Shown: one piece after another, positions 1-48,387 of the stretch
How positions within the stretch are numbered: position 1 is the first letter of the stretch
Layout: every line of letters begins with the position of its first letter
DNA from: a virus
Taxonomy: Duplodnaviria > Caudoviricetes
DNA: 48,387 nucleotides
Strand: one strand, 5' to 3'
Virus record (IMG/VR): IMGVR_UViG_3300017700_000797
Location: 1-48,387 of that record
The notes under the pieces: model-generated
Told to the model about the DNA's origin: nothing
What the model saw: the letters and a program-made list of their open reading frames with translations, nothing else
Database searches by the model: none
Translations under genes and position numbers: made by a program

Positions 1-123
1 ACGTGGCAGAACAAGCTCACGGTCGATGCCGCACTGTCGACTGCTGCTGTCGAAGACATGATCATCCTGATGATGCAATCCCGCGACGATCGCGGCTTCA
101 TCGAGCCCCTGACCGGCCATCAG
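1..123. repeat. Terminal direct repeat (copy 1); assembly overlap of a circular/circularly permuted genome
   Basis: 1-123 is identical to 48265-48387, and the capsid ORF reads through the junction in frame. Confidence 0.95.
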
Positions 124-450
124 CTGATCGTTCACCCGAACAACATCTTCAATGCGCGTCGCATCCTGGGCACGCAAAAAGCTGTCGGCAGCGCGAACAA
201 CGACATCAACCCAATCGCAACGGACAATTACCTGTCCGGCGGCGTGATCAGCAATCCGTACCTGGCTGGCACCGGCCCGTGGTTCATCACCACGAATTGC
301 CAGGACGGCATGATCTACCAAGAGCGCGAAACGCTCAGCGTCTGGGAAGACAACGACTCCGACACCCGCAACTACAAGGTTGCGGCTTACGAGCGTTACG
401 TGTTCCTGTGGGCGAATCCCCGCGGCCTGTTCGGCTCGAACGCTCCGTAA
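1..450 (+). CDS. Major capsid protein, C-terminal part (continues from 47797)
   Basis: In frame with the ORF starting at 47797 across the junction, ~305 aa in total; C-terminus ...YERYVFLWANPRGLFGS resembles HK97-fold capsids; position after scaffold genes. Confidence 0.8.
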   Translation, partial: TWQNKLTVDAALSTAAVEDMIILMMQSRDDRGFIEPLTGHQLIVHPNNIFNARRILGTQKAVGSANNDINPIATDNYLSGGVISNPYLAGTGPWFITTNCQDGMIYQERETLSVWEDNDSDTRNYKVAAYERYVFLWANPRGLFGSNAP

Positions 451-475
451 GTCGGGGCAGTTTGCTGTTATTCTG

Positions 476-505
476 TGCGCGCATTACTGTCCGGTAATGC
501 GCGCA
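476..505. repeat. Dispersed palindrome copy 1
   Basis: TGCGCGCATTAC-tgtccg-GTAATGCGCGCA with TTCTG/TAAAA flanks, intergenic after capsid gene. Confidence 0.95.
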
Positions 506-535
506 TAAAACTATCCACCCAAAAGGCCAACTGCC

Positions 536-1273
536 ATGTTCACGTCCGCAACTACCAATTTTCCAGGTGGCGTCACCAACGCCGCTCCTTACCAGGCCAT
601 GGCGGAAGCCGGTACGCCTGATCCTTCGTGGTCGCAGCTCTACCACAACGAATTCAACACCTACATTGCGACTGACCTGACCACGACTCTCGTCGGTACT
701 GGCACCACGGCGCTTGCTGCTGAAAGCGGTGGCGTGTTGCTGTCGACCACTACCGCCGGCATTGCCGATGCCAACTATCATCAGTTGCCTGTCGCCGGCT
801 TCCAGATCACGCCCGGTTCGCCCCTCTTCTTCAAGGCCCGGCTGAAAATGGACTCCGCGACTCTCTCGTCTGTCTTCGCGGGCCTGATCATCCAAAGCGC
901 GACTCCGCTGGCCGCTGCCGATGGTCTGTACTTCCTCAAGGCGACGGGTGCTGCGACCTGGGTCCTGCGCTCCAGCATCGGTGGCGTGAACGTCGACACC
1001 GTGATTCCAGTCGGTCTTGTGGCAATTGCCGCTACCTGGATCGAGGTATCCTTCTATTACGATGGCCAGGGCAATGTCGCTGCGTTCATCAACCCGACCA
1101 CGGGCCCTTCCAAGCCGGCTGCCAATGCCCCTAAAGGCTTCGTGGCCCGCTACTCGCCAGCGGCTGGCTTTACCACGGCCATCCTGACTCCGTCTGTCGG
1201 TCACTTGAACTCGACCGCTGTTGCCCGCACGTTGCGTGTCGACTACCTGACCGTGTCCAACGAACTGACCTAA
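536..1273 (+). CDS. Putative virion structural (head decoration-like) protein
   Basis: 245 aa, Ala/Thr/Gly-rich, beta-rich, immediately after capsid gene. Confidence 0.55.
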   Translation: MFTSATTNFPGGVTNAAPYQAMAEAGTPDPSWSQLYHNEFNTYIATDLTTTLVGTGTTALAAESGGVLLSTTTAGIADANYHQLPVAGFQITPGSPLFFKARLKMDSATLSSVFAGLIIQSATPLAAADGLYFLKATGAATWVLRSSIGGVNVDTVIPVGLVAIAATWIEVSFYYDGQGNVAAFINPTTGPSKPAANAPKGFVARYSPAAGFTTAILTPSVGHLNSTAVARTLRVDYLTVSNELT

Positions 1274-1288
1274 CCACAAGGGGCCATC

Positions 1289-1696
1289 ATGGCAAACGTT
1301 TTCAATGTACAAGTTGTGCTGGATGGCCCTCGTAACGTGGTGATTAAGGTCGACGGTATCCTCGATACCAGTGACCAAGCCTCGACTACGGTGGCTGATC
1401 CAGCAACGATGACCGGCATCGACAATACCGGCGCGCTCAAGGCGCTGAAGCTGCGGCTGAAGGAAATCGACTACCAAGTCGAAGACGGACTCAGTGTCAA
1501 CCTGTTCTGGGACGCGACCACACCAGTGCTGCTGCAGTCCTACAACGGTCGCGGCAATAACTGCTATAACGACTTCGGAGGCCTGCCAAACAACGCCGGC
1601 GTCGGTGTCAACGGCAAGGTGCTGCTCTCTACCGAAGGCTGGGTCGGCATCAAATCCTTCTCCCTCGTGATGCGCTTCATCAAGACTCAAACGTAA
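1289..1696 (+). CDS. Putative virion structural protein
   Basis: 135 aa ORF with RBS (aagggg) in the structural operon. Confidence 0.5.
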   Translation: MANVFNVQVVLDGPRNVVIKVDGILDTSDQASTTVADPATMTGIDNTGALKALKLRLKEIDYQVEDGLSVNLFWDATTPVLLQSYNGRGNNCYNDFGGLPNNAGVGVNGKVLLSTEGWVGIKSFSLVMRFIKTQT

Positions 1697-1706
1697 AGGA
1701 ACTGCC

Positions 1707-1871
1707 ATGGCCCAGATGCCCAAACCAGTGGTGAAACGTTCGACGAAGCCCCCAGGCTCCCGTACCGAACAGCATTCCAAATCACGGCTGAAGCCCGGCT
1801 TCGGGGGCATGTCAGACCTCCTGCGTCCGAAACCGAAACTGCGCGAAACTACCAAGCCCCGGCTCAAGTAA
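1707..1871 (+). CDS. Small basic Lys/Arg/Pro-rich protein (54 aa, not in ORF track)
   Basis: AAAGGA RBS, ATG 1707, TAA 1869-1871; MAQMPKPVVKRSTKPPGSRTEQHSKSRLKPGFGGMSDLLRPKPKLRETTKPRLK; fills the gap between neighbours. Confidence 0.6.
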   Translation: MAQMPKPVVKRSTKPPGSRTEQHSKSRLKPGFGGMSDLLRPKPKLRETTKPRLK

Positions 1872-1890
1872 CAACTGAAAGGAACTCCAG

Positions 1891-2619
1891 ATGGCTACCA
1901 GCGGCACGTACGCTTTCACCGTAAACCGCGACCAGCTCATCGAAGCGGCTTTGCGCACACTGCAGGTCTACGGCATCGGCGATCCCATTCCGCCGCAAGT
2001 CGTCACGGATTGCGCGCAGGCTCTCAACATCTGGTGCAAGGCCCTTGTCAAGAAGGGCTTGCTGCTGTGGTGCATTCAGGAAATCACCCTGCCGATGGTT
2101 GCGGCGCAAAGCGCTTATCCGGTCGGTCCTGCCAGTGGCCACCCCCGTCCTCTGCGTGTCACCGATGCGTTCCTGCGAACGACTGCTTCCGGCACTGATG
2201 TCCAGCTCACCGTGACGAGTCGCTATGACTACGACACCTTGGGCCTCAAGTCGGCCGAGGGTATTCCGAATCAGCTCTTCTACGATCCGCAGCTCGTCAA
2301 CGGCATCGTGACGCTTTACAACACGCCAATTGACGCTTCCACGGTACTGCACCTCATCATCCAGCGACAAGTGCAGGACTTCAACCTTGCAGTGGACAAT
2401 CCTGACTTTCCGGAAGAGGCCTTCCAAATGCTCAAGTGGGGCTTGGCGGATGAAATCGGCATGGAGCAAGGTGCGCGTGATGCGACGCTCGACCGCGTCG
2501 CCAGCCGTGCCGCCCGCTACATGGAGGAGTTCGTGGACTGGCAGCAGGCACAGGAAGCTGCTTCCGTCTTCTTCACTCCAACCCGCAGTGCCCACAACCA
2601 AGGCGGAGGCCGGACATGA
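1891..2619 (+). CDS. Head-tail adaptor / connector protein (P22 gp4-like position)
   Basis: 242 aa, helical N-terminus (LIEAALRTL...ALNIW), FPEE...LKWGLA motif; podovirus gene order. Confidence 0.6.
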   Translation: MATSGTYAFTVNRDQLIEAALRTLQVYGIGDPIPPQVVTDCAQALNIWCKALVKKGLLLWCIQEITLPMVAAQSAYPVGPASGHPRPLRVTDAFLRTTASGTDVQLTVTSRYDYDTLGLKSAEGIPNQLFYDPQLVNGIVTLYNTPIDASTVLHLIIQRQVQDFNLAVDNPDFPEEAFQMLKWGLADEIGMEQGARDATLDRVASRAARYMEEFVDWQQAQEAASVFFTPTRSAHNQGGGRT

Positions 2620-3995
2620 GCGACCTCCGCCTTCCGCTGGCACAGCGCATCACTACGCGCGACGGTACACTGACCAAAGATTCCCTGATGAAGAACATGT
2701 TCCGGGAAGAGTCCGAGGGCAAGGTTGAAGCTGTGAAGCGCTTCGGCTATTCCTTGGAACGTACAATCGGAACGGATGTAGGTCAGGGAATGTTCCATTG
2801 GCTCTTGGGCAACTTCGCTGTCGTCGGTGACGTCATTTACGACATCGACTTCGGGACGACTTTCGCTATCCCTGCCACTACCATTCCCGACTTGCCCTAC
2901 GATTTCATCACTGACATTATGTTCGGTGTAACTCGTATCTGTATTCTCAAGAGCACGGCAGGCATGTGGTACTTCGACGGCACTACTGTTACGAAGGTAG
3001 TAGACGTTGACTACCCAGCCGCCACTGTCCGTGGCATTGTTCTGCTAGACGGAACTTACTACGTTATGACACTAAACGGCCTCATCTACGGATCTGGCAT
3101 CGACAACCCCACAACCTGGACAGCGCTCAATTTCATCGGCACGGATCAAGCCCTCGGACTGGGTGTCTGCCTCTATCGCCACCTCAATTACTGCTTCGCC
3201 TTCAATGACACCGGGCTGCAGGCTTTCTACGACGCCGCCGGCGCCGCGCCCGGAAGTCCTTTGCTCCCCGCCGGCAACGCCACTTACTTGATCGGCTGTG
3301 CACACGCCGGCAGTCTGGCTGCCATGGATGATCTCGTTATCTTCATGTCGAAGTCGAAGCAACGCGGCCGCAGCATCAGCGCACTGCAAGGTCTTACGCT
3401 AGTAACGATCAGCACCCCGTTCATCGACAAGATCCTCAACCGCAGCACTCTGGACACCGTCTTCGCTTACGGCATTAAGATTTCCGGTCACAGCTTCTAC
3501 GTCCTGACTCTTCCGAGCCTCAACATCACGCTGGTCTGCGACCTCGTTGCACGCGATTGGGCTGTCTGGACCAGCGGCGTGGCAGAAACCTACTTCACCA
3601 TGGGCTTCTACGTCAACACCGGCACCCGTGACTACCTCCAGCACATTACAACTGGAAGTGTCTACCAGGCCTCCACGCTCATTTATCGCGATGACGGCGT
3701 CGCAATCGCTTGCCGTGTGCGCACCACTCCCTACGATGGCCAGAGCTCCCTTTACAAGTTCTTCGACGCAATAAACTTGATCGGGAGCCAAGAGTTCACT
3801 ACTGTTTCTGTACGCAACACGAGCGACGACTATCAGACCTACTCTGCTTACCGTACAGTCGATATGTCCACAGATAGGAAACAGCTTCGGAATCTGGGCC
3901 GCTCACGTCGCAAGGCCTTCGAGGTGCTGCATACGGATAACACTCCGCTGCGACTTGAAGGGATTGATTTCGAGATTTACCTGGGTAGTTCGTAG
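2616..3995 (+). CDS. Tail hub / packaged-DNA stabilization protein (P22 gp10-like)
   Basis: 459 aa beta-rich, GHSFYVLTLP and RNLGRSRRKAFE segments typical of gp10-like proteins; ATGA overlap with adaptor. Confidence 0.65.
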   Translation: MSDLRLPLAQRITTRDGTLTKDSLMKNMFREESEGKVEAVKRFGYSLERTIGTDVGQGMFHWLLGNFAVVGDVIYDIDFGTTFAIPATTIPDLPYDFITDIMFGVTRICILKSTAGMWYFDGTTVTKVVDVDYPAATVRGIVLLDGTYYVMTLNGLIYGSGIDNPTTWTALNFIGTDQALGLGVCLYRHLNYCFAFNDTGLQAFYDAAGAAPGSPLLPAGNATYLIGCAHAGSLAAMDDLVIFMSKSKQRGRSISALQGLTLVTISTPFIDKILNRSTLDTVFAYGIKISGHSFYVLTLPSLNITLVCDLVARDWAVWTSGVAETYFTMGFYVNTGTRDYLQHITTGSVYQASTLIYRDDGVAIACRVRTTPYDGQSSLYKFFDAINLIGSQEFTTVSVRNTSDDYQTYSAYRTVDMSTDRKQLRNLGRSRRKAFEVLHTDNTPLRLEGIDFEIYLGSS

Positions 3996-4022
3996 TATAG
4001 TTGTTAAGTCATAGATATTCCG

Positions 4023-4052
4023 TGCGCGTATTACTGTGGAGTAACGTGCGCA
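4023..4052. repeat. Dispersed palindrome copy 2
   Basis: TGCGCGTATTAC-tgtgga-GTAACGTGCGCA, intergenic. Confidence 0.95.
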
Positions 4053-4085
4053 TAAAACATCCCCCAATCCCCACCTGAGCCAACC

Positions 4086-4691
4086 ATGAAAAACTTTCAC
4101 GCCATTTGTGCTTTGCCAGAATCGGAACTCTCCGCTTTGCGATTGCAGCTGCACCAGAACCCGCAGCTCTGGAACGCCAATCCAGCCCGACTGCGTCCTG
4201 GCTCCCCCCATGCCGGCACCAGCGACATCTGGGTGCGCGCGGCCGACGAAACAGCTTTCGCCAAGACCGGTGATTACACCGGCTTCACCGGTGAGCACGA
4301 ATCCATCTGGTATCCAGCCTACTATGCCTTGCCTGCGCTGCGGAAGTTGATCTTCGACCTCGCGCGTGGCGTGGAAGCGGAACGCATCGGCGACATCCTG
4401 CTGTGGCGCGTGCGCCCAGGGGAGCAAATCCTGCCGCATCGTGACGCCAGCTGGCACGTCGATCACTACGACAAGTTCAATATCTGCCTGGAAGCGAACT
4501 CCGAATGCGTATTCCGCTGGCCGGAGGACAACGAGAACCTGTACGAAAGTGCTGGCAGCGTCACTCGCTTCATCAACACCACTACCCACAAAGTCACCAA
4601 CCGCGGCGACACCGACTACATCGTTCTTGTTGTGTGCCTGCGCACGCATGATTACTCCCGCCGTTTCCAGGCCCCGCAGGTGGCAGCATGA
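4086..4691 (+). CDS. 2OG-Fe(II) oxygenase, aspartyl/asparaginyl beta-hydroxylase-like
   Basis: HxD...H facial triad: PGEQILPHRD ... FINTTTHKVTNRGDTD. Confidence 0.7.
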   Translation: MKNFHAICALPESELSALRLQLHQNPQLWNANPARLRPGSPHAGTSDIWVRAADETAFAKTGDYTGFTGEHESIWYPAYYALPALRKLIFDLARGVEAERIGDILLWRVRPGEQILPHRDASWHVDHYDKFNICLEANSECVFRWPEDNENLYESAGSVTRFINTTTHKVTNRGDTDYIVLVVCLRTHDYSRRFQAPQVAA

Positions 4692-5011
4692 CCACCCCGA
4701 CCCTCTTGCACCATTTCTGCGATGGGCAGTACATCAAGGAAACGCACATTGCGGCCGGGTATGAAGTGCACAAACACGTCCATTCCTTCAGCCATTTCAG
4801 CATCCTTGCAAAAGGCAGTGCTATCCTGAATGTCGCGGGCAAAGAGCAGTGGCTCGAAGCCCCTGCCATTATCAACGTTGCTGCCGGCACCCCCCACAGC
4901 GTCCGCGCTGTCACCGACATCGTGTGGCTCTGCACTCATGCCGTTGCCGAGTCAGAGTTCGACACCGACCCGGCTAAAATCGACGCGATCCTGATCGCAA
5001 AAGGAACCTAA
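4688..5011 (+). CDS. Cupin-domain protein
   Basis: HKHVHSFSHFSILAKG ... AGTPHSVRA cupin His motifs. Confidence 0.65.
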   Translation: MTTPTLLHHFCDGQYIKETHIAAGYEVHKHVHSFSHFSILAKGSAILNVAGKEQWLEAPAIINVAAGTPHSVRAVTDIVWLCTHAVAESEFDTDPAKIDAILIAKGT

Positions 5012-5012
5012 C

Positions 5013-5579
5013 ATGCCTTTCAGCTACGCGGGCTTGGCCATTGCTGCCTATGGCGCTTACAGCACCAACAAGAACCAGAAGGACGCCAACAAGGGGCAAG
5101 GTGCGGCTGCGGCTGCTGCCGATCCGTTCGCTTCCGAACGTGATGCCTATCAGGTTGACCTCAAAAAGCTCATGACTGGAAAGTTCGATCCCACTGACCC
5201 TTCCTACAAATGGCGCTTTGACCAGGGCATGGAAGCCGTAAATCGCGGTGCGGCTGCATCGGGCCTCCTGAACAGCGGCAACCGGCTGGCCCAGCTCCAG
5301 GACTACGGCCAAGGTCAAGCCTCCACCGAGTACGCGAACCAGTTCTCGCGCCTCTCACAGCTTGCCGGCGCAAACGTCGGTTCCCCAGCAGCCGCTGGTC
5401 AGATCATCCAGTCCAATCAAGCGAACACTGCCGCTGGCTACCAGCAACTGGCTACCGCTGCCGTCCCTTACGTGCAGAACTGGTGGAACAGCCTCAACAC
5501 CGGCGGAAGCTCTGCTAACGGCGCTAATGGTGGTGGCACGGAAGTTTCCGGCTACAGCGGTGCTGGTGCCCTCTATTAA
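5013..5579 (+). CDS. DNA ejection/transfer protein (P22 gp7-like)
   Basis: PSYKWRFDQGMEAVNRGAAASGLLNSG...LQDYGQGQASTEY motif typical of gp7-like pilot proteins. Confidence 0.65.
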   Translation: MPFSYAGLAIAAYGAYSTNKNQKDANKGQGAAAAAADPFASERDAYQVDLKKLMTGKFDPTDPSYKWRFDQGMEAVNRGAAASGLLNSGNRLAQLQDYGQGQASTEYANQFSRLSQLAGANVGSPAAAGQIIQSNQANTAAGYQQLATAAVPYVQNWWNSLNTGGSSANGANGGGTEVSGYSGAGALY

Positions 5580-5604
5580 CCCCCTTCCCGGCTAAGGAGC
5601 CAAC

Positions 5605-7068
5605 ATGGACTTTTTCGGAATCCTCAATCAAGCCGTCGGTGCCAACATGGCAGGTCAGCGTGTGCTGGCGGACCTCGACGAAAAAAAGGCTGACATCGCC
5701 TACAAGCAAGAGCAAGTCGTTAACGCGAAGCAGAAAAACGCGGAAGGTGAACGCAGTGCTGCCAACGACCGTGCTCTGGGTGACTGGATTCGCTCCGACT
5801 CGGAGCTGAAGCAAGGCGGTAGCGACACGGCAGCCGACATGGCGCAGCAATTTGCTCGTGCCAGCAAGGCTTCGGCCGAGCGTGGCGACTTCGACGGTGC
5901 CAAGAAGATGGCAGACCTGGCCCTCGGCCAGATCAACGTTGCGGGCAAGGAGCAGCTCCAGCAGGAACGGCAAGAAGCCGACGCTACGAACGAGCTGTCC
6001 GTCGCTGCCCAAAACGCACTGGAAGCCCCTACGCCAGAAAATCACAAGATCGTGGTGCAGAAAGCCATTGCGGCTGGCATCTCCCCTGCGGCGATCCCGC
6101 TCCCCGGCTCTACCGAATACGCTTCCTTTGCCAACCAAGCCGCCCTCGGCGCGATGAAGGGTACGAAACGGCTGGAGTTTATGGAAAAGCAGCGGGAGTT
6201 CGAGGCCCGGTCGAAAGAGCGCAAGGAGCTGGAAGCCGAGCGCAACAAGGACCGGGACGAAGCTCGCAAGGATCGCGCAGTGGCACGGGAGCAAACAGCC
6301 GCTCTGGCACAGCAAGGCCTCGATATTCGGAAGGAACTTGCGGCTGGGACTGTAGCGGCCCGCGTTGCGAAGGAAGCAGCAGCCGCAAACGGCGGTCTGG
6401 ACTCCGAAGGCTACACCCTGAAACCTTCCGCGACCTCGGAACGCCAAGCAACAATGGTAGTCAACGCTGCCAACGAAGCCGGGGCGGCCCTGACTCGCAT
6501 GTCCAAGATGGACCTCGGGACTCGTATCGGAGTGTTTGCTCACCTGGAAGACCCGAAAACGATCCTCAAGTCCCTCAACACTACCGGTACGAACAAACTG
6601 TCCAACGAGCAAGTGCAGATGATGCAGGCGAACGTGCAGATGCTGGGGCTGGAAGTCGCGCAAGCAATGGCGGCTCCGTACAAACCGAACAAGGAACAGA
6701 TCAGCGAAGCGCGTCGAGTGGTGGAGCCTATCAACGGCGATACTGAATTCACCGCTCTTTACCGGATGGCCTTGACTGCGGATATCATGAAGACCCGGCT
6801 GGAAGCGGTGCCGAAGCTGCGCTCGCTTGACAAGGCCCGGACAACTGCGGAAACGGCTTTCGACAAGTTCCCGACTGCGGCTGAAGTCTATGAAGCAGCA
6901 AAAGCGAAGGGGATTAAGCTCAAGCTGCGGAAGCCGAAATCGACCTTCATGGACCGGCTGGGGAACCTTGGCGGGGGCAGCAGCGATCCTGGCTTTGCCC
7001 CGGCCGACCCTGAGCCGACTCCGAAAGCCCGTCAGGACCTCCTGAACCTCTACCCCGCCAAACAATAA
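5605..7068 (+). CDS. Putative internal virion / ejection protein
   Basis: 487 aa, helical, Ala/Glu/Lys-rich, follows the gp7-like gene. Confidence 0.55.
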   Translation: MDFFGILNQAVGANMAGQRVLADLDEKKADIAYKQEQVVNAKQKNAEGERSAANDRALGDWIRSDSELKQGGSDTAADMAQQFARASKASAERGDFDGAKKMADLALGQINVAGKEQLQQERQEADATNELSVAAQNALEAPTPENHKIVVQKAIAAGISPAAIPLPGSTEYASFANQAALGAMKGTKRLEFMEKQREFEARSKERKELEAERNKDRDEARKDRAVAREQTAALAQQGLDIRKELAAGTVAARVAKEAAAANGGLDSEGYTLKPSATSERQATMVVNAANEAGAALTRMSKMDLGTRIGVFAHLEDPKTILKSLNTTGTNKLSNEQVQMMQANVQMLGLEVAQAMAAPYKPNKEQISEARRVVEPINGDTEFTALYRMALTADIMKTRLEAVPKLRSLDKARTTAETAFDKFPTAAEVYEAAKAKGIKLKLRKPKSTFMDRLGNLGGGSSDPGFAPADPEPTPKARQDLLNLYPAKQ

Positions 7069-7086
7069 TCAAAAAGGAAGTGCGCA

Positions 7087-9063
7087 ATGGACACTGAAGA
7101 ACTCTACGCCAACCTGGAAAAGGCTCATGCGGCTGGCGATACTGCCGCTGCACAGAAATTCGCCGACGCTATTCGTGCGGAACAAGCCAAGCAACCCCGC
7201 GATGCTATCGGGAGCGTGCCTGTGCATCCGTTTGAAGCCGCTGCTGATGCTGCAAGTGGCTGGTCGCCTTCCACGTGGTTCCAGAGCAAAGACCCGAAAG
7301 AGACGTCGCTGGAAGAAGCTGCGGGGAAGATCGGCGGTGGTGCGGCAGCAGGAGCAGCTGGCGGTGCGGTGCTGCCGGGGGCGCTGAAAGCGGCTGGCAA
7401 GCTCGTTCCGGGGGCTGCGGGGAAGCTGCTCAAAGGCCTGGGTGAGGGCATGGGAGCGCTGCCGCTCAAGGAACGCATGACGAAAGGGGCGGGGGGTGGG
7501 GCTGCGATGGGCGCGATTGAAGGTCTGGGGGAAGCTCTCGGAGCTCCGCCAGCATTGACAGCGGGGGCAAGCTTGCTCGGCAGTGGCATCGGCGAGTCTG
7601 CTGCGAGCTTCCTGACGAAGGAAACTGGCCAGATGCTGAAGTTCGTAGGCAACATGAGCTACGGCAATGTGGCTGGCGCGTCCCGTGCCTTCAGCGGTAT
7701 GCTCTCCCCGAACCGGCAACTGAACGAAGCAACGGCACGGAAATTGCAGAAGCAACTGTTCGGCGAACGGACTGAGGGCTATGTCAATGGTCTAGTGGGC
7801 AGTGAGAACCGCATGGCAGCGCAGGAAGCTATGCGCAAGGCCGATCCGAGCCTGCTGGCGGGGCCTCGCGCGGCTGCTGCAGGTCCCCGCGCTCCGTGGG
7901 AGACGTCGACTGGCGAGATGGGCAGCATGGGCCGGCAGAGCATGGGCCGGGATTTGGCCGCTGCAACGGGTCAACGGACACCTCCAGGCGGGTTTGCGGC
8001 CCCGGCTGAGCCTGCTTTGCTGGCAGGACAGGGCACGGCAGCAGGAGCAGCGGGCAACCCTCTCGCGCAGGCGATTCCGCTGGGAGGGGCAGGTGCTGCA
8101 GCTGCAGGCACTGGTGCGCCAGCAAAGCAGGCTTCCGCCGGGTTCGCAGCTGGCAAAGCAGGCGCGAAAGCGAAGTTGACCGCGCAGCAACAGGCGGCTG
8201 AAGCGGCGGAAACCGAAGCGGCACGGCTCGCACTCCGCCCTGCGAGCGAGATTTACCGCGACCGGATGTTTCAAGGGGTGACAGCAGGGGTGAAGAGCGG
8301 CAAGAGCTTCAGCACGACACCGGAATTCGGGGCTTTTCAAAAGGAGCTGGAGCACCAAGTTACGATGGGCAACCTGCCCAAGGCGAAAGCGGCGGAGTTG
8401 CTGCGGCAGCTGCGGCTGGACCGTGCGAAGGGCAGCGGCAACTCGCGGGTGCTGGAAGGCTACGCGGAGCTGGTCGACAATCAGATTCGAAAGTTTGGCA
8501 AACCGGCAGAAGGTGCGGTTGCTACCGGGGCTGACGCTATCGACAAGCAGGTTGCGGCGGGGATTCGGGAGTCGCTGCAGAAGAGTTACAACACCTACAC
8601 GCAGCGCCTCGGGCTGGGCAATGCCGAGAAGCAGTACCGGGCAGCCTACAGTGCGGAAATGCTGGCGGAGGCGAAGGATAAGCTGCCGCATTTTCTGTAC
8701 AAGGGCTTCGGGCAGGAAAGGGAGTTTGCGAAGCTGGCCCGGAACTTGGCGCGCGATCCGCAAGGCAAGCCGTTTATTCAGAAGGTGCTGGCGAAGCATC
8801 TGGCGAATCAGGAGCCGAAAGCTGTCGCGACGGAGTTCGAGCGGCTGCAGAGCACGCTGGTCAATGCCGGGTTGCTGCTGCCGGCGGAGTTGAAGCCGCT
8901 GCGGACGGGCGCGGAGTTGGTGCGGAAGACCGCGGACAAGGGGCTGCAGCAGAAACGGGCCGATACGCTGAAGCATTTGCTGCTGATGGCGATGACGCGG
9001 CAAGCGGGGATTGCGGGTGGCGGGGCTGCGGCGCGCCCGGCGGAAGTGGAGGAAGAGCAGTAG
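7087..9063 (+). CDS. Putative large ejection protein (gp16-like position)
   Basis: 658 aa, Gly/Ala-rich membrane-inserting-type segments; third gene of the ejection cluster. Confidence 0.55.
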   Translation: MDTEELYANLEKAHAAGDTAAAQKFADAIRAEQAKQPRDAIGSVPVHPFEAAADAASGWSPSTWFQSKDPKETSLEEAAGKIGGGAAAGAAGGAVLPGALKAAGKLVPGAAGKLLKGLGEGMGALPLKERMTKGAGGGAAMGAIEGLGEALGAPPALTAGASLLGSGIGESAASFLTKETGQMLKFVGNMSYGNVAGASRAFSGMLSPNRQLNEATARKLQKQLFGERTEGYVNGLVGSENRMAAQEAMRKADPSLLAGPRAAAAGPRAPWETSTGEMGSMGRQSMGRDLAAATGQRTPPGGFAAPAEPALLAGQGTAAGAAGNPLAQAIPLGGAGAAAAGTGAPAKQASAGFAAGKAGAKAKLTAQQQAAEAAETEAARLALRPASEIYRDRMFQGVTAGVKSGKSFSTTPEFGAFQKELEHQVTMGNLPKAKAAELLRQLRLDRAKGSGNSRVLEGYAELVDNQIRKFGKPAEGAVATGADAIDKQVAAGIRESLQKSYNTYTQRLGLGNAEKQYRAAYSAEMLAEAKDKLPHFLYKGFGQEREFAKLARNLARDPQGKPFIQKVLAKHLANQEPKAVATEFERLQSTLVNAGLLLPAELKPLRTGAELVRKTADKGLQQKRADTLKHLLLMAMTRQAGIAGGGAAARPAEVEEEQ

Positions 9064-9072
9064 CAAGCGCAA

Positions 9073-9232
9073 GTAGGGAGCCGGAGGCGAGAGTGAAGCC
9101 AGTGCTGGACGCTCTTGCCCACTAGCCGACGCGCCGGTCCCCTATTAGGAAGTGGGAGCAACAGTTAGCTGTTACGGTAACTGTTAAAGGGCGAGGGAGT
9201 GGTGGACATGACTCTCGCCTCCGGCTCCTTAC
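9073..9232. other. Long inverted-repeat-bounded structured element
   Basis: GTAGGGAGCCGGAGGCGAGAGT (9073-9094) pairs with ACTCTCGCCTCCGGCTCCTTAC (9211-9232), 21/22 plus one G-U; internal hairpin AACAGTTA...TAACTGTT. Confidence 0.75.
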
Positions 9233-9272
9233 AAGGGGGAGGATGCGGGGGAGCGTCGGGGGGAGGGTTCGG

Positions 9273-9302
9273 CGCGCGCGTTACAAAATAGTAATGCGCG
9301 CA
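9273..9302. repeat. Dispersed palindrome copy 3
   Basis: CGCGCGCGTTAC-aaaata-GTAATGCGCGCA. Confidence 0.95.
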
Positions 9303-9483
9303 TGGAATAGGGCCGGACTGCCGGAGCTACCGCTCGGAGCTAACCACCCGCGCCCTATTAACAAGTAGCAGCCAGCAGCAGTAGTAACAGCAACAGTTAA
9401 AGTGTCCCGAGAATGTGCCCGGAGCTAGCCCACCCAACCTACTGCCAGCCGCCCGACGAGGGGGGGGGTAAGTCAACAGAATT

Positions 9484-9513
9484 AGTTTAATGTGCACTGG
9501 CGGTATGTGTCAA
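9484..9513 (-). promoter_or_regulatory. Putative sigma70 promoter, antisense to the late operon
   Basis: Minus strand TTGACA-N18-TAAACT. Confidence 0.45.
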
Positions 9514-9630
9514 GCCCTAATTGCAAGTTGTCGGGCCGGGCGGTAGCCGGTGGCTGCGGCGGCTGTACTTGCTGCCAGTCCCAGCTCCTGTCACTGTCGG
9601 TCAGTCCCTCGTCGGTCTTGGGCCGGGGTG

Positions 9631-9669
9631 GCTGAAGCACGGAAGCGCTCGCTGCCCCGGTCGTTTTTT
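9631..9669 (+). terminator. Putative intrinsic terminator
   Basis: Upstream GGCCGGGGTGGC pairs with GCTGCCCCGGTC, followed by TTTTTT. Confidence 0.5.
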
Positions 9670-9677
9670 CGATTCCA

Positions 9678-9707
9678 CGCGCGCGTTACTCCCGAGTAAT
9701 GTGAGGG
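9678..9707. repeat. Dispersed palindrome copy 4
   Basis: CGCGCGCGTTAC-tcccga-GTAATGTGAGGG (AGG variant arm). Confidence 0.9.
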
Positions 9708-9740
9708 TAAAACTCCCAATTTCTTTTCAGCGAGCGTCAA

Positions 9741-10148
9741 ATGGCAATCCGCCTCCCCCCAGCACCGCCGCTTGATCCTTCCGGCTTCAGCGCCCAGGCC
9801 TGGCAGCAGTGGTTCGACTTGCTGCAGCAGACCCTGGTGCAGGGCGGAATCGCCATCCTCGGGGCGCCCGCGAACTTCACGACCCTCGACGCTACTGTCA
9901 CGACTGTAACAAGCCTCACCTCCAGCGGAGTCGTCGCTGCGAACAGTGCCACGGTCACTCTCACACTAACTGTCGGCACCACTCTTTCGGTCGGCACGGA
10001 TCTCACAGTCGTGGGCAAGTTCGGGTGCAATGGCAAGGCTCCGCAGGCTGCCGTGGTGCTCCCGGCCAATGCCGTGGACCTCCCTACTGCAATTGCTCTT
10101 GCCAACGGGCTCAAGGCAATGTCTGTCGCTAACGGGACCGGAGCATGA
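9741..10148 (+). CDS. Putative tail needle / tail accessory protein
   Basis: 135 aa, Thr/Val repeat-rich fibrous segment, GKFGCNGKAPQ motif. Confidence 0.45.
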   Translation: MAIRLPPAPPLDPSGFSAQAWQQWFDLLQQTLVQGGIAILGAPANFTTLDATVTTVTSLTSSGVVAANSATVTLTLTVGTTLSVGTDLTVVGKFGCNGKAPQAAVVLPANAVDLPTAIALANGLKAMSVANGTGA

Positions 10149-10459
10149 GCTATCCTCCTTACTATCGCCAGGGCCAGTGGAACTTTTCCTGCGACCTGTG
10201 CGGCAAAATTGAAAAAAGCAGCCGGGGCACTCGCACATGGGATGGCCGCTATGTCTGCTTGAGTCACCGCGAAGAGCGCAATCCGCAGGACTTTGTCCGG
10301 GGCGTCAAGGACGATCAGACCGTGCCGTGGTCCCGCCCCGAGCCTCCGGACCAGTTCCAGGCTCCGCAGTGCATGCTCCAGGGCCATAACGCAATCCCCG
10401 ACTACGGTGTGCCGGACTGCTGCATCCCCGATTACATCAACACAGCCTTCTTGACTTAA
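10145..10459 (+). CDS. Hypothetical Cys-rich phage protein
   Basis: CDLCG...VC...EERNPQDFVRGVKD; ATGA overlap with upstream gene. Confidence 0.6.
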   Translation: MSYPPYYRQGQWNFSCDLCGKIEKSSRGTRTWDGRYVCLSHREERNPQDFVRGVKDDQTVPWSRPEPPDQFQAPQCMLQGHNAIPDYGVPDCCIPDYINTAFLT

Positions 10460-10468
10460 GGATTTCCA

Positions 10469-12169
10469 ATGAGCTCCCGCTTTGTTGCTTTCAGCCCGCT
10501 AACCCCAATCACAGCGGCGTGGCTTAATCAGGTCGACGACCTCTTCTTCACCACTGGCAGTGGAGGCTCCTACGCGATTGGGCACTTGCAGCCGGGGGCC
10601 GCTGCTGTCGCCCGTGCCCTTGGCGCGAAAGTCGCGGAAGTTTACAGTGTGTTTGACTTCATGACCGCCGCTGAAGTTGCTGCTGTGAAGGCCTACACCT
10701 TCACCACGAATGTCACCGCTGCGATTCAAGCTGCGCTGGATGCAGCATGGGCGGCAAAAGCAGATCTGTTCGCTCCGGCAGGGGGGTACTTGACTTCTGG
10801 CAATACCCTCCCCGGCAATGTGTTGGTAGTAGATGAGAGGGACCAGGCTTTGCGGCTCTTCGGCCAAGGCTATGGCAATCCCTTCTCGCTGTTGAATGGC
10901 GGTGGTACTGTCTTCAAGAGCGTAACGAATGCCCCAATTCTCACCGACATCGCGGGGGGAGTCGCGCAGAATCAAGGCACTTTCGAAGTGTGCTACATTC
11001 GTTTCGATGGGTCGTCGACAACTCCAGTCGTGAAGTTCAACTCCATGTATGGCACAGGCGGCTTCCACAACAATGTGATCTACCAGCGCAGTACCGGTGG
11101 CGGATTCCAGTTGCTGTATGGCGCCACTGCCAGTGTTCATTCCAATTACGTAATGAACAAGGATTTCGTGACCTTCGGTCTGGGCGCAGCGCGAGTTGGG
11201 ATTGGCTTCGACTTCCCACTCAACTACGACGCCGGATTGATCACGTTCAGCAAAAACACTTCCCGAGGCTGGTTGACCGGCTATTCTTTAGGAGGTGGAG
11301 CCGGTACTGTTTACAGCGCGAAAATCACTGACTGCGAAGTATCCCTTTGCTACAACGGGGTGCTGCTGGCCTCCAATGTGCAGGGCACGGTAATCTGCGA
11401 TAACTACTTCGAAGGTGGTGATGGGGGCATCGGCATTCAGAACCTCGGCAATTACAACACTATCCGCAAGAACCTCATCTTCCCTGGCTTTGCTACCTTG
11501 ATCCAGGATAATCTTACGACTAATATTGGCTCTGTGCTTGAAGCCAACACTGTGAGTATCGGTACTGTGGTGAATGGAATTGGAGTTGATGTACAGTCCT
11601 CTTCTGCCTTCGGCGGTAACGGTAAAAGCGTAATTGGCAATACCATTCTCTACACCGCAGGCACTGCAGGCGTCAACGGGTTGAAGATGAGCGGAACGGA
11701 CCCTCGTATCACTGCGATTGGGAATATCTACAGCCCGCGCGCGGCTTGGACCGGAGCCGGAACTCTCAAAGTAAATGACCTGAGCACAAACGGCATTTAC
11801 GGTTTCAGCATGAAGGAGCGGGGGGATGTGGAAGCTCCTTACGTTTCCAAAGGGGCCATCACTTATGCTACTGGCCCTACCCTCACAGAAGCCAATGTGG
11901 CTGCCAGTGTGCTGACGTTCCCAGATATGATGAATTTCTACGTAGTAACGGCAACCGTGGCGACTCCCGTCAACACCCTTGTAGCTGGTGTAACCAGCGG
12001 CCGCCGCATCCTGCTTCGCACTACCAATGCCAATATGACGATCAGTGATAGTGCGTTTATCCAGACCGCCGGGGGCGTTGCTTTTTCCGGTCCCGGCATG
12101 ATCGAATTTTGGGTAGAACGCAGCGGGGCGAATAGCTTCGCCTACGAACTCACTCGGACACTTTTCTAA
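10469..12169 (+). CDS. Tailspike / receptor-binding protein with pectate-lyase-like beta-helix
   Basis: N-terminal head-binding segment (YSVFDF...TAAIQAALDAA...LFAPAGGY), Gly/Asn-rich beta-helix repeats. Confidence 0.75.
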   Translation: MSSRFVAFSPLTPITAAWLNQVDDLFFTTGSGGSYAIGHLQPGAAAVARALGAKVAEVYSVFDFMTAAEVAAVKAYTFTTNVTAAIQAALDAAWAAKADLFAPAGGYLTSGNTLPGNVLVVDERDQALRLFGQGYGNPFSLLNGGGTVFKSVTNAPILTDIAGGVAQNQGTFEVCYIRFDGSSTTPVVKFNSMYGTGGFHNNVIYQRSTGGGFQLLYGATASVHSNYVMNKDFVTFGLGAARVGIGFDFPLNYDAGLITFSKNTSRGWLTGYSLGGGAGTVYSAKITDCEVSLCYNGVLLASNVQGTVICDNYFEGGDGGIGIQNLGNYNTIRKNLIFPGFATLIQDNLTTNIGSVLEANTVSIGTVVNGIGVDVQSSSAFGGNGKSVIGNTILYTAGTAGVNGLKMSGTDPRITAIGNIYSPRAAWTGAGTLKVNDLSTNGIYGFSMKERGDVEAPYVSKGAITYATGPTLTEANVAASVLTFPDMMNFYVVTATVATPVNTLVAGVTSGRRILLRTTNANMTISDSAFIQTAGGVAFSGPGMIEFWVERSGANSFAYELTRTLF

Positions 12170-12420
12170 TGGATAATGCTATGCCACCTGATCAAGAAAC
12201 AGCCATCGCCCTCGCCGTGTTGAAGGCGGAGTTCACCCACATGAAGGCCACGCTGGAAGATGTGAAGTATTCCAATGCCCGCCAATCCGAGCAAATTGAG
12301 AAGATCCTGCAAACTATGAACGAAGCCAAGGGTGGGTGGCGAGCCGTGGTCATCATGGGCAGCGTAGGGGGGGTGTTGGGGAGCTTCCTAACCTGGGCGG
12401 CTTCGCACGTTCGACTGTAA
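12169..12420 (+). CDS. Putative holin/antiholin-like membrane protein
   Basis: Coiled coil plus C-terminal TM segment, directly upstream of endolysin. Confidence 0.5.
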   Translation: MDNAMPPDQETAIALAVLKAEFTHMKATLEDVKYSNARQSEQIEKILQTMNEAKGGWRAVVIMGSVGGVLGSFLTWAASHVRL

Positions 12421-12452
12421 CCGAAGCGGCGGCAACTACAAAGGAGAAGAAG

Positions 12453-12899
12453 ATGCGACAGATGAAAATGGGCACAGCAGGGATGGAGCTCGTAAAGAGC
12501 TTCGAGAGCTGCCGGTTGCTCGCTTACAAGGACGGTGGCGGAGTCTGGACTATCGGCTGGGGGCACACCGGCGGGGTGAAGGAATTCGACACTTGTTCGC
12601 AAGAGCAAGCGGACGCATGGCTTGCGGAGGACATGGCTGACGCAGAGGAAGATGTCAACCTCTACGTGCGTGTGTGGCTGACGCAGGAGCAGTTCGATGC
12701 ACTGTGCTCGCTGACTTTCAACATCGGCGGCAATGCCTTTCGGAAGAGTACGCTGGTGGCGAAGCTCAACGCATCGAATATTGCCGGTGCGGCGAAGGAA
12801 TTCCTGCGCTGGAAGTTCGACAACGGTCAGGAAGTGGCCGGGCTGCTCCGTCGACGTCAAGCTGAGCAAAAGCTATTCCTGGGTCCGGGGGCGAAGTGA
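12453..12899 (+). CDS. Endolysin, GH24 (phage lysozyme)
   Basis: FESCRLLAYKDGGGVWTIGWGHT (E...D...T catalytic triad), FDALCSLTFNIG, GLLRRRQAE; start chosen at AAGGAG RBS. Confidence 0.92.
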   Translation: MRQMKMGTAGMELVKSFESCRLLAYKDGGGVWTIGWGHTGGVKEFDTCSQEQADAWLAEDMADAEEDVNLYVRVWLTQEQFDALCSLTFNIGGNAFRKSTLVAKLNASNIAGAAKEFLRWKFDNGQEVAGLLRRRQAEQKLFLGPGAK

Positions 12900-13252
12900 G
12901 CCTGAATTGGGACTGGATGCTCACGATCCTGGCAGTCTCTGCTGGGTTCGTGGTCGTGTCCTTCTGGCGAGCACATAGGAAGCCGGGGTTCGACTTCAAC
13001 GTGTTTGATCTGATCATGGACAACGGCAAGATCAGCAAGTTCGCGCTGGTGTTTATGATTGCGTTTGCAGTGAGTACATGGCTCATCGTGGTGCGGGAGT
13101 TGAAAGGTACGCTGACCGAAGGGTTCTTCGGTCTCTACTGTGGGATTTGGGTCACGCCGGTGATTGCGAAACTGATGTCGGAAACGAAGGGGGAACCAGC
13201 CGGAACAGTGACAACGACGAAGATGGAAACGACTGAAAAGGTGACTACGTGA
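12896..13252 (+). CDS. Putative holin
   Basis: 118 aa, about three hydrophobic segments, in the lysis cassette. Confidence 0.6.
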   Translation: MSLNWDWMLTILAVSAGFVVVSFWRAHRKPGFDFNVFDLIMDNGKISKFALVFMIAFAVSTWLIVVRELKGTLTEGFFGLYCGIWVTPVIAKLMSETKGEPAGTVTTTKMETTEKVTT

Positions 13253-13713
13253 TTATTCCATGGCAGGTGAAAGCAGGGGCCGCGTTAGCCGTTGTCGTAG
13301 GAGTTGGTGCGGCATATGGGTGGACATGGCAACGGGGGTTCGATACGGCCACTCGGGAGCGTGCTGCGCGTGATGCCGTGGCCGTGATTGTCAAATTGCA
13401 GGATAACGTCGCCGTGACCGCGAGCACGGCCGAAACGAATACGATTATCGAAAGGGTACGCAATGAAGAGCTTAAACCTATTGTGCATCGCATTGCTACT
13501 GAGCGGGTGCGCGTCGGAAAAGCAATCTGTCCAGATGCCACAACCACCAAAAGTGAAAGCACCGGCAGCAGCGACAGCGGAGATTCCGCCGGCCGGCTGG
13601 TTCGAGCAGACGTTGAACGAGATATTAAAGCGTTGACGCTGCGGGTGGAAGAGGGGTTCGCTACAGGGAGGGCCTGTCAAGCGAGGCTGAAGGCGGAAGG
13701 GCTGATGGATTAG
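13249..13713 (+). CDS. i-spanin (Rz-like)
   Basis: N-terminal TM, coiled coil, C-terminal ACQ; contains an embedded lipoprotein ORF. Confidence 0.75.
   Translation: MIIPWQVKAGAALAVVVGVGAAYGWTWQRGFDTATRERAARDAVAVIVKLQDNVAVTASTAETNTIIERVRNEELKPIVHRIATERVRVGKAICPDATTTKSESTGSSDSGDSAGRLVRADVERDIKALTLRVEEGFATGRACQARLKAEGLMD
13463..13636 (+). CDS. o-spanin (Rz1-like lipoprotein) embedded in Rz, 57 aa, not in ORF track
   Basis: MKSLNLLCIALLLSGC (lipobox LSGC) followed by Pro-rich QMPQPPKVKAP...IPPAGW; alternative frame inside Rz. Confidence 0.85.
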   Translation: MKSLNLLCIALLLSGCASEKQSVQMPQPPKVKAPAAATAEIPPAGWFEQTLNEILKR

Positions 13714-13726
13714 GGGTGGGGTTCTG

Positions 13727-13756
13727 TGCGCACGTTACAGCGGAGTAACGTGCGCG
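13727..13756. repeat. Dispersed palindrome copy 5
   Basis: TGCGCACGTTAC-agcgga-GTAACGTGCGCG. Confidence 0.95.
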
Positions 13757-13821
13757 TGGAATTGAGGTGGGCTGAGAGGTGGCGGGAGTTATCGGGGCAC
13801 TAAATAGCGGCCCCACAAACG

Positions 13822-13862
13822 ACGGGAGGGAATAGACATAGTTGCCTATTCCCTCCCGTTTT
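13822..13862. terminator. Intrinsic (probably bidirectional) terminator between convergent late and replication operons
   Basis: ACGGGAGGGAATAG / CTATTCCCTCCCGT 14-bp stem, followed by T run. Confidence 0.8.
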
Positions 13863-13938
13863 GCGTTGAATGGCGGTATGCTCTACCCCCCTACGTTTTG
13901 ATCCCCGGATTGGCCGGAACGCGCCGCCCGGAGTCAGT

Positions 13939-14241
13939 TCATTCTATGCGCGTATTACTATCCAGTAACGTGAGGGTAGAACTCTCAGGATTGCAAAGCC
14001 GTAGCAGTATGTCCCCATGACATGCCTGCGGGGCACAGTAACAGATTAGGGACTTTCCTCGCAGCCGTTCCTTTATCAATGTCAGGAGTTGGGGTCGGGC
14101 CAGAATCCATGCCTCGTAAAGCCTGACAACATCTTCACGGGAGCCATGTTGGCCGATGTGGAAAGGATTGCCGAATAGAGAGGGGCGACCTATGTACACC
14201 CCCTCTCTGTTTGGGTCGGCTACATGATAGACCTTAATCAC
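13939..14241 (-). CDS. DUF4326-like protein
   Basis: VYIGRPSLFGNPF...LRGKSLICYCAPQACHGDIL; likely GTG start at 14241. Confidence 0.8.
   Translation of the reverse strand: MIKVYHVADPNREGVYIGRPSLFGNPFHIGQHGSREDVVRLYEAWILARPQLLTLIKERLRGKSLICYCAPQACHGDILLRLCNPESSTLTLLDSNTRIE
13947..13976. repeat. Dispersed palindrome copy 6
   Basis: TGCGCGTATTAC-tatcca-GTAACGTGAGGG; overlaps the 3' end of the DUF4326-like gene. Confidence 0.9.
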
Positions 14242-16723
14242 ACTGCCCCCAGCTCGATTTGCTGCTGACAATTCCCACAGGGATTATGAGCGGCGTTTCG
14301 TACGGCAGCACGATTTGGCACTCTTCCACGATCCGGCGCAAGGCCCAATCACCATGATGGGACTCGAATTGCCCGGCCAGGGAATCGTGCACTTGCAGGA
14401 GGATTTCCACTTCCGGCAGGTTGTCGTCGATGTTGGCGTAGGCACGGTTAATGAGGCAGCCGGTAGTGGACTGTCCTAGCCATGCAACGGCTTGGTTGAA
14501 AATTGTGCCCTCGATCCTGTCGAAGAAGTGGAACTTGTACCCAAACACGTTTTGAATCCAGCGGCGCTTTGTAACTTGCTTCTTGACGTCCTCCTGCCAC
14601 TTCTTGATTTCTGGGCACATGCCATAGTACCACTTCTGGATGTTGTCAGTTTCGTGGACGTTGAGGCCGATGCGAGGGGCGATGCCTGCGGCAGTTCCCA
14701 GGTAATTGGTGCCATGGCAGAGAGCTTTGAACATTCCGTACTCCCTGGGATGGCTGTTCTTGTCCATGGCCCTGTTCTTGTAATATTCCCGCATCACCTC
14801 AACGTAAGGCTTACGTCCGTTGGCAAAGTGGTCCAGCATCCACAGGCAGTTGGATTCGCCAGTAACCACTCGTAAGTCGGATGAGTCCAGGTCGATGTCA
14901 AAGAACGTGCAGCCAGGGTCTGGGATGTAAAGCGTGCGAATGTTCGGTAGCTCAAGACCTTCATCTTCAGTGTCGCCCCCCTTCGGGATATTCTGAAGAT
15001 TAGCCCCGGTTCCAAACGCGTTCTTTGCACTTGCGAATCGGTAAGTGTCAGTTCCGCAGACATTGAAGCTAGATCGCATCCGGCCGTCGGTATCAAGAGG
15101 AGCCTGTATGAAGGTCGAATGAAACACACCAAGGCTTCGTAATTCGGCAATCTTACGCGTAACCGGCTGCAGTATCGGTTCACGCGCAGCAATCCTATGA
15201 AGCGCCTCGTCATCTGTCGTTACTCCTTTCGTTTTCTTGCTGATAATCGGTTTCAATCCCATTTCCCGATAGAAGAAATCGGCCATCTGCTTCGGGGACT
15301 TGATATTGATAACGCGGCCCAGGACTTGCTGCATCCAGTCTTCGCGAGTCGCCACTTCCCCCTGCACGGCCATGGCGAAGCGGAGACGCTCTTTCATGTC
15401 CACACGCAGGCCACGGTTCATGGTCTTCAGAACTCGTGGTGCGAGTCGCTGTTGGAAGTCGTCGACGGCTTGGACGCCAAGCGCTTTGACAACTGAACAT
15501 AGAACTTCCTCGATCGCCAGGGTCCGCACAGCATCCGTGCAGTTGTAAATCCAATACTTATCCTCCCCCTCTCCTTTTGGCCCCTCCGTCCAGTTGGTCC
15601 TGTCATCTTTCCAGTAGAGGTGATCATCCAGGTACATCGACGATAGGAAAGCAAGATTTTTCTCCAGGTTGCTGAAGCAACTATGCTGTTGAATCATCGT
15701 GTCCTTAACAGACGGGCAGATGAAGTGCCACCAGCGCCAGAAGTACTGTGCGTCGTAGTTCCAGTTCTGGCCGACAATCGTGACGAGTTGGCACAGCTGA
15801 TAGATGAGGAAGACGAGTTCCGCTTCCTCTTCGGCCGCCCAGTAACCAGAGAGCTTTTCCTGGTGCTCGGCTAGGGCTTCGTCGTAGTCGTGCAGCATGT
15901 GTTCGTACTGCTTATCAGAGATATTTTTACCCTGGATAGGAAGGAGGGGCATCGGCCCTGGCGTCTGCATGAACGGAATGCAGATAGCGTCGGTTTTGGA
16001 CTTGGCGAATGCAATGCAGCTAATGTGCCCGGCGCGGGTTTCGATGTCGCCGCCGATCTTCTGGCGCTGCCCCATGTTGTCTTTATACAAGGTCGCGTCT
16101 TGGATCATCGCTTCCAAGTAGTCACAAGCCTGCTCAAACGTCGGCCGGATCAGGAAGTTGTAAACCGTACGCTGTATCTCTGGGCCGGCGCTCTGCTTCT
16201 TTGCCCTTGCCAGGTCATGCACGATGAGAGGCCGGAGACGCCACTGCGGCATGACCATAGCGGGGCTGATGGTTGGAATAACTTTCTGGCCAGGGACAAG
16301 TGTGGAGTCCATGATGCTTGAGCGCCACGAACCGGCACCCCATTCACCAGTAAGAGCCCACAGAGCAAGGTTCCCGAAGGTGACCACAACATTTGGCTTG
16401 ACTCTCTCGATCTCACCGCGGAGCTGATCCAAGCTCTCCACGACCGATGGTAAAACATACTTCCCGTTGCAGTATACGTGGGCATGAGTGATATCCTTCT
16501 TTTTGGTTGCAATAATGGTTTCGACTTTGCCCTGCGGTACGCGGTCCTTCATGACCATCGTCACGTAGCAATGCTCGAAGTAGATGCCGACTTCCTGCAG
16601 CATCTTGCGGAGTTCGTAGCCGGGGCCGCCGACGAATGGGGCGGAGTTGAGCAGGTCCTGTTCGTGCGGGAATTCTCCGACGAGCATGATCTTGGCAGTG
16701 TGGGGACCGGTAGGTATAATCAT
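14234..16723 (-). CDS. Family A DNA polymerase with N-terminal uracil-DNA-glycosylase-like (SPO1-type) domain and 3'-5' exonuclease
   Basis: N-terminal IMLVGEFP...PFVG; exonuclease DIET, QNWNYD, YNCTD; NLQNIP; motif A DLDSSDLR; motif B KALCHGTNY; motif C QVHDSL. Confidence 0.92.
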   Translation of the reverse strand: MIIPTGPHTAKIMLVGEFPHEQDLLNSAPFVGGPGYELRKMLQEVGIYFEHCYVTMVMKDRVPQGKVETIIATKKKDITHAHVYCNGKYVLPSVVESLDQLRGEIERVKPNVVVTFGNLALWALTGEWGAGSWRSSIMDSTLVPGQKVIPTISPAMVMPQWRLRPLIVHDLARAKKQSAGPEIQRTVYNFLIRPTFEQACDYLEAMIQDATLYKDNMGQRQKIGGDIETRAGHISCIAFAKSKTDAICIPFMQTPGPMPLLPIQGKNISDKQYEHMLHDYDEALAEHQEKLSGYWAAEEEAELVFLIYQLCQLVTIVGQNWNYDAQYFWRWWHFICPSVKDTMIQQHSCFSNLEKNLAFLSSMYLDDHLYWKDDRTNWTEGPKGEGEDKYWIYNCTDAVRTLAIEEVLCSVVKALGVQAVDDFQQRLAPRVLKTMNRGLRVDMKERLRFAMAVQGEVATREDWMQQVLGRVINIKSPKQMADFFYREMGLKPIISKKTKGVTTDDEALHRIAAREPILQPVTRKIAELRSLGVFHSTFIQAPLDTDGRMRSSFNVCGTDTYRFASAKNAFGTGANLQNIPKGGDTEDEGLELPNIRTLYIPDPGCTFFDIDLDSSDLRVVTGESNCLWMLDHFANGRKPYVEVMREYYKNRAMDKNSHPREYGMFKALCHGTNYLGTAAGIAPRIGLNVHETDNIQKWYYGMCPEIKKWQEDVKKQVTKRRWIQNVFGYKFHFFDRIEGTIFNQAVAWLGQSTTGCLINRAYANIDDNLPEVEILLQVHDSLAGQFESHHGDWALRRIVEECQIVLPYETPLIIPVGIVSSKSSWGQCD

Positions 16724-17043
16724 ATTTTATTCTCCTGTGCAATGAGTGGATTGACGAGACTGGCGATCTGTCGACAGACCCCAGCAAATTCCTTTACAAA
16801 GGCTTCGTTAGCTGTTATCTTTACATCAGCCGCGTCAAGGTCCCATTGTAGGTTGTTAATTTCACTGCGATGGTTGGCTTCCATAGCGTCCATTTGACAC
16901 TCAAGTTCCTTGAGGTCATCTGATTCCCGATCAATAAGGAAGCGGCTCCGTTCCATTAGTTCTTGTTGCGCCGCTTTGTCGTCCGGTGTAACTGCCAACC
17001 AGCGACCTAGTTCAGCATTGGACAAGCGATTGTAGATCATCAC
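16720..17043 (-). CDS. Hypothetical coiled-coil protein
   Basis: 107 aa, overlapping stop/start with both neighbours. Confidence 0.6.
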   Translation of the reverse strand: MMIYNRLSNAELGRWLAVTPDDKAAQQELMERSRFLIDRESDDLKELECQMDAMEANHRSEINNLQWDLDAADVKITANEAFVKEFAGVCRQIASLVNPLIAQENKI

Positions 17044-18440
17044 ATCCCCATCAATGACTGCAGTTCCTTGGCCATGCGATCACCATCCGCCGCCGTACCA
17101 TGATTCACAGTATCCGCAGCCACGATCGAATCCAGGTTCTGCATCCGGCTATGGATCATGCTGAAATACTCCGGGTTCAGTTCCAACACCGTTGCTTCGC
17201 ACTTGTACTTGTGGCAGGCCGGGACGAGCGTACCGGAGCCGGCGAATGAGTCCAGGACTTTGTCCCCGGCCCGCACGCTCCGAACGAGCAATTGCTCGAA
17301 CAGCTCCACGGGTTTCTGCGCGCCATGCGTCATGTTGGCGTCGGCGTAGGAGGTGAGCACATCGGGGTAGATCGCGGTGACGGGCTTCTTGCCCTTGATC
17401 GCGTAGAGCAACGTCTCGTATTGGCGGCGCGGCCCCTCAAACGGCAGCGGCACGCGACCCGAGCCGGGCTTCGTGCAAATGAACGGCGTACGGAACACGT
17501 ACCAGCCAGCGGCCTGCATCATGCGTTTCAACTCGTGGAAGTTGTCGATGTCGCAGAACACGTAGGCGTGCGCTTGCGGCTTGGCAATGCGGAAGGAGAG
17601 TGGGCACCACGCCTCCATCAGGGCTTTCCAGTGGTCGTAGTCGTCCTTGTAGTGGTGTTCGTTGTTGGTCAGGCGCCCGCCGCCGCCATCGCCGAAGGTA
17701 TCTGCGCCCATGCCGTATGGCGGGTCCGTGAGGATGACGTCGTAGTAGCCTGCGTCGTGCGCGGCCATCCACGTGAGACAGTTAACATTGTGCGCTTTGT
17801 GCACGGAAGCGTTGAAGGTAGTGCCGACAGCGGCAGCGTTTTCAATGTTCTTTTGCTGCGCTTCTTGCTTCTTGATGATCTTGTAGGCTTCGTTGACATC
17901 TTTCGCTTTCGCAACTGCGGGATCGTGAAGGAACTTTGCTACAACAATCTCGCGGCGAGTGGCTTCCTGGAAAGAGCCGTCGGAACGGCCTTTGACTTCA
18001 ATGGCTGTGTCAGCCACGGAATGTACACGGCCTTCGGACTGCGCTTTGGCGCTGCGAATGCGGTGCAGCTTCGCCATGGCATTGCTGGACTCTTGCCACG
18101 TCAAGTCCTTGCGACGGATGTTTTCTTCGAGCTCGGCTTCTTCCGCTTCGAGTGCCGAGAGCTCCCCCAAGGTCACGTAGGGGATCATGCCTTCCGGCAC
18201 CAGCTGGTTGTTGTAGCGGAAGCTGCCGGCGAGTGCCCAGATGTTGTCGATGGCACGGATGCGGGTTTCGCCTGCGACGAGGATGAGCTTCCCACCTTCT
18301 TCACGCATGACAGGGGCGTGCAGCAGACCTTTGGTTTCGATCCCGGTCGACATTTCCTGAATCTTTACCGGATCGAATTCTTTGCGCTGGCGGTCGGGGC
18401 GAATGACGATGGCTGCGCGAGGGGCGAATTGCATTTGCAT
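17040..18440 (-). CDS. ParB-like CTPase/HTH domain fused to an N6-adenine/N4-cytosine DNA methyltransferase
   Basis: RQRKEF, GLLHAP, LVAGETRIRA, ELEENIRRKDL (ParB boxes); DPPY, HGAQKP, VLDSFAGSGT (beta-class amino-MTase). Confidence 0.9.
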   Translation of the reverse strand: MQMQFAPRAAIVIRPDRQRKEFDPVKIQEMSTGIETKGLLHAPVMREEGGKLILVAGETRIRAIDNIWALAGSFRYNNQLVPEGMIPYVTLGELSALEAEEAELEENIRRKDLTWQESSNAMAKLHRIRSAKAQSEGRVHSVADTAIEVKGRSDGSFQEATRREIVVAKFLHDPAVAKAKDVNEAYKIIKKQEAQQKNIENAAAVGTTFNASVHKAHNVNCLTWMAAHDAGYYDVILTDPPYGMGADTFGDGGGGRLTNNEHHYKDDYDHWKALMEAWCPLSFRIAKPQAHAYVFCDIDNFHELKRMMQAAGWYVFRTPFICTKPGSGRVPLPFEGPRRQYETLLYAIKGKKPVTAIYPDVLTSYADANMTHGAQKPVELFEQLLVRSVRAGDKVLDSFAGSGTLVPACHKYKCEATVLELNPEYFSMIHSRMQNLDSIVAADTVNHGTAADGDRMAKELQSLMGM

Positions 18441-18465
18441 ATTAGTTTTCCGAAAGGGGAAGTGA

Positions 18466-18493
18466 AAAAGCCAGAGCTGAAAATAGCCCTGGC
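18466..18493 (-). terminator. Intrinsic terminator
   Basis: Minus strand GCCAGGGCT-attttc-AGCTCTGGC-TTTTT. Confidence 0.7.
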
Positions 18494-18592
18494 AGTTGGT
18501 GTAGAGTGGTACGCGGCAGGGAGATTGCTTGCATGGCTGAAGTAGCTATCATGGCTGAGGTGGAACAGGCCGCCGAAGCGGCCGGGGTGTTG

Positions 18593-18889
18593 CTATTTCT
18601 TTGCAGCAGGCGCTGGAGCCGCTGCTGCAGCGGTTGCCAGCTGATACGGCATCCAGTGGGCGAAGCGACCGTGGGCCGGGACTTCCTGGCCTTCGATCAG
18701 CTCGACGATCGGCACGTTCTGCACGGCGTGATGGTGGCCGTCCAGATCGAATACTGCCAGATTGATCGTGCCGTCTTCGTTGACACGGCAGACGAGTGCG
18801 GCCAGGGATTCTTCCTGATGGCCCAGACCCATTTCGGAGTCAGGGACGAACAGGATAACACGGCCAGTGGTGGGGGTGATTGTGGGCAT
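18593..18889 (-). CDS. Hypothetical phage protein
   Basis: PTTGRVILF...LAALVCRV...INLAVFD, good RBS; UUCG hairpin after the stop. Confidence 0.7.
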   Translation of the reverse strand: MPTITPTTGRVILFVPDSEMGLGHQEESLAALVCRVNEDGTINLAVFDLDGHHHAVQNVPIVELIEGQEVPAHGRFAHWMPYQLATAAAAAPAPAAKK

Positions 18890-18931
18890 TGGAAAGGTTC
18901 CTTGTAGAGTGGTGGAAGGGGTAGCAGCGGT

Positions 18932-19135
18932 TTAGTCTTCGTCGCTGTCGTTGTCGCTGTCGTCGGCGCCTTCATACTGCATGATCGGCTCGTCGTCCAG
19001 GTCGTCGTTGTTGTACTGACCCTGCTCGGTATCGATGATGCAGACGATACTGTCGCTGTCGGAAATATCCGGCGGGTTGTCGTCGGTGCCGGTTACGTCG
19101 CCGGAAGTGTCAACGATGAGAAAGCGGAATGCCAT
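18932..19135 (-). CDS. Small acidic hypothetical protein
   Basis: 67 aa, very Asp-rich, AGGAG RBS. Confidence 0.6.
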   Translation of the reverse strand: MAFRFLIVDTSGDVTGTDDNPPDISDSDSIVCIIDTEQGQYNNDDLDDEPIMQYEGADDSDNDSDED

Positions 19136-19257
19136 GGCTAGTGCTCCTGAAGGGTTGGCTGGGAAATGGTGCCCGGCTATTAGGAGCCGCCGGGCTTGCT
19201 TTTTGCGGCAGGACGCGGAGAACCGGCCGAGCTGCTTGCTACGCTGGCCGGAGCCAG

Positions 19258-19704
19258 TTACATCTTCGCCACGCCTTTGACTTCAGCGTACGTATCTTCG
19301 CCGTCGATGCGGTGCTTCACATCGACCTTGGCCATCTGGCCCGGCAGGTTGTGGAAGCTGAACGGCTGGTTCGGATCGTTCTGGCCGATGGCTTCGCGGA
19401 GGCGACCCAGGCCGACGTTCTTGCCCGGCGACATGTCCAGACCACCTTGGGGCGTGGTGTCGAGCATGATGCCCTGCTTGCACACGACGGTGTCGCGGCC
19501 GAGGTGTTCCTTGACGCCTTGGTCTTCGATCAGCCAGAACACGTCCAGCGAGATGCCGGTTTGGCTGCCGTCTTTCGATTGCCACTGGCGGGGGGTGACT
19601 TTTTCAATAACGCCCTGGAAGGAGCCGATTGGCACGGGGATGACCTTGGTCGAGTTGGAACCTTGGATGGATGCGTTGAGGAAGCTGTCTGCGTCAAATG
19701 TCAT
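19258..19704 (-). CDS. Putative single-stranded DNA-binding protein (OB-fold)
   Basis: 148 aa, PVPIGSFQGVI...LGRLREAIG...VDVKH; located in the recombination module. Confidence 0.6.
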   Translation of the reverse strand: MTFDADSFLNASIQGSNSTKVIPVPIGSFQGVIEKVTPRQWQSKDGSQTGISLDVFWLIEDQGVKEHLGRDTVVCKQGIMLDTTPQGGLDMSPGKNVGLGRLREAIGQNDPNQPFSFHNLPGQMAKVDVKHRIDGEDTYAEVKGVAKM

Positions 19705-19850
19705 GATAAACTCACTGTAAAGGTTAGCTGGTTAGGGCTAGGTTAAGGGCTAGGTTTGTTTGCTGATCCGATTGCGACTGGCCGGGATCAGCGTTGCGGC
19801 GAGAGAATGTATGATGCCGGGGTGGGTGGAAGAGGGCAAGTAGAGATTGG

Positions 19851-20300
19851 TCAGTTCTCCAAAACGTGTAGGTAGAGGAAATCCACCCCCATACCGCAGC
19901 TGTTGAGGACGGCTGAGGTTCCTTCAACCGCTTCCGTGGCGCATAATCCGGCATTGAGAAGGGCCAGGGCTGGGGACATGCCACAACCAGCTGTGACGAG
20001 TGGGCCTTCTACTTCAAAAGGGACCGGGGAGGACTCGAATTTCAAGCAAGTGCCGTCGAGCCGAATATAGAGGAGGCACGGACCTTTGTCTGGATCACGC
20101 CAATCGGAGCGGAAAGTTGCCGGATCACCCCCGTCACGGAGCCACTGCATCATTTCCATCCCCATGGAAAAGTTACCGGTGATGCCCAAGAGTCCATGGC
20201 CATGCCAGCGGAAGATTTTAGTGACAGCTGCAATGGCGTCACCACAGGTGGATTGCTTGTCGGCGGCGAGCATCTTGCCGTCCCAGGCTAGTACAGTCAT
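19851..20300 (-). CDS. HslV/proteasome-beta-like Ntn hydrolase
   Basis: MT N-terminus (Thr1), LAADKQST, TKI, TAGCG. Confidence 0.65.
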   Translation of the reverse strand: MTVLAWDGKMLAADKQSTCGDAIAAVTKIFRWHGHGLLGITGNFSMGMEMMQWLRDGGDPATFRSDWRDPDKGPCLLYIRLDGTCLKFESSPVPFEVEGPLVTAGCGMSPALALLNAGLCATEAVEGTSAVLNSCGMGVDFLYLHVLEN

Positions 20301-20329
20301 GATAGGCTTTCAGTTGGTTGAGGGTTTTG

Positions 20330-20359
20330 CGCGCGTATTACTCGGGAGTAATGTGCGCG
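20330..20359. repeat. Dispersed palindrome copy 7
   Basis: CGCGCGTATTAC-tcggga-GTAATGTGCGCG. Confidence 0.95.
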
Positions 20360-20364
20360 TGGAA

Positions 20365-21237
20365 TTACACAGCGCGGCCGCCCCTGGACTTCCACTTCTC
20401 AATAATCGGCCCGAAGTCCGCCGGCAGACCTTGCCCGACTTTCAGGTTCCGAGTCTTGACATCGGCCAGGGCGCTCCCCGTATCCCAGCTCCATTTCGTC
20501 CCTTCCCGCACGGTCAGGATGACGTCCGAGAACATCGGTGGGAGCTTCGGACCGAGTGCCTTGCCCAGGGAACTGAGCATGATCTTCGTGCCGCCGAGCA
20601 CAGCATCGGTTTCGCGCTCGACATGGCTGATCAGGACGAAGTGGCACTTGAGCTGATTGGTGAGCATGAAGAGCAGGGTTTCGACCTGCTTCTGCGCGAT
20701 GCCCCAATCGCTCTGGTTGCTGACGGCCTTGCCCCCGACCACGAGCCCCATCGCCGCGCGGCAGAGGCCCGCCATGCCGTCCATCACCAGCATACGGTTC
20801 GGCCCCCAGGTATCGGTGCAGCCGAAGGATTGGCCGGTGCGGTCGTCCTTGAAGTCGTTCAGCGCCGTGAGGATTTTCGTGAACTGATCGTACTTCGAGC
20901 GGTTCGGGTCGGCGAGCTTTGCCAGCGTGTCGAGCGACATCGTGTTGACCTTGGTCGCGTTCTGGATGAGTTCCGCGAACGAGGCCTTCTGCGATTCCAC
21001 TTCGTGCCAGTGGAGGTTCGGAGGCACCGGCTTGCCCTTGTCGGTGAAGTAACCGATGAGGGATTCCAGGCCGGGTTCGAGGCCGAGGTAGAAGACCTCG
21101 ATACCGGCGTCGACTGCAGTGCCGATGGCTGTGGTCTTGCCGGTGCCAGCTGGGCCCATCAAGAGCACGTTGACACCACGGAGGGTGGAAGCGGCTTGGA
21201 GTTGTGTTTCAACGCCTGGGAGGGTTTCAGTAGACAT
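20365..21237 (-). CDS. AAA-family ATPase (Sak4/AAA_24-like recombinase)
   Basis: Walker A GPAGTGKT, Walker B LVMDG, LISH; next to SSB and nuclease genes. Confidence 0.75.
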   Translation of the reverse strand: MSTETLPGVETQLQAASTLRGVNVLLMGPAGTGKTTAIGTAVDAGIEVFYLGLEPGLESLIGYFTDKGKPVPPNLHWHEVESQKASFAELIQNATKVNTMSLDTLAKLADPNRSKYDQFTKILTALNDFKDDRTGQSFGCTDTWGPNRMLVMDGMAGLCRAAMGLVVGGKAVSNQSDWGIAQKQVETLLFMLTNQLKCHFVLISHVERETDAVLGGTKIMLSSLGKALGPKLPPMFSDVILTVREGTKWSWDTGSALADVKTRNLKVGQGLPADFGPIIEKWKSRGGRAV

Positions 21238-21574
21238 GTGGTATTGCCTTTTCAGGTTGAGGAGTTGTAACGCCGAAGATATCGCCGCCACGGCTGTCGA
21301 GCACGATCAGTTCGATCTTGTAGCGCCAGATGTCGAAGCCGTTTTTGGAAAGACCTTCGATTAGGTTCAGCATTCGTGTTTCGAGGTCACGATAGCAATC
21401 ATCGTGGCCGGTCATGAATGTATCATACATGCTACGCTCTGGCGTGGAAGCCTCACGATTCTGCATGAGTAATTTGGCCAGTTTAAACCGGTGGGTTTTG
21501 GCCAAAGCTTCGACGCAGGCTGGATCGGCACTATGAATATCCAGCGGTTCAATGGTAATGTGACATTCGTACAT
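21227..21574 (-). CDS. Hypothetical phage protein
   Basis: 115 aa, YECHITI...RYKIE. Confidence 0.65.
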   Translation of the reverse strand: MYECHITIEPLDIHSADPACVEALAKTHRFKLAKLLMQNREASTPERSMYDTFMTGHDDCYRDLETRMLNLIEGLSKNGFDIWRYKIELIVLDSRGGDIFGVTTPQPEKAIPHVY

Positions 21575-21576
21575 GG

Positions 21577-21939
21577 CTAGCTTTCAGGGTAAAGTGAAAG
21601 GTGTAAGGCCAGCTCCCGGAGCCACATTGCGTCCGGCCAGCTAGCAAGGAAATCCTGCTCCCATTCCAGCAGCAAGCTCCCGTAGATACCTCGACCATGT
21701 GTACTTGGTGTTGGGCACTTCCGGCAAGCCTTTGTCCAGAACTGGAAAGGGTTCGGAGCACCGCCCGGCAGCGACACGGGGCAGCGCGCCCATATCTCCG
21801 CACAGTGAGGGCAGACCATGCCAAGGCTCCGGGGCGGCTGCCGTTGATCGTTGACGGCTTCCGATGCGCGCGGAGCTTCCCCCAGCCATTCGCCGTCAAC
21901 AATGAATTGCTGCACATACGGCCCGATTGCTTTTGCCAT
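21577..21939 (-). CDS. Hypothetical Zn-finger-like protein
   Basis: CPHC...CRKC. Confidence 0.55.
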   Translation of the reverse strand: MAKAIGPYVQQFIVDGEWLGEAPRASEAVNDQRQPPRSLGMVCPHCAEIWARCPVSLPGGAPNPFQFWTKACRKCPTPSTHGRGIYGSLLLEWEQDFLASWPDAMWLRELALHLSLYPES

Positions 21940-21951
21940 GGTCTGTGGCTC

Positions 21952-22200
21952 CTAGTGTGGCTTGATGATCGTCAGGCCAGGCGGCATGATGATTTCCGTC
22001 CGTGGGTACTTGGCATCCATTTCGGCATGCCGGGCCTGGAATTCAGTACCGATTTCGTTCGCGGCCTGCCCCATGTACGGGTGATGCGTCAGGATCATTT
22101 GCAGCATGGCGGCGGTGTAGGCTTCCAGCAGCATGACGCTTTCGATGAGGTATTCATGCGACATGTCTTCCATCTTGCGGGGAGTGGGCGGGGTGTTCAT
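21952..22200 (-). CDS. Hypothetical protein
   Basis: 82 aa, RBS, packed in operon. Confidence 0.6.
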   Translation of the reverse strand: MNTPPTPRKMEDMSHEYLIESVMLLEAYTAAMLQMILTHHPYMGQAANEIGTEFQARHAEMDAKYPRTEIIMPPGLTIIKPH

Positions 22201-22202
22201 TG

Positions 22203-23258
22203 CTAGTTTCCTTTCAGGAAAAGGGATTTAAAAGAGTCCTGCAATTCTTCGCTGTCGCTCATAGCGACTTTGGGAACTGGCAGGGTGGAGGGGTCGCTGC
22301 GGACATGACCCCAGGATTCCTCGTAGGCCGCGACAGTGGTTTCGGCACGGGCCAAAGGATCCCAGACACGGCGCTCGAAGTACACAGGCAACCATGCTTC
22401 TGGTTCGTGGGACTTGCACACGCGGGTGAAGCTGCAGCCGCCGTATTCCGTGCAGCCGGAGTCGATGCTGTAGTCCCAATAGCCCTCTTCCCAGCAGCGG
22501 ATCATCGCTTGAATGTCGCGGAGGGTCTGGGCGTGCCACAGGTCGATTTCGTAGTCCGAACGGTAAGTCGGGACTTCCATGTGGTTGTACATGGTCTTCA
22601 GGATCGCAATCCCGCGAACCATGGCACCGGCCGCCTTGATCCCTTGCTGACGCAGTGCCCAGATGTAGCCGGTGAATTGGCCGCGCATTTCCCACTGGCG
22701 AGCCCAGGACGCCCCGAGGCTCGAAGTGGTTTTTTCGTCGTAGACGTAGATACCGCCAGCACGATGCGCAACCATGTCGGAACGGCCCGTGTACAAGAGC
22801 GGCTGGCCGGTTACGGGGTGCATGATTTCGAGTGGTTCGGCGAAACTGAACTCGATACCGCGACGGCCGCTGGCAAGGGTAATTGGCTCTGCGCCGTCAT
22901 TGCCGAGCGGGTAGTTGTCGAAGTAGAATTCGAGCGCGCCACACATGCGCTCCAGGGACTTGGCGGATTCTGGTGGGCACTCGAAGTCGCCGTACTTCTT
23001 GACGAGTTCGATCAGGCCGGCAGCTTGCGCGTCGTCCTGCGAGTGGCCTTCGACGTAGAAGGAATTGCGAGCGGCTTCGATACCTGACGCGAACGCTCCA
23101 CCGGCTACGAGATGGACGGACTGCGACAAAGGTTTCCAGTGTTCCACGTATTGCAGGAACATCTTCTGACGGCAGGAACGCCACGCCGACAGGATTGTGG
23201 AGTCGATCGTGTGTGGAAACATTGGCCGCTGGGCGACGGCGTTAGAAAGGGATGTCAT
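22203..23258 (-). CDS. PD-(D/E)XK (RecB/Cas4-like) exonuclease
   Basis: IEFSF, GRSD, YDEKTT, QFTGY; Cys at the N-terminus plus CTEYGGC...C (Fe-S staple); start revised to ATG 23258 (AAGGA RBS). Confidence 0.8.
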   Translation of the reverse strand: MTSLSNAVAQRPMFPHTIDSTILSAWRSCRQKMFLQYVEHWKPLSQSVHLVAGGAFASGIEAARNSFYVEGHSQDDAQAAGLIELVKKYGDFECPPESAKSLERMCGALEFYFDNYPLGNDGAEPITLASGRRGIEFSFAEPLEIMHPVTGQPLLYTGRSDMVAHRAGGIYVYDEKTTSSLGASWARQWEMRGQFTGYIWALRQQGIKAAGAMVRGIAILKTMYNHMEVPTYRSDYEIDLWHAQTLRDIQAMIRCWEEGYWDYSIDSGCTEYGGCSFTRVCKSHEPEAWLPVYFERRVWDPLARAETTVAAYEESWGHVRSDPSTLPVPKVAMSDSEELQDSFKSLFLKGN

Positions 23259-23616
23259 CACTGATGTCCTTGAAGGATTGAGGAGGGGAATCGGCAGCTG
23301 GGGCATCAAGAATTTCCGATTCGTCACTGCTGTGCGACAACTGCAAGAGAGCCTCCTTACGCTGTCGCAGGGATGCCATCGTTTGATGGTAGCTTTCTGC
23401 GGCTTCCCCAATAGCGGCGTCGATGGAAGAAATTTCGGCCGCAACGCAATTAAAGCCTTCAGGAACGGTGAAGGTAATAGGGCAAGGGCCGAGGGTAACA
23501 TACCCGGAAGCGGGAAGCTCCCGGACATGCCACGTAACATCTTCACTGTAAGGAAGCTGCATCAGGAAACCGGGGGCGGAAATAACATGCCCCGGCTTGT
23601 AGTCTTTAAGTAACAT
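23242..23616 (-). CDS. Hypothetical protein ending in an SSB-like acidic tip (DDIPF)
   Basis: 124 aa, coiled coil, acidic linker, C-terminus ...KDISDDIPF. Confidence 0.7.
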   Translation of the reverse strand: MLLKDYKPGHVISAPGFLMQLPYSEDVTWHVRELPASGYVTLGPCPITFTVPEGFNCVAAEISSIDAAIGEAAESYHQTMASLRQRKEALLQLSHSSDESEILDAPAADSPPQSFKDISDDIPF

Positions 23617-23659
23617 GGCTGGCTTTCAATGACTAGGCGCGGCAAGCCGCTGCCGGGGG

Positions 23660-23881
23660 TTACGACATGAAGTCGTCGAGCAGCGCGTTGCTGTCGATAG
23701 GGGCAGCTTTCGCTTTCGCAGTGGCCGTTTTGGTCTTGCTGGCAGTCGAGACAACCTGCGCGCCCATGCGGTCCTTGCGAATCGCGTCGACAGCTTGACG
23801 GGCTTCGGCGACGGTCAGCGTGCCGTCACGGGCTTTCTGGCGCCAGATTTGGATACTGCTCATAATGGTTTCATTGCTCAT
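23660..23881 (-). CDS. Hypothetical protein
   Basis: 73 aa, AGGAG RBS, ends IDSNALLDDFMS. Confidence 0.7.
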   Translation of the reverse strand: MSNETIMSSIQIWRQKARDGTLTVAEARQAVDAIRKDRMGAQVVSTASKTKTATAKAKAAPIDSNALLDDFMS

Positions 23882-23928
23882 GGTGGGCTCCTGTGAGGAA
23901 AGGGCAGCCGGAGCTGCCCGGCTGTGGG

Positions 23929-24285
23929 TTACTTGGCAGTCGACGCCAGCATTGCAGCCATCGACGGAGCACCTCCGCCAGCGATCACGGCGCCGGCGTC
24001 GCTTTCAGCCGCGAGGATGGCGTCGTACTTGCTGCGGTCGATTGCGGCGACGATCCACTTGTATTTGAACTTGGCGTTGGGGTCGATTGGGACTTGGTTA
24101 ACGCTTTCGACGATGCCGACGCAGAGGCCTTTGCTGCCGAAGTCGACGACGACTGGCTGGCGGATGGCGAGGCCCAGGGGTACGGTTCCGCCTTCGGAGC
24201 TGACAGGGACGAGGAACTTGTAGGTGAAGGCTTTGCCGGCGACGATGACTTGCACAGGGACGTAAGCGGTGATGTCGAGTTGCAT
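23929..24285 (-). CDS. Hypothetical protein
   Basis: 118 aa, FTYKF...KYKWIV. Confidence 0.65.
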   Translation of the reverse strand: MQLDITAYVPVQVIVAGKAFTYKFLVPVSSEGGTVPLGLAIRQPVVVDFGSKGLCVGIVESVNQVPIDPNAKFKYKWIVAAIDRSKYDAILAAESDAGAVIAGGGAPSMAAMLASTAK

Positions 24286-24357
24286 GAGGAAGGTTCCTTT
24301 GAGGGTTGGAAGGTGTGGTGGAGATTGACGAACATGGAGCAGGAGCTGGCGGTGGGG

Positions 24358-24594
24358 TTAGTGATGAGCCTTGTTACGGGCACGGTTGCGGGCTTTGGTG
24401 GAGGCGCGCTTCTGGCGGGCCATGGAAATTCCCTTGCCTTTGTAGCCGTAGGTCATGGGGGCTAAGGTGATCTCGCCGCTGTAAGGGCTGAGCTTCATGT
24501 TCGGCAGAATCGTCCGCATGGTACGGCCTACCATGGAAGCAGTGGAAAGGGCCATCAGGACTGCGGCGCTGAGAGTGGACTGGATACGGGACAT
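24358..24594 (-). CDS. Hypothetical basic protein
   Basis: 78 aa, AAGGAG RBS, QKRASTKARNRAR C-terminus. Confidence 0.6.
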   Translation of the reverse strand: MSRIQSTLSAAVLMALSTASMVGRTMRTILPNMKLSPYSGEITLAPMTYGYKGKGISMARQKRASTKARNRARNKAHH

Positions 24595-24625
24595 TTGAAT
24601 CTCCTTAAGGTGTGGGTGAGTTTTA

Positions 24626-24655
24626 CGCGCACATTACACCGGAGTAACGTGCGCA
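24626..24655. repeat. Dispersed palindrome copy 8
   Basis: CGCGCACATTAC-accgga-GTAACGTGCGCA. Confidence 0.95.
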
Positions 24656-24699
24656 TGGAATTAATATAACCGAGCCGGTGTCAGTAGTCACGCACGGAA

Positions 24700-25035
24700 T
24701 TACAGTTCCACGACGGATACCAGTGGAGCCGGCTTCCAGGCCTTTGTAAGTTCCAGTTCCTGTTTGGCGAATTCCAGCTGATTTTCCAGGATTTGACAGT
24801 ACCGAATCCGCCTAAATTCGAAGGCCTTCACGGCTTCCGGTAACGTAGCACTGGCATAGCGTCCACCATCGTCCAGTTGAAATTTCAGCTTCGTTACGTA
24901 AGGCCGTTTAAGCCGAACCCCTTTAGGGGTATGCTTGACCACAGTGCAGATTTCCGGGTGCAAAAGCATTTCCCCCTTCCAGTCTGGAGTGATGCCAGTG
25001 ACCCGGACCAGTTCCGTTCCCAGAGCCGGCTTCAT
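24700..25035 (-). CDS. Hypothetical protein
   Basis: VVKHTPKG...; start probably at the ATG overlapping the helicase stop. Confidence 0.55.
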   Translation of the reverse strand: MKPALGTELVRVTGITPDWKGEMLLHPEICTVVKHTPKGVRLKRPYVTKLKFQLDDGGRYASATLPEAVKAFEFRRIRYCQILENQLEFAKQELELTKAWKPAPLVSVVEL

Positions 25036-26393
25036 GCCAGAAACAGGCGTTTTTGCGCCCGGCTCGTAGCAACATACAAACACTGAAAAGCTTCGCGGCG
25101 ATTCCGGTTCAGGAGAATATCCTGATAGTCAACAAAGACATCGCGGTAGGTACTGCCCTGAGCACGGTGGGCAGTGATGGCATAGCCATACTTTACTTCA
25201 TGGAAGATGTCTTTCAACTCCCAGAATTTCTTCCACAGCTTCGAATTGCTCCTGGCCGCGTGCGCCAGTGCTTCACAATCCGCCGCGAACTGCACCACGG
25301 AATTCGGATGGATAACCATCAGCCGAATAGTCTTGCCCATTTCCGTCAGGCATTTCAGCTCGAACATGTGGTATTGCGGATGCCATGGGTGCATGCACAC
25401 GACGACGTTTTCAACGATGGCTTCGTCGTCCGTGTTCAATAACGAGTCCTCCCCGCGCTTGCATGGGGCCGTGGCGATGATACGATCGCCGATGAGAAAC
25501 GATCCGGGGGTAGCCATGCCGCCGAAGATGGCGCGTCGAATGAGGTCGTTGTATTCGTCCACGCGCACATTGCGCCATGCAATGACCTTGCCCAGCGAGC
25601 CGTCCGCGAATGTGCCATTCATCGCTTCCTGGTAGATACGTTCCTTGAAGGACTGCTTCGGCATTTTCCAGACACCCTCCGTGCCATCGTTGTCGGACTT
25701 GATGTTGATGCTCGGGGTGAAGGAAGGGATGACATCGCGGATTGCTGTAACGAGCTTGAGGATCTGATTGTCGTACCGCATGATCTGCGTGAGGGTGGCT
25801 TTGGATTCCAGCTCCCACACAGGGCTGCAGGCTTCGCCAACAGGTGGGAGCTGAGCTGAGTCCCCAAGGAAGATGATCTTGACCTTGTGGAACTTGGCAA
25901 TTTCCTGGAGCAGAGCCATCAGCCGTTTGTTGATCATCGAGGCTTCGTCGATGAAGATGACGTCGAAGTCGGACAGGTCGTCGGGGGTGTCACCGGAAAC
26001 GAGTTCCTTCAGCTCGCCATTCTTTTCGATGCGCAGCCCCAGGAAGCTGTAGATAGTGCAAGCCTGGCCGGTGATGGCACGAAGCACCTTCGCGGCTTTG
26101 TTCGTCGGGGCGGTGAAAGCGAACTGCGCACGGGAGCCGGCACAGCGAGCGATGAGTTCTTTCATCAAGAAGGTCTTGCCAGTGCCAGCGTAACCGGACA
26201 GGACGAAGAAGAAGGAGTCGGGGTCCGCGATGAAGTCGAGGAGGGCAGTGAGGGCGAGCTTCTGCTCGGGGTTGAAAGTGATGGCTTGGCCTGGGAGGGG
26301 GAAGCCGTTGGGAGGTGGAGGTTCAGCTACCATGGCCATTTCCTCTTGATGGTCGCTGTGCCATTGTTCTGCTGCTGCTTGCTGGTCAGTCAT
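25032..26393 (-). CDS. SF1B DNA helicase (Dda/RecD-like)
   Basis: GYAGTGKT, APTNKAA, DEASM, GDSAQLPPV, YAITAHRAQGSTY, YVATSRA. Confidence 0.92.
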   Translation of the reverse strand: MTDQQAAAEQWHSDHQEEMAMVAEPPPPNGFPLPGQAITFNPEQKLALTALLDFIADPDSFFFVLSGYAGTGKTFLMKELIARCAGSRAQFAFTAPTNKAAKVLRAITGQACTIYSFLGLRIEKNGELKELVSGDTPDDLSDFDVIFIDEASMINKRLMALLQEIAKFHKVKIIFLGDSAQLPPVGEACSPVWELESKATLTQIMRYDNQILKLVTAIRDVIPSFTPSINIKSDNDGTEGVWKMPKQSFKERIYQEAMNGTFADGSLGKVIAWRNVRVDEYNDLIRRAIFGGMATPGSFLIGDRIIATAPCKRGEDSLLNTDDEAIVENVVVCMHPWHPQYHMFELKCLTEMGKTIRLMVIHPNSVVQFAADCEALAHAARSNSKLWKKFWELKDIFHEVKYGYAITAHRAQGSTYRDVFVDYQDILLNRNRREAFQCLYVATSRAQKRLFLA

Positions 26394-26448
26394 TGTGAGC
26401 TCTCTTTTCTGTCAGGGCCACGCCCTGGATCGATACTGCAATTACGGC

Positions 26449-26664
26449 TTAACGCAAGCCGCCAACGTTGTCTGCGAGTTGGGCGCAAGCCTGGATGGTT
26501 TGTCCGATGCCGCGCAGGATATCCAAACGGGTCTTGGCGGTTTCGCCGTTAACTTCTTTGTAGGCCAGTTCCCTGCCTTCGGAAATGCCTTTGAGTCGGC
26601 CCTGTTGGTAGGCGTTGTTAACTTCAGCTTCCCATTGGGCTTTGGTCTTACGTGTGCTTGGCAT
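26449..26664 (-). CDS. Hypothetical protein
   Basis: 71 aa, RBS, packed in operon. Confidence 0.55.
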   Translation of the reverse strand: MPSTRKTKAQWEAEVNNAYQQGRLKGISEGRELAYKEVNGETAKTRLDILRGIGQTIQACAQLADNVGGLR

Positions 26665-26673
26665 GGTGGTTTC

Positions 26674-26898
26674 CTATTTGTTGAGAGTGATCCAGCTAGC
26701 AATTGCAGCTGGCGCGGGAAGATCGCAGATGCTGACATCACGGAACTGGTACTTGTTCACCTCTTCGGAAGTGCCGTCGTGGAAAGCCGGTTCCCAGCCT
26801 GTGAGGTGTTCCTCGACTTGCAGGATGAGCAGCGAGGGCTTGAACCAGCGCCGATGCTCACGGAATCTGGTCTTACCAGTGAGGGTGCGGGTAATCAT
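26674..26898 (-). CDS. Hypothetical protein
   Basis: LTGKTRFR...LLILQVEE...FRDV; ATGA overlap with upstream gene. Confidence 0.55.
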   Translation of the reverse strand: MITRTLTGKTRFREHRRWFKPSLLILQVEEHLTGWEPAFHDGTSEEVNKYQFRDVSICDLPAPAAIASWITLNK

Positions 26899-27098
26899 GC
26901 TGGGCTCTCTTCCAGCCAACCGGCGTCCATCTTCTTGTAGTGCTCGCGGAGCAGCTTTTCGATCAGCTGCGACTGCGCACCGATCGGAATCCGGCCGTCG
27001 ACTTCAGAATAGAGTTCCAGCTCCATCCGCGCCACGATGTCTTGTGGCAGGGAGATGTTCTTGCTGATGCGTGGGGTGAGGCCTTTGGGACGGGACAT
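26895..27098 (-). CDS. Putative ribbon-helix-helix DNA-binding protein
   Basis: RISKNISLPQDIVARM...SQLIEKLLREHY pattern (CopG/Arc-like, with a loop insertion). Confidence 0.55.
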   Translation of the reverse strand: MSRPKGLTPRISKNISLPQDIVARMELELYSEVDGRIPIGAQSQLIEKLLREHYKKMDAGWLEESPA

Positions 27099-27164
27099 TG
27101 GAGTTCCTTTGCAGGTTATGGATTAGGTGATAGGATACCACGGAGTAGGGCAGTGATCAAACGG

Positions 27165-28199
27165 CTAGGCGATACCTTTCGGATTAGAAACGCTAGCGGG
27201 CGCGGTGTCCCGGCACAGTTGGTCGTAGGCGCGTAATTCCTCGTCAGTTACCATGCGAGAAAACGTTACCACTGCCTCGCGCTCGGAAGTGGCATTGCGT
27301 TTGATGGTGACCACTTCCGGCAGCGCCCGCAACTCGCTCGCCTCGGGCTTGCTGAAAGGCGGGCAGATCAAATGATCCTCGTCGTCGCGCGCCAGCACCT
27401 TTGCGTGGATCGCTGCGCGCTGCTCTGCGGTGGCCGCCTCGGGCTTGCTGGCTGGAGTGGCGCAGAGCTTGCAAGTTACCCGGCGCTTATGTCCGAAAAA
27501 CCGTTTCCCGCACGTTGAACAGTTGCACATGTAATTGCCGTTCTCGTGTTCGAAGTCCTCCGGCCAATCGCGTGCCAACTGTTGCTCCTGCTCGGCTTTC
27601 GCCTGTTGCGCTGCGGTGGCGGCGAATACTGGAACTGTAATGCCCCGCTCAGGTACAGGATCGTTGTACAGGCGCACGCTGTTTGGCATGCCGCCGTCTG
27701 CATATTCCTTCAGACATTTCAGCGCGTCTTGGCCGACGAAGCCCGCTGGCTGTATAGCTGCACCCTGCATCGCAGCAACGACCTTTTCCGGCGTTGTGCG
27801 CTGCGAGCCGAAGTCGCCAAGCATCTGGCCCATTGCTTCGCAGGTATGGCCGTCATGGTGCCCTGGATGGTTCTTGTGCGTCGGCTCGTCGTGCTCGGAT
27901 GGCTGGATACCTGCATGCTCGGTGGCGGCGAGGATCAACTCGAAGCGTCCGGCCAGTTCGGCGTTGACCTCGGCTTTCGCGTTGCTATCGTCCGTGTTCT
28001 TGGCGCGATGGCTGACTTCGTAGCGGCGGAAGGTGGCGACAGCTTCGGCCAGCGCCTCGCGCAGCACGCTCACTGCGGATTGATTGGGGGTGGTCATGGT
28101 GTGTCCATAGCTAAATTTGCGGTGACAGTGCTTGCACTGGGTGTCGTCAGGGTGGCGGCGCGATCCGCATTTGCCGCATACGCGGGGAATGGCGCTCAC
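27165..28199 (-). CDS. Mosaic hypothetical protein with Zn-ribbon segments
   Basis: CGKC/CKHC and RDWPEDF.HENGNYMCNCSTC...CKLC; internal SKPEA repeats. Confidence 0.6.
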   Translation of the reverse strand: MSAIPRVCGKCGSRRHPDDTQCKHCHRKFSYGHTMTTPNQSAVSVLREALAEAVATFRRYEVSHRAKNTDDSNAKAEVNAELAGRFELILAATEHAGIQPSEHDEPTHKNHPGHHDGHTCEAMGQMLGDFGSQRTTPEKVVAAMQGAAIQPAGFVGQDALKCLKEYADGGMPNSVRLYNDPVPERGITVPVFAATAAQQAKAEQEQQLARDWPEDFEHENGNYMCNCSTCGKRFFGHKRRVTCKLCATPASKPEAATAEQRAAIHAKVLARDDEDHLICPPFSKPEASELRALPEVVTIKRNATSEREAVVTFSRMVTDEELRAYDQLCRDTAPASVSNPKGIA

Positions 28200-29098
28200 T
28201 TGCTCGCCCCTTCCGCCTTGTCAGCCTGGCCGGTGATGTGGCGGGCGGCGTCGATGGCTTGTCGAACGTTGCGAGCCGGGCCGCTGGAAGCACAGCTACC
28301 GTCGTCCATGCCGAATGCCAGGAAAGTTGCGTTCATGCCTGCACTGACTGCGCCAAGCGTTATCGTGATGGCTCCGATATCGAGTTGCGACTCCAACCAG
28401 TTCAAGCGTGCCCGATCTTCCGCATCCGTCAGCACCTTGGCGCGGCTGTCCTCGCTACGGGGAAGGCTGTCAACGAAAGCAATGATTTCGTCTACTATCT
28501 TGTGGTACGAATCGTTGCCGTTAATAGCTTGTACCGCAGCCTGCCGCATCAATTCACGGAACTCCGGTGTGTCGATGCTCGCCCCCTGTCCGCTCACTGG
28601 CGCAGCCCGTTTATAGAGAGGTGTCATATCATGGCGACATTCTGGCTTGATGCAGTCAGCAAAAGCCAACATCTTTTCGTCGGTGGTGACGTAAGCATAC
28701 GGCTCAGCCGAAAGTGTCGGGCCGCTCACTGGCGCAGCAGCACGGGCTTGCCAGCCTTCCCAGCGAGCTTGGCACGCTTCGTAACGACTGCCTTCTGAAG
28801 CTAGGATGGAATTTGCTGGACGCAGAACATATTTCTTTTCATCGTCCGTCAGTGGGCGATTATGTGACTTCTCATGGAGCGAGACTTCGAAAGCCTCAAA
28901 CGCTGCCCGCTCGTCAGTCGGCGCGCTTACATCAGCGATAGGCTGTCCGTGCCCAAAGCGAATTACCCCGGCGGCATCATCCAGCTCTTGTTGATGCCTC
29001 GTCAGGTTCTGGCTGCGTGTCCGGCCTGTGCTATGCCCACGGCTGACAGCAAGAGCGTCGAGCCGACGCATGTGTTCTTCAGGTGTTTCGGTGGTCAT
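28196..29098 (-). CDS. Mosaic hypothetical protein (Ea/Ead-like accessory)
   Basis: DERAAFEA, AWEGWQARA-type and RLNWLE...RQAIDAA modules; AAPVSG linkers. Confidence 0.6.
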   Translation of the reverse strand: MTTETPEEHMRRLDALAVSRGHSTGRTRSQNLTRHQQELDDAAGVIRFGHGQPIADVSAPTDERAAFEAFEVSLHEKSHNRPLTDDEKKYVLRPANSILASEGSRYEACQARWEGWQARAAAPVSGPTLSAEPYAYVTTDEKMLAFADCIKPECRHDMTPLYKRAAPVSGQGASIDTPEFRELMRQAAVQAINGNDSYHKIVDEIIAFVDSLPRSEDSRAKVLTDAEDRARLNWLESQLDIGAITITLGAVSAGMNATFLAFGMDDGSCASSGPARNVRQAIDAARHITGQADKAEGASK

Positions 29099-29224
29099 TT
29101 CAGTCTCCAGGTAGGGCATTGCGAAAGGGAGTGGGGGCCGCTGCAGTGAGGGCAGACGACAGGCACAGGGCGACTGGGAGTGTATGGCCGCCAACTAGTC
29201 TTAGGGAACAGGTTTTGCATGACG

Positions 29225-29419
29225 TTACCTCGTGTTGTAAGAGGAACAAACGACACCAGTTTCTGGCAAGCCCAGCGCTGTGCCAATTTGCATAGCGGTT
29301 TGAAGGCACATCGGCTCTCCGAGCTTCAACGCACCTTCAATGGTGTTAGCGTAAACGACAGCTGAGTCGTAAGTGTCGTAGCCTGTGTGCTCCGGGTCTG
29401 TGAGTAGCCAGATGTTCAT
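29225..29419 (-). CDS. Hypothetical protein
   Basis: 64 aa, GYDTYDSAVV. Confidence 0.6.
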   Translation of the reverse strand: MNIWLLTDPEHTGYDTYDSAVVYANTIEGALKLGEPMCLQTAMQIGTALGLPETGVVCSSYNTR

Positions 29420-29532
29420 ACAGGCCTCGCTATCCAGAGAGCCGCGCCACCGCCAATGGTGATGATAACGTACAGCGCCTCTGAAGAACAGCAGAAATCA
29501 ATTACCTTGTCTGTCAATTTCTTAAACATAGC

Positions 29533-30030
29533 TCAGCCCTCCTCAACGTCAAACCCGGCATGTTCCGCGCAGTCTTCACAAATCTCCGCGACGGAGTCCT
29601 GGTACTTGCTCTCCCGCAGCAGCAGATCATCTTGCGGCTTGACACTGGCTACCCAGCGATCGGCCTTTGTCGTGCGGTGGGACTGCCTCTGGTAGTAGCC
29701 GAGGAATTGCGTGTGGAACTGTCCGCAGCCTGTGCATTGCTGCCGTGCAAACATCACTACCGCAGCTTGCGGCAGCCACTCGCGCTTCGCCTCCCACGAG
29801 CGGACATGGGCCTGGATGAAGGCAGTGTCAGCTGCTGGCATACCGCCTTTGCTCAGAGCGAAGCGGGAGGCTTTGACGGTTTCGTTGCGGACTTTGTCGG
29901 CCATGGATTCGGCCAAGAGAGCGTCGAGTGACATGTCGCCGACGGCTGTAAGAGCAAGGTCCGCGTTGAGGTCTTCCAGAAGGTCGAGCGGGGATTCTGG
30001 AATGCGGTAGTGGGAGGATGCTAAGGACAT
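29533..30030 (-). CDS. Hypothetical Zn-finger-like protein
   Basis: CTGCG...CEDC. Confidence 0.6.
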   Translation of the reverse strand: MSLASSHYRIPESPLDLLEDLNADLALTAVGDMSLDALLAESMADKVRNETVKASRFALSKGGMPAADTAFIQAHVRSWEAKREWLPQAAVVMFARQQCTGCGQFHTQFLGYYQRQSHRTTKADRWVASVKPQDDLLLRESKYQDSVAEICEDCAEHAGFDVEEG

Positions 30031-30074
30031 GAGGTGAGCCTCTTTGAAAGGAAGTTGGAAGTAGGAGCTGGGGA

Positions 30075-30473
30075 TTAGCCGAGATTGGTCAGGCGATTGA
30101 TGAGGCGCAGGATGACTGCGTCAGTCGTTGGGTCGACGCTGTTCTTGTCGCGGTATTCACCCAGGGCGGTGATCATGGCTTCTGGCGTAGCGACGGCTGT
30201 GTAGGCCATGCGAGTGACGAGGTCTTTGGCAGCGATGCAATTGGCACGGACAGTGATTAACTGAGCGTTCAGCGTGCTAATCTCTGCATCGTACCAGCTG
30301 GTGCGAGATTCCAGGTTATCGAGCGCCGTTACGAGGCCGGCCTTGGTGGCCTTGAGTTCGGCCTTGAGCGACTTGACTTGCGCGGTCAGCGAAGGGGCTG
30401 GTTTTTTCACTGCAGCTGGTTTCCGGGTTGGCGCTGTGATGCGAGCGGCTTCCAGCATATTTGCTACGGACAT
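30075..30473 (-). CDS. Hypothetical coiled-coil protein
   Basis: AAGGA RBS, start at 30473. Confidence 0.55.
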   Translation of the reverse strand: MSVANMLEAARITAPTRKPAAVKKPAPSLTAQVKSLKAELKATKAGLVTALDNLESRTSWYDAEISTLNAQLITVRANCIAAKDLVTRMAYTAVATPEAMITALGEYRDKNSVDPTTDAVILRLINRLTNLG

Positions 30474-30484
30474 GATACTTCCTT

Positions 30485-30874
30485 TCAGGATTGGGTGAAC
30501 ACGCCACCGAATTCGGCAGCAAGAATTTGGAACCACGCAGCTGCTTTTGCAACCGCCGCATCAGGCGAACTGGCCTGAGTAACGAAGGCGTGCTGCACTC
30601 GTGGGTGCTTGATGCTGTAGATATGATTGCCGAAGGCAGTGATTTCGACAGTGCCAAAGACACTCGGGCGTTCCCATACCCACTGCTTTCCTGTGGGGGT
30701 GAGTCGAGGCCAGGCCTTGTTTGAGGTCCAGTCATGGAACCGGAGCGACAGGGAGGACCAGTTAGTCAGGGCCATGAATGGGTGCGCGATGAGGTCATGG
30801 AGGAGCGCCCAGCCACGGGCTTCGTTGCTGTTGGCGCAAGCTGTGCGGGGATCGGTTTTCATTACAGCTGGCAA
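30485..30874 (-). CDS. Hypothetical protein
   Basis: LHDLIAHPFM...FHDWTS. Confidence 0.6.
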   Translation of the reverse strand: MPAVMKTDPRTACANSNEARGWALLHDLIAHPFMALTNWSSLSLRFHDWTSNKAWPRLTPTGKQWVWERPSVFGTVEITAFGNHIYSIKHPRVQHAFVTQASSPDAAVAKAAAWFQILAAEFGGVFTQS

Positions 30875-31191
30875 GGTACTTTGAGTTCGTCACAGAGCAT
30901 GCGCATCATCGCTTCCAGCTTCTGCACGCGGCGCTGCATAGCCACTTCCGCCGCGACTGGGGCTTCCGGCAGCTTCAGTTCAGTCGCCTCGAATGCCCCG
31001 ACAATGTTGTTTTTGGTCAGATGGAAGCCCAATTCAGCACAGGCATTGACCGTCAGTCCCTCGTAAGTGGTGGATGGCGTCAGCGCGCCAGCTTCGGCAA
31101 TCTTCTGCAACCAGCTGCAGAGGCGGAAGTTTTGGGCCTGCGTGAGGCGGTTAACGGTCTTAGGAGCGACGGGGGTGACTTGGGTGTTCAT
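30862..31191 (-). CDS. Hypothetical protein
   Basis: NRLTQAQNFRL; C-terminal coiled coil; start uncertain. Confidence 0.55.
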   Translation of the reverse strand: MNTQVTPVAPKTVNRLTQAQNFRLCSWLQKIAEAGALTPSTTYEGLTVNACAELGFHLTKNNIVGAFEATELKLPEAPVAAEVAMQRRVQKLEAMMRMLCDELKVPCQL

Positions 31192-31251
31192 AGCTGAGAG
31201 CCTCATGGTGAGCATGGCATGCACAATTGCAGTGCCAATAGGTCTATTCTA

Positions 31252-31263
31252 CGCGCGTATTAC
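31252..31263. repeat. Isolated half-site of the dispersed palindrome
   Basis: TTCTA-CGCGCGTATTAC followed by TCCGG, with no matching right arm at the usual spacing. Confidence 0.7.
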
Positions 31264-31315
31264 TCCGGCGTCTCTCAGTAACAGCAATTTTCTCACTCAG
31301 TAATTGGCAATTCCA

Positions 31316-31345
31316 CGCGCACATTACACCGGAGTAATGCGCGCG
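31316..31345. repeat. Dispersed palindrome copy 9
   Basis: CGCGCACATTAC-accgga-GTAATGCGCGCG. Confidence 0.95.
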
Positions 31346-31374
31346 TGAAACTCCCAACAAACTGCACAGGCAAC

Positions 31375-31408
31375 AAAAAGCCCCCGCAGCGACCGCCGAG
31401 AGGGCTTT
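31375..31408 (-). terminator. Intrinsic terminator
   Basis: Minus strand AAAGCCC...GGGCTTTTT. Confidence 0.6.
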
Positions 31409-31512
31409 AGGGCAGCTGGGGTGGAGGCTCAATTCACCTAGCTGCGACTGCTACCGGGATTCTCCCGGCGGGGACGCGTTCCCCATTCCGATGGTACTGT
31501 TGCTGCTGCCGA

Positions 31513-32178
31513 TTACTCGGCGGCGCCGGCTTCTGCCAGTTCGTCCTGGACTTCCGCTTCGCCGGCCGTTGCTGGCGACACGCCCAGACCGTTCAGCAGT
31601 GCATCGCTGTCGATCGGATTCGCCTTGACCTTGGTGCTGCGGGCTGCCTTTTCGGCTTCCAGGCGCTTGACGATCGGGTCGAGCTTCGGATTGCCGCGCA
31701 GGGCGATCTTCTGCGCATGGGTCTTGTTCGACAGGAACAGCATCACGTCGGCCTTGGACTTGCCGGTCATTTCGATCAGGGCTTTGCACAGGATCGAGGC
31801 GCCAGCCATACCATTCGTGTCGCGGGTCGCGTTCCACTCGCCCTGTTCCAGGCGAATCAGCAGCGCGTCGATGGCAACGACGCAATCTTCGACGTCAACC
31901 ACGCCTGCGATCTCGTCGCCCAGCTTCTGCTCGGCGCCGTGGGCAGCGAACTTGTGCAGCAGGGTGGCGACGATGTTGTAAGTGCGGGTTTCGCCGTTGA
32001 CGAAGTCAATGCGGACGACGACTTCGCCTGCGTTGGGTTCGTCAGCACCGGCGATGGTGTGCGACTTGATCATTTTGCGTTTGCCCGCGAATTCGACATC
32101 GCGGCCGTCATCCATGCGGACGGTGATGGAAGGGGTTTTGACTGCTACGGCTGCGGCGTTCGTGGTATCGGTGGACAT
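31513..32178 (-). CDS. Hypothetical protein, paralog of 36787-37485
   Basis: F.NGE, HG..QKL.D, WN..R, LR.NP, DSDALL shared with 36787-37485. Confidence 0.8.
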   Translation of the reverse strand: MSTDTTNAAAVAVKTPSITVRMDDGRDVEFAGKRKMIKSHTIAGADEPNAGEVVVRIDFVNGETRTYNIVATLLHKFAAHGAEQKLGDEIAGVVDVEDCVVAIDALLIRLEQGEWNATRDTNGMAGASILCKALIEMTGKSKADVMLFLSNKTHAQKIALRGNPKLDPIVKRLEAEKAARSTKVKANPIDSDALLNGLGVSPATAGEAEVQDELAEAGAAE

Positions 32179-32190
32179 GTGAGGCTCCTA

Positions 32191-32775
32191 TTAGGGGGTT
32201 GCGGGGTCGGTTGAGGTCGGAATCGGCTTTTTATCGTTGCCGGATTGTTGGTCCGGGATCGCGTTGCCGATGGAATGACTATAGCGCAAAGCAGAGGTAC
32301 TGGATTCCGAACTTTGCAGAAATGTGGCTAAGTTAATTGGGAGGATGAGTTCTACCCAGTAAATAGATTGCTCCTCGCTGCATTTGTAGGGCGTTAGGTT
32401 GCCCTCTTCGCTGTTCTGAGCAGGGTCGAACACGACTTGGAAAGCACCTTTACCCAAGACGGAATGGCAGATGTCCGGGAAGTTGTAAGATTGCCCGGTG
32501 AGGATATAGAGCGGGAGGGGCTGCAGCATCGCCTTGGTGTTGAGGCAGTAGGCATCGAAACAGAGCTCGACCAGCATCAGACCGCGCTTTGCGAGCCAGG
32601 CTTGTGCAGCATTGCGAGCAGCTGTCTTGTCTGCTGGGCCGTCCCAGGTGTCTCCGACGAAGTGAGGAACTTCCGTCGGCTTTAGCCCGAGCAGGTTCGC
32701 AATGCACGTGCGCCAGCAATCCCCTATGAGGCCTTCAGCTGGGGCGTGGCGGTGCAGCTGTTTGTAGTAGGTCAC
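32191..32775 (-). CDS. Hypothetical protein, possible papain-like Cys/His fold
   Basis: GDCWRTCIA...VPHF...HSVL...VFDP. Confidence 0.55.
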   Translation of the reverse strand: MTYYKQLHRHAPAEGLIGDCWRTCIANLLGLKPTEVPHFVGDTWDGPADKTAARNAAQAWLAKRGLMLVELCFDAYCLNTKAMLQPLPLYILTGQSYNFPDICHSVLGKGAFQVVFDPAQNSEEGNLTPYKCSEEQSIYWVELILPINLATFLQSSESSTSALRYSHSIGNAIPDQQSGNDKKPIPTSTDPATP

Positions 32776-32993
32776 TTTGGGGGCCCTTCACGAACAGTTT
32801 GGATCACTGCCCACACAATTACCCATGGCCAGAAAATTCCACCGACAACCAGATAGAAAAAGACCTTGCCAAAGCTTTCGTGTTCCTGCAGTAGTTCTTG
32901 CCGAGCCACTTCAGGTGTTGTGATCCATGCGTCTAACATATAGCCAGTGTACACCACTACGCCGGCAAGGTACACAGCAAGAAAGATGTTCAT
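32772..32993 (-). CDS. Small membrane protein
   Basis: Two hydrophobic segments, IFWPW. Confidence 0.6.
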   Translation of the reverse strand: MNIFLAVYLAGVVVYTGYMLDAWITTPEVARQELLQEHESFGKVFFYLVVGGIFWPWVIVWAVIQTVREGPPK

Positions 32994-33610
32994 GGTTGCT
33001 TCCCCTTCGGCAGTGGTCTGCCGTATTTGTTATCCGGTCCCAGGTACTCCCGATACGGCACTTTCTTCCCCTTAACCCGAAACCCCCACGTGCCCTGATA
33101 CTTCCACGTGATGAACAGCGTCCACACTCCGCCCTCGCTGACGCTGACGATGTTATGGAACATTCTGAGGTTGAGCTTGCAAGTGTCGCCGGGCAGACGC
33201 AAGTGGTGTTCCGTGTAGTCGCGGATATGGGCTTGGACTTGCTCTTCCCATGGCCAGCCTGTTATTTGCTCTTCCCAGCCTGCCAACCGCTCTTCCCGGT
33301 ATGACCCGCGCAGGATTACTGTGCGAGCTTCCCATGGATGGTCGTGCAGATGCGGATCGAGGTCTTGCCGCATGATGTGATGCAGGCGCACACTCGGAAA
33401 CCAGCGACGCCAGCCCTTGCGTGTGCCGCCTTTGCCGAAGCTGTAACGGTTGAGCAGCCAGAATCGGCGCATGTAGTAGGTGCCGTCAGGGTCCTGCAGG
33501 TGCGCGTAAGGGGATTCGCTGCTGTGGGTGATGAGCCAGTCCACCACGCGAGGGCGGCAGAGCTGACGCGCAAGCTGTTGCCACAGCCATTCCGTGAGCC
33601 GGGCGATCAT
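32990..33610 (-). CDS. Cupin-like phage protein
   Basis: RLHHIMRQD.DPHLHDHPW...GSYRE...FHNI...VWTLFIT. Confidence 0.7.
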   Translation of the reverse strand: MIARLTEWLWQQLARQLCRPRVVDWLITHSSESPYAHLQDPDGTYYMRRFWLLNRYSFGKGGTRKGWRRWFPSVRLHHIMRQDLDPHLHDHPWEARTVILRGSYREERLAGWEEQITGWPWEEQVQAHIRDYTEHHLRLPGDTCKLNLRMFHNIVSVSEGGVWTLFITWKYQGTWGFRVKGKKVPYREYLGPDNKYGRPLPKGKQP

Positions 33611-33786
33611 GCTGACTGCTCCAAGACGCAGCCGATGAGGCCACAAAGGCAGAGGCCGAGGCCGACGACAGCCCCTGTGGTAGCGATGAGTTGGCCGGTG
33701 GACTCTGCCGGGAGCATGAGTTCCAGGATCAAAAAGCCGACAGCGGTTAGGCCGCCGATTGCTATGAGGAGTTCAGATTCGGGCAT
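33607..33786 (-). CDS. Small two-TM membrane protein (59 aa, not in ORF track)
   Basis: AAGGAG RBS; MPESELLIAIGGLTAVGFLIL...; ATGA overlap with downstream gene. Confidence 0.55.
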   Translation of the reverse strand: MPESELLIAIGGLTAVGFLILELMLPAESTGQLIATTGAVVGLGLCLCGLIGCVLEQSA

Positions 33787-33827
33787 TGCGGTTTCTCCTT
33801 TAGGAAGTAACAGTTTGGAAATGGCAG

Positions 33828-34100
33828 TTAGAGGGTGTCAGCAGCAGCTTTCGCTTCCCGCTCTTGCTTGCGCAGCAGGCCACGACGGTCAAGTTCTCTG
33901 CGGCTGCGCTGGCGGGCGATGGCGTGTTCGATGGTCTGGCCCGGCTTCCACTCTGCGAGGGCGAAAGCAAGTTCCGTAGGGGTCGCAGTGGCGCGTGCCC
34001 ATGTGGAAGCGGCGAGGAAGGCCGAGCGGAAGAGCATGATGTCCTGCGGGGCGTAGGCTTGGCTGGTAGGGGCGGGGGCCGGAACAGTATCAGATGCCAT
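33828..34100 (-). CDS. Hypothetical protein
   Basis: MASDTVP...RRELDRRG. Confidence 0.5.
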   Translation of the reverse strand: MASDTVPAPAPTSQAYAPQDIMLFRSAFLAASTWARATATPTELAFALAEWKPGQTIEHAIARQRSRRELDRRGLLRKQEREAKAAADTL

Positions 34101-34641
34101 GATCACGCTGTAGCTGACGAATGGATTCCCGCAGGCCAATCAATGAATTGCCGTTTACGGTTAAAGCGGCTTCTGTGAGTTGCCAAGACTTCCGCACATT
34201 TCCCAATTCTTCCTTGATTCGGGCCAGTTCCTTTTGCGCCCCGGAAACGACTGTGTCCATGTGGGCGTTTTTGTCATTGGCGGCTTTGAGCTGTCCCATC
34301 AGCACGTCGATCTGCCTCTGTGCGTAGTCCAGCTTGCTCTGTTCCTTTTGCTGAGTCTCTTCCGCGTCCTTTGCTCGGTAGGCCTTGGCATAGTGACAAG
34401 CGCAGTTAGGAAGATAACTAGCACTGACACCAACTGTGCCCAGACATTCTTGCCATGTGGGGGTCGGTGTGGGCTGAGACATCTGAGCCATCTGTGCGGG
34501 CTTTTGAAGTGGAGCTGCCCTGTAAGCAGAGCCAAATATCTTCAGGTAGACTCCGCCGGACGCCAGTAACTGACCCGAATTGCACGGAGTCAGGGAATAG
34601 TGCCCGGGGGGTAATCCCCCCATTTCTAGTTCGAGTTTCAT
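34090..34641 (-). CDS. Hypothetical coiled-coil protein
   Basis: Start at MKLELEM; long heptad region. Confidence 0.5.
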   Translation of the reverse strand: MKLELEMGGLPPGHYSLTPCNSGQLLASGGVYLKIFGSAYRAAPLQKPAQMAQMSQPTPTPTWQECLGTVGVSASYLPNCACHYAKAYRAKDAEETQQKEQSKLDYAQRQIDVLMGQLKAANDKNAHMDTVVSGAQKELARIKEELGNVRKSWQLTEAALTVNGNSLIGLRESIRQLQRDHGI

Positions 34642-34673
34642 GTTAAGCCTTATAAGAAAAGTGGAAAGTGATG

Positions 34674-34880
34674 TCAGCCATGGCTCAGTGGCAGCCCGAG
34701 AGTCGTGCCTTCCGACAGGCCGCACAGGTAGAAAGTGCCGTTGAGAGTAAAGCCGAACATGCCAGCCGGGACTTCGCTCGGAGCTTCCATTGGCTGTGCC
34801 ATATAGCTGCCAGCTGGAAGGTCGAGCGGGAAGTTAGCCATCATTGCGGATGGGACGTCAGTTGCTGTTGCAGTAGTCAT
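34674..34880 (-). CDS. Hypothetical protein
   Basis: ~68 aa, GAGG RBS. Confidence 0.45.
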   Translation of the reverse strand: MTTATATDVPSAMMANFPLDLPAGSYMAQPMEAPSEVPAGMFGFTLNGTFYLCGLSEGTTLGLPLSHG

Positions 34881-34914
34881 AAGTAGCCTCATGGGGTCAG
34901 TTTGTCGAGTTATG

Positions 34915-34944
34915 CCCTCACGTTACAATGGAGTAATGTGCGCA
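34915..34944. repeat. Dispersed palindrome copy 10
   Basis: CCCTCACGTTAC-aatgga-GTAATGTGCGCA. Confidence 0.9.
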
Positions 34945-35454
34945 CAAAACCCATTATCCATGCCCCGGCTCAGTAGTCACGCCCTTTTGCCGCAGCTCCT
35001 ACCCACTAGCAATAGCAACGTGCACACGCCCGCACACGTAGGCACACGCCCGCGTCATCCACGCGTGTCATGCCCCCGCGTGTACAGTAGGTTTTAAAAA
35101 CAGCCCCCACCCCCAATTCCGGCCTCCGGTTTGGCTCCTAACTATTGGCCGGTATCAGGCGCGAGCGCAGCTGACGCGCACAACAAACCACAATTGGCTG
35201 CGGCGCGGGAGGGTGATTGCTCGGGCCACGGCACGGCGACACGGGGTGCATTTGGCCGTGGGGAGTTGTCCAGGGGGCGCGGCTGGGGGTGAGTTTTCGG
35301 GGCATGGAATAGAGGCCCGTGGCGGCGTTTGTGTGCTGGGGGTAGGCGAGGGTAGCCGGAGCCTCCCGTTCGTGCCGTGGCGGTGCCATTCCGGGCCGGG
35401 AAACCGATTCCGCGATCCGGCCAATCCCCCGATTCCGCTCCCCAGCCCGTTCCC

Positions 35455-35856
35455 CTAGTAATGGAACTGCAACCCCACTCTCCTATTATGCAAAATCACA
35501 GCCACCTGCAGCGCAATCACCCCGTACTGGAACCCGGAGCGCGGCCAGCCAGCCGGGAGCGCGCGGGCGGTGCCATAAGCGAGCACGGCGCTGGTTAGGA
35601 AGTAGGCACTGATACGGCGATCGGAGGGCTGGGGGCCGAGAATGGGGTTGTGTTCGTACAGGCCAGGGATGCGGGTTATGCTGCGGGTTTGGGCATAGTC
35701 CGCGTAGAGGGTGAGGGTTAGGGCGGTTTGCCGGGCAGTGTCGGCATCGGACCAATCCCGGCTGGTGCTGGCGCGGGGGAGGTCGGGGAGGAGCTGGGCG
35801 GTGGCGAGACATGGCCACAGCAAAAGCAGGGCGGCGAGGGTTTTTGAGGTGGCCAT
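35455..35856 (-). CDS. Exported/membrane protein with signal peptide
   Basis: LAALLLLWPCLATA signal; D..QT, EHNPILG; aromatic C-terminus. Confidence 0.65.
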   Translation of the reverse strand: MATSKTLAALLLLWPCLATAQLLPDLPRASTSRDWSDADTARQTALTLTLYADYAQTRSITRIPGLYEHNPILGPQPSDRRISAYFLTSAVLAYGTARALPAGWPRSGFQYGVIALQVAVILHNRRVGLQFHY

Positions 35857-35868
35857 GGCAGGGTTCCT

Positions 35869-36111
35869 TTAGGCGGGGCGTGAGAGTTTGGTCAGCAGAG
35901 TGTTCAGGGCATCCGCAACTTCCTTTTGTTCCGCGAGCATGACGACGAGGGACAAGAGGTTGACAACGATTTGCGCTTCCGGAGTGTCGCGGGTGAGCAT
36001 CTTGGCATAGTCATTGAGGAATGGTTCAGTGGAACCGGGAGCGAAGATTTCGATTTCGGCTGCAACGAAAGTAACAACACGGCGCAGCATTGGGGTTTCA
36101 CGAGTGGACAT
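35869..36111 (-). CDS. Hypothetical protein
   Basis: AAGGA RBS before ATG 36111. Confidence 0.55.
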   Translation of the reverse strand: MSTRETPMLRRVVTFVAAEIEIFAPGSTEPFLNDYAKMLTRDTPEAQIVVNLLSLVVMLAEQKEVADALNTLLTKLSRPA

Positions 36112-36139
36112 AGCGGGTTCCTTTAGAGGGTTGCGAGAG

Positions 36140-36155
36140 TGTTCCACGTGGAACA
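36140..36155. promoter_or_regulatory. parS: parS site 1 (canonical chromosomal type)
   Basis: TGTTCCACGTGGAACA, perfect palindrome. Confidence 0.9.
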
Positions 36156-36165
36156 CTGGCCCGCG

Positions 36166-36390
36166 TTAGCGTTTGCCGTTAGGCGTCGTCGGAGTGGCGA
36201 GATAGTACACTGCGGCTTCGATGCTCCAGCCACGTGCCCGGAGATAGCGCGCCGCTTTGTACGTGCCGAGAGTCCGACCGATATGGCGGGCGTGGGCAGG
36301 GACGGATTTGCCCTTGGCATTGTGCGTGCACAGGCCGTTAGGAGTCCATACGCCGGGCGCTAGGCCGTTGCTGTAGGGGATGCGGGGCAT
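36166..36390 (-). CDS. Hypothetical protein
   Basis: GTYKAARYLRARGWSIEAA; AAGGAG RBS. Confidence 0.6.
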   Translation of the reverse strand: MPRIPYSNGLAPGVWTPNGLCTHNAKGKSVPAHARHIGRTLGTYKAARYLRARGWSIEAAVYYLATPTTPNGKR

Positions 36391-36391
36391 G

Positions 36392-36703
36392 CTAGGCTCC
36401 TTCCGGTGGCTGTGGGGCGGCGTTAGCCATAGCGACCCGAGTAGCGGCGAGGTGCTCATTCACGGCGTCGTAATGGTGCAGGGCGTATTCGCTGATTGCG
36501 GCGCGCAACGTGACGAAGGTTTCGTTGGCAAGTGCCATGTTGCCCTGTTCACATGCGCCGTGGAAAACACGAAGCAGAGTGACAACGTGTAAAGGGCTGA
36601 CAACAGGGTGAGGTACGATGTCGAGAGGGAATCCGGGGAGAGGGGGCTCCGGGGTGAAAGCTGAACGGGGCGTAAGCGGGTGATTGGTACGGGTAATAGG
36701 CAT
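36392..36703 (-). CDS. Hypothetical protein
   Basis: AAGGAG RBS; packed in early operon. Confidence 0.5.
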   Translation of the reverse strand: MPITRTNHPLTPRSAFTPEPPLPGFPLDIVPHPVVSPLHVVTLLRVFHGACEQGNMALANETFVTLRAAISEYALHHYDAVNEHLAATRVAMANAAPQPPEGA

Positions 36704-36739
36704 GATGAGTCTCCTTTAGATTAGTGAGAGGGAGTTCTA

Positions 36740-36769
36740 TGCGCGCGTTACAGTGGAGTAATGTGCGCA
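36740..36769. repeat. Dispersed palindrome copy 11
   Basis: GTTCTA-TGCGCGCGTTAC-agtgga-GTAATGTGCGCA-TAGAAC. Confidence 0.95.
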
Positions 36770-36786
36770 TAGAACCCGGTTCGGAA

Positions 36787-37485
36787 TTAGGCCTTGGCCG
36801 AATCGTTGCTTTTACCCTTGCCACGTGGCTTGGCCTTAGGCGCGGGGAACGATGGGACAATAGGGGCTTCCGGGGCAGGTGTCAATTCCTCTTCCGGTTC
36901 CTCTTCCGGTTGCTCTTCCGAGCCGTCGTCGGCCTCAACGTCCATGCCGCCCCCGACCATCAGGGTATCGAGCAATGCATCGGAGTCTACGCCCGTGGTA
37001 TTCGCCGTTTCCACCTGCAATTGCGCGATGATTTCCACGATCCGTGGATTCTTCCGCAGGGAGGCCACTTCATCCTTGGAACGGGCTTCGAGCCATGCCA
37101 TAGCATCGGCGCGGCTTTTGCTGGTGAGGCGCATAACGGCGCGCAAGAGGAGGCCGCCCTTGTTGCCACCCCCTTCGCCGTTGCCACGGGCCTTGTTCCA
37201 CGTGGAACCTTCCGGCAGCGTGATGCGGTTATAGACGTCGAGCACGGCATTGTATTTGTCGGTGATGGTCGCGGTGCGCCCGGTGTCAGGATCGCGGGCG
37301 ATGGCTGCGGCATCGATGAGCTTTTGCTTCAAGCCGTGCATCATCGCCGCGTGCTGGATTTCCGGCGAGAGGGAGAGGGAATCAACGGTCAGGCGCTCGC
37401 CGTTGGCGAACGTGAGGGAGAGGATAGGGCCAGCGATTTCGGCGCTGACTGCGGTTGCGAGTTTTTTGTTTTGTGCGGTTGCCAT
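36787..37485 (-). CDS. Hypothetical protein, paralog of 31513-32178
   Basis: Shared motifs (see paralog); acidic then basic tail. Confidence 0.8.
   Translation of the reverse strand: MATAQNKKLATAVSAEIAGPILSLTFANGERLTVDSLSLSPEIQHAAMMHGLKQKLIDAAAIARDPDTGRTATITDKYNAVLDVYNRITLPEGSTWNKARGNGEGGGNKGGLLLRAVMRLTSKSRADAMAWLEARSKDEVASLRKNPRIVEIIAQLQVETANTTGVDSDALLDTLMVGGGMDVEADDGSEEQPEEEPEEELTPAPEAPIVPSFPAPKAKPRGKGKSNDSAKA
37194..37209. promoter_or_regulatory. parS: parS site 2 (inside CDS)
   Basis: TGTTCCACGTGGAACC. Confidence 0.85.
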
Positions 37486-37579
37486 GATTGAGCCTCTTTA
37501 GTGGTTACGGTTATGCGCATGTGCGCTGGGAAGAATATCCCCGTTAGGCTCGCGTTATGAGCTGCCTAACGGTGAGAAT

Positions 37580-37789
37580 CTATTCAATGCCGAGAGTGTC
37601 TTGTGCCAGCCCGATAGGCATAGCGCCATAGGCACGGCCCCCGATAGAATCTTGGATGTGCGCCGCCCAATAGGAGGTGGCATAGTCGCGCTCATCGTCT
37701 GTAAGCTTTGGCAAACATACGTCGATAGCCTTTTGGATACTGGCTTGACATGCGAGGATAGCGCGGGCCGTTTTCTTGGTCATTGGCAT
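37580..37789 (-). CDS. Hypothetical protein
   Basis: AGGAG RBS, 69 aa. Confidence 0.55.
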   Translation of the reverse strand: MPMTKKTARAILACQASIQKAIDVCLPKLTDDERDYATSYWAAHIQDSIGGRAYGAMPIGLAQDTLGIE

Positions 37790-37817
37790 GATTGATGCTC
37801 CTAATAAGGGGGTGAAA

Positions 37818-38120
37818 TTACCACGTAGGGAAGTCGTTTGCCTCAATTGCCGGGAATGGGTTCTCCCCGTTGCGCCAGCCGCTTTGCCCATCCGGCATCA
37901 AGTACCATTTGTCATCCGACGGCGAGAGGGCATATACCCAGCCGTGGTACTCGAAATGTGGCACACGTTGATTGTGACTATGCCCGGCGAAAGCCCCGGC
38001 AACCGTGCCATCGGTGCCATCGCCCCATATGACCATATCATAGGCCAGCTTGGCTTTGTACGTGCGGTACTCAATGCCGAAATCGGCGAGTACACGGGTT
38101 TTGAAATCGGCTTCAAGCAT
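37818..38120 (-). CDS. Hypothetical protein
   Basis: GGAG RBS, 100 aa. Confidence 0.55.
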   Translation of the reverse strand: MLEADFKTRVLADFGIEYRTYKAKLAYDMVIWGDGTDGTVAGAFAGHSHNQRVPHFEYHGWVYALSPSDDKWYLMPDGQSGWRNGENPFPAIEANDFPTW

Positions 38121-38171
38121 GATGCGTGCTCCTATTTGTTAGCGGGGGCAGGATTGTCCCGGTTAGCCTCA

Positions 38172-38187
38172 TGTTTCACGTGGAACA
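38172..38187. promoter_or_regulatory. parS: parS site 3
   Basis: TGTTTCACGTGGAACA, nested in a longer CGGTTAGCC...GGCTAACCG inverted repeat. Confidence 0.9.
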
Positions 38188-38219
38188 CTGGCTAACCGTG
38201 AGAGTCCAGCGGTTCGGGT

Positions 38220-38522
38220 TTAGCCTAGTGTGGTGCGGCGATGGGCTTCGTATTCCAAATGACGGTGTTTGGTGCCTTCGATGAGGGCATAGCCGTAGTC
38301 GGTCAGGTCATACGCTTCGCCGTCCCAGCCAATAATCCCGGCTTTGGAGAGGGTATCCAAGGCAACGAGGCTTGCGTAATGATGGGCACCGATAGTCAGG
38401 CATTCGGCAAACGCCGGTTCGGTGCATTGAGTCGAGCACTCGGCATGGATCGCGTAGAGTTCCTGCGGGCCGCATGCGGCGATGAGGTCGAAGATGCATT
38501 CCGTGGCGTAGTAGTGTTTCAT
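38220..38522 (-). CDS. Hypothetical protein (possible winged-helix-like C-terminus)
   Basis: LDTLSKAGII...YDLTDYG; AGGAG RBS. Confidence 0.55.
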   Translation of the reverse strand: MKHYYATECIFDLIAACGPQELYAIHAECSTQCTEPAFAECLTIGAHHYASLVALDTLSKAGIIGWDGEAYDLTDYGYALIEGTKHRHLEYEAHRRTTLG

Positions 38523-38608
38523 GGGGGGAGACTCCTAACGGTTAATGAGGTGGACAATCGGACGGCTGAGAGTCCAGCCGGTTACAGCACATGCGATGAG
38601 GACGAGGA

Positions 38609-38776
38609 TCATGCCACGACTACGCTAGCAACCAGTTGCACGGCGTCATAATCAATGCGTGCGGCGCATGTGTGCCCATTCAATGCCGCCCATGCCGTAA
38701 CACGGTCAGCGGCATGGATGCATACATTAGTGATGAATTCGCCGTCGAGGTAGAGGTCAAAACTAAATGCGTACAT
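38609..38776 (-). CDS. Hypothetical protein (first early gene)
   Basis: GGAG RBS, ATG 38776, downstream of a sigma70-like promoter. Confidence 0.5.
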   Translation of the reverse strand: MYAFSFDLYLDGEFITNVCIHAADRVTAWAALNGHTCAARIDYDAVQLVASVVVA

Positions 38777-38821
38777 GGCTGACTCCGGTTCGGTGAGGCA
38801 CGTCGTGTGCCGATGAAATTC

Positions 38822-38849
38822 ATTGTACGCCGATGGTTGAGGGTTGCAA
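38822..38849 (-). promoter_or_regulatory. Putative early sigma70 promoter
   Basis: Minus strand TTGCAA-N16-TACAAT. Confidence 0.6.
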
Positions 38850-38907
38850 GCGGTTTCAATCAAATAGATGCAAATAGTTTCCAGCCTCTCCGGCGGGGTA
38901 TGTTTTG

Positions 38908-38937
38908 CCCTCACATTACTCCGGTGTAATGTGCGCG
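38908..38937. repeat. Dispersed palindrome copy 12
   Basis: CCCTCACATTAC-tccggt-GTAATGTGCGCG. Confidence 0.9.
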
Positions 38938-39489
38938 CCGAACTACCCCGACACTCTCCAGGCTACCGAAAACCGGCCAGCCGCGTCAAACCGGTTTGGA
39001 TGGCTCGTCACGGCACGCTGGCTCAGGTTGATAGGAACATACCAGCCGCTCGGCGTTCGTGCCACCACGGCGTTTTCCCCCTTTCAGGCACGCATCTTGC
39101 TAGTCGGCGCAACTCTTCTATAAGAGTCAGCCTCACTCTTCTATAAGACTGCTGTTGCTATGGTCAGCGGCTCAGCAATAGAGCGCGGCTATCGTTGCGG
39201 GCCGAGTCCAGGCTGCGTAGCGGTGTTGTCAGAGTGATAACGAAATGGGTAAAGCGGGGCGCGGCTGGCTACGCCGACAACGAGCACGGGTGGGAATCAG
39301 GAGGGGAGGGCGATGAGGGATGAGGGGGCATTGTACTATGTGCACCACAGTTCCCTACCCAATATCCCGCCCGCGCACGTGTACCCATGCGAATACTGTA
39401 CCGAGTGGTATTCGGTCAATGCTATCGATTCCTCGCAGGTGATAGTCGAGGTATGCTATCGATAGTAGGCAGGTGATAGCTGGAAGCTA

Positions 39490-39505
39490 TGTTCCACGTG
39501 GAACC
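39490..39505. promoter_or_regulatory. parS: parS site 4
   Basis: TGTTCCACGTGGAACC. Confidence 0.85.
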
Positions 39506-39648
39506 CTTGGCTACGATTGGGATTGCCTATCGCGCTAGCGCCATGTTCGCGAAATGAGCGTTATGTCAAATGCACGCTGGTGCGTTATCGATAGCTATTG
39601 CCAATCGCCGAGGGGCTGAGTCGAGAGTAGCAGGCACGCTCCTTGCTA

Positions 39649-39706
39649 GGGGGGGGGGGGGGGGGGGGCCTGGGAATCTGGAATTGGAGGGGGGGGGGGG
39701 GGGGGG
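39649..39706. repeat. Two poly-G tracts (~20 and ~18 G) separated by 20 bp
   Basis: Directly visible homopolymers; exact lengths are unreliable. Confidence 0.8.
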
Positions 39707-39818
39707 AAACTCAGGCCGCGCAAATGTACGTAATACACCTCGGGAGATTTTTGCAAATTTTCCACAAGAGTGTTGTCACTTTGTCTACTCCCTCCTCTCC
39801 TCAGTCCTGCTAGTTCTG

Positions 39819-39848
39819 CCCTCACGTTACTAGCGAGTAATGCGCGCG
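39819..39848. repeat. Dispersed palindrome copy 13
   Basis: CCCTCACGTTAC-tagcga-GTAATGCGCGCG. Confidence 0.9.
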
Positions 39849-40022
39849 CCGAATGGTTATTAAGGAACAGCAATTAGCAGTAGGGACGGCGCATGGCTTA
39901 TACCCGTTAGTATTACTGAGCACTTTGCTAGTCGCTACTTCCTCGTGTCAGTTCACGTGTTGCTGTTAGTTGCAGTCAAAGGAACTATCATTGCATCATA
40001 CCACAGCGAGCAGGAGAACGAT

Positions 40023-40385
40023 ATGGCAGGAGCACAGCAAATCGACAAGGTGAAGCACATTCACGAGTGCATCATCAATGACATGATTGCGGAGCCCACT
40101 GTCACGCAAGTGGAGCTGTGCGAGCGCTTTGGCTACACGCGGGGCTGGATGTCGCGGGTTATTAACAGTGACAGCTTCCAGGCACGGCTGGCGCAACGCC
40201 GGCAGGAGCTACTCGATCCCGACCTCAAGGCGAAGTTGAACCAGCGGCTGGAAGCAGTGGTTACGCAGAGCATGAACCATATCCAGACGCGGCTGAACTC
40301 CTCGGAAGCCAGTGCTGACTTGGCACTGGCGAGCCTCGGAGTAGCTGCGGCCGGGCTTGGCGTGTTGAACCCACCGAAGCGGTAA
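40023..40385 (+). CDS. HTH-like protein, putative terminase small subunit (paralog A)
   Basis: TQVELCERFGYTRGWMSRVINSDSFQ; AGGAG RBS; upstream of terL. Confidence 0.6.
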   Translation: MAGAQQIDKVKHIHECIINDMIAEPTVTQVELCERFGYTRGWMSRVINSDSFQARLAQRRQELLDPDLKAKLNQRLEAVVTQSMNHIQTRLNSSEASADLALASLGVAAAGLGVLNPPKR

Positions 40386-40389
40386 AGCC

Positions 40390-40983
40390 ATGTCTACGAC
40401 AATTGAAGAGAACTCGGACGCGCTGCTGGACATCCTGCTTGGTGGGGAAGTGCCAGTTGCAGCAGCGTCTCCGGTGTTCACCTCGAAGGCAACTGCGAAA
40501 GCCACTGCCGAGCGCAAACCTGTCTACCATCCCGATGCGATGGTGCAGCTCATGGTCGAGCACCCTGAGTACACGCACGAAGAGTTCGCAGCGTACTTCG
40601 GCTACAAGCAGTCCTGGTTCGCCGGGGTGCTGATCAGCGACCGTTTCCAGAAAGCGCTGGAGCCGCGCCGGCACGAGATCAGCAACCCGATGCTAACCGG
40701 CACAATGCAAGATCTCTTTCGCTCGATGACGGTGCAATCCCTGGTGGTGCTGCAGCAGCGGCTGGAAGATCCAAAGGTGAGCGAGGACTTGATTATCAAA
40801 GCGATTACGGCTGGGGTGAAGGCTTTGGGCATGGGCACGCCGGGCATGGCGCTGGAAGTTCCAGTGGCTCCGCCGACGCTCGACCAACTCGCCAGCCGGC
40901 TGTCCAAGCCGAAGGCAATTGTTGCCAGTACCGAGGCCCGTGACTGGACGATCGAAGCTTCCCTCAATGAGATTCCGCGCTAA
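40390..40983 (+). CDS. HTH-like protein, putative terminase small subunit (paralog B)
   Basis: THEEFAAYFGYKQSWFAGVLISDRFQ; abuts terL. Confidence 0.6.
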   Translation: MSTTIEENSDALLDILLGGEVPVAAASPVFTSKATAKATAERKPVYHPDAMVQLMVEHPEYTHEEFAAYFGYKQSWFAGVLISDRFQKALEPRRHEISNPMLTGTMQDLFRSMTVQSLVVLQQRLEDPKVSEDLIIKAITAGVKALGMGTPGMALEVPVAPPTLDQLASRLSKPKAIVASTEARDWTIEASLNEIPR

Positions 40984-42449
40984 TGGCCCTCAAGCAAACA
41001 AAAATCACCCCGGAGCTCCTTGAGGGCTTCGCTGCACATTACATCAGCCCTCAGTATGACGATGCGCAGCCGACGCCGCAGTTCCACCGGGATTGCTGGG
41101 GGCTGTACTGTCAGCCGCTGCTGCAATGTGGGGTTGCTGCTCCTCGTGGCCATGCGAAGACCACTGCGCTTACTACGGATTACATCCTTGCCGAAATCCT
41201 CTTCCGGAGTGAGGAGTACGTCATCCTCGTAAGCTCCAATGAGGAAATGGCGATTGAGCTCTTGGGGGATATCACCCGTGAACTCAGCGACAATGAAGAC
41301 CTCATCGAAGACTTCCAAATCAAGGGCTTCCTCACATGTGCCAAGACGGATATCATCGTGGAATTCAAAGATGGGCACCAGTGCCGAATCCTGGCTCGCG
41401 GAAGCGGTCAGAAAATGCGGGGCCGCAAATGGCGGGGTAAGCGCCCCGGACTCATTGTCTGTGATGACCTTGAAGACGATGAACAAGTCGAGAACATTGA
41501 GCGTCGCAATAAGTTTCGGCGATGGTTCTATCGGGCGCTTAAGCCTGCACTGCGCAAAGGTGGTCGACTGCGAATTCATGGCACTATTCTGCACGAGGAC
41601 TCGCTGCTAGCGCGGCTGATGAAGGACAAGACCTGGCATACGCAGTTCTACCGTGCGCACGCTGGGTTCGATGACTTCACCGACATCCTGTGGCCGGAAC
41701 AGTTCAGCGAAGAGCGTCTGCGCGGGATTCGTCAGTCCTTCATCGAGCAGTTCGACTCCAGCGGCTACTCGCAAGAGTACCTCAACGATCCCTTCGACAA
41801 TAGTGAAGCCTACCTGCGCAAGGATGACTTCATCGAACAAAACGACGACGAGAAAGAGCTGCCGAAAAAGATCAACGTCGGTATCGACTTCGCCATTAGC
41901 AAGAAACAAAAAGCGAATCGTACTTCCATGACTGTCGGAGGGCAGTGCGCTGGCAACCTCCTTCATATCGAGGACCAGCACGTAGGCCGCTGGGACTTGC
42001 TCGAAATTGTCGAAGAGATGTTTGATCTCCAGGCTCGCTATGAGCCGGAGCTGTTCATTGTCGAGGACGGTATTATCTGGAAAGCCATCTCCCCCGTGCT
42101 CAACGCGGAGATGCTGAAACGTGACATCTACCTGAACATCCAAGCCATCCTCCCAATCAATGACAAGAAAACCAACGGCCGCTCTTTTCAGAAGCGGATG
42201 AAAGCAGGAGCTTGCCGCTTCAACAAGCAAGGGACATGGTACGCCGGGTATGAGGCTGAGCTCTTGCGCTTTACCGGCGACTCCGATGCTGTGCTGGACG
42301 ATCAATTCGACTCCACTGCGTTGCTGAGCCGGGGATTGGAAATGGCCAAGATCCTCGAAGAAGACGACTTCCTCGATGAAGATGAACTCTACAGCCGTCG
42401 CCGGGATAAGCCGGAAGCCTCAGGGCGCAACAAATACACTGGCTACTAA
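40983..42449 (+). CDS. terL: Terminase large subunit
   Basis: Walker A APRGHAKTT, Walker B LIVCDDLE, GTILH, SQEYLN, GIDFA, DDQFDS nuclease motifs. Confidence 0.93.
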   Translation: MALKQTKITPELLEGFAAHYISPQYDDAQPTPQFHRDCWGLYCQPLLQCGVAAPRGHAKTTALTTDYILAEILFRSEEYVILVSSNEEMAIELLGDITRELSDNEDLIEDFQIKGFLTCAKTDIIVEFKDGHQCRILARGSGQKMRGRKWRGKRPGLIVCDDLEDDEQVENIERRNKFRRWFYRALKPALRKGGRLRIHGTILHEDSLLARLMKDKTWHTQFYRAHAGFDDFTDILWPEQFSEERLRGIRQSFIEQFDSSGYSQEYLNDPFDNSEAYLRKDDFIEQNDDEKELPKKINVGIDFAISKKQKANRTSMTVGGQCAGNLLHIEDQHVGRWDLLEIVEEMFDLQARYEPELFIVEDGIIWKAISPVLNAEMLKRDIYLNIQAILPINDKKTNGRSFQKRMKAGACRFNKQGTWYAGYEAELLRFTGDSDAVLDDQFDSTALLSRGLEMAKILEEDDFLDEDELYSRRRDKPEASGRNKYTGY

Positions 42450-42460
42450 AAGGAACTCCG

Positions 42461-44656
42461 ATGCCACAGCCACAGAATGTTAACAATCAAACCGACAGCC
42501 AAGTGAAGATTCCGAAGCTCAGCTTCAAGACGCTGCTGGACTCCCCAAACATCGCAACCGCGCTGCCGGAGGACTACCGCGATGTGCTCGGACAGCAAGT
42601 CGTGGAAGGCTATCGAACCGACCGCTCTTCCCGCAAGGAGTGGGAGCAGAAAAACGGGGAAGGTATCAAGCTCGCGCTGCAAGTTACCGAAGCAAAGAGC
42701 TTCCCGTGGGCCGGGTGCTCTAACATCAAGTTTCCGCTGGTAACGATTGCTTGTCTCCAATTCCTGTCGCGGGTTGCGATCCTGACCAAGGGACGTGCTA
42801 TCGCAAAGTGCGATGTGCTAGGGCTTGACCCTTCCGGCATGGAATTCAAGCGCTCCAATCGCATCGCGGATCACCTGTCGTTCCAGCTCCTCGAAGACGA
42901 CGATTCCTGGCTGGACGACGATGAGAAAGCGAAGTTCGCCGCCAGCATCGTTGGTTGCGCGTTCAAGAAAACCTTCTTCGACCCTGTAATGGGGAAGAAC
43001 CAGTCACCGCATGTGCCAGCTGCGAAGCTGGTTGTCGACTACTACACCAAGGACATCGACAAGGCCAATCGCGTGACACATGAACTAGACATGACACCGA
43101 ACATGCTGAAGGAGCGCGAGCGCCAGGGAGTGTTCTTCCCTGTTGACGCGACTCGCCAAGACCTCCCTTCGACGAACGAGCTGCAGGAAATCCAGGACGA
43201 AATCCAAGGCCTTACGCCTCCAGCTGACGATTCCCTCAACATCACCTGTGTGCTGGAGCAGCACCTGTGGCTGGACCTCGACGGCGACGGCTACCAGGAA
43301 CCGTACGTGGCTTACGTCACAGCGGAAACCGGTCAAGTTCTGCGGCTCGTCGCTCGCTTCTACGATTTGGGTGACGTAACCCGCAAAAACGACGGGCTGG
43401 TGCGAAAGCTCGAAGCCGACATGGCTGAGGCAGCTGACCTCCCAGAGCAAGTCGCCCGTTACAAGGCAGAGGTCAAGAAACTGCGCGAGGCCAGCGACAA
43501 TCACATCTTGCGGATCGAGCCGCTGCGGTACTTTACCAAAATCCCTTTCATCCCAAGTCCCGATGGTGGCTTCTACGACCTGGGTCTGGGCGCGTTGCTT
43601 GGCCCGATGAACGCGGCAGTCGACAGCCTCGTCAATCAGCTAATCGACAACGGAACTATGCAGAACACGGCCGGTGGCTTCCTGGGTCGGGGAGTGAAAA
43701 TGAAAGGGGGCAGCACCGGATTCGCCCCGTTCGAGTGGAAACCTGTCGACAGCACTGGCGACGACCTCCGCAAGAACATCGTGCCTCTTCCTGTGCAGGC
43801 TCCTTCCAACGTCCTGTTCCAGCTGCTCGGTATGCTCGTTTCCTACAGCGAGCGCATCAGCGGCAGCACGGACATCATGTCGGGCGTGAGCCCTGGCCAG
43901 AACACGCCAGCTGAAACCTCTCGCAACACCGTCGAACAGGGCATGAAGATCTTTTCCGGCATCTACGGCAGGATGCACCGGGCCTTCCGCCGGGAATTGC
44001 AGAAATACGTAGCGTTGAACCGCCTGTTCCTGGAAGACAACGTCGAATACTTCAACCTTGTTTCAGGTGAAGGGGCAATGATTGCTCGCGACGACTACCA
44101 GAAAGGGAAGTTCTCGGTGCGACCGTCCGCAAATCCTGCCATGGCGAGCGAAACCCAGCGCCAACAGCAAGCAATGATGCTGCGCGATGCCGCTCGCAGT
44201 GGCAATGGCTACAACATCTACGAAGTGGAGAAAAACTTCCTCGAAGCGTTCGACGTTCCGAATATCGATGTCATCTATCCTGATCCTGCCGGCCCTCTGG
44301 CCCTGCCACCGCCGCGCGATCCGAAGATGGAACTCGAAATGCAGAAGCTGGAGCTTGCTAAAATGGAATTCCACGGCAAGATGCAAATTGCTGTCGCGGA
44401 GTTGCAAGTGCAAGCTCTGCTCAACGCCTCGAAAATCACCGAATTGGAAGCGAAAGCGACCTTTGAACTGGCGCAGGCTGAAGGTGTCGATATTGGACAC
44501 CAGCTCGCTGCCATTAACGCCCAGATTGGTGCAGCAAAAACGCACCAAGATGGTATCCTGGGGACTCTGTCCCTGATGCAGACAGTAATTAAAGCCAACC
44601 ACGACTTGAAGAAGGAAGAAAATGCAAAACCAGCCAGCACCGGCAGTAAAACCTGA
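42461..44656 (+). CDS. Portal protein
   Basis: 731 aa following terL; PWAGCSN.K.PL, DLDGDG..EPY, GFY..GLG; C-terminal coiled-coil barrel. Confidence 0.85.
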   Translation: MPQPQNVNNQTDSQVKIPKLSFKTLLDSPNIATALPEDYRDVLGQQVVEGYRTDRSSRKEWEQKNGEGIKLALQVTEAKSFPWAGCSNIKFPLVTIACLQFLSRVAILTKGRAIAKCDVLGLDPSGMEFKRSNRIADHLSFQLLEDDDSWLDDDEKAKFAASIVGCAFKKTFFDPVMGKNQSPHVPAAKLVVDYYTKDIDKANRVTHELDMTPNMLKERERQGVFFPVDATRQDLPSTNELQEIQDEIQGLTPPADDSLNITCVLEQHLWLDLDGDGYQEPYVAYVTAETGQVLRLVARFYDLGDVTRKNDGLVRKLEADMAEAADLPEQVARYKAEVKKLREASDNHILRIEPLRYFTKIPFIPSPDGGFYDLGLGALLGPMNAAVDSLVNQLIDNGTMQNTAGGFLGRGVKMKGGSTGFAPFEWKPVDSTGDDLRKNIVPLPVQAPSNVLFQLLGMLVSYSERISGSTDIMSGVSPGQNTPAETSRNTVEQGMKIFSGIYGRMHRAFRRELQKYVALNRLFLEDNVEYFNLVSGEGAMIARDDYQKGKFSVRPSANPAMASETQRQQQAMMLRDAARSGNGYNIYEVEKNFLEAFDVPNIDVIYPDPAGPLALPPPRDPKMELEMQKLELAKMEFHGKMQIAVAELQVQALLNASKITELEAKATFELAQAEGVDIGHQLAAINAQIGAAKTHQDGILGTLSLMQTVIKANHDLKKEENAKPASTGSKT

Positions 44657-44864
44657 GCAAGTTCGGGAGTGGCGTCAACTCGACGCTACGAAAGCGTTCC
44701 TCGCAGACCTGGAAAACCGGGTGGAGGAAGGTAAAGACACCTGGGCCCGTCAAGGGTATCTGCAGGAGACAGTAGAAGGAACGGCGATTGCGAATGCAAA
44801 AGCCCTGGGCGGGATGGAAATCCTGCAGACATTGATCAGTTTCCTAAAAGGGGAGGAAGAATGA
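44622..44864 (+). CDS. Hypothetical protein
   Basis: EWRQLDATKAFL; small post-portal gene. Confidence 0.65.
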   Translation: MQNQPAPAVKPEQVREWRQLDATKAFLADLENRVEEGKDTWARQGYLQETVEGTAIANAKALGGMEILQTLISFLKGEEE

Positions 44865-45442
44865 GCCATTACGAAAAAGTGACAATTACGAGCAACGGCG
44901 TGAAGGCGGAAGGGGCTGAAATCGGGGAGCTTATCCTCAGTCAGCCTCTGGCCACCTCCATGTTTCAGCGGGAAGTGTTTAACCTGCTCGGCCGTGAGCC
45001 TGTCTCTGAAGATTGGGTACGTGCGCCGGAAATGACGGCTTACCATGAAGGCGGCTTCATGGTAACTGGACGTGTCCAGCGTCTTCGCAAGGGGCATCCC
45101 GGCTGGCGTGCTCGCAAGGGCCCGCAGACCACGAATCAAAGCGGTTTCCGTGCAACCGGCCACCGCCTGCTCTTGCTGCCAGACCCGCTCGAAACGACCA
45201 CGGCTGGCGGCTTGATCCTCTCCGCCAAGACCGTTGCCCAAGACGAATCCAAATGCGTCTGGGCCACCGTGGTGGAAATCGGCTGCGACGCCTGGTCCGA
45301 CAAGGGCACCGATTACTGCGATGTGGGCGACCGTGTCCTGATCGGCGAGTTCACCGGCAAGTTCCATGTCAGCCCACGCGACGGCGTCAAGTACCGGTTC
45401 GTGAACGATCTGGACATTATTACGCCGCTGGTTAGCGAGTAG
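44861..45442 (+). CDS. GroES-like co-chaperonin with N-terminal extension
   Basis: GHRLLLLP...TTAGGLIL...ATVVEIG...VGDRVLIGEFTG...YRFVNDLDII. Confidence 0.8.
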   Translation: MSHYEKVTITSNGVKAEGAEIGELILSQPLATSMFQREVFNLLGREPVSEDWVRAPEMTAYHEGGFMVTGRVQRLRKGHPGWRARKGPQTTNQSGFRATGHRLLLLPDPLETTTAGGLILSAKTVAQDESKCVWATVVEIGCDAWSDKGTDYCDVGDRVLIGEFTGKFHVSPRDGVKYRFVNDLDIITPLVSE

Positions 45443-45451
45443 CCAATTCTG

Positions 45452-45481
45452 TGCGCGCATTACACCGTAGTAATGCGCGCA
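45452..45481. repeat. Dispersed palindrome copy 14
   Basis: TGCGCGCATTAC-accgta-GTAATGCGCGCA. Confidence 0.95.
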
Positions 45482-45509
45482 TAAAACATAGCCCTAAAAG
45501 GAAACTGCC

Positions 45510-46490
45510 ATGTCAGTAGCAATCAAGCAATTCATGCCAGCAATGCTGGTTCCACAGCGCGTTACAGCTCCGTGTGCCTTTGGCGACGGCGATTCCGACA
45601 CGGAACTGGACCTGGACACGGATCTGGGCGACGACGACGGCGAACAGTCCCCAGAGGACATCGCTGCCGCAGCCGCTTCTGCCGCCGCCGAAGCCGACAA
45701 CAAAGCAACGGAACGCCAAGCCCGCGCACAAGGCTGGCGGCCGGAAGCCGAGTTCAAAGGTGACGGCAAGTGGGTCGACGCCGCGACCTTCGTGCAGCGC
45801 GGCAAGCAGCACACCAAGAAGCTGGAACAGCAAGTCGCGGCTCTCACAGCCGGCCTTGCCGCGCAAAAAGAAACCAATGCGCAATTCGCGGCCTTCCACA
45901 AGGAAGCTATGCTGCGCAAGGACGTTGAGCTCTCGGATGCCATTAAGGCTGCAAAGCTCCAGCGCGGTGAAGCCATTCGCAACGGCGAGGACGAAGCCGC
46001 ACTGGCACTCGACGACCGCATCGAAACGCTGCAGGAAGAAAAGGCCAAGCTCAAGGCAGCGCCAGCCGCCAAGGAAGTCCCAGCGGACGATGCTGCTGCT
46101 ACTGCGGCTGCGGAAGTCGCCGAACGTGAAGCCGTGCTCAATGCCTGGATTGCTGACGGCAACGACTGGTTCAAAGACAACCCACGTATGCGGGCCTACG
46201 CACTGTCCATCGGCCAGGAATTCCGCGAAGCCGGTGACCACTCCGTCGACCGTAAATTCCTGGAGCGCATCAAGGCCCAGATGGAAGTTGACATGCCGGA
46301 TAAATTCCCCAAAGGTAATCCGCTGCGCAACAAGGCTGGCGGTGTGGAAGCTGGCGGACCTGCCAGCCGCCAAGAGCAAGGCAAGACTGAACGCGACCTC
46401 CCCAAGGCTGACCGTGCACTGATGAATAAATTCGTCGCTGACGGCCTGCTGACCAAAGAACAATTCCTCAAAGACTACGACTGGAGCTAA
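45510..46490 (+). CDS. Capsid scaffolding protein
   Basis: Acidic N-terminus, ARAQGWRP.....KWVDA, long coiled coil, W...NDWF. Confidence 0.75.
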   Translation: MSVAIKQFMPAMLVPQRVTAPCAFGDGDSDTELDLDTDLGDDDGEQSPEDIAAAAASAAAEADNKATERQARAQGWRPEAEFKGDGKWVDAATFVQRGKQHTKKLEQQVAALTAGLAAQKETNAQFAAFHKEAMLRKDVELSDAIKAAKLQRGEAIRNGEDEAALALDDRIETLQEEKAKLKAAPAAKEVPADDAAATAAAEVAEREAVLNAWIADGNDWFKDNPRMRAYALSIGQEFREAGDHSVDRKFLERIKAQMEVDMPDKFPKGNPLRNKAGGVEAGGPASRQEQGKTERDLPKADRALMNKFVADGLLTKEQFLKDYDWS

Positions 46491-46491
46491 C

Positions 46492-47070
46492 ATGAACGAC
46501 GATCAGAAAATCATTGGTGCAAATGAATCCCCAGCTATGCTGTCCAAAGGCGCTGTTGGCCTGGAAGACCTGGGTCGCATCAAGGCGGAAGAAGCGGCAG
46601 CTGCGGCTGCTGTTCGCAACGTCTCCGAGCGCAAGGAATCCCCGCGCAGCCGCCGGACCGACCTGGGCGGCGCACAGCTCAAGCTCGAAGTCTTCAACGC
46701 AGTCATTCCCGGCTGGCACCTCTACTGGGAAAACGACTCCGATGCCCGCATCGAGCGGCTGCTGCAAAACGGCTTCGAGTTCGTAACCCCGGAAGAAGCC
46801 GGGATGAAGCGCGTTACCCACCGCGTCGTGGCTGACGGTGACCTCGATAATCGCGTCAGTAAGTACGTCGGTACTACCGAGGACTGTAAGGCGATGCGAG
46901 CTTACCTTATGAAGTGTCCCGAGGACATCTGGGACGACATTCAACACTGCATCAACGATCTGGCAGATAGCCGGGATCGAGACATTCTGGAATCTGCCTC
47001 ACGCTCGACGGGTGACCGTTATCAGCCGAAAGGTTACGAAACCAAAGTCACTTCCGGCTTCCGCCGCTAG
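46492..47070 (+). CDS. Hypothetical head-module protein
   Basis: PGWHLYWEND...GFEFV...AYLMKCP. Confidence 0.65.
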   Translation: MNDDQKIIGANESPAMLSKGAVGLEDLGRIKAEEAAAAAAVRNVSERKESPRSRRTDLGGAQLKLEVFNAVIPGWHLYWENDSDARIERLLQNGFEFVTPEEAGMKRVTHRVVADGDLDNRVSKYVGTTEDCKAMRAYLMKCPEDIWDDIQHCINDLADSRDRDILESASRSTGDRYQPKGYETKVTSGFRR

Positions 47071-47130
47071 CCGACAGTTGCAGCTCCTAGCCATTTCCCA
47101 AAACCCAAAACCCTTTAAAGGACTGGCACC

Positions 47131-47739
47131 ATGCCTAACTTGAACGCCCCCAAAGGCTTCTCCCCTGTGAAGTACCTTAGCGGTTCTGCATGGAACGGAG
47201 CGGCTAACCTGTACTATATCCCGTCCACGGACGGCCTGATCTACTCGCCCGGCGATGCCGTCAAGAGCCTGGCGCAGAGCGATGCGAATGGTGTGCCAGG
47301 TGTTGTGAAAGCGGCTGGCACCGATGCCCTGCGCGGTATCGTCATTGCCTGCATGGTGTCGCCGCCATACGGCCAGTCGCTCGTCGGAACGACCTTGGAC
47401 CTGGCTGTGCAGAACATCCCCGCCGCCAAGACCAAGGCGTACTACGTCCTCGTCGTGGACGAGCCTGACGTCCTGTTCGAAATCCAGGACAACGGCCTGT
47501 CGGTTATTGCTGCGACCTCGATGTCGAAGAACTTCACCTTCACCGTCGCCAACCCGACGGCGCCGGCGCAGAACAGTGCCTCTGTGCTGCTGAACTCCTC
47601 GGTGGGCACTGCTGCTACCCTGAACCTGCGCCTCATGGGTGCCGTGCAGCGTGATGACAACGACCCAACCCTGATCAACGCCAAGTGGCTCGTGCGCATC
47701 AACATGCACGAACTCTCGGGCGCCACCGTCGGCATCTAA
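47131..47739 (+). CDS. Putative capsid decoration / minor capsid protein
   Basis: NAPKGFSPV N-terminus; immediately before the capsid gene. Confidence 0.6.
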   Translation: MPNLNAPKGFSPVKYLSGSAWNGAANLYYIPSTDGLIYSPGDAVKSLAQSDANGVPGVVKAAGTDALRGIVIACMVSPPYGQSLVGTTLDLAVQNIPAAKTKAYYVLVVDEPDVLFEIQDNGLSVIAATSMSKNFTFTVANPTAPAQNSASVLLNSSVGTAATLNLRLMGAVQRDDNDPTLINAKWLVRINMHELSGATVGI

Positions 47740-47796
47740 TCAACAATAGCTGCGGGGACATCCAGTTCCCTGCAGCAACCTACAAGGAGCAATATC

Positions 47797-48387
47797 ATGG
47801 CTGGTGGCGTACAAACAACTGCAAGCTTCCCCAAAGGACTCTGGCCTGGTGTCAAGTCGTGGTGGGACAGCGCTGCAAAGGGCACCGTGGATTTCCACAC
47901 GATGATGTTCAAGAAAGAGACCTCGGACAAGAATTACGAAGAGTACGTCCAGGCCGTTGGCTTGGGCATCGCTCCGCGTAAGGCCGAAGGTGCGCCGATC
48001 ATGTTCGATTCGATGCAGCAAGGTTTCACGACTCGCGGTACGAACGCCGCGTATGGCCTGGGTATCATCACCACGCACGAAGAGCTGATGGACAACCGCT
48101 ACCTGAAGTTGACCAAAGGCCGCGTCGAGAAGCTCCGCCGCTCCTTCCACGAAACGAAGCAGATCAACGCCTCGAACGTGTACAGCCGCGCGTTCACTGC
48201 TGCCTACGCAGGCGGCGACGGCGTGTCGCTGTTGAACGTCGCCCATCCGAATATGTCGGGGGGCACGTGGCAGAACAAGCTCACGGTCGATGCCGCACTG
48301 TCGACTGCTGCTGTCGAAGACATGATCATCCTGATGATGCAATCCCGCGACGATCGCGGCTTCATCGAGCCCCTGACCGGCCATCAG
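47797..48387 (+). CDS. Major capsid protein, N-terminal part
   Basis: AAGGAG RBS, ATG 47797: MAGGVQTTASFPKGLWPGVKSWW...; open to the end of the window. Confidence 0.8.
   Translation, partial: MAGGVQTTASFPKGLWPGVKSWWDSAAKGTVDFHTMMFKKETSDKNYEEYVQAVGLGIAPRKAEGAPIMFDSMQQGFTTRGTNAAYGLGIITTHEELMDNRYLKLTKGRVEKLRRSFHETKQINASNVYSRAFTAAYAGGDGVSLLNVAHPNMSGGTWQNKLTVDAALSTAAVEDMIILMMQSRDDRGFIEPLTGHQ
48265..48387. repeat. Terminal direct repeat (copy 2)
   Basis: Identical to 1-123. Confidence 0.95.

Follow-up and report, generated by a model that had tools for sequence, protein, structure and literature searches.

Where on a genome does a DNA methyltransferase act when it is fused to a ParB-type DNA-binding module, and which sites would such a protein read? 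This question is raised by a gene in the virus record IMGVR_UViG_3300017700_000797 (Duplodnaviria; Caudoviricetes), a complete phage record (G000) with a terminal overlap of 123 bases; its 48,387 nucleotides are the whole stretch of DNA that was analysed, and this stretch is referred to here as the window. Among the sequencing runs listed as containing it, there is one of DNA and none of RNA. The original prediction envisaged a methylase that is loaded at cognate sites and slides from there along the phage DNA, and it offered a set of palindromes and a set of parS sites as the candidate loading sites.

The fusion protein and its nucleotide pocket

The gene and its parts are located as follows.
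17040..18440, minus strand: fusion of a ParB N-terminal domain, an HTH and a beta-class amino-methyltransferase, 466 amino acids, a core gene of the clade
18102..18422, minus strand: ParB nucleotide-binding fold, residues 7-113, with Box I RQR (variant), GLLHAP, Box II GETR and Box III EEN..R
17931..18023, minus strand: HTH-like segment, residues 140-170, with model helices 142-150 and 155-168
17967..17975, minus strand: codons 156-158 (S-F-Q), of which S156 covaries with palindrome position ±4 and Q158 with ±7
17130..17813, minus strand: beta-class methyltransferase domain, residues 210-437, with DPPY, QKP and FAGSG

Every motif quoted when the fusion was first described is found in the reading frame (GLLHAP, AGETRIRA, EENIRRKDL, HSVADTAIEV...TRREIVVA, DPPY, QKP and DSFAGSGT). 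In comparisons with Pfam, the protein matches N6_N4_Mtase with an E value of 3e-22 and ParB_N with an E value of 4.6e-5, the latter at 23.8 bits and thus under the curated cut-off of 26.3, while a profile built from its first 205 residues matches the structures of Spo0J, ParB and Noc (E 9e-18 to 2e-13). The AlphaFold model (mean pLDDT 74.8, pTM 0.48) places helices at residues 115-135, 142-150 and 155-168. The ParB C-terminal dimerisation domain is missing, and the earlier view that a beta-class amino-methyltransferase takes its place is borne out: residues 210-437 resemble the folds of M.BceJIV, CcrM and MboIIA (Z 22.5-23.9), and motif IV (DPPY) precedes motif I (FxGxG), which is the beta-class order. 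No ParA was found among the 64 window ORFs scanned against PHROGs, no restriction partner for the methyltransferase was seen among these same ORFs, and the ParA-binding motif LG(R/K)GL was not found in the N-terminus of the fusion. Tetranucleotide bias, from which a methylation target might have been read, revealed just the usual depletion of CTAG, GTAC and GATC and was uninformative.

The description of the ParB motifs as intact was correct as to their presence and overstated as to their sequence, since Box II reads GETR, and in Box I, which reads RQR, an Arg takes the place of the catalytic Gln52. In the HMMER profile alignment, it is R17 of Box I that aligns with this Gln52 of the Myxococcus ParB protein, a residue listed among those required for hydrolysis (PMC13229309); the adjoining Q18 is invariant and might serve as a stand-in for the catalytic Gln. 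Box II has the sequence GERR in 46 of 64 relatives, and its first Arg is replaced by Thr in 16 of the 64 units, the window protein included. The NTP-binding Arg, Glu and Asn residues are invariant; R19, G57, E58, R60, E106, N107 and R110 are retained in 63-64 of the 64 de-duplicated relatives, and the count is 62-64 when the catalytic motifs of the methyltransferase are included. Judged from these alignments, the pocket is conserved yet not canonical. By analogy, published data on other phage ParB proteins provide mild counter-evidence to a CTP-gated sliding of the fusion: ParB activators of phage T-dioxygenases still work when their NTP pockets are mutated (PMC13229309), and two purified ParB-N6N4 fusions (Dataset S5) are absent from the NTP binders listed in section 8 of the available text of a survey of phage ParB fusions, whose authors consider that NTP binding may require DNA (PMC12704722). 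These two purified fusions are proteins other than that of the window.

Across a large clade of uncultured phages, the fusion belongs to the core genes. Of 8,000 scored candidate proteins, 2,567 match it, and in nearly every genome mapped its neighbours are a single-strand-binding-like gene on one side and a UDG-PolA fusion on the other; the full-length protein occurs in three named phage records only. All Sak4-anchored loci of at least 12 kb match the fusion, three of them only in part, and a presence/absence test of the fusion against its candidate sites is therefore impossible. That ParB-methyltransferase fusions occur in phages, as had been stated, agrees with the survey, in which fusions of a ParB-CTPase fold with an N6_N4 methyltransferase are frequent, share the architecture of the window protein and are suggested to have an anti-defence role (PMC12704722).

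Palindromes and parS sites

Fourteen palindromes of 44 bp are distributed along the window; they are listed without a strand.
469..512: palindrome 1, with the inner sequence RTTAC-N6-GTAAY
4016..4059: palindrome 2
9266..9309: palindrome 3
9671..9714: palindrome 4
13720..13763: palindrome 5, at the convergent late/early junction
13940..13983: palindrome 6, within the 3' end of the ORF at 13939-14271, the sole one centred in a listed gene
20323..20366: palindrome 7, the nearest upstream of the fusion gene
24619..24662: palindrome 8
31309..31352: palindrome 9
34908..34951: palindrome 10
36733..36776: palindrome 11
38901..38944: palindrome 12
39812..39855: palindrome 13, at the divergent early/late junction
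45445..45488: palindrome 14

The numbers originally given, 14 palindromes and four parS sites, were recovered exactly, and both lie far above what shuffled sequences yield; when one mismatch is allowed, 16 palindrome cores are observed against a mean of 0.35 in 200 shuffles. The palindromes are real, and they are longer (about 44 bp) than first described. Thirteen of the 14 are centred outside the listed genes, which cover 86% of the window. Their even spread was likewise confirmed: the gaps have a CV of 0.59, which is more even than random (p 0.03), and the farthest base of the window lies 3,345 bp from any palindrome. Over 37 genomes the median gap CV is 0.55, a value that does not represent 37 independent tests because the positions are largely syntenic between genomes and the evenness is thus inherited.

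MW202489 and each of the 29 IMG/VR relatives that were first examined carry 6-16 sites, compared with 1-3 matches in ten shuffled genomes. These sites share one geometry: the 6-bp spacer is flanked by TTA at ±5-7, a GC-rich core of variable sequence occupies ±9-14, and TT is found close to ±20. At least three sites are present in 22 of 27 further fusion-bearing records; the five records that fall short of this number are fragments, of which four have a divergent HTH. The search in these 27 records demanded TA at ±5/±6, so that families with an altered inner sequence are invisible to it. No site family was detected in PP438425 or in three of the four fragments with divergent HTHs. In G035-G039, no match to the fusion was found, and the single palindrome matches in G035 and G038 look like chance.

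A role of the palindromes as hairpin, terminator or cruciform was considered and rejected: across 246 sites, the two halves are less complementary (3,299 matches) than randomly paired halves (3,433±23), which argues against a hairpin and points to a double-stranded protein site. On these sequence features, it is likely that the palindromes behave as protein-binding sites.

The four sites of the host type, again listed without a strand, are found in the early region.
36140..36155: parS 1, a perfect match, probably a host ParB site rather than part of the system
37194..37209: parS 2, with one mismatch
38172..38187: parS 3
39490..39505: parS 4, with one mismatch

With one mismatch allowed, these four matches compare with a mean of 0.005 in 200 shuffles. 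Only nine of 60 viral relatives (not de-duplicated) contain parS matches, one of the nine being a lone one-mismatch match, and the count is 5 of 39 among relatives that are at least 90% complete. The matches stand beside one early gene in every genome mapped, and no more than 19% of the window lies within 3 kb of a parS site. In Caulobacter ParB, R173 contacts parS and is conserved in parS-binding ParB proteins (PMC7383237); the corresponding position of the fusion is occupied by Gln158 or Val139, depending on the helix register, and hence by no Arg either way. The phage phi29 carries parS for the host Spo0J protein (PMC2731898), and this lytic phage with its several host-type parS sites parallels only the four parS sites of the window. 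Given that parS is rare in the relatives and clustered in the early region, it is probably the host ParB protein that binds there; the four sites probably recruit it separately from the fusion. The proposal that parS serves as a loading site of the fusion was not upheld, in view of its scarcity, its location beside a single early gene and the lack of an Arg at the parS-reading position.

Covariation of protein residues with site positions

Regressions of each site position were run against all usable columns (about 1,800) in the alignments of 13 core proteins, with correction for a tree from which the ParB gene and that of a ribbon-helix-helix (RHH) protein had been omitted. For training, 39 units were kept from 43 after near-duplicates had been dropped; units with fewer than four sites were excluded, and the six sites of L277 were assigned by hand. 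The held-out set comprised 25 units, with identities under 85% both among themselves and relative to the training proteins; 18 of its genomes were obtained after the hypothesis had been formed, and its sites were located without the use of ±4. The degrees of freedom behind the scan scores are approximate, and weight is therefore given to the permutation results alone.

Residue 156 of the fusion is the first-ranked column for position ±4 in each set: it ranks first of 1,808 columns in training (score 10.1, next 6.4; 0 of 289 permutations), first of 1,791 in the 25 held-out units (score 7.2; 0 of 100 permutations), and reaches a score of 15.7 in the combined 64 units (0 of 200 permutations). The held-out fraction of C at ±4 ranges from 0.67 to 1.0 in units with Ser156 (n=6) and from 0 to 0.62 in all others (n=19). 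In the 64-unit set, Ser156 goes with a majority of C at ±4 in 26 of 26 units; the bulky or acidic singletons F, H, I, W, D and Y go with T in 6 of 6, and Gly156 with A in 5 of 7. Ala156 fails to predict a single base, with T in 8, C in 5 and A in 4 of its 17 units. Parsimony counts 11 changes; of 11 non-overlapping pairs, 10 have the higher value with Ser and one is tied (sign p 0.001), and GC content does not explain the link (t 8.7 vs 1.5). For ±7, the best column over the combined 64 units is a second residue, Q158 (score 10.7; 0 of 200 permutations); in training alone, this column ranks only 51st.

Both S156 and Q158 lie at the start of the model helix 155-168. HMMER aligns residues 142-150, rather than 155-168, with the ParB recognition helix, and because the two registers differ, the structural reading of residues 156 and 158 is provisional. 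The link between residue 156 and ±4 was first noticed in the output of a partial Mantel test, which gave 0.34 for the ParB recognition helix compared with 0.19 for the RHH strand; it was then tested by the column scans. In the same Mantel output, windows in the methyltransferase loop 327-335 and in PolA ranked at the top; these windows were discarded, since the control distance was weak and explained little (r 0.19), and the Mantel approach was for this reason replaced by the tree-based regression.

Taken with the repetition of the residue-base covariation in held-out genomes, we consider it very probable that the HTH of the fusion reads the inner 16 bp (RTTAC-N6-GTAAY) directly and docks on the palindromes. 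Of the two families put forward as loading sites, the palindromes thus stand, whereas parS does not.

A second protein may take part in reading the full site, and there is one candidate for it.
26895..27098, minus strand: core gene for a 67-amino-acid predicted RHH protein that may read the outer palindrome arms (N14 with ±12/13, I39 with ±16-18)

Most of the top VIA rows for this protein are RHH proteins, but with Z values of just 4-5.1, and one of 19 members of its family matches Pfam RHH_1 (E 8e-4). Three weak PDB matches (E 0.5-0.7), which we take to be RHH proteins, were obtained, and two of them recur in the VIA rows; a Foldseek search with its model gave no match at E ≤0.001. In the Atlas, only unnamed viral clusters were matched. 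Over the combined 64 units, ±16, ±17 and ±18 are each best predicted by I39 (0 of 200 permutations each), and ±13 and ±12 by N14 (2 of 200 and 5 of 200 permutations). Neither link is replicated in the held-out set alone, and the connection of this protein to the arms is for this reason weaker than that of residue 156 to ±4. An earlier candidate explanation, in which the RHH protein alone would read the palindrome, was prompted by an apparent invariance of the ParB helix on visual inspection; it was overturned by the Mantel test and the column scans.

The cultured Vibrio phage MF497422 provides a natural case that fits a composite site as judged from its sequence: its fusion has a divergent HTH, no RHH match was found in it, and it carries four exact CAATCG-N6-CGATTG sites (shuffle mean 0.01), 5-17 kb from one another, with the 6-bp spacer of the window and without conserved arms. 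By itself, the inner 16-mer is expected some 9 times in 5 Mb of DNA with 58% GC, so that a co-reader would sharpen the discrimination between self and host. On balance, we lean towards the view that the arms are read by the RHH protein, whereby the full site becomes too long for chance occurrence in the host.

Mechanism, precedents and alternatives

In the mechanism that we favour, the HTH of the fusion would dock on the inner 16 bp of the 14 palindromes across the phage genome, possibly helped by the small predicted RHH protein on the outer arms. On the model of ParB and KorB, the nucleotide pocket would gate the closure of the fusion as a clamp, which would then slide over 1-3 kb. Beta-class methyltransferases are known to dimerise, and a methyltransferase dimer might close the ring in place of the lost ParB C-terminal domain. 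The enzyme would thereby methylate nearby phage DNA in cis, within a few kilobases, and progeny DNA might, by analogy, be protected from host restriction. NTP gating, ring closure, sliding and restriction protection are all attributed to the fusion by analogy, and we regard such load-and-slide self-methylation from the palindromes as a tentative reading that falls a little short of being probable. A more elaborate version, in which RHH dimers on the arms license the loading of the ParB-clamp methyltransferase at 44-bp sites every ~3.5 kb, the enzyme slides and methylates in cis only, and specificity is rewritten phage by phage through a co-evolving helix, strand and site, appears to us doubtful.

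The closest precedent for this mechanism is, by analogy, the KorB protein of plasmid RK2. A KorB CTP clamp that is loaded at OB slides up to 1.5 kb and works together with KorA (PMC11790492). The KorB-OB/KorA-OA system resembles the fusion in that a protein of the ParB family is paired with a palindromic operator of its own and with a small partner that binds DNA (a candidate in the present case); it acts at kilobase range, a range that the fusion would share by analogy. KorB represses promoters and contains no enzyme, whereas the fusion carries a methyltransferase, and sliding is demonstrated for KorB whereas that of the fusion is presumed. OA and OB are two distinct operators, and KorA is not known to be of the RHH type, in contrast to the apparently single, nested 44-bp site of the window. 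With the chromosomal ParB-parS and Noc-NBS systems, the fusion has in common the ParB N-terminal fold, an HTH, a palindromic core of about 16 bp and a specificity that is set by a few helix residues; Noc and the fusion both have a Gln at the R173 position if the model-based register is used (PMC7383237). Unlike these systems, that of the fusion has no ParA, no LG(R/K)GL motif and no C-terminal dimerisation domain, and it combines a free spacer of 6 bp with a variant Box I and a fused methyltransferase. The fusion is not a member of the ParABS systems; by analogy, it would work like KorB-OB.

M.BceJIV, CcrM and M.MboIIA share with the methylase part of the fusion the fold and the DPPY...FxGxG order, with the difference that the latter sits behind a ParB-HTH module. 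Phage T-dioxygenases provide another instance of a phage ParB protein that is tied to DNA modification; in contrast to the fusion, this ParB is a separate activator without a DNA-binding domain and tolerates mutations in its NTP pocket (PMC13229309). The available text of the phage survey gives ParB-methyltransferase fusions no target site, partner or activity, whereas the window has predicted sites and a candidate co-reader (PMC12704722). No description of loading sites for a phage ParB-methyltransferase was found in the literature searched, which lay largely outside the subscription journals.

Alternatively, the fusion might be a KorB/KorA-like regulator or genome organiser: its ParB part and the RHH protein would bind the palindromes and thereby control transcription, or fold and position the phage DNA, with the methyltransferase as an ordinary orphan enzyme that works independently of these sites. 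The positions of the sites at fixed operon junctions, often directly upstream of the same genes, speak for such a function, and RHH proteins are mostly repressors, a point that we counted in its favour. Sites are, however, also found at a convergent junction and inside tight operon gaps, they tile genomes whose unrelated virion modules do not match that of the window phage, and no promoter-like motif was detected at a fixed distance from 326 oriented sites, for which orientation and gene calls were crude. As the fusion with its intact catalytic motif is also kept across the clade, we consider this alternative somewhat unlikely.

Static docking of the fusion would differ from load-and-slide methylation in that methylation would be confined to the sites and their immediate surroundings or would occur by looping; the pocket would serve as a switch, either allosteric or for dimerisation, with no sliding involved, and RHH dimers on both arms would hold the protein in place. 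The Arg at the position of the catalytic Gln, the GETR sequence of Box II and the loss of the ParB C-terminal domain are compatible with it, flanking RHH dimers could block the exit of a clamp, and NTP residues are dispensable in another phage ParB protein (PMC13229309). The invariance of the NTP-binding Arg, Glu and Asn argues against it, as do the gaps between the palindromes, whose evenness fits a spreading of limited range; such docking therefore seems unlikely to us.

It would also be conceivable that the palindromes are read by the RHH protein alone or by a host factor, that the link of residue 156 is indirect, and that the fusion is an orphan anti-restriction methylase. Covariation is not binding, and PolA M59 did pass the 99% null in the training set; furthermore, the RHH gene is a core gene, and its strand varies with the site type when inspected by eye. 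The PolA signal failed to repeat in the held-out set, however, while residue 156 ranked first in both independent sets; the RHH columns rank low for ±4 and ±7, and MF497422 possesses sites of the inner type despite having no RHH match. We therefore judge a reader other than the fusion to be very unlikely. Loading of the fusion at parS, either exclusively or in addition to the palindromes, is suggested by its homology to ParB and by the number of parS sites far above chance, and is rendered highly improbable by their limited occurrence and reach, by the Gln or Val at the Caulobacter R173 position (PMC7383237) and by the phi29 precedent of parS for host Spo0J (PMC2731898).

ParB-methyltransferase fusions are among the commonest ParB fusions of phages, and the available text of the survey assigns them neither a target nor a function (PMC12704722). 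The predicted site, the rule that connects a residue to a base, and the cultured phage MF497422 make the function of such a fusion directly testable. If the proposed sliding is true, a DNA-modifying enzyme that is addressed by a ParB clamp would represent a new way to discriminate between self and host DNA, and possibly a tool for region-limited methylation. Should the RHH-licensed loading prove true as well, a potentially promiscuous methylase would be confined to the viral genome, a form of phage self-marking.

Palindromes and virion modules of the relatives

The replication module of the window phage is also found in G019, G020, MW202489, G025-G029 and G040-G054, yet tblastn searches of these genomes gave no matches to its terminase, portal or capsid genes, and this suggests that their virion modules have been swapped. 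Despite the unmatched virion genes, palindromes are still present in these phages. Two pairs of palindromes in the window lie close together (9266-9714, 405 bp apart; 13720-13983, 220 bp apart), and similar close pairs are seen again in relatives. The 221-aa gene, one of two paralogous core genes (31513-32178 and 36787-37485), has palindromes on its flanks in nearly all mapped genomes. In all palindrome families, the complementarity of the site halves is below chance, possibly reflecting selection against long perfect palindromes.

Site families and the ParB-methyltransferase

MF497422, a cultured Vibrio phage encoding a divergent ParB-methyltransferase, possesses four exact CAATCG-N6-CGATTG sites (locus L173:175-38817):
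near 183, CAATCG-N6-CGATTG site
near 6578, CAATCG-N6-CGATTG site
near 23369, CAATCG-N6-CGATTG site
near 38810, CAATCG-N6-CGATTG site

The phage genome G060 (L498-L499) contains a palindrome family of three copies with unchanged geometry and an altered inner sequence, and this phage has a deletion within the HTH. The turn that joins the two HTH helices is interrupted in distant homologues (alignment A5, L333-L338) by hypervariable insertions that reach about 10 aa in length. For site position ±8, counted from the palindrome centre, the best protein columns were ParB-MTase residues 208 and 379 (scores 7.7 and 7.0; 95% level of the null from 30 permutations, 7.1).

Further genes and the parS sites

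Additional features of the window phage are:
14234-16723, family A DNA polymerase with a fused uracil-DNA-glycosylase domain, a core gene of the clade
19851-20300, HslV-family peptidase gene (PHROGs)
23660-23881, 73-aa core gene
31513-32178 and 36787-37485, two paralogous core genes
32990-33646, cysteine-dioxygenase-like gene (PHROGs)
36140-39505, four host-type parS sites, early region
39945-40983, tandem pair of HTH-like paralogues lying immediately upstream of the large terminase gene
44861-45442, GroES-like gene (PHROGs)

A C-terminal motif of the DS(D/N)ALL type is common to the paralogues at 31513-32178 and 36787-37485 and the 73-aa gene. The first member of the HTH-like pair is retained even in phages with a differing virion module. 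In relatives, parS also adjoins the 232-aa gene of the early region, and the parS sites carried by these phages may serve to hijack the ParB protein of the host.

Follow-up and report, generated by a model that had tools for sequence, protein, structure and literature searches.

The window analyzed here, the complete 48,387-nt genome of a podovirus-like freshwater phage (IMGVR_UViG_3300017700_000797), carries four copies of the host-type chromosomal parS site clustered within 3.4 kb of its early region. Given no detected ParA or integrase, and given that scattered distant relatives also carry the motif, the phage likely borrows the ParB of its host. On chromosomes, ParB recognizes the parS consensus and spreads from it as a CTP-dependent clamp; it also interacts with ParA and loads SMC. 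Binding of host ParB to the four sites in vivo is probable; that it loads on the early end of the genome and tethers or partitions it, by analogy with phi29, is the reading we favor, with a probability of roughly 0.5.

All four 16-mers were verified where the original prediction had placed them. Each contains the exact core GTTYCACGTGRAAC, with zero to two mismatches to the 16-bp consensus TGTTNCACGTGAAACA. Site 1 (TGTTCCACGTGGAACA, 36140..36155) is intergenic, with a small early gene on either side and a ribosome-binding site just downstream; site 2 (TGTTCCACGTGGAACC, 37194..37209) lies within the coding sequence of a family marker gene (36787..37485, minus strand), over codons G-S-T-W-N-K; site 3 (TGTTTCACGTGGAACA, 38172..38187) forms the top of a conserved hairpin; and site 4 (again TGTTCCACGTGGAACC, 39490..39505) occupies the non-coding gap that runs from the early promoter to a pair of G tracts. 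The rest of the window holds no exact core, and the sole further match to TGTTNCACGTGAAACA at three or fewer mismatches (position 31844, three mismatches) lacks the CACGTG core. At this tolerance there are nine strand-matches against a shuffle mean of 0.91, a count reached in 0 of 100 shuffles. Exact copies of GTTYCACGTGRAAC are expected by chance 0.0006-0.0017 times per window under Markov orders 0-4, in keeping with the earlier rough estimate of well under 0.01 per 48 kb. The early region accounts for 27% of the intergenic 16-bp slots in the window, and free space may therefore account for some of the clustering.

Could such sites be accidental, or a piece of captured host origin DNA? Half of site 2 is indeed imposed by the marker protein, in whose family W96-N97 is invariant. 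Nevertheless, with an expectation near 0.001, with recurrence across lineages, and with flanks made of phage genes common to relatives, where no parA, parB, gidA or rsmG adjoins the sites, either origin is vanishingly improbable.

The marker gene (232 aa, 364 homologs) serves as a landmark for parS in relatives; its product has no Pfam, PHROG or NCBIfam match, and a fold search returned no PDB match at E<=0.001. Exact cores occur in 16 of 92 marker-gene clusters, the window's own counted, and in 13 of the 53 with enough flank. Lineages carry one to four copies, all between -2.0 and +1.8 kb from the marker start, and throughout this diverse family the sites stay within some 4 kb of sequence at the early/late divergence, with flanks that differ between lineages; within the marker ORF itself the motif falls at three different positions in three lineages. 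That relatives keep the motif or independently place it in the same region upholds the proposal that these are host-type parS sites under selection. An unbiased palindrome scan of the family loci put parS cores in the two top ranks, and no substitute palindrome stood out near the marker in parS-free relatives. A search of 50 whole records, a set into which known positives were deliberately put, gave 15 sites in 12 records (control, 0), all of them marker-adjacent sites already found. Among near-complete records, parS was present in 4 of 31; most relatives thus lack a site, and the trait appears optional. Judged from sequence comparison, parS is gained or lost repeatedly in the family, with nine changes of state, at least four of them forced by strong branches, on a quick tree built without bootstrap.

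Among close relatives the sites fare unequally. The closest (L007/G001) is about 71% identical to the window in the parS region, and its site 1 reads TGTTTCACGTGAAACA, a perfect palindrome differing solely at positions 5 and 12; site 3 in L007 has become the same palindrome by changes at the same two positions. Site 2 in L007 has its core broken by a synonymous ACG>ACA change, so the synonymous-site conservation that had been suggested as a check at 37194 went against this site. Site 4 is missing from both closest relatives, and a further relative (G003) has zero sites.

The surrounding layout agrees with the proposed location at the early/late divergence. A predicted sigma70-type early promoter (38822..38849, minus strand; TTGCAA-16-TACAAT, a consensus match only) heads the leftward string of small genes, and two G tracts of 20 and 18 nt (39649..39706) lie at the divergence, in a candidate genome-end region. 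The late arm, with the terminase large subunit (40983..42449, plus strand; phrog_38, E 2.9e-65), runs divergently from the parS-bearing early arm. In one sequencing run, contig depth is 143 over 39224-39721 as against 118-125 on the flanks, a difference too small for a terminal-repeat call. An Rfam search of 34000-41000 gave 0 matches at E<=1, and no RNA runs containing the phage sequence were listed.

This placement bears on what bound ParB might accomplish. Host ParB could serve transcription control, its spreading clamps damping the early operon and sensing host state: all sites lie within or flank that operon, several of them preceding a start codon by 14-75 nt, and P. aeruginosa ParB at the intergenic parS3 and parS4 represses adjacent genes (accessible text of PMC7022226). 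Such a purpose seems unlikely, however, as a sigma70 match (>=9/12) is overlapped by 0 of 24 family sites versus 35 of 960 random nearby positions, and sites 3 and 4 of the window are each some 640 bp distant from the predicted early promoter; overlap with promoters comes out no higher than background. The sites might also act as a decoy, hundreds of replicated copies titrating host ParB so as to stall host segregation or division, or diverting SMC. Site number alone would suffice for this, copies do vary from one to four, and some hosts cannot divide when depleted of ParB (PMC7022226, accessible text). A decoy could work from anywhere in the genome, whereas all family sites are early and those of several cultured phages lie near record ends, which makes this role rather unlikely.

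Site 3 raises a different question, because it caps a hairpin scaffold (38160..38198, minus strand), predicted to form an RNA element in the early transcript, with a 9-bp outer stem and a small A/GA internal loop. The segment 38150-38210 folds with z = -3.2, and the outer stem shows compensatory changes among relatives, in alignment rows chosen for having the hairpin. A covarying hairpin capped by site 3 and its orthologs is what would be seen if the palindrome were a mere RNA hairpin top, concerned with processing or stability of the early transcript, and its likeness to parS an accident. Several features render this very improbable: the same scaffold bears unrelated, non-parS tops in parS-free relatives (L141, L212 and L218) and in a sister hairpin of the window (37541..37572, minus strand, upstream of the marker gene; z = -4.1 for 37533-37588); on the transcribed strand, a C-A mismatch is present in six of the eight copies with a parS top; and most sites lie outside the scaffold, with sites 2 and 4 folding no better than shuffles.

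The case for a borrowed reader also depends on what the phage itself encodes. Six-frame model searches of the window gave no match to ParA-type proteins (PF13614), tyrosine integrases (PF00589) or resolvases (PF00239), in agreement with the earlier description of an apparently non-integrating phage with no recognizable ParA, and none to the ParB HTH (PF17762). No canonical ParB was detected, the window's TIGR00180 score being 21.9 bits, below the cut-off of 58.45, and no repressor or plasmid-maintenance gene marking a carrier state was recognized among the phage gene annotations. No parA-parB operon was found beside the putative centromere; the ParB-like gene is some 18 kb away and encodes a methyltransferase fusion.

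This fusion (17040..18440, minus strand) joins a ParB N-terminal domain to a beta-class N6/N4 DNA methyltransferase, and the original prediction allowed that the sites might load it; from there it would slide out to methylate incoming DNA. Its resemblance to ParB is real: hhalign to a host ParB gives 95% probability, the GxxR motif of the N-terminal domain is present (AGETRIRA here, mostly AGERR in relatives), the middle is predicted to be helix-turn-helix-like, and Noc bound to DNA is among the fold matches. Yet every one of the 33 near-complete relatives has the gene, most of these phages being parS-free, and by-eye comparison finds the middle region alike in parS-bearing and parS-free phages (alignment without row G009, which was in the wrong reading frame). 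The accessible part of PMC7383237 names R173 and G201..R204 as the parS contacts of ParB. In place of R173 the fusion has H or D, according to the alignment register, and it lacks the G201..R204 motif (GHAR) in either register, a judgement made from the sequence and a structure model of pLDDT 76; there is likewise no HTH_ParB match. Being a core gene of mostly parS-free relatives, and lacking the parS-reading residues, the fusion is a poor candidate reader, and its loading at these sites is improbable. ParB-CTPase folds fused to N6/N4 methyltransferases have already been described as frequent in phages (PMC12704722, accessible portion); they share the architecture of 17040-18440, and here the fusion does not track with parS.

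If host ParB is instead the reader, it would load at the four sites on the early, probably first-entering, DNA end, and would tether and position the phage genome through host ParA. The benefit may be that a lone incoming genome is positioned, and passed to a daughter cell if lysis comes late because the host grows slowly, in the way that phi29 DNA is delivered to the prespore. In the accessible text of PMC2731898, phi29 has five parS and relies on host Spo0J, acting at parS, for its segregation into the prespore; we found two exact parS cores in the Nf genome. These phages, too, are of lytic type, without a partition system of their own and with several copies of the chromosomal consensus (PMC2731898, same scope). 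They differ in that the present host is probably a non-sporulating Proteobacterium, on weak evidence, and that the sites here keep to the early/late divergence, have a patchy distribution in the family and in one case form part of an RNA hairpin.

Comparison with chromosomal ParABS, whose consensus is also TGTTNCACGTGAAACA (PMC7022226, accessible text), shows the same 14-bp core, repeated several times over a few kb. In both settings some of the repeats fall inside coding sequence, as in host gidA; here, however, neither parA nor a canonical parB was found in cis, and the DNA is a phage genome, not a chromosomal origin. Phage-plasmids and extrachromosomal prophages such as P1 and the mycobacterial parABS phages also have partition sites on phage DNA, but they bring their own ParA, cognate ParB and centromere, whereas no ParA was detected in this phage and the sites are of host type.

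Two contigs of the family fall in the bins of betaproteobacterial MAGs, and the chromosomes of these MAGs have the parS core found here, in one MAG beside parAB/gidA; the loci fetched for these two contigs contain no parS. Betaproteobacteria are weakly indicated as hosts, MAG binning being weak host evidence, and are not known as endospore formers. A DNA search of 401 genomes from the family of one MAG gave weak matches in 29 genomes, the best short match (31 bp, 97%) being coding-like sequence and not a CRISPR array, and lysozyme searches named no host (one genome not scored).

Among the freely accessible full texts searched, phi29 and Nf were the only lytic phages found with host-type parS. 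If host ParB does read the sites, a strategy that these searches met in print only for phi29-family spore entrapment would extend to phages of Gram-negative bacteria, where there is no spore to explain the borrowed centromere, and would suggest a mechanism by which a phage lacking partition genes might be positioned or inherited in stalled infections. A wider reading is more tentative and, taken with all its parts, doubtful: host-centromere borrowing would be common and repeatedly evolved in lytic phages of non-sporulating bacteria, with parS at the first-entering end, host ParB clamps that ratchet or tether DNA during entry, and a handover to ParA/SMC permitting partition-gene-free inheritance in a dormant carrier state. 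On this reading the family would have acquired the trait several times over, in some cases by converting a hairpin top in RNA or the final part of an early gene.

In viral contigs parS is enriched about 20-fold over a control motif, which suggests that the trait is widespread. In one count, 1.72 Mb yielded 18 perfect parS sites versus 0-1 matches for each of five control motifs, a sixth having been dropped because it stood two letters from parS and its 19 matches took in the 18 perfect sites again. The motif also lies close to the record ends of cultured Gram-negative phages, namely those of Alcaligenes, Stenotrophomonas, Pseudomonas, Ochrobactrum and Ruegeria; among them Alcaligenes phage QDWS535 and Ruegeria phage DSS3P8 share the layout seen here, and such cultured phages make the reading directly testable.

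The exact core GTTYCACGTGRAAC is present in all four 16-mers at 36140, 37194, 38172 and 39490 (sites 1 to 4) and nowhere else in the window, as originally predicted; the conserved chromosomal parS consensus is reported as TGTTNCACGTGAAACA (PMC7022226). Markov models of order 0 to 4 give an expected core count of 0.0006 to 0.0017, in keeping with the earlier estimate of well under 0.01 chance matches. Free space may account for some of the clustering, since the parS region provides 27% of all intergenic 16-bp slots in the window while making up 8% of its length.

The virus genome in the record is complete, its ends overlapping by 123 nt, and the source of the sole run holding it is labelled freshwater metagenome. 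Terminase, an SU10-type portal, head-closure and ejection proteins and lysozyme are encoded on one arm. On the other lie small unknown genes together with those for a Dda-like helicase, a Sak4-like protein, a ParB-methyltransferase fusion and a UDG-PolA polymerase. The arms diverge at a non-coding gap (about 38.8-40.0 kb) with a predicted sigma70 promoter (38849-38822), and from this layout the small-gene end would be early and the first to enter; the termini could not be placed from contig depth. Six-frame searches of the window returned no ParA-type ATPase, tyrosine integrase, resolvase or ParB HTH, which agrees with the prediction of a non-integrating phage lacking ParA. The gap also holds a direct repeat, CTCTTCTATAAGA (39113-39125 and 39136-39148), with related copies in the loci of the closest relative and of a second one (L007 and L008), and after it, near 39225-39253, a conserved block; this region is a candidate origin or packaging signal. 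Two G tracts (39649-39668 and 39689-39706) lie at the early/late divergence, an area also G-rich in L007 and L008, and comparable tracts are found upstream of the site 2 gene in several relatives. Other genes of note are GroES-like (44861-45442, plus strand, head module), hydroxylase-like (4086-4691, plus strand, tail module) and cysteine-dioxygenase-like (32990-33646, minus strand, early arm).

Identity to the closest relative, G001, is about 71% across the parS stretch, and sites 1 and 3 are retained there, both as TGTTTCACGTGAAACA, with differences at positions 5 and 12 only. Site 4 is absent in L007 and L008, and G003 (91% complete) has no parS. Synonymous-site conservation, put forward as a check at 37194, did not hold: a synonymous ACG>ACA change destroys the core in the closest relative, and W96-N97 is invariant across the marker protein family, so that half of the site is imposed by the protein, which makes site 2 the weakest case.

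The gene enclosing site 2 (36787-37485, minus strand, 232 aa) served as a landmark in 160 fetched loci, the best 80 of 116 viral and the best 80 of 224 metagenome matches, grouped at 90% protein identity into 92 clusters. Among these best-match loci the exact core occurs in 16 of 92 clusters, the window's own included, and in 13 of the 53 having enough flank, never farther out than -2.0 or +1.8 kb from the marker start. When 50 records, picked for length or as known positives, were searched in full, 12 of them yielded 15 sites, the same as those next to the marker, and a control motif gave none; 4 of 31 near-complete records are positive. In a quick tree built from 55 markers, 15 of them positive, the trait clusters more than in shuffles and needs 9 changes, at least 4 of them forced by strong branches. 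Flanks differ among lineages, and within the marker ORF the motif occupies three separate places (GSTWNK, VSRET and VPRET), one in each of three lineages. Because the sites recur near the marker with varied flanks and placements and patchy presence, the parS trait is, as judged by sequence comparison, selected, positional and optional; this agrees with the claim that four copies indicate selection. One further family member, at 35% identity (L470), came from a search for parS combined with GCCAG, and MW202489 has a core with one mismatch immediately upstream of its marker. A marker paralog (31513-32178, minus strand, about 30% identity to marker homologs) is kept by relatives too.

Once loaded at the parS consensus, chromosomal ParB spreads, interacts with ParA and loads SMC. 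The likely reader of the phage sites is host ParB. The residues with which ParB reads parS are given as R173 and G201..R204 (PMC7383237); both are present in the host ParB of one MAG. The original prediction also allowed that the phage's own fusion (17040-18440, minus strand), a ParB N-terminal domain joined to a beta-class methyltransferase, loads there, and such architecture is reported to be frequent in phages (PMC12704722). This is now very improbable: in place of R173 the fusion carries H or D, according to the alignment register, it lacks the GHAR motif, and it is found in 37 of 42 records (33 of 33 near-complete), the majority of them without parS, with a middle region that looks similar in parS-bearing and parS-free phages. 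Its gene is a highly conserved family core gene adjoining that for DNA polymerase. Two family contigs fall in the bins of Aquaspirillum and Rhodoferax MAGs (of 73 pattern matches, 2 were confirmed), binning being weak evidence; these MAGs hold eight and four exact cores, respectively, the four adjoining parAB/gidA. No spacer pointing to a host was found among 401 genomes of one MAG's family.

An approximately 41-bp palindrome with core RTTAC-N6-GTAAY and GC-rich arms occurs 14 times, mostly intergenic and in both arms (484, 4031, 9281, 9686, 13735, 13955, 20338, 24634, 31324, 34923, 36748, 38916, 39827 and 45460); all TTAC-N6-GTAA occurrences in the window fall within these copies, and many relatives have it, parS-bearing and parS-free alike. 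It looks like an operator for a dimeric phage protein, for which the ParB-methyltransferase is a candidate.

Site 3 caps a hairpin (38160-38198) with a 9-bp outer stem, and a sister at 37541-37572 has the same scaffold under a non-parS top. The outer stem shows compensatory changes among 12 aligned copies chosen for having the scaffold. Pairing does not account for the parS letters, since three parS-free relatives (L141, L212 and L218) carry other tops on the same scaffold and 6 of the 8 copies with a parS top show a C-A mismatch in the transcribed strand; we regard an RNA-only role of the palindrome as very improbable. Instead, parS looks to have been written into an older RNA element, at a top free to vary. 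The scaffold (outer stem, A/GA internal loop, variable top) is family-wide and lies upstream of early genes; it has no Rfam match and may serve in RNA processing or protein binding.

In phi29, host Spo0J at five parS sites serves prespore segregation (PMC2731898), so the principle of host-type parS use by a phage is already known. Here, host ParB would probably load at the phage sites soon after entry. The lone genome could then be tethered and passed on when lysis is delayed, a benefit to which, as the overall reading, we assign a probability of roughly 0.5. Silencing, in which host ParB at parS damps early transcription, is unlikely and is weakened because the family sites do not overlap promoters (a sigma70 score of 9 of 12 at 0 of 24 sites vs 35 of 960 background positions). 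A decoy role for the copies would not require a fixed position and seems somewhat less likely still.

Searches of the accessible full-text literature turned up no account of host-type parS in a lytic phage that infects Gram-negative bacteria; PMC10286716 discusses only a phage ParB-like gene. New here are a large uncultured family with repeated parS gain or loss around one landmark, the apparent exclusion of the phage's ParB fusion as reader, and parS built into a hairpin.

Estimates from scans of part of IMG/VR give about 5,900 stretches with TGTTYCACGTGGAACM, vs about 300 with a control motif in which the central CG is swapped. Host origin fragments were rejected as the source of such loci, since ParA, ParB, RsmG and GidA of one MAG had no match at E<=1e-4 in 124 sampled loci (80 of at least 4 kb). 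A 40-nt query matched 123 phage-collection records, phi29-family phages among them. Nine phage records were checked whole (five from these matches, four protein relatives) and seven have parS sites; Mel-JY34 and VS-ABTNL-3 have none. Salva has three inside a 3,973-bp terminal repeat, REC has 2 of 3 near the record ends, the three of DSS3P8 span the record junction within about 6 kb, and the single site of Ochrobactrum OH falls in a 55-nt end repeat that may be assembly overlap. In Alcaligenes QDWS535 a single site occupies the gap separating early genes and terminase, a placement like that of site 4. In three unrelated viral contigs (L479:1396-1771, L489:59-548 and L485:1359-1668), three to six parS cores lie among short repeats within 300-500 bp.
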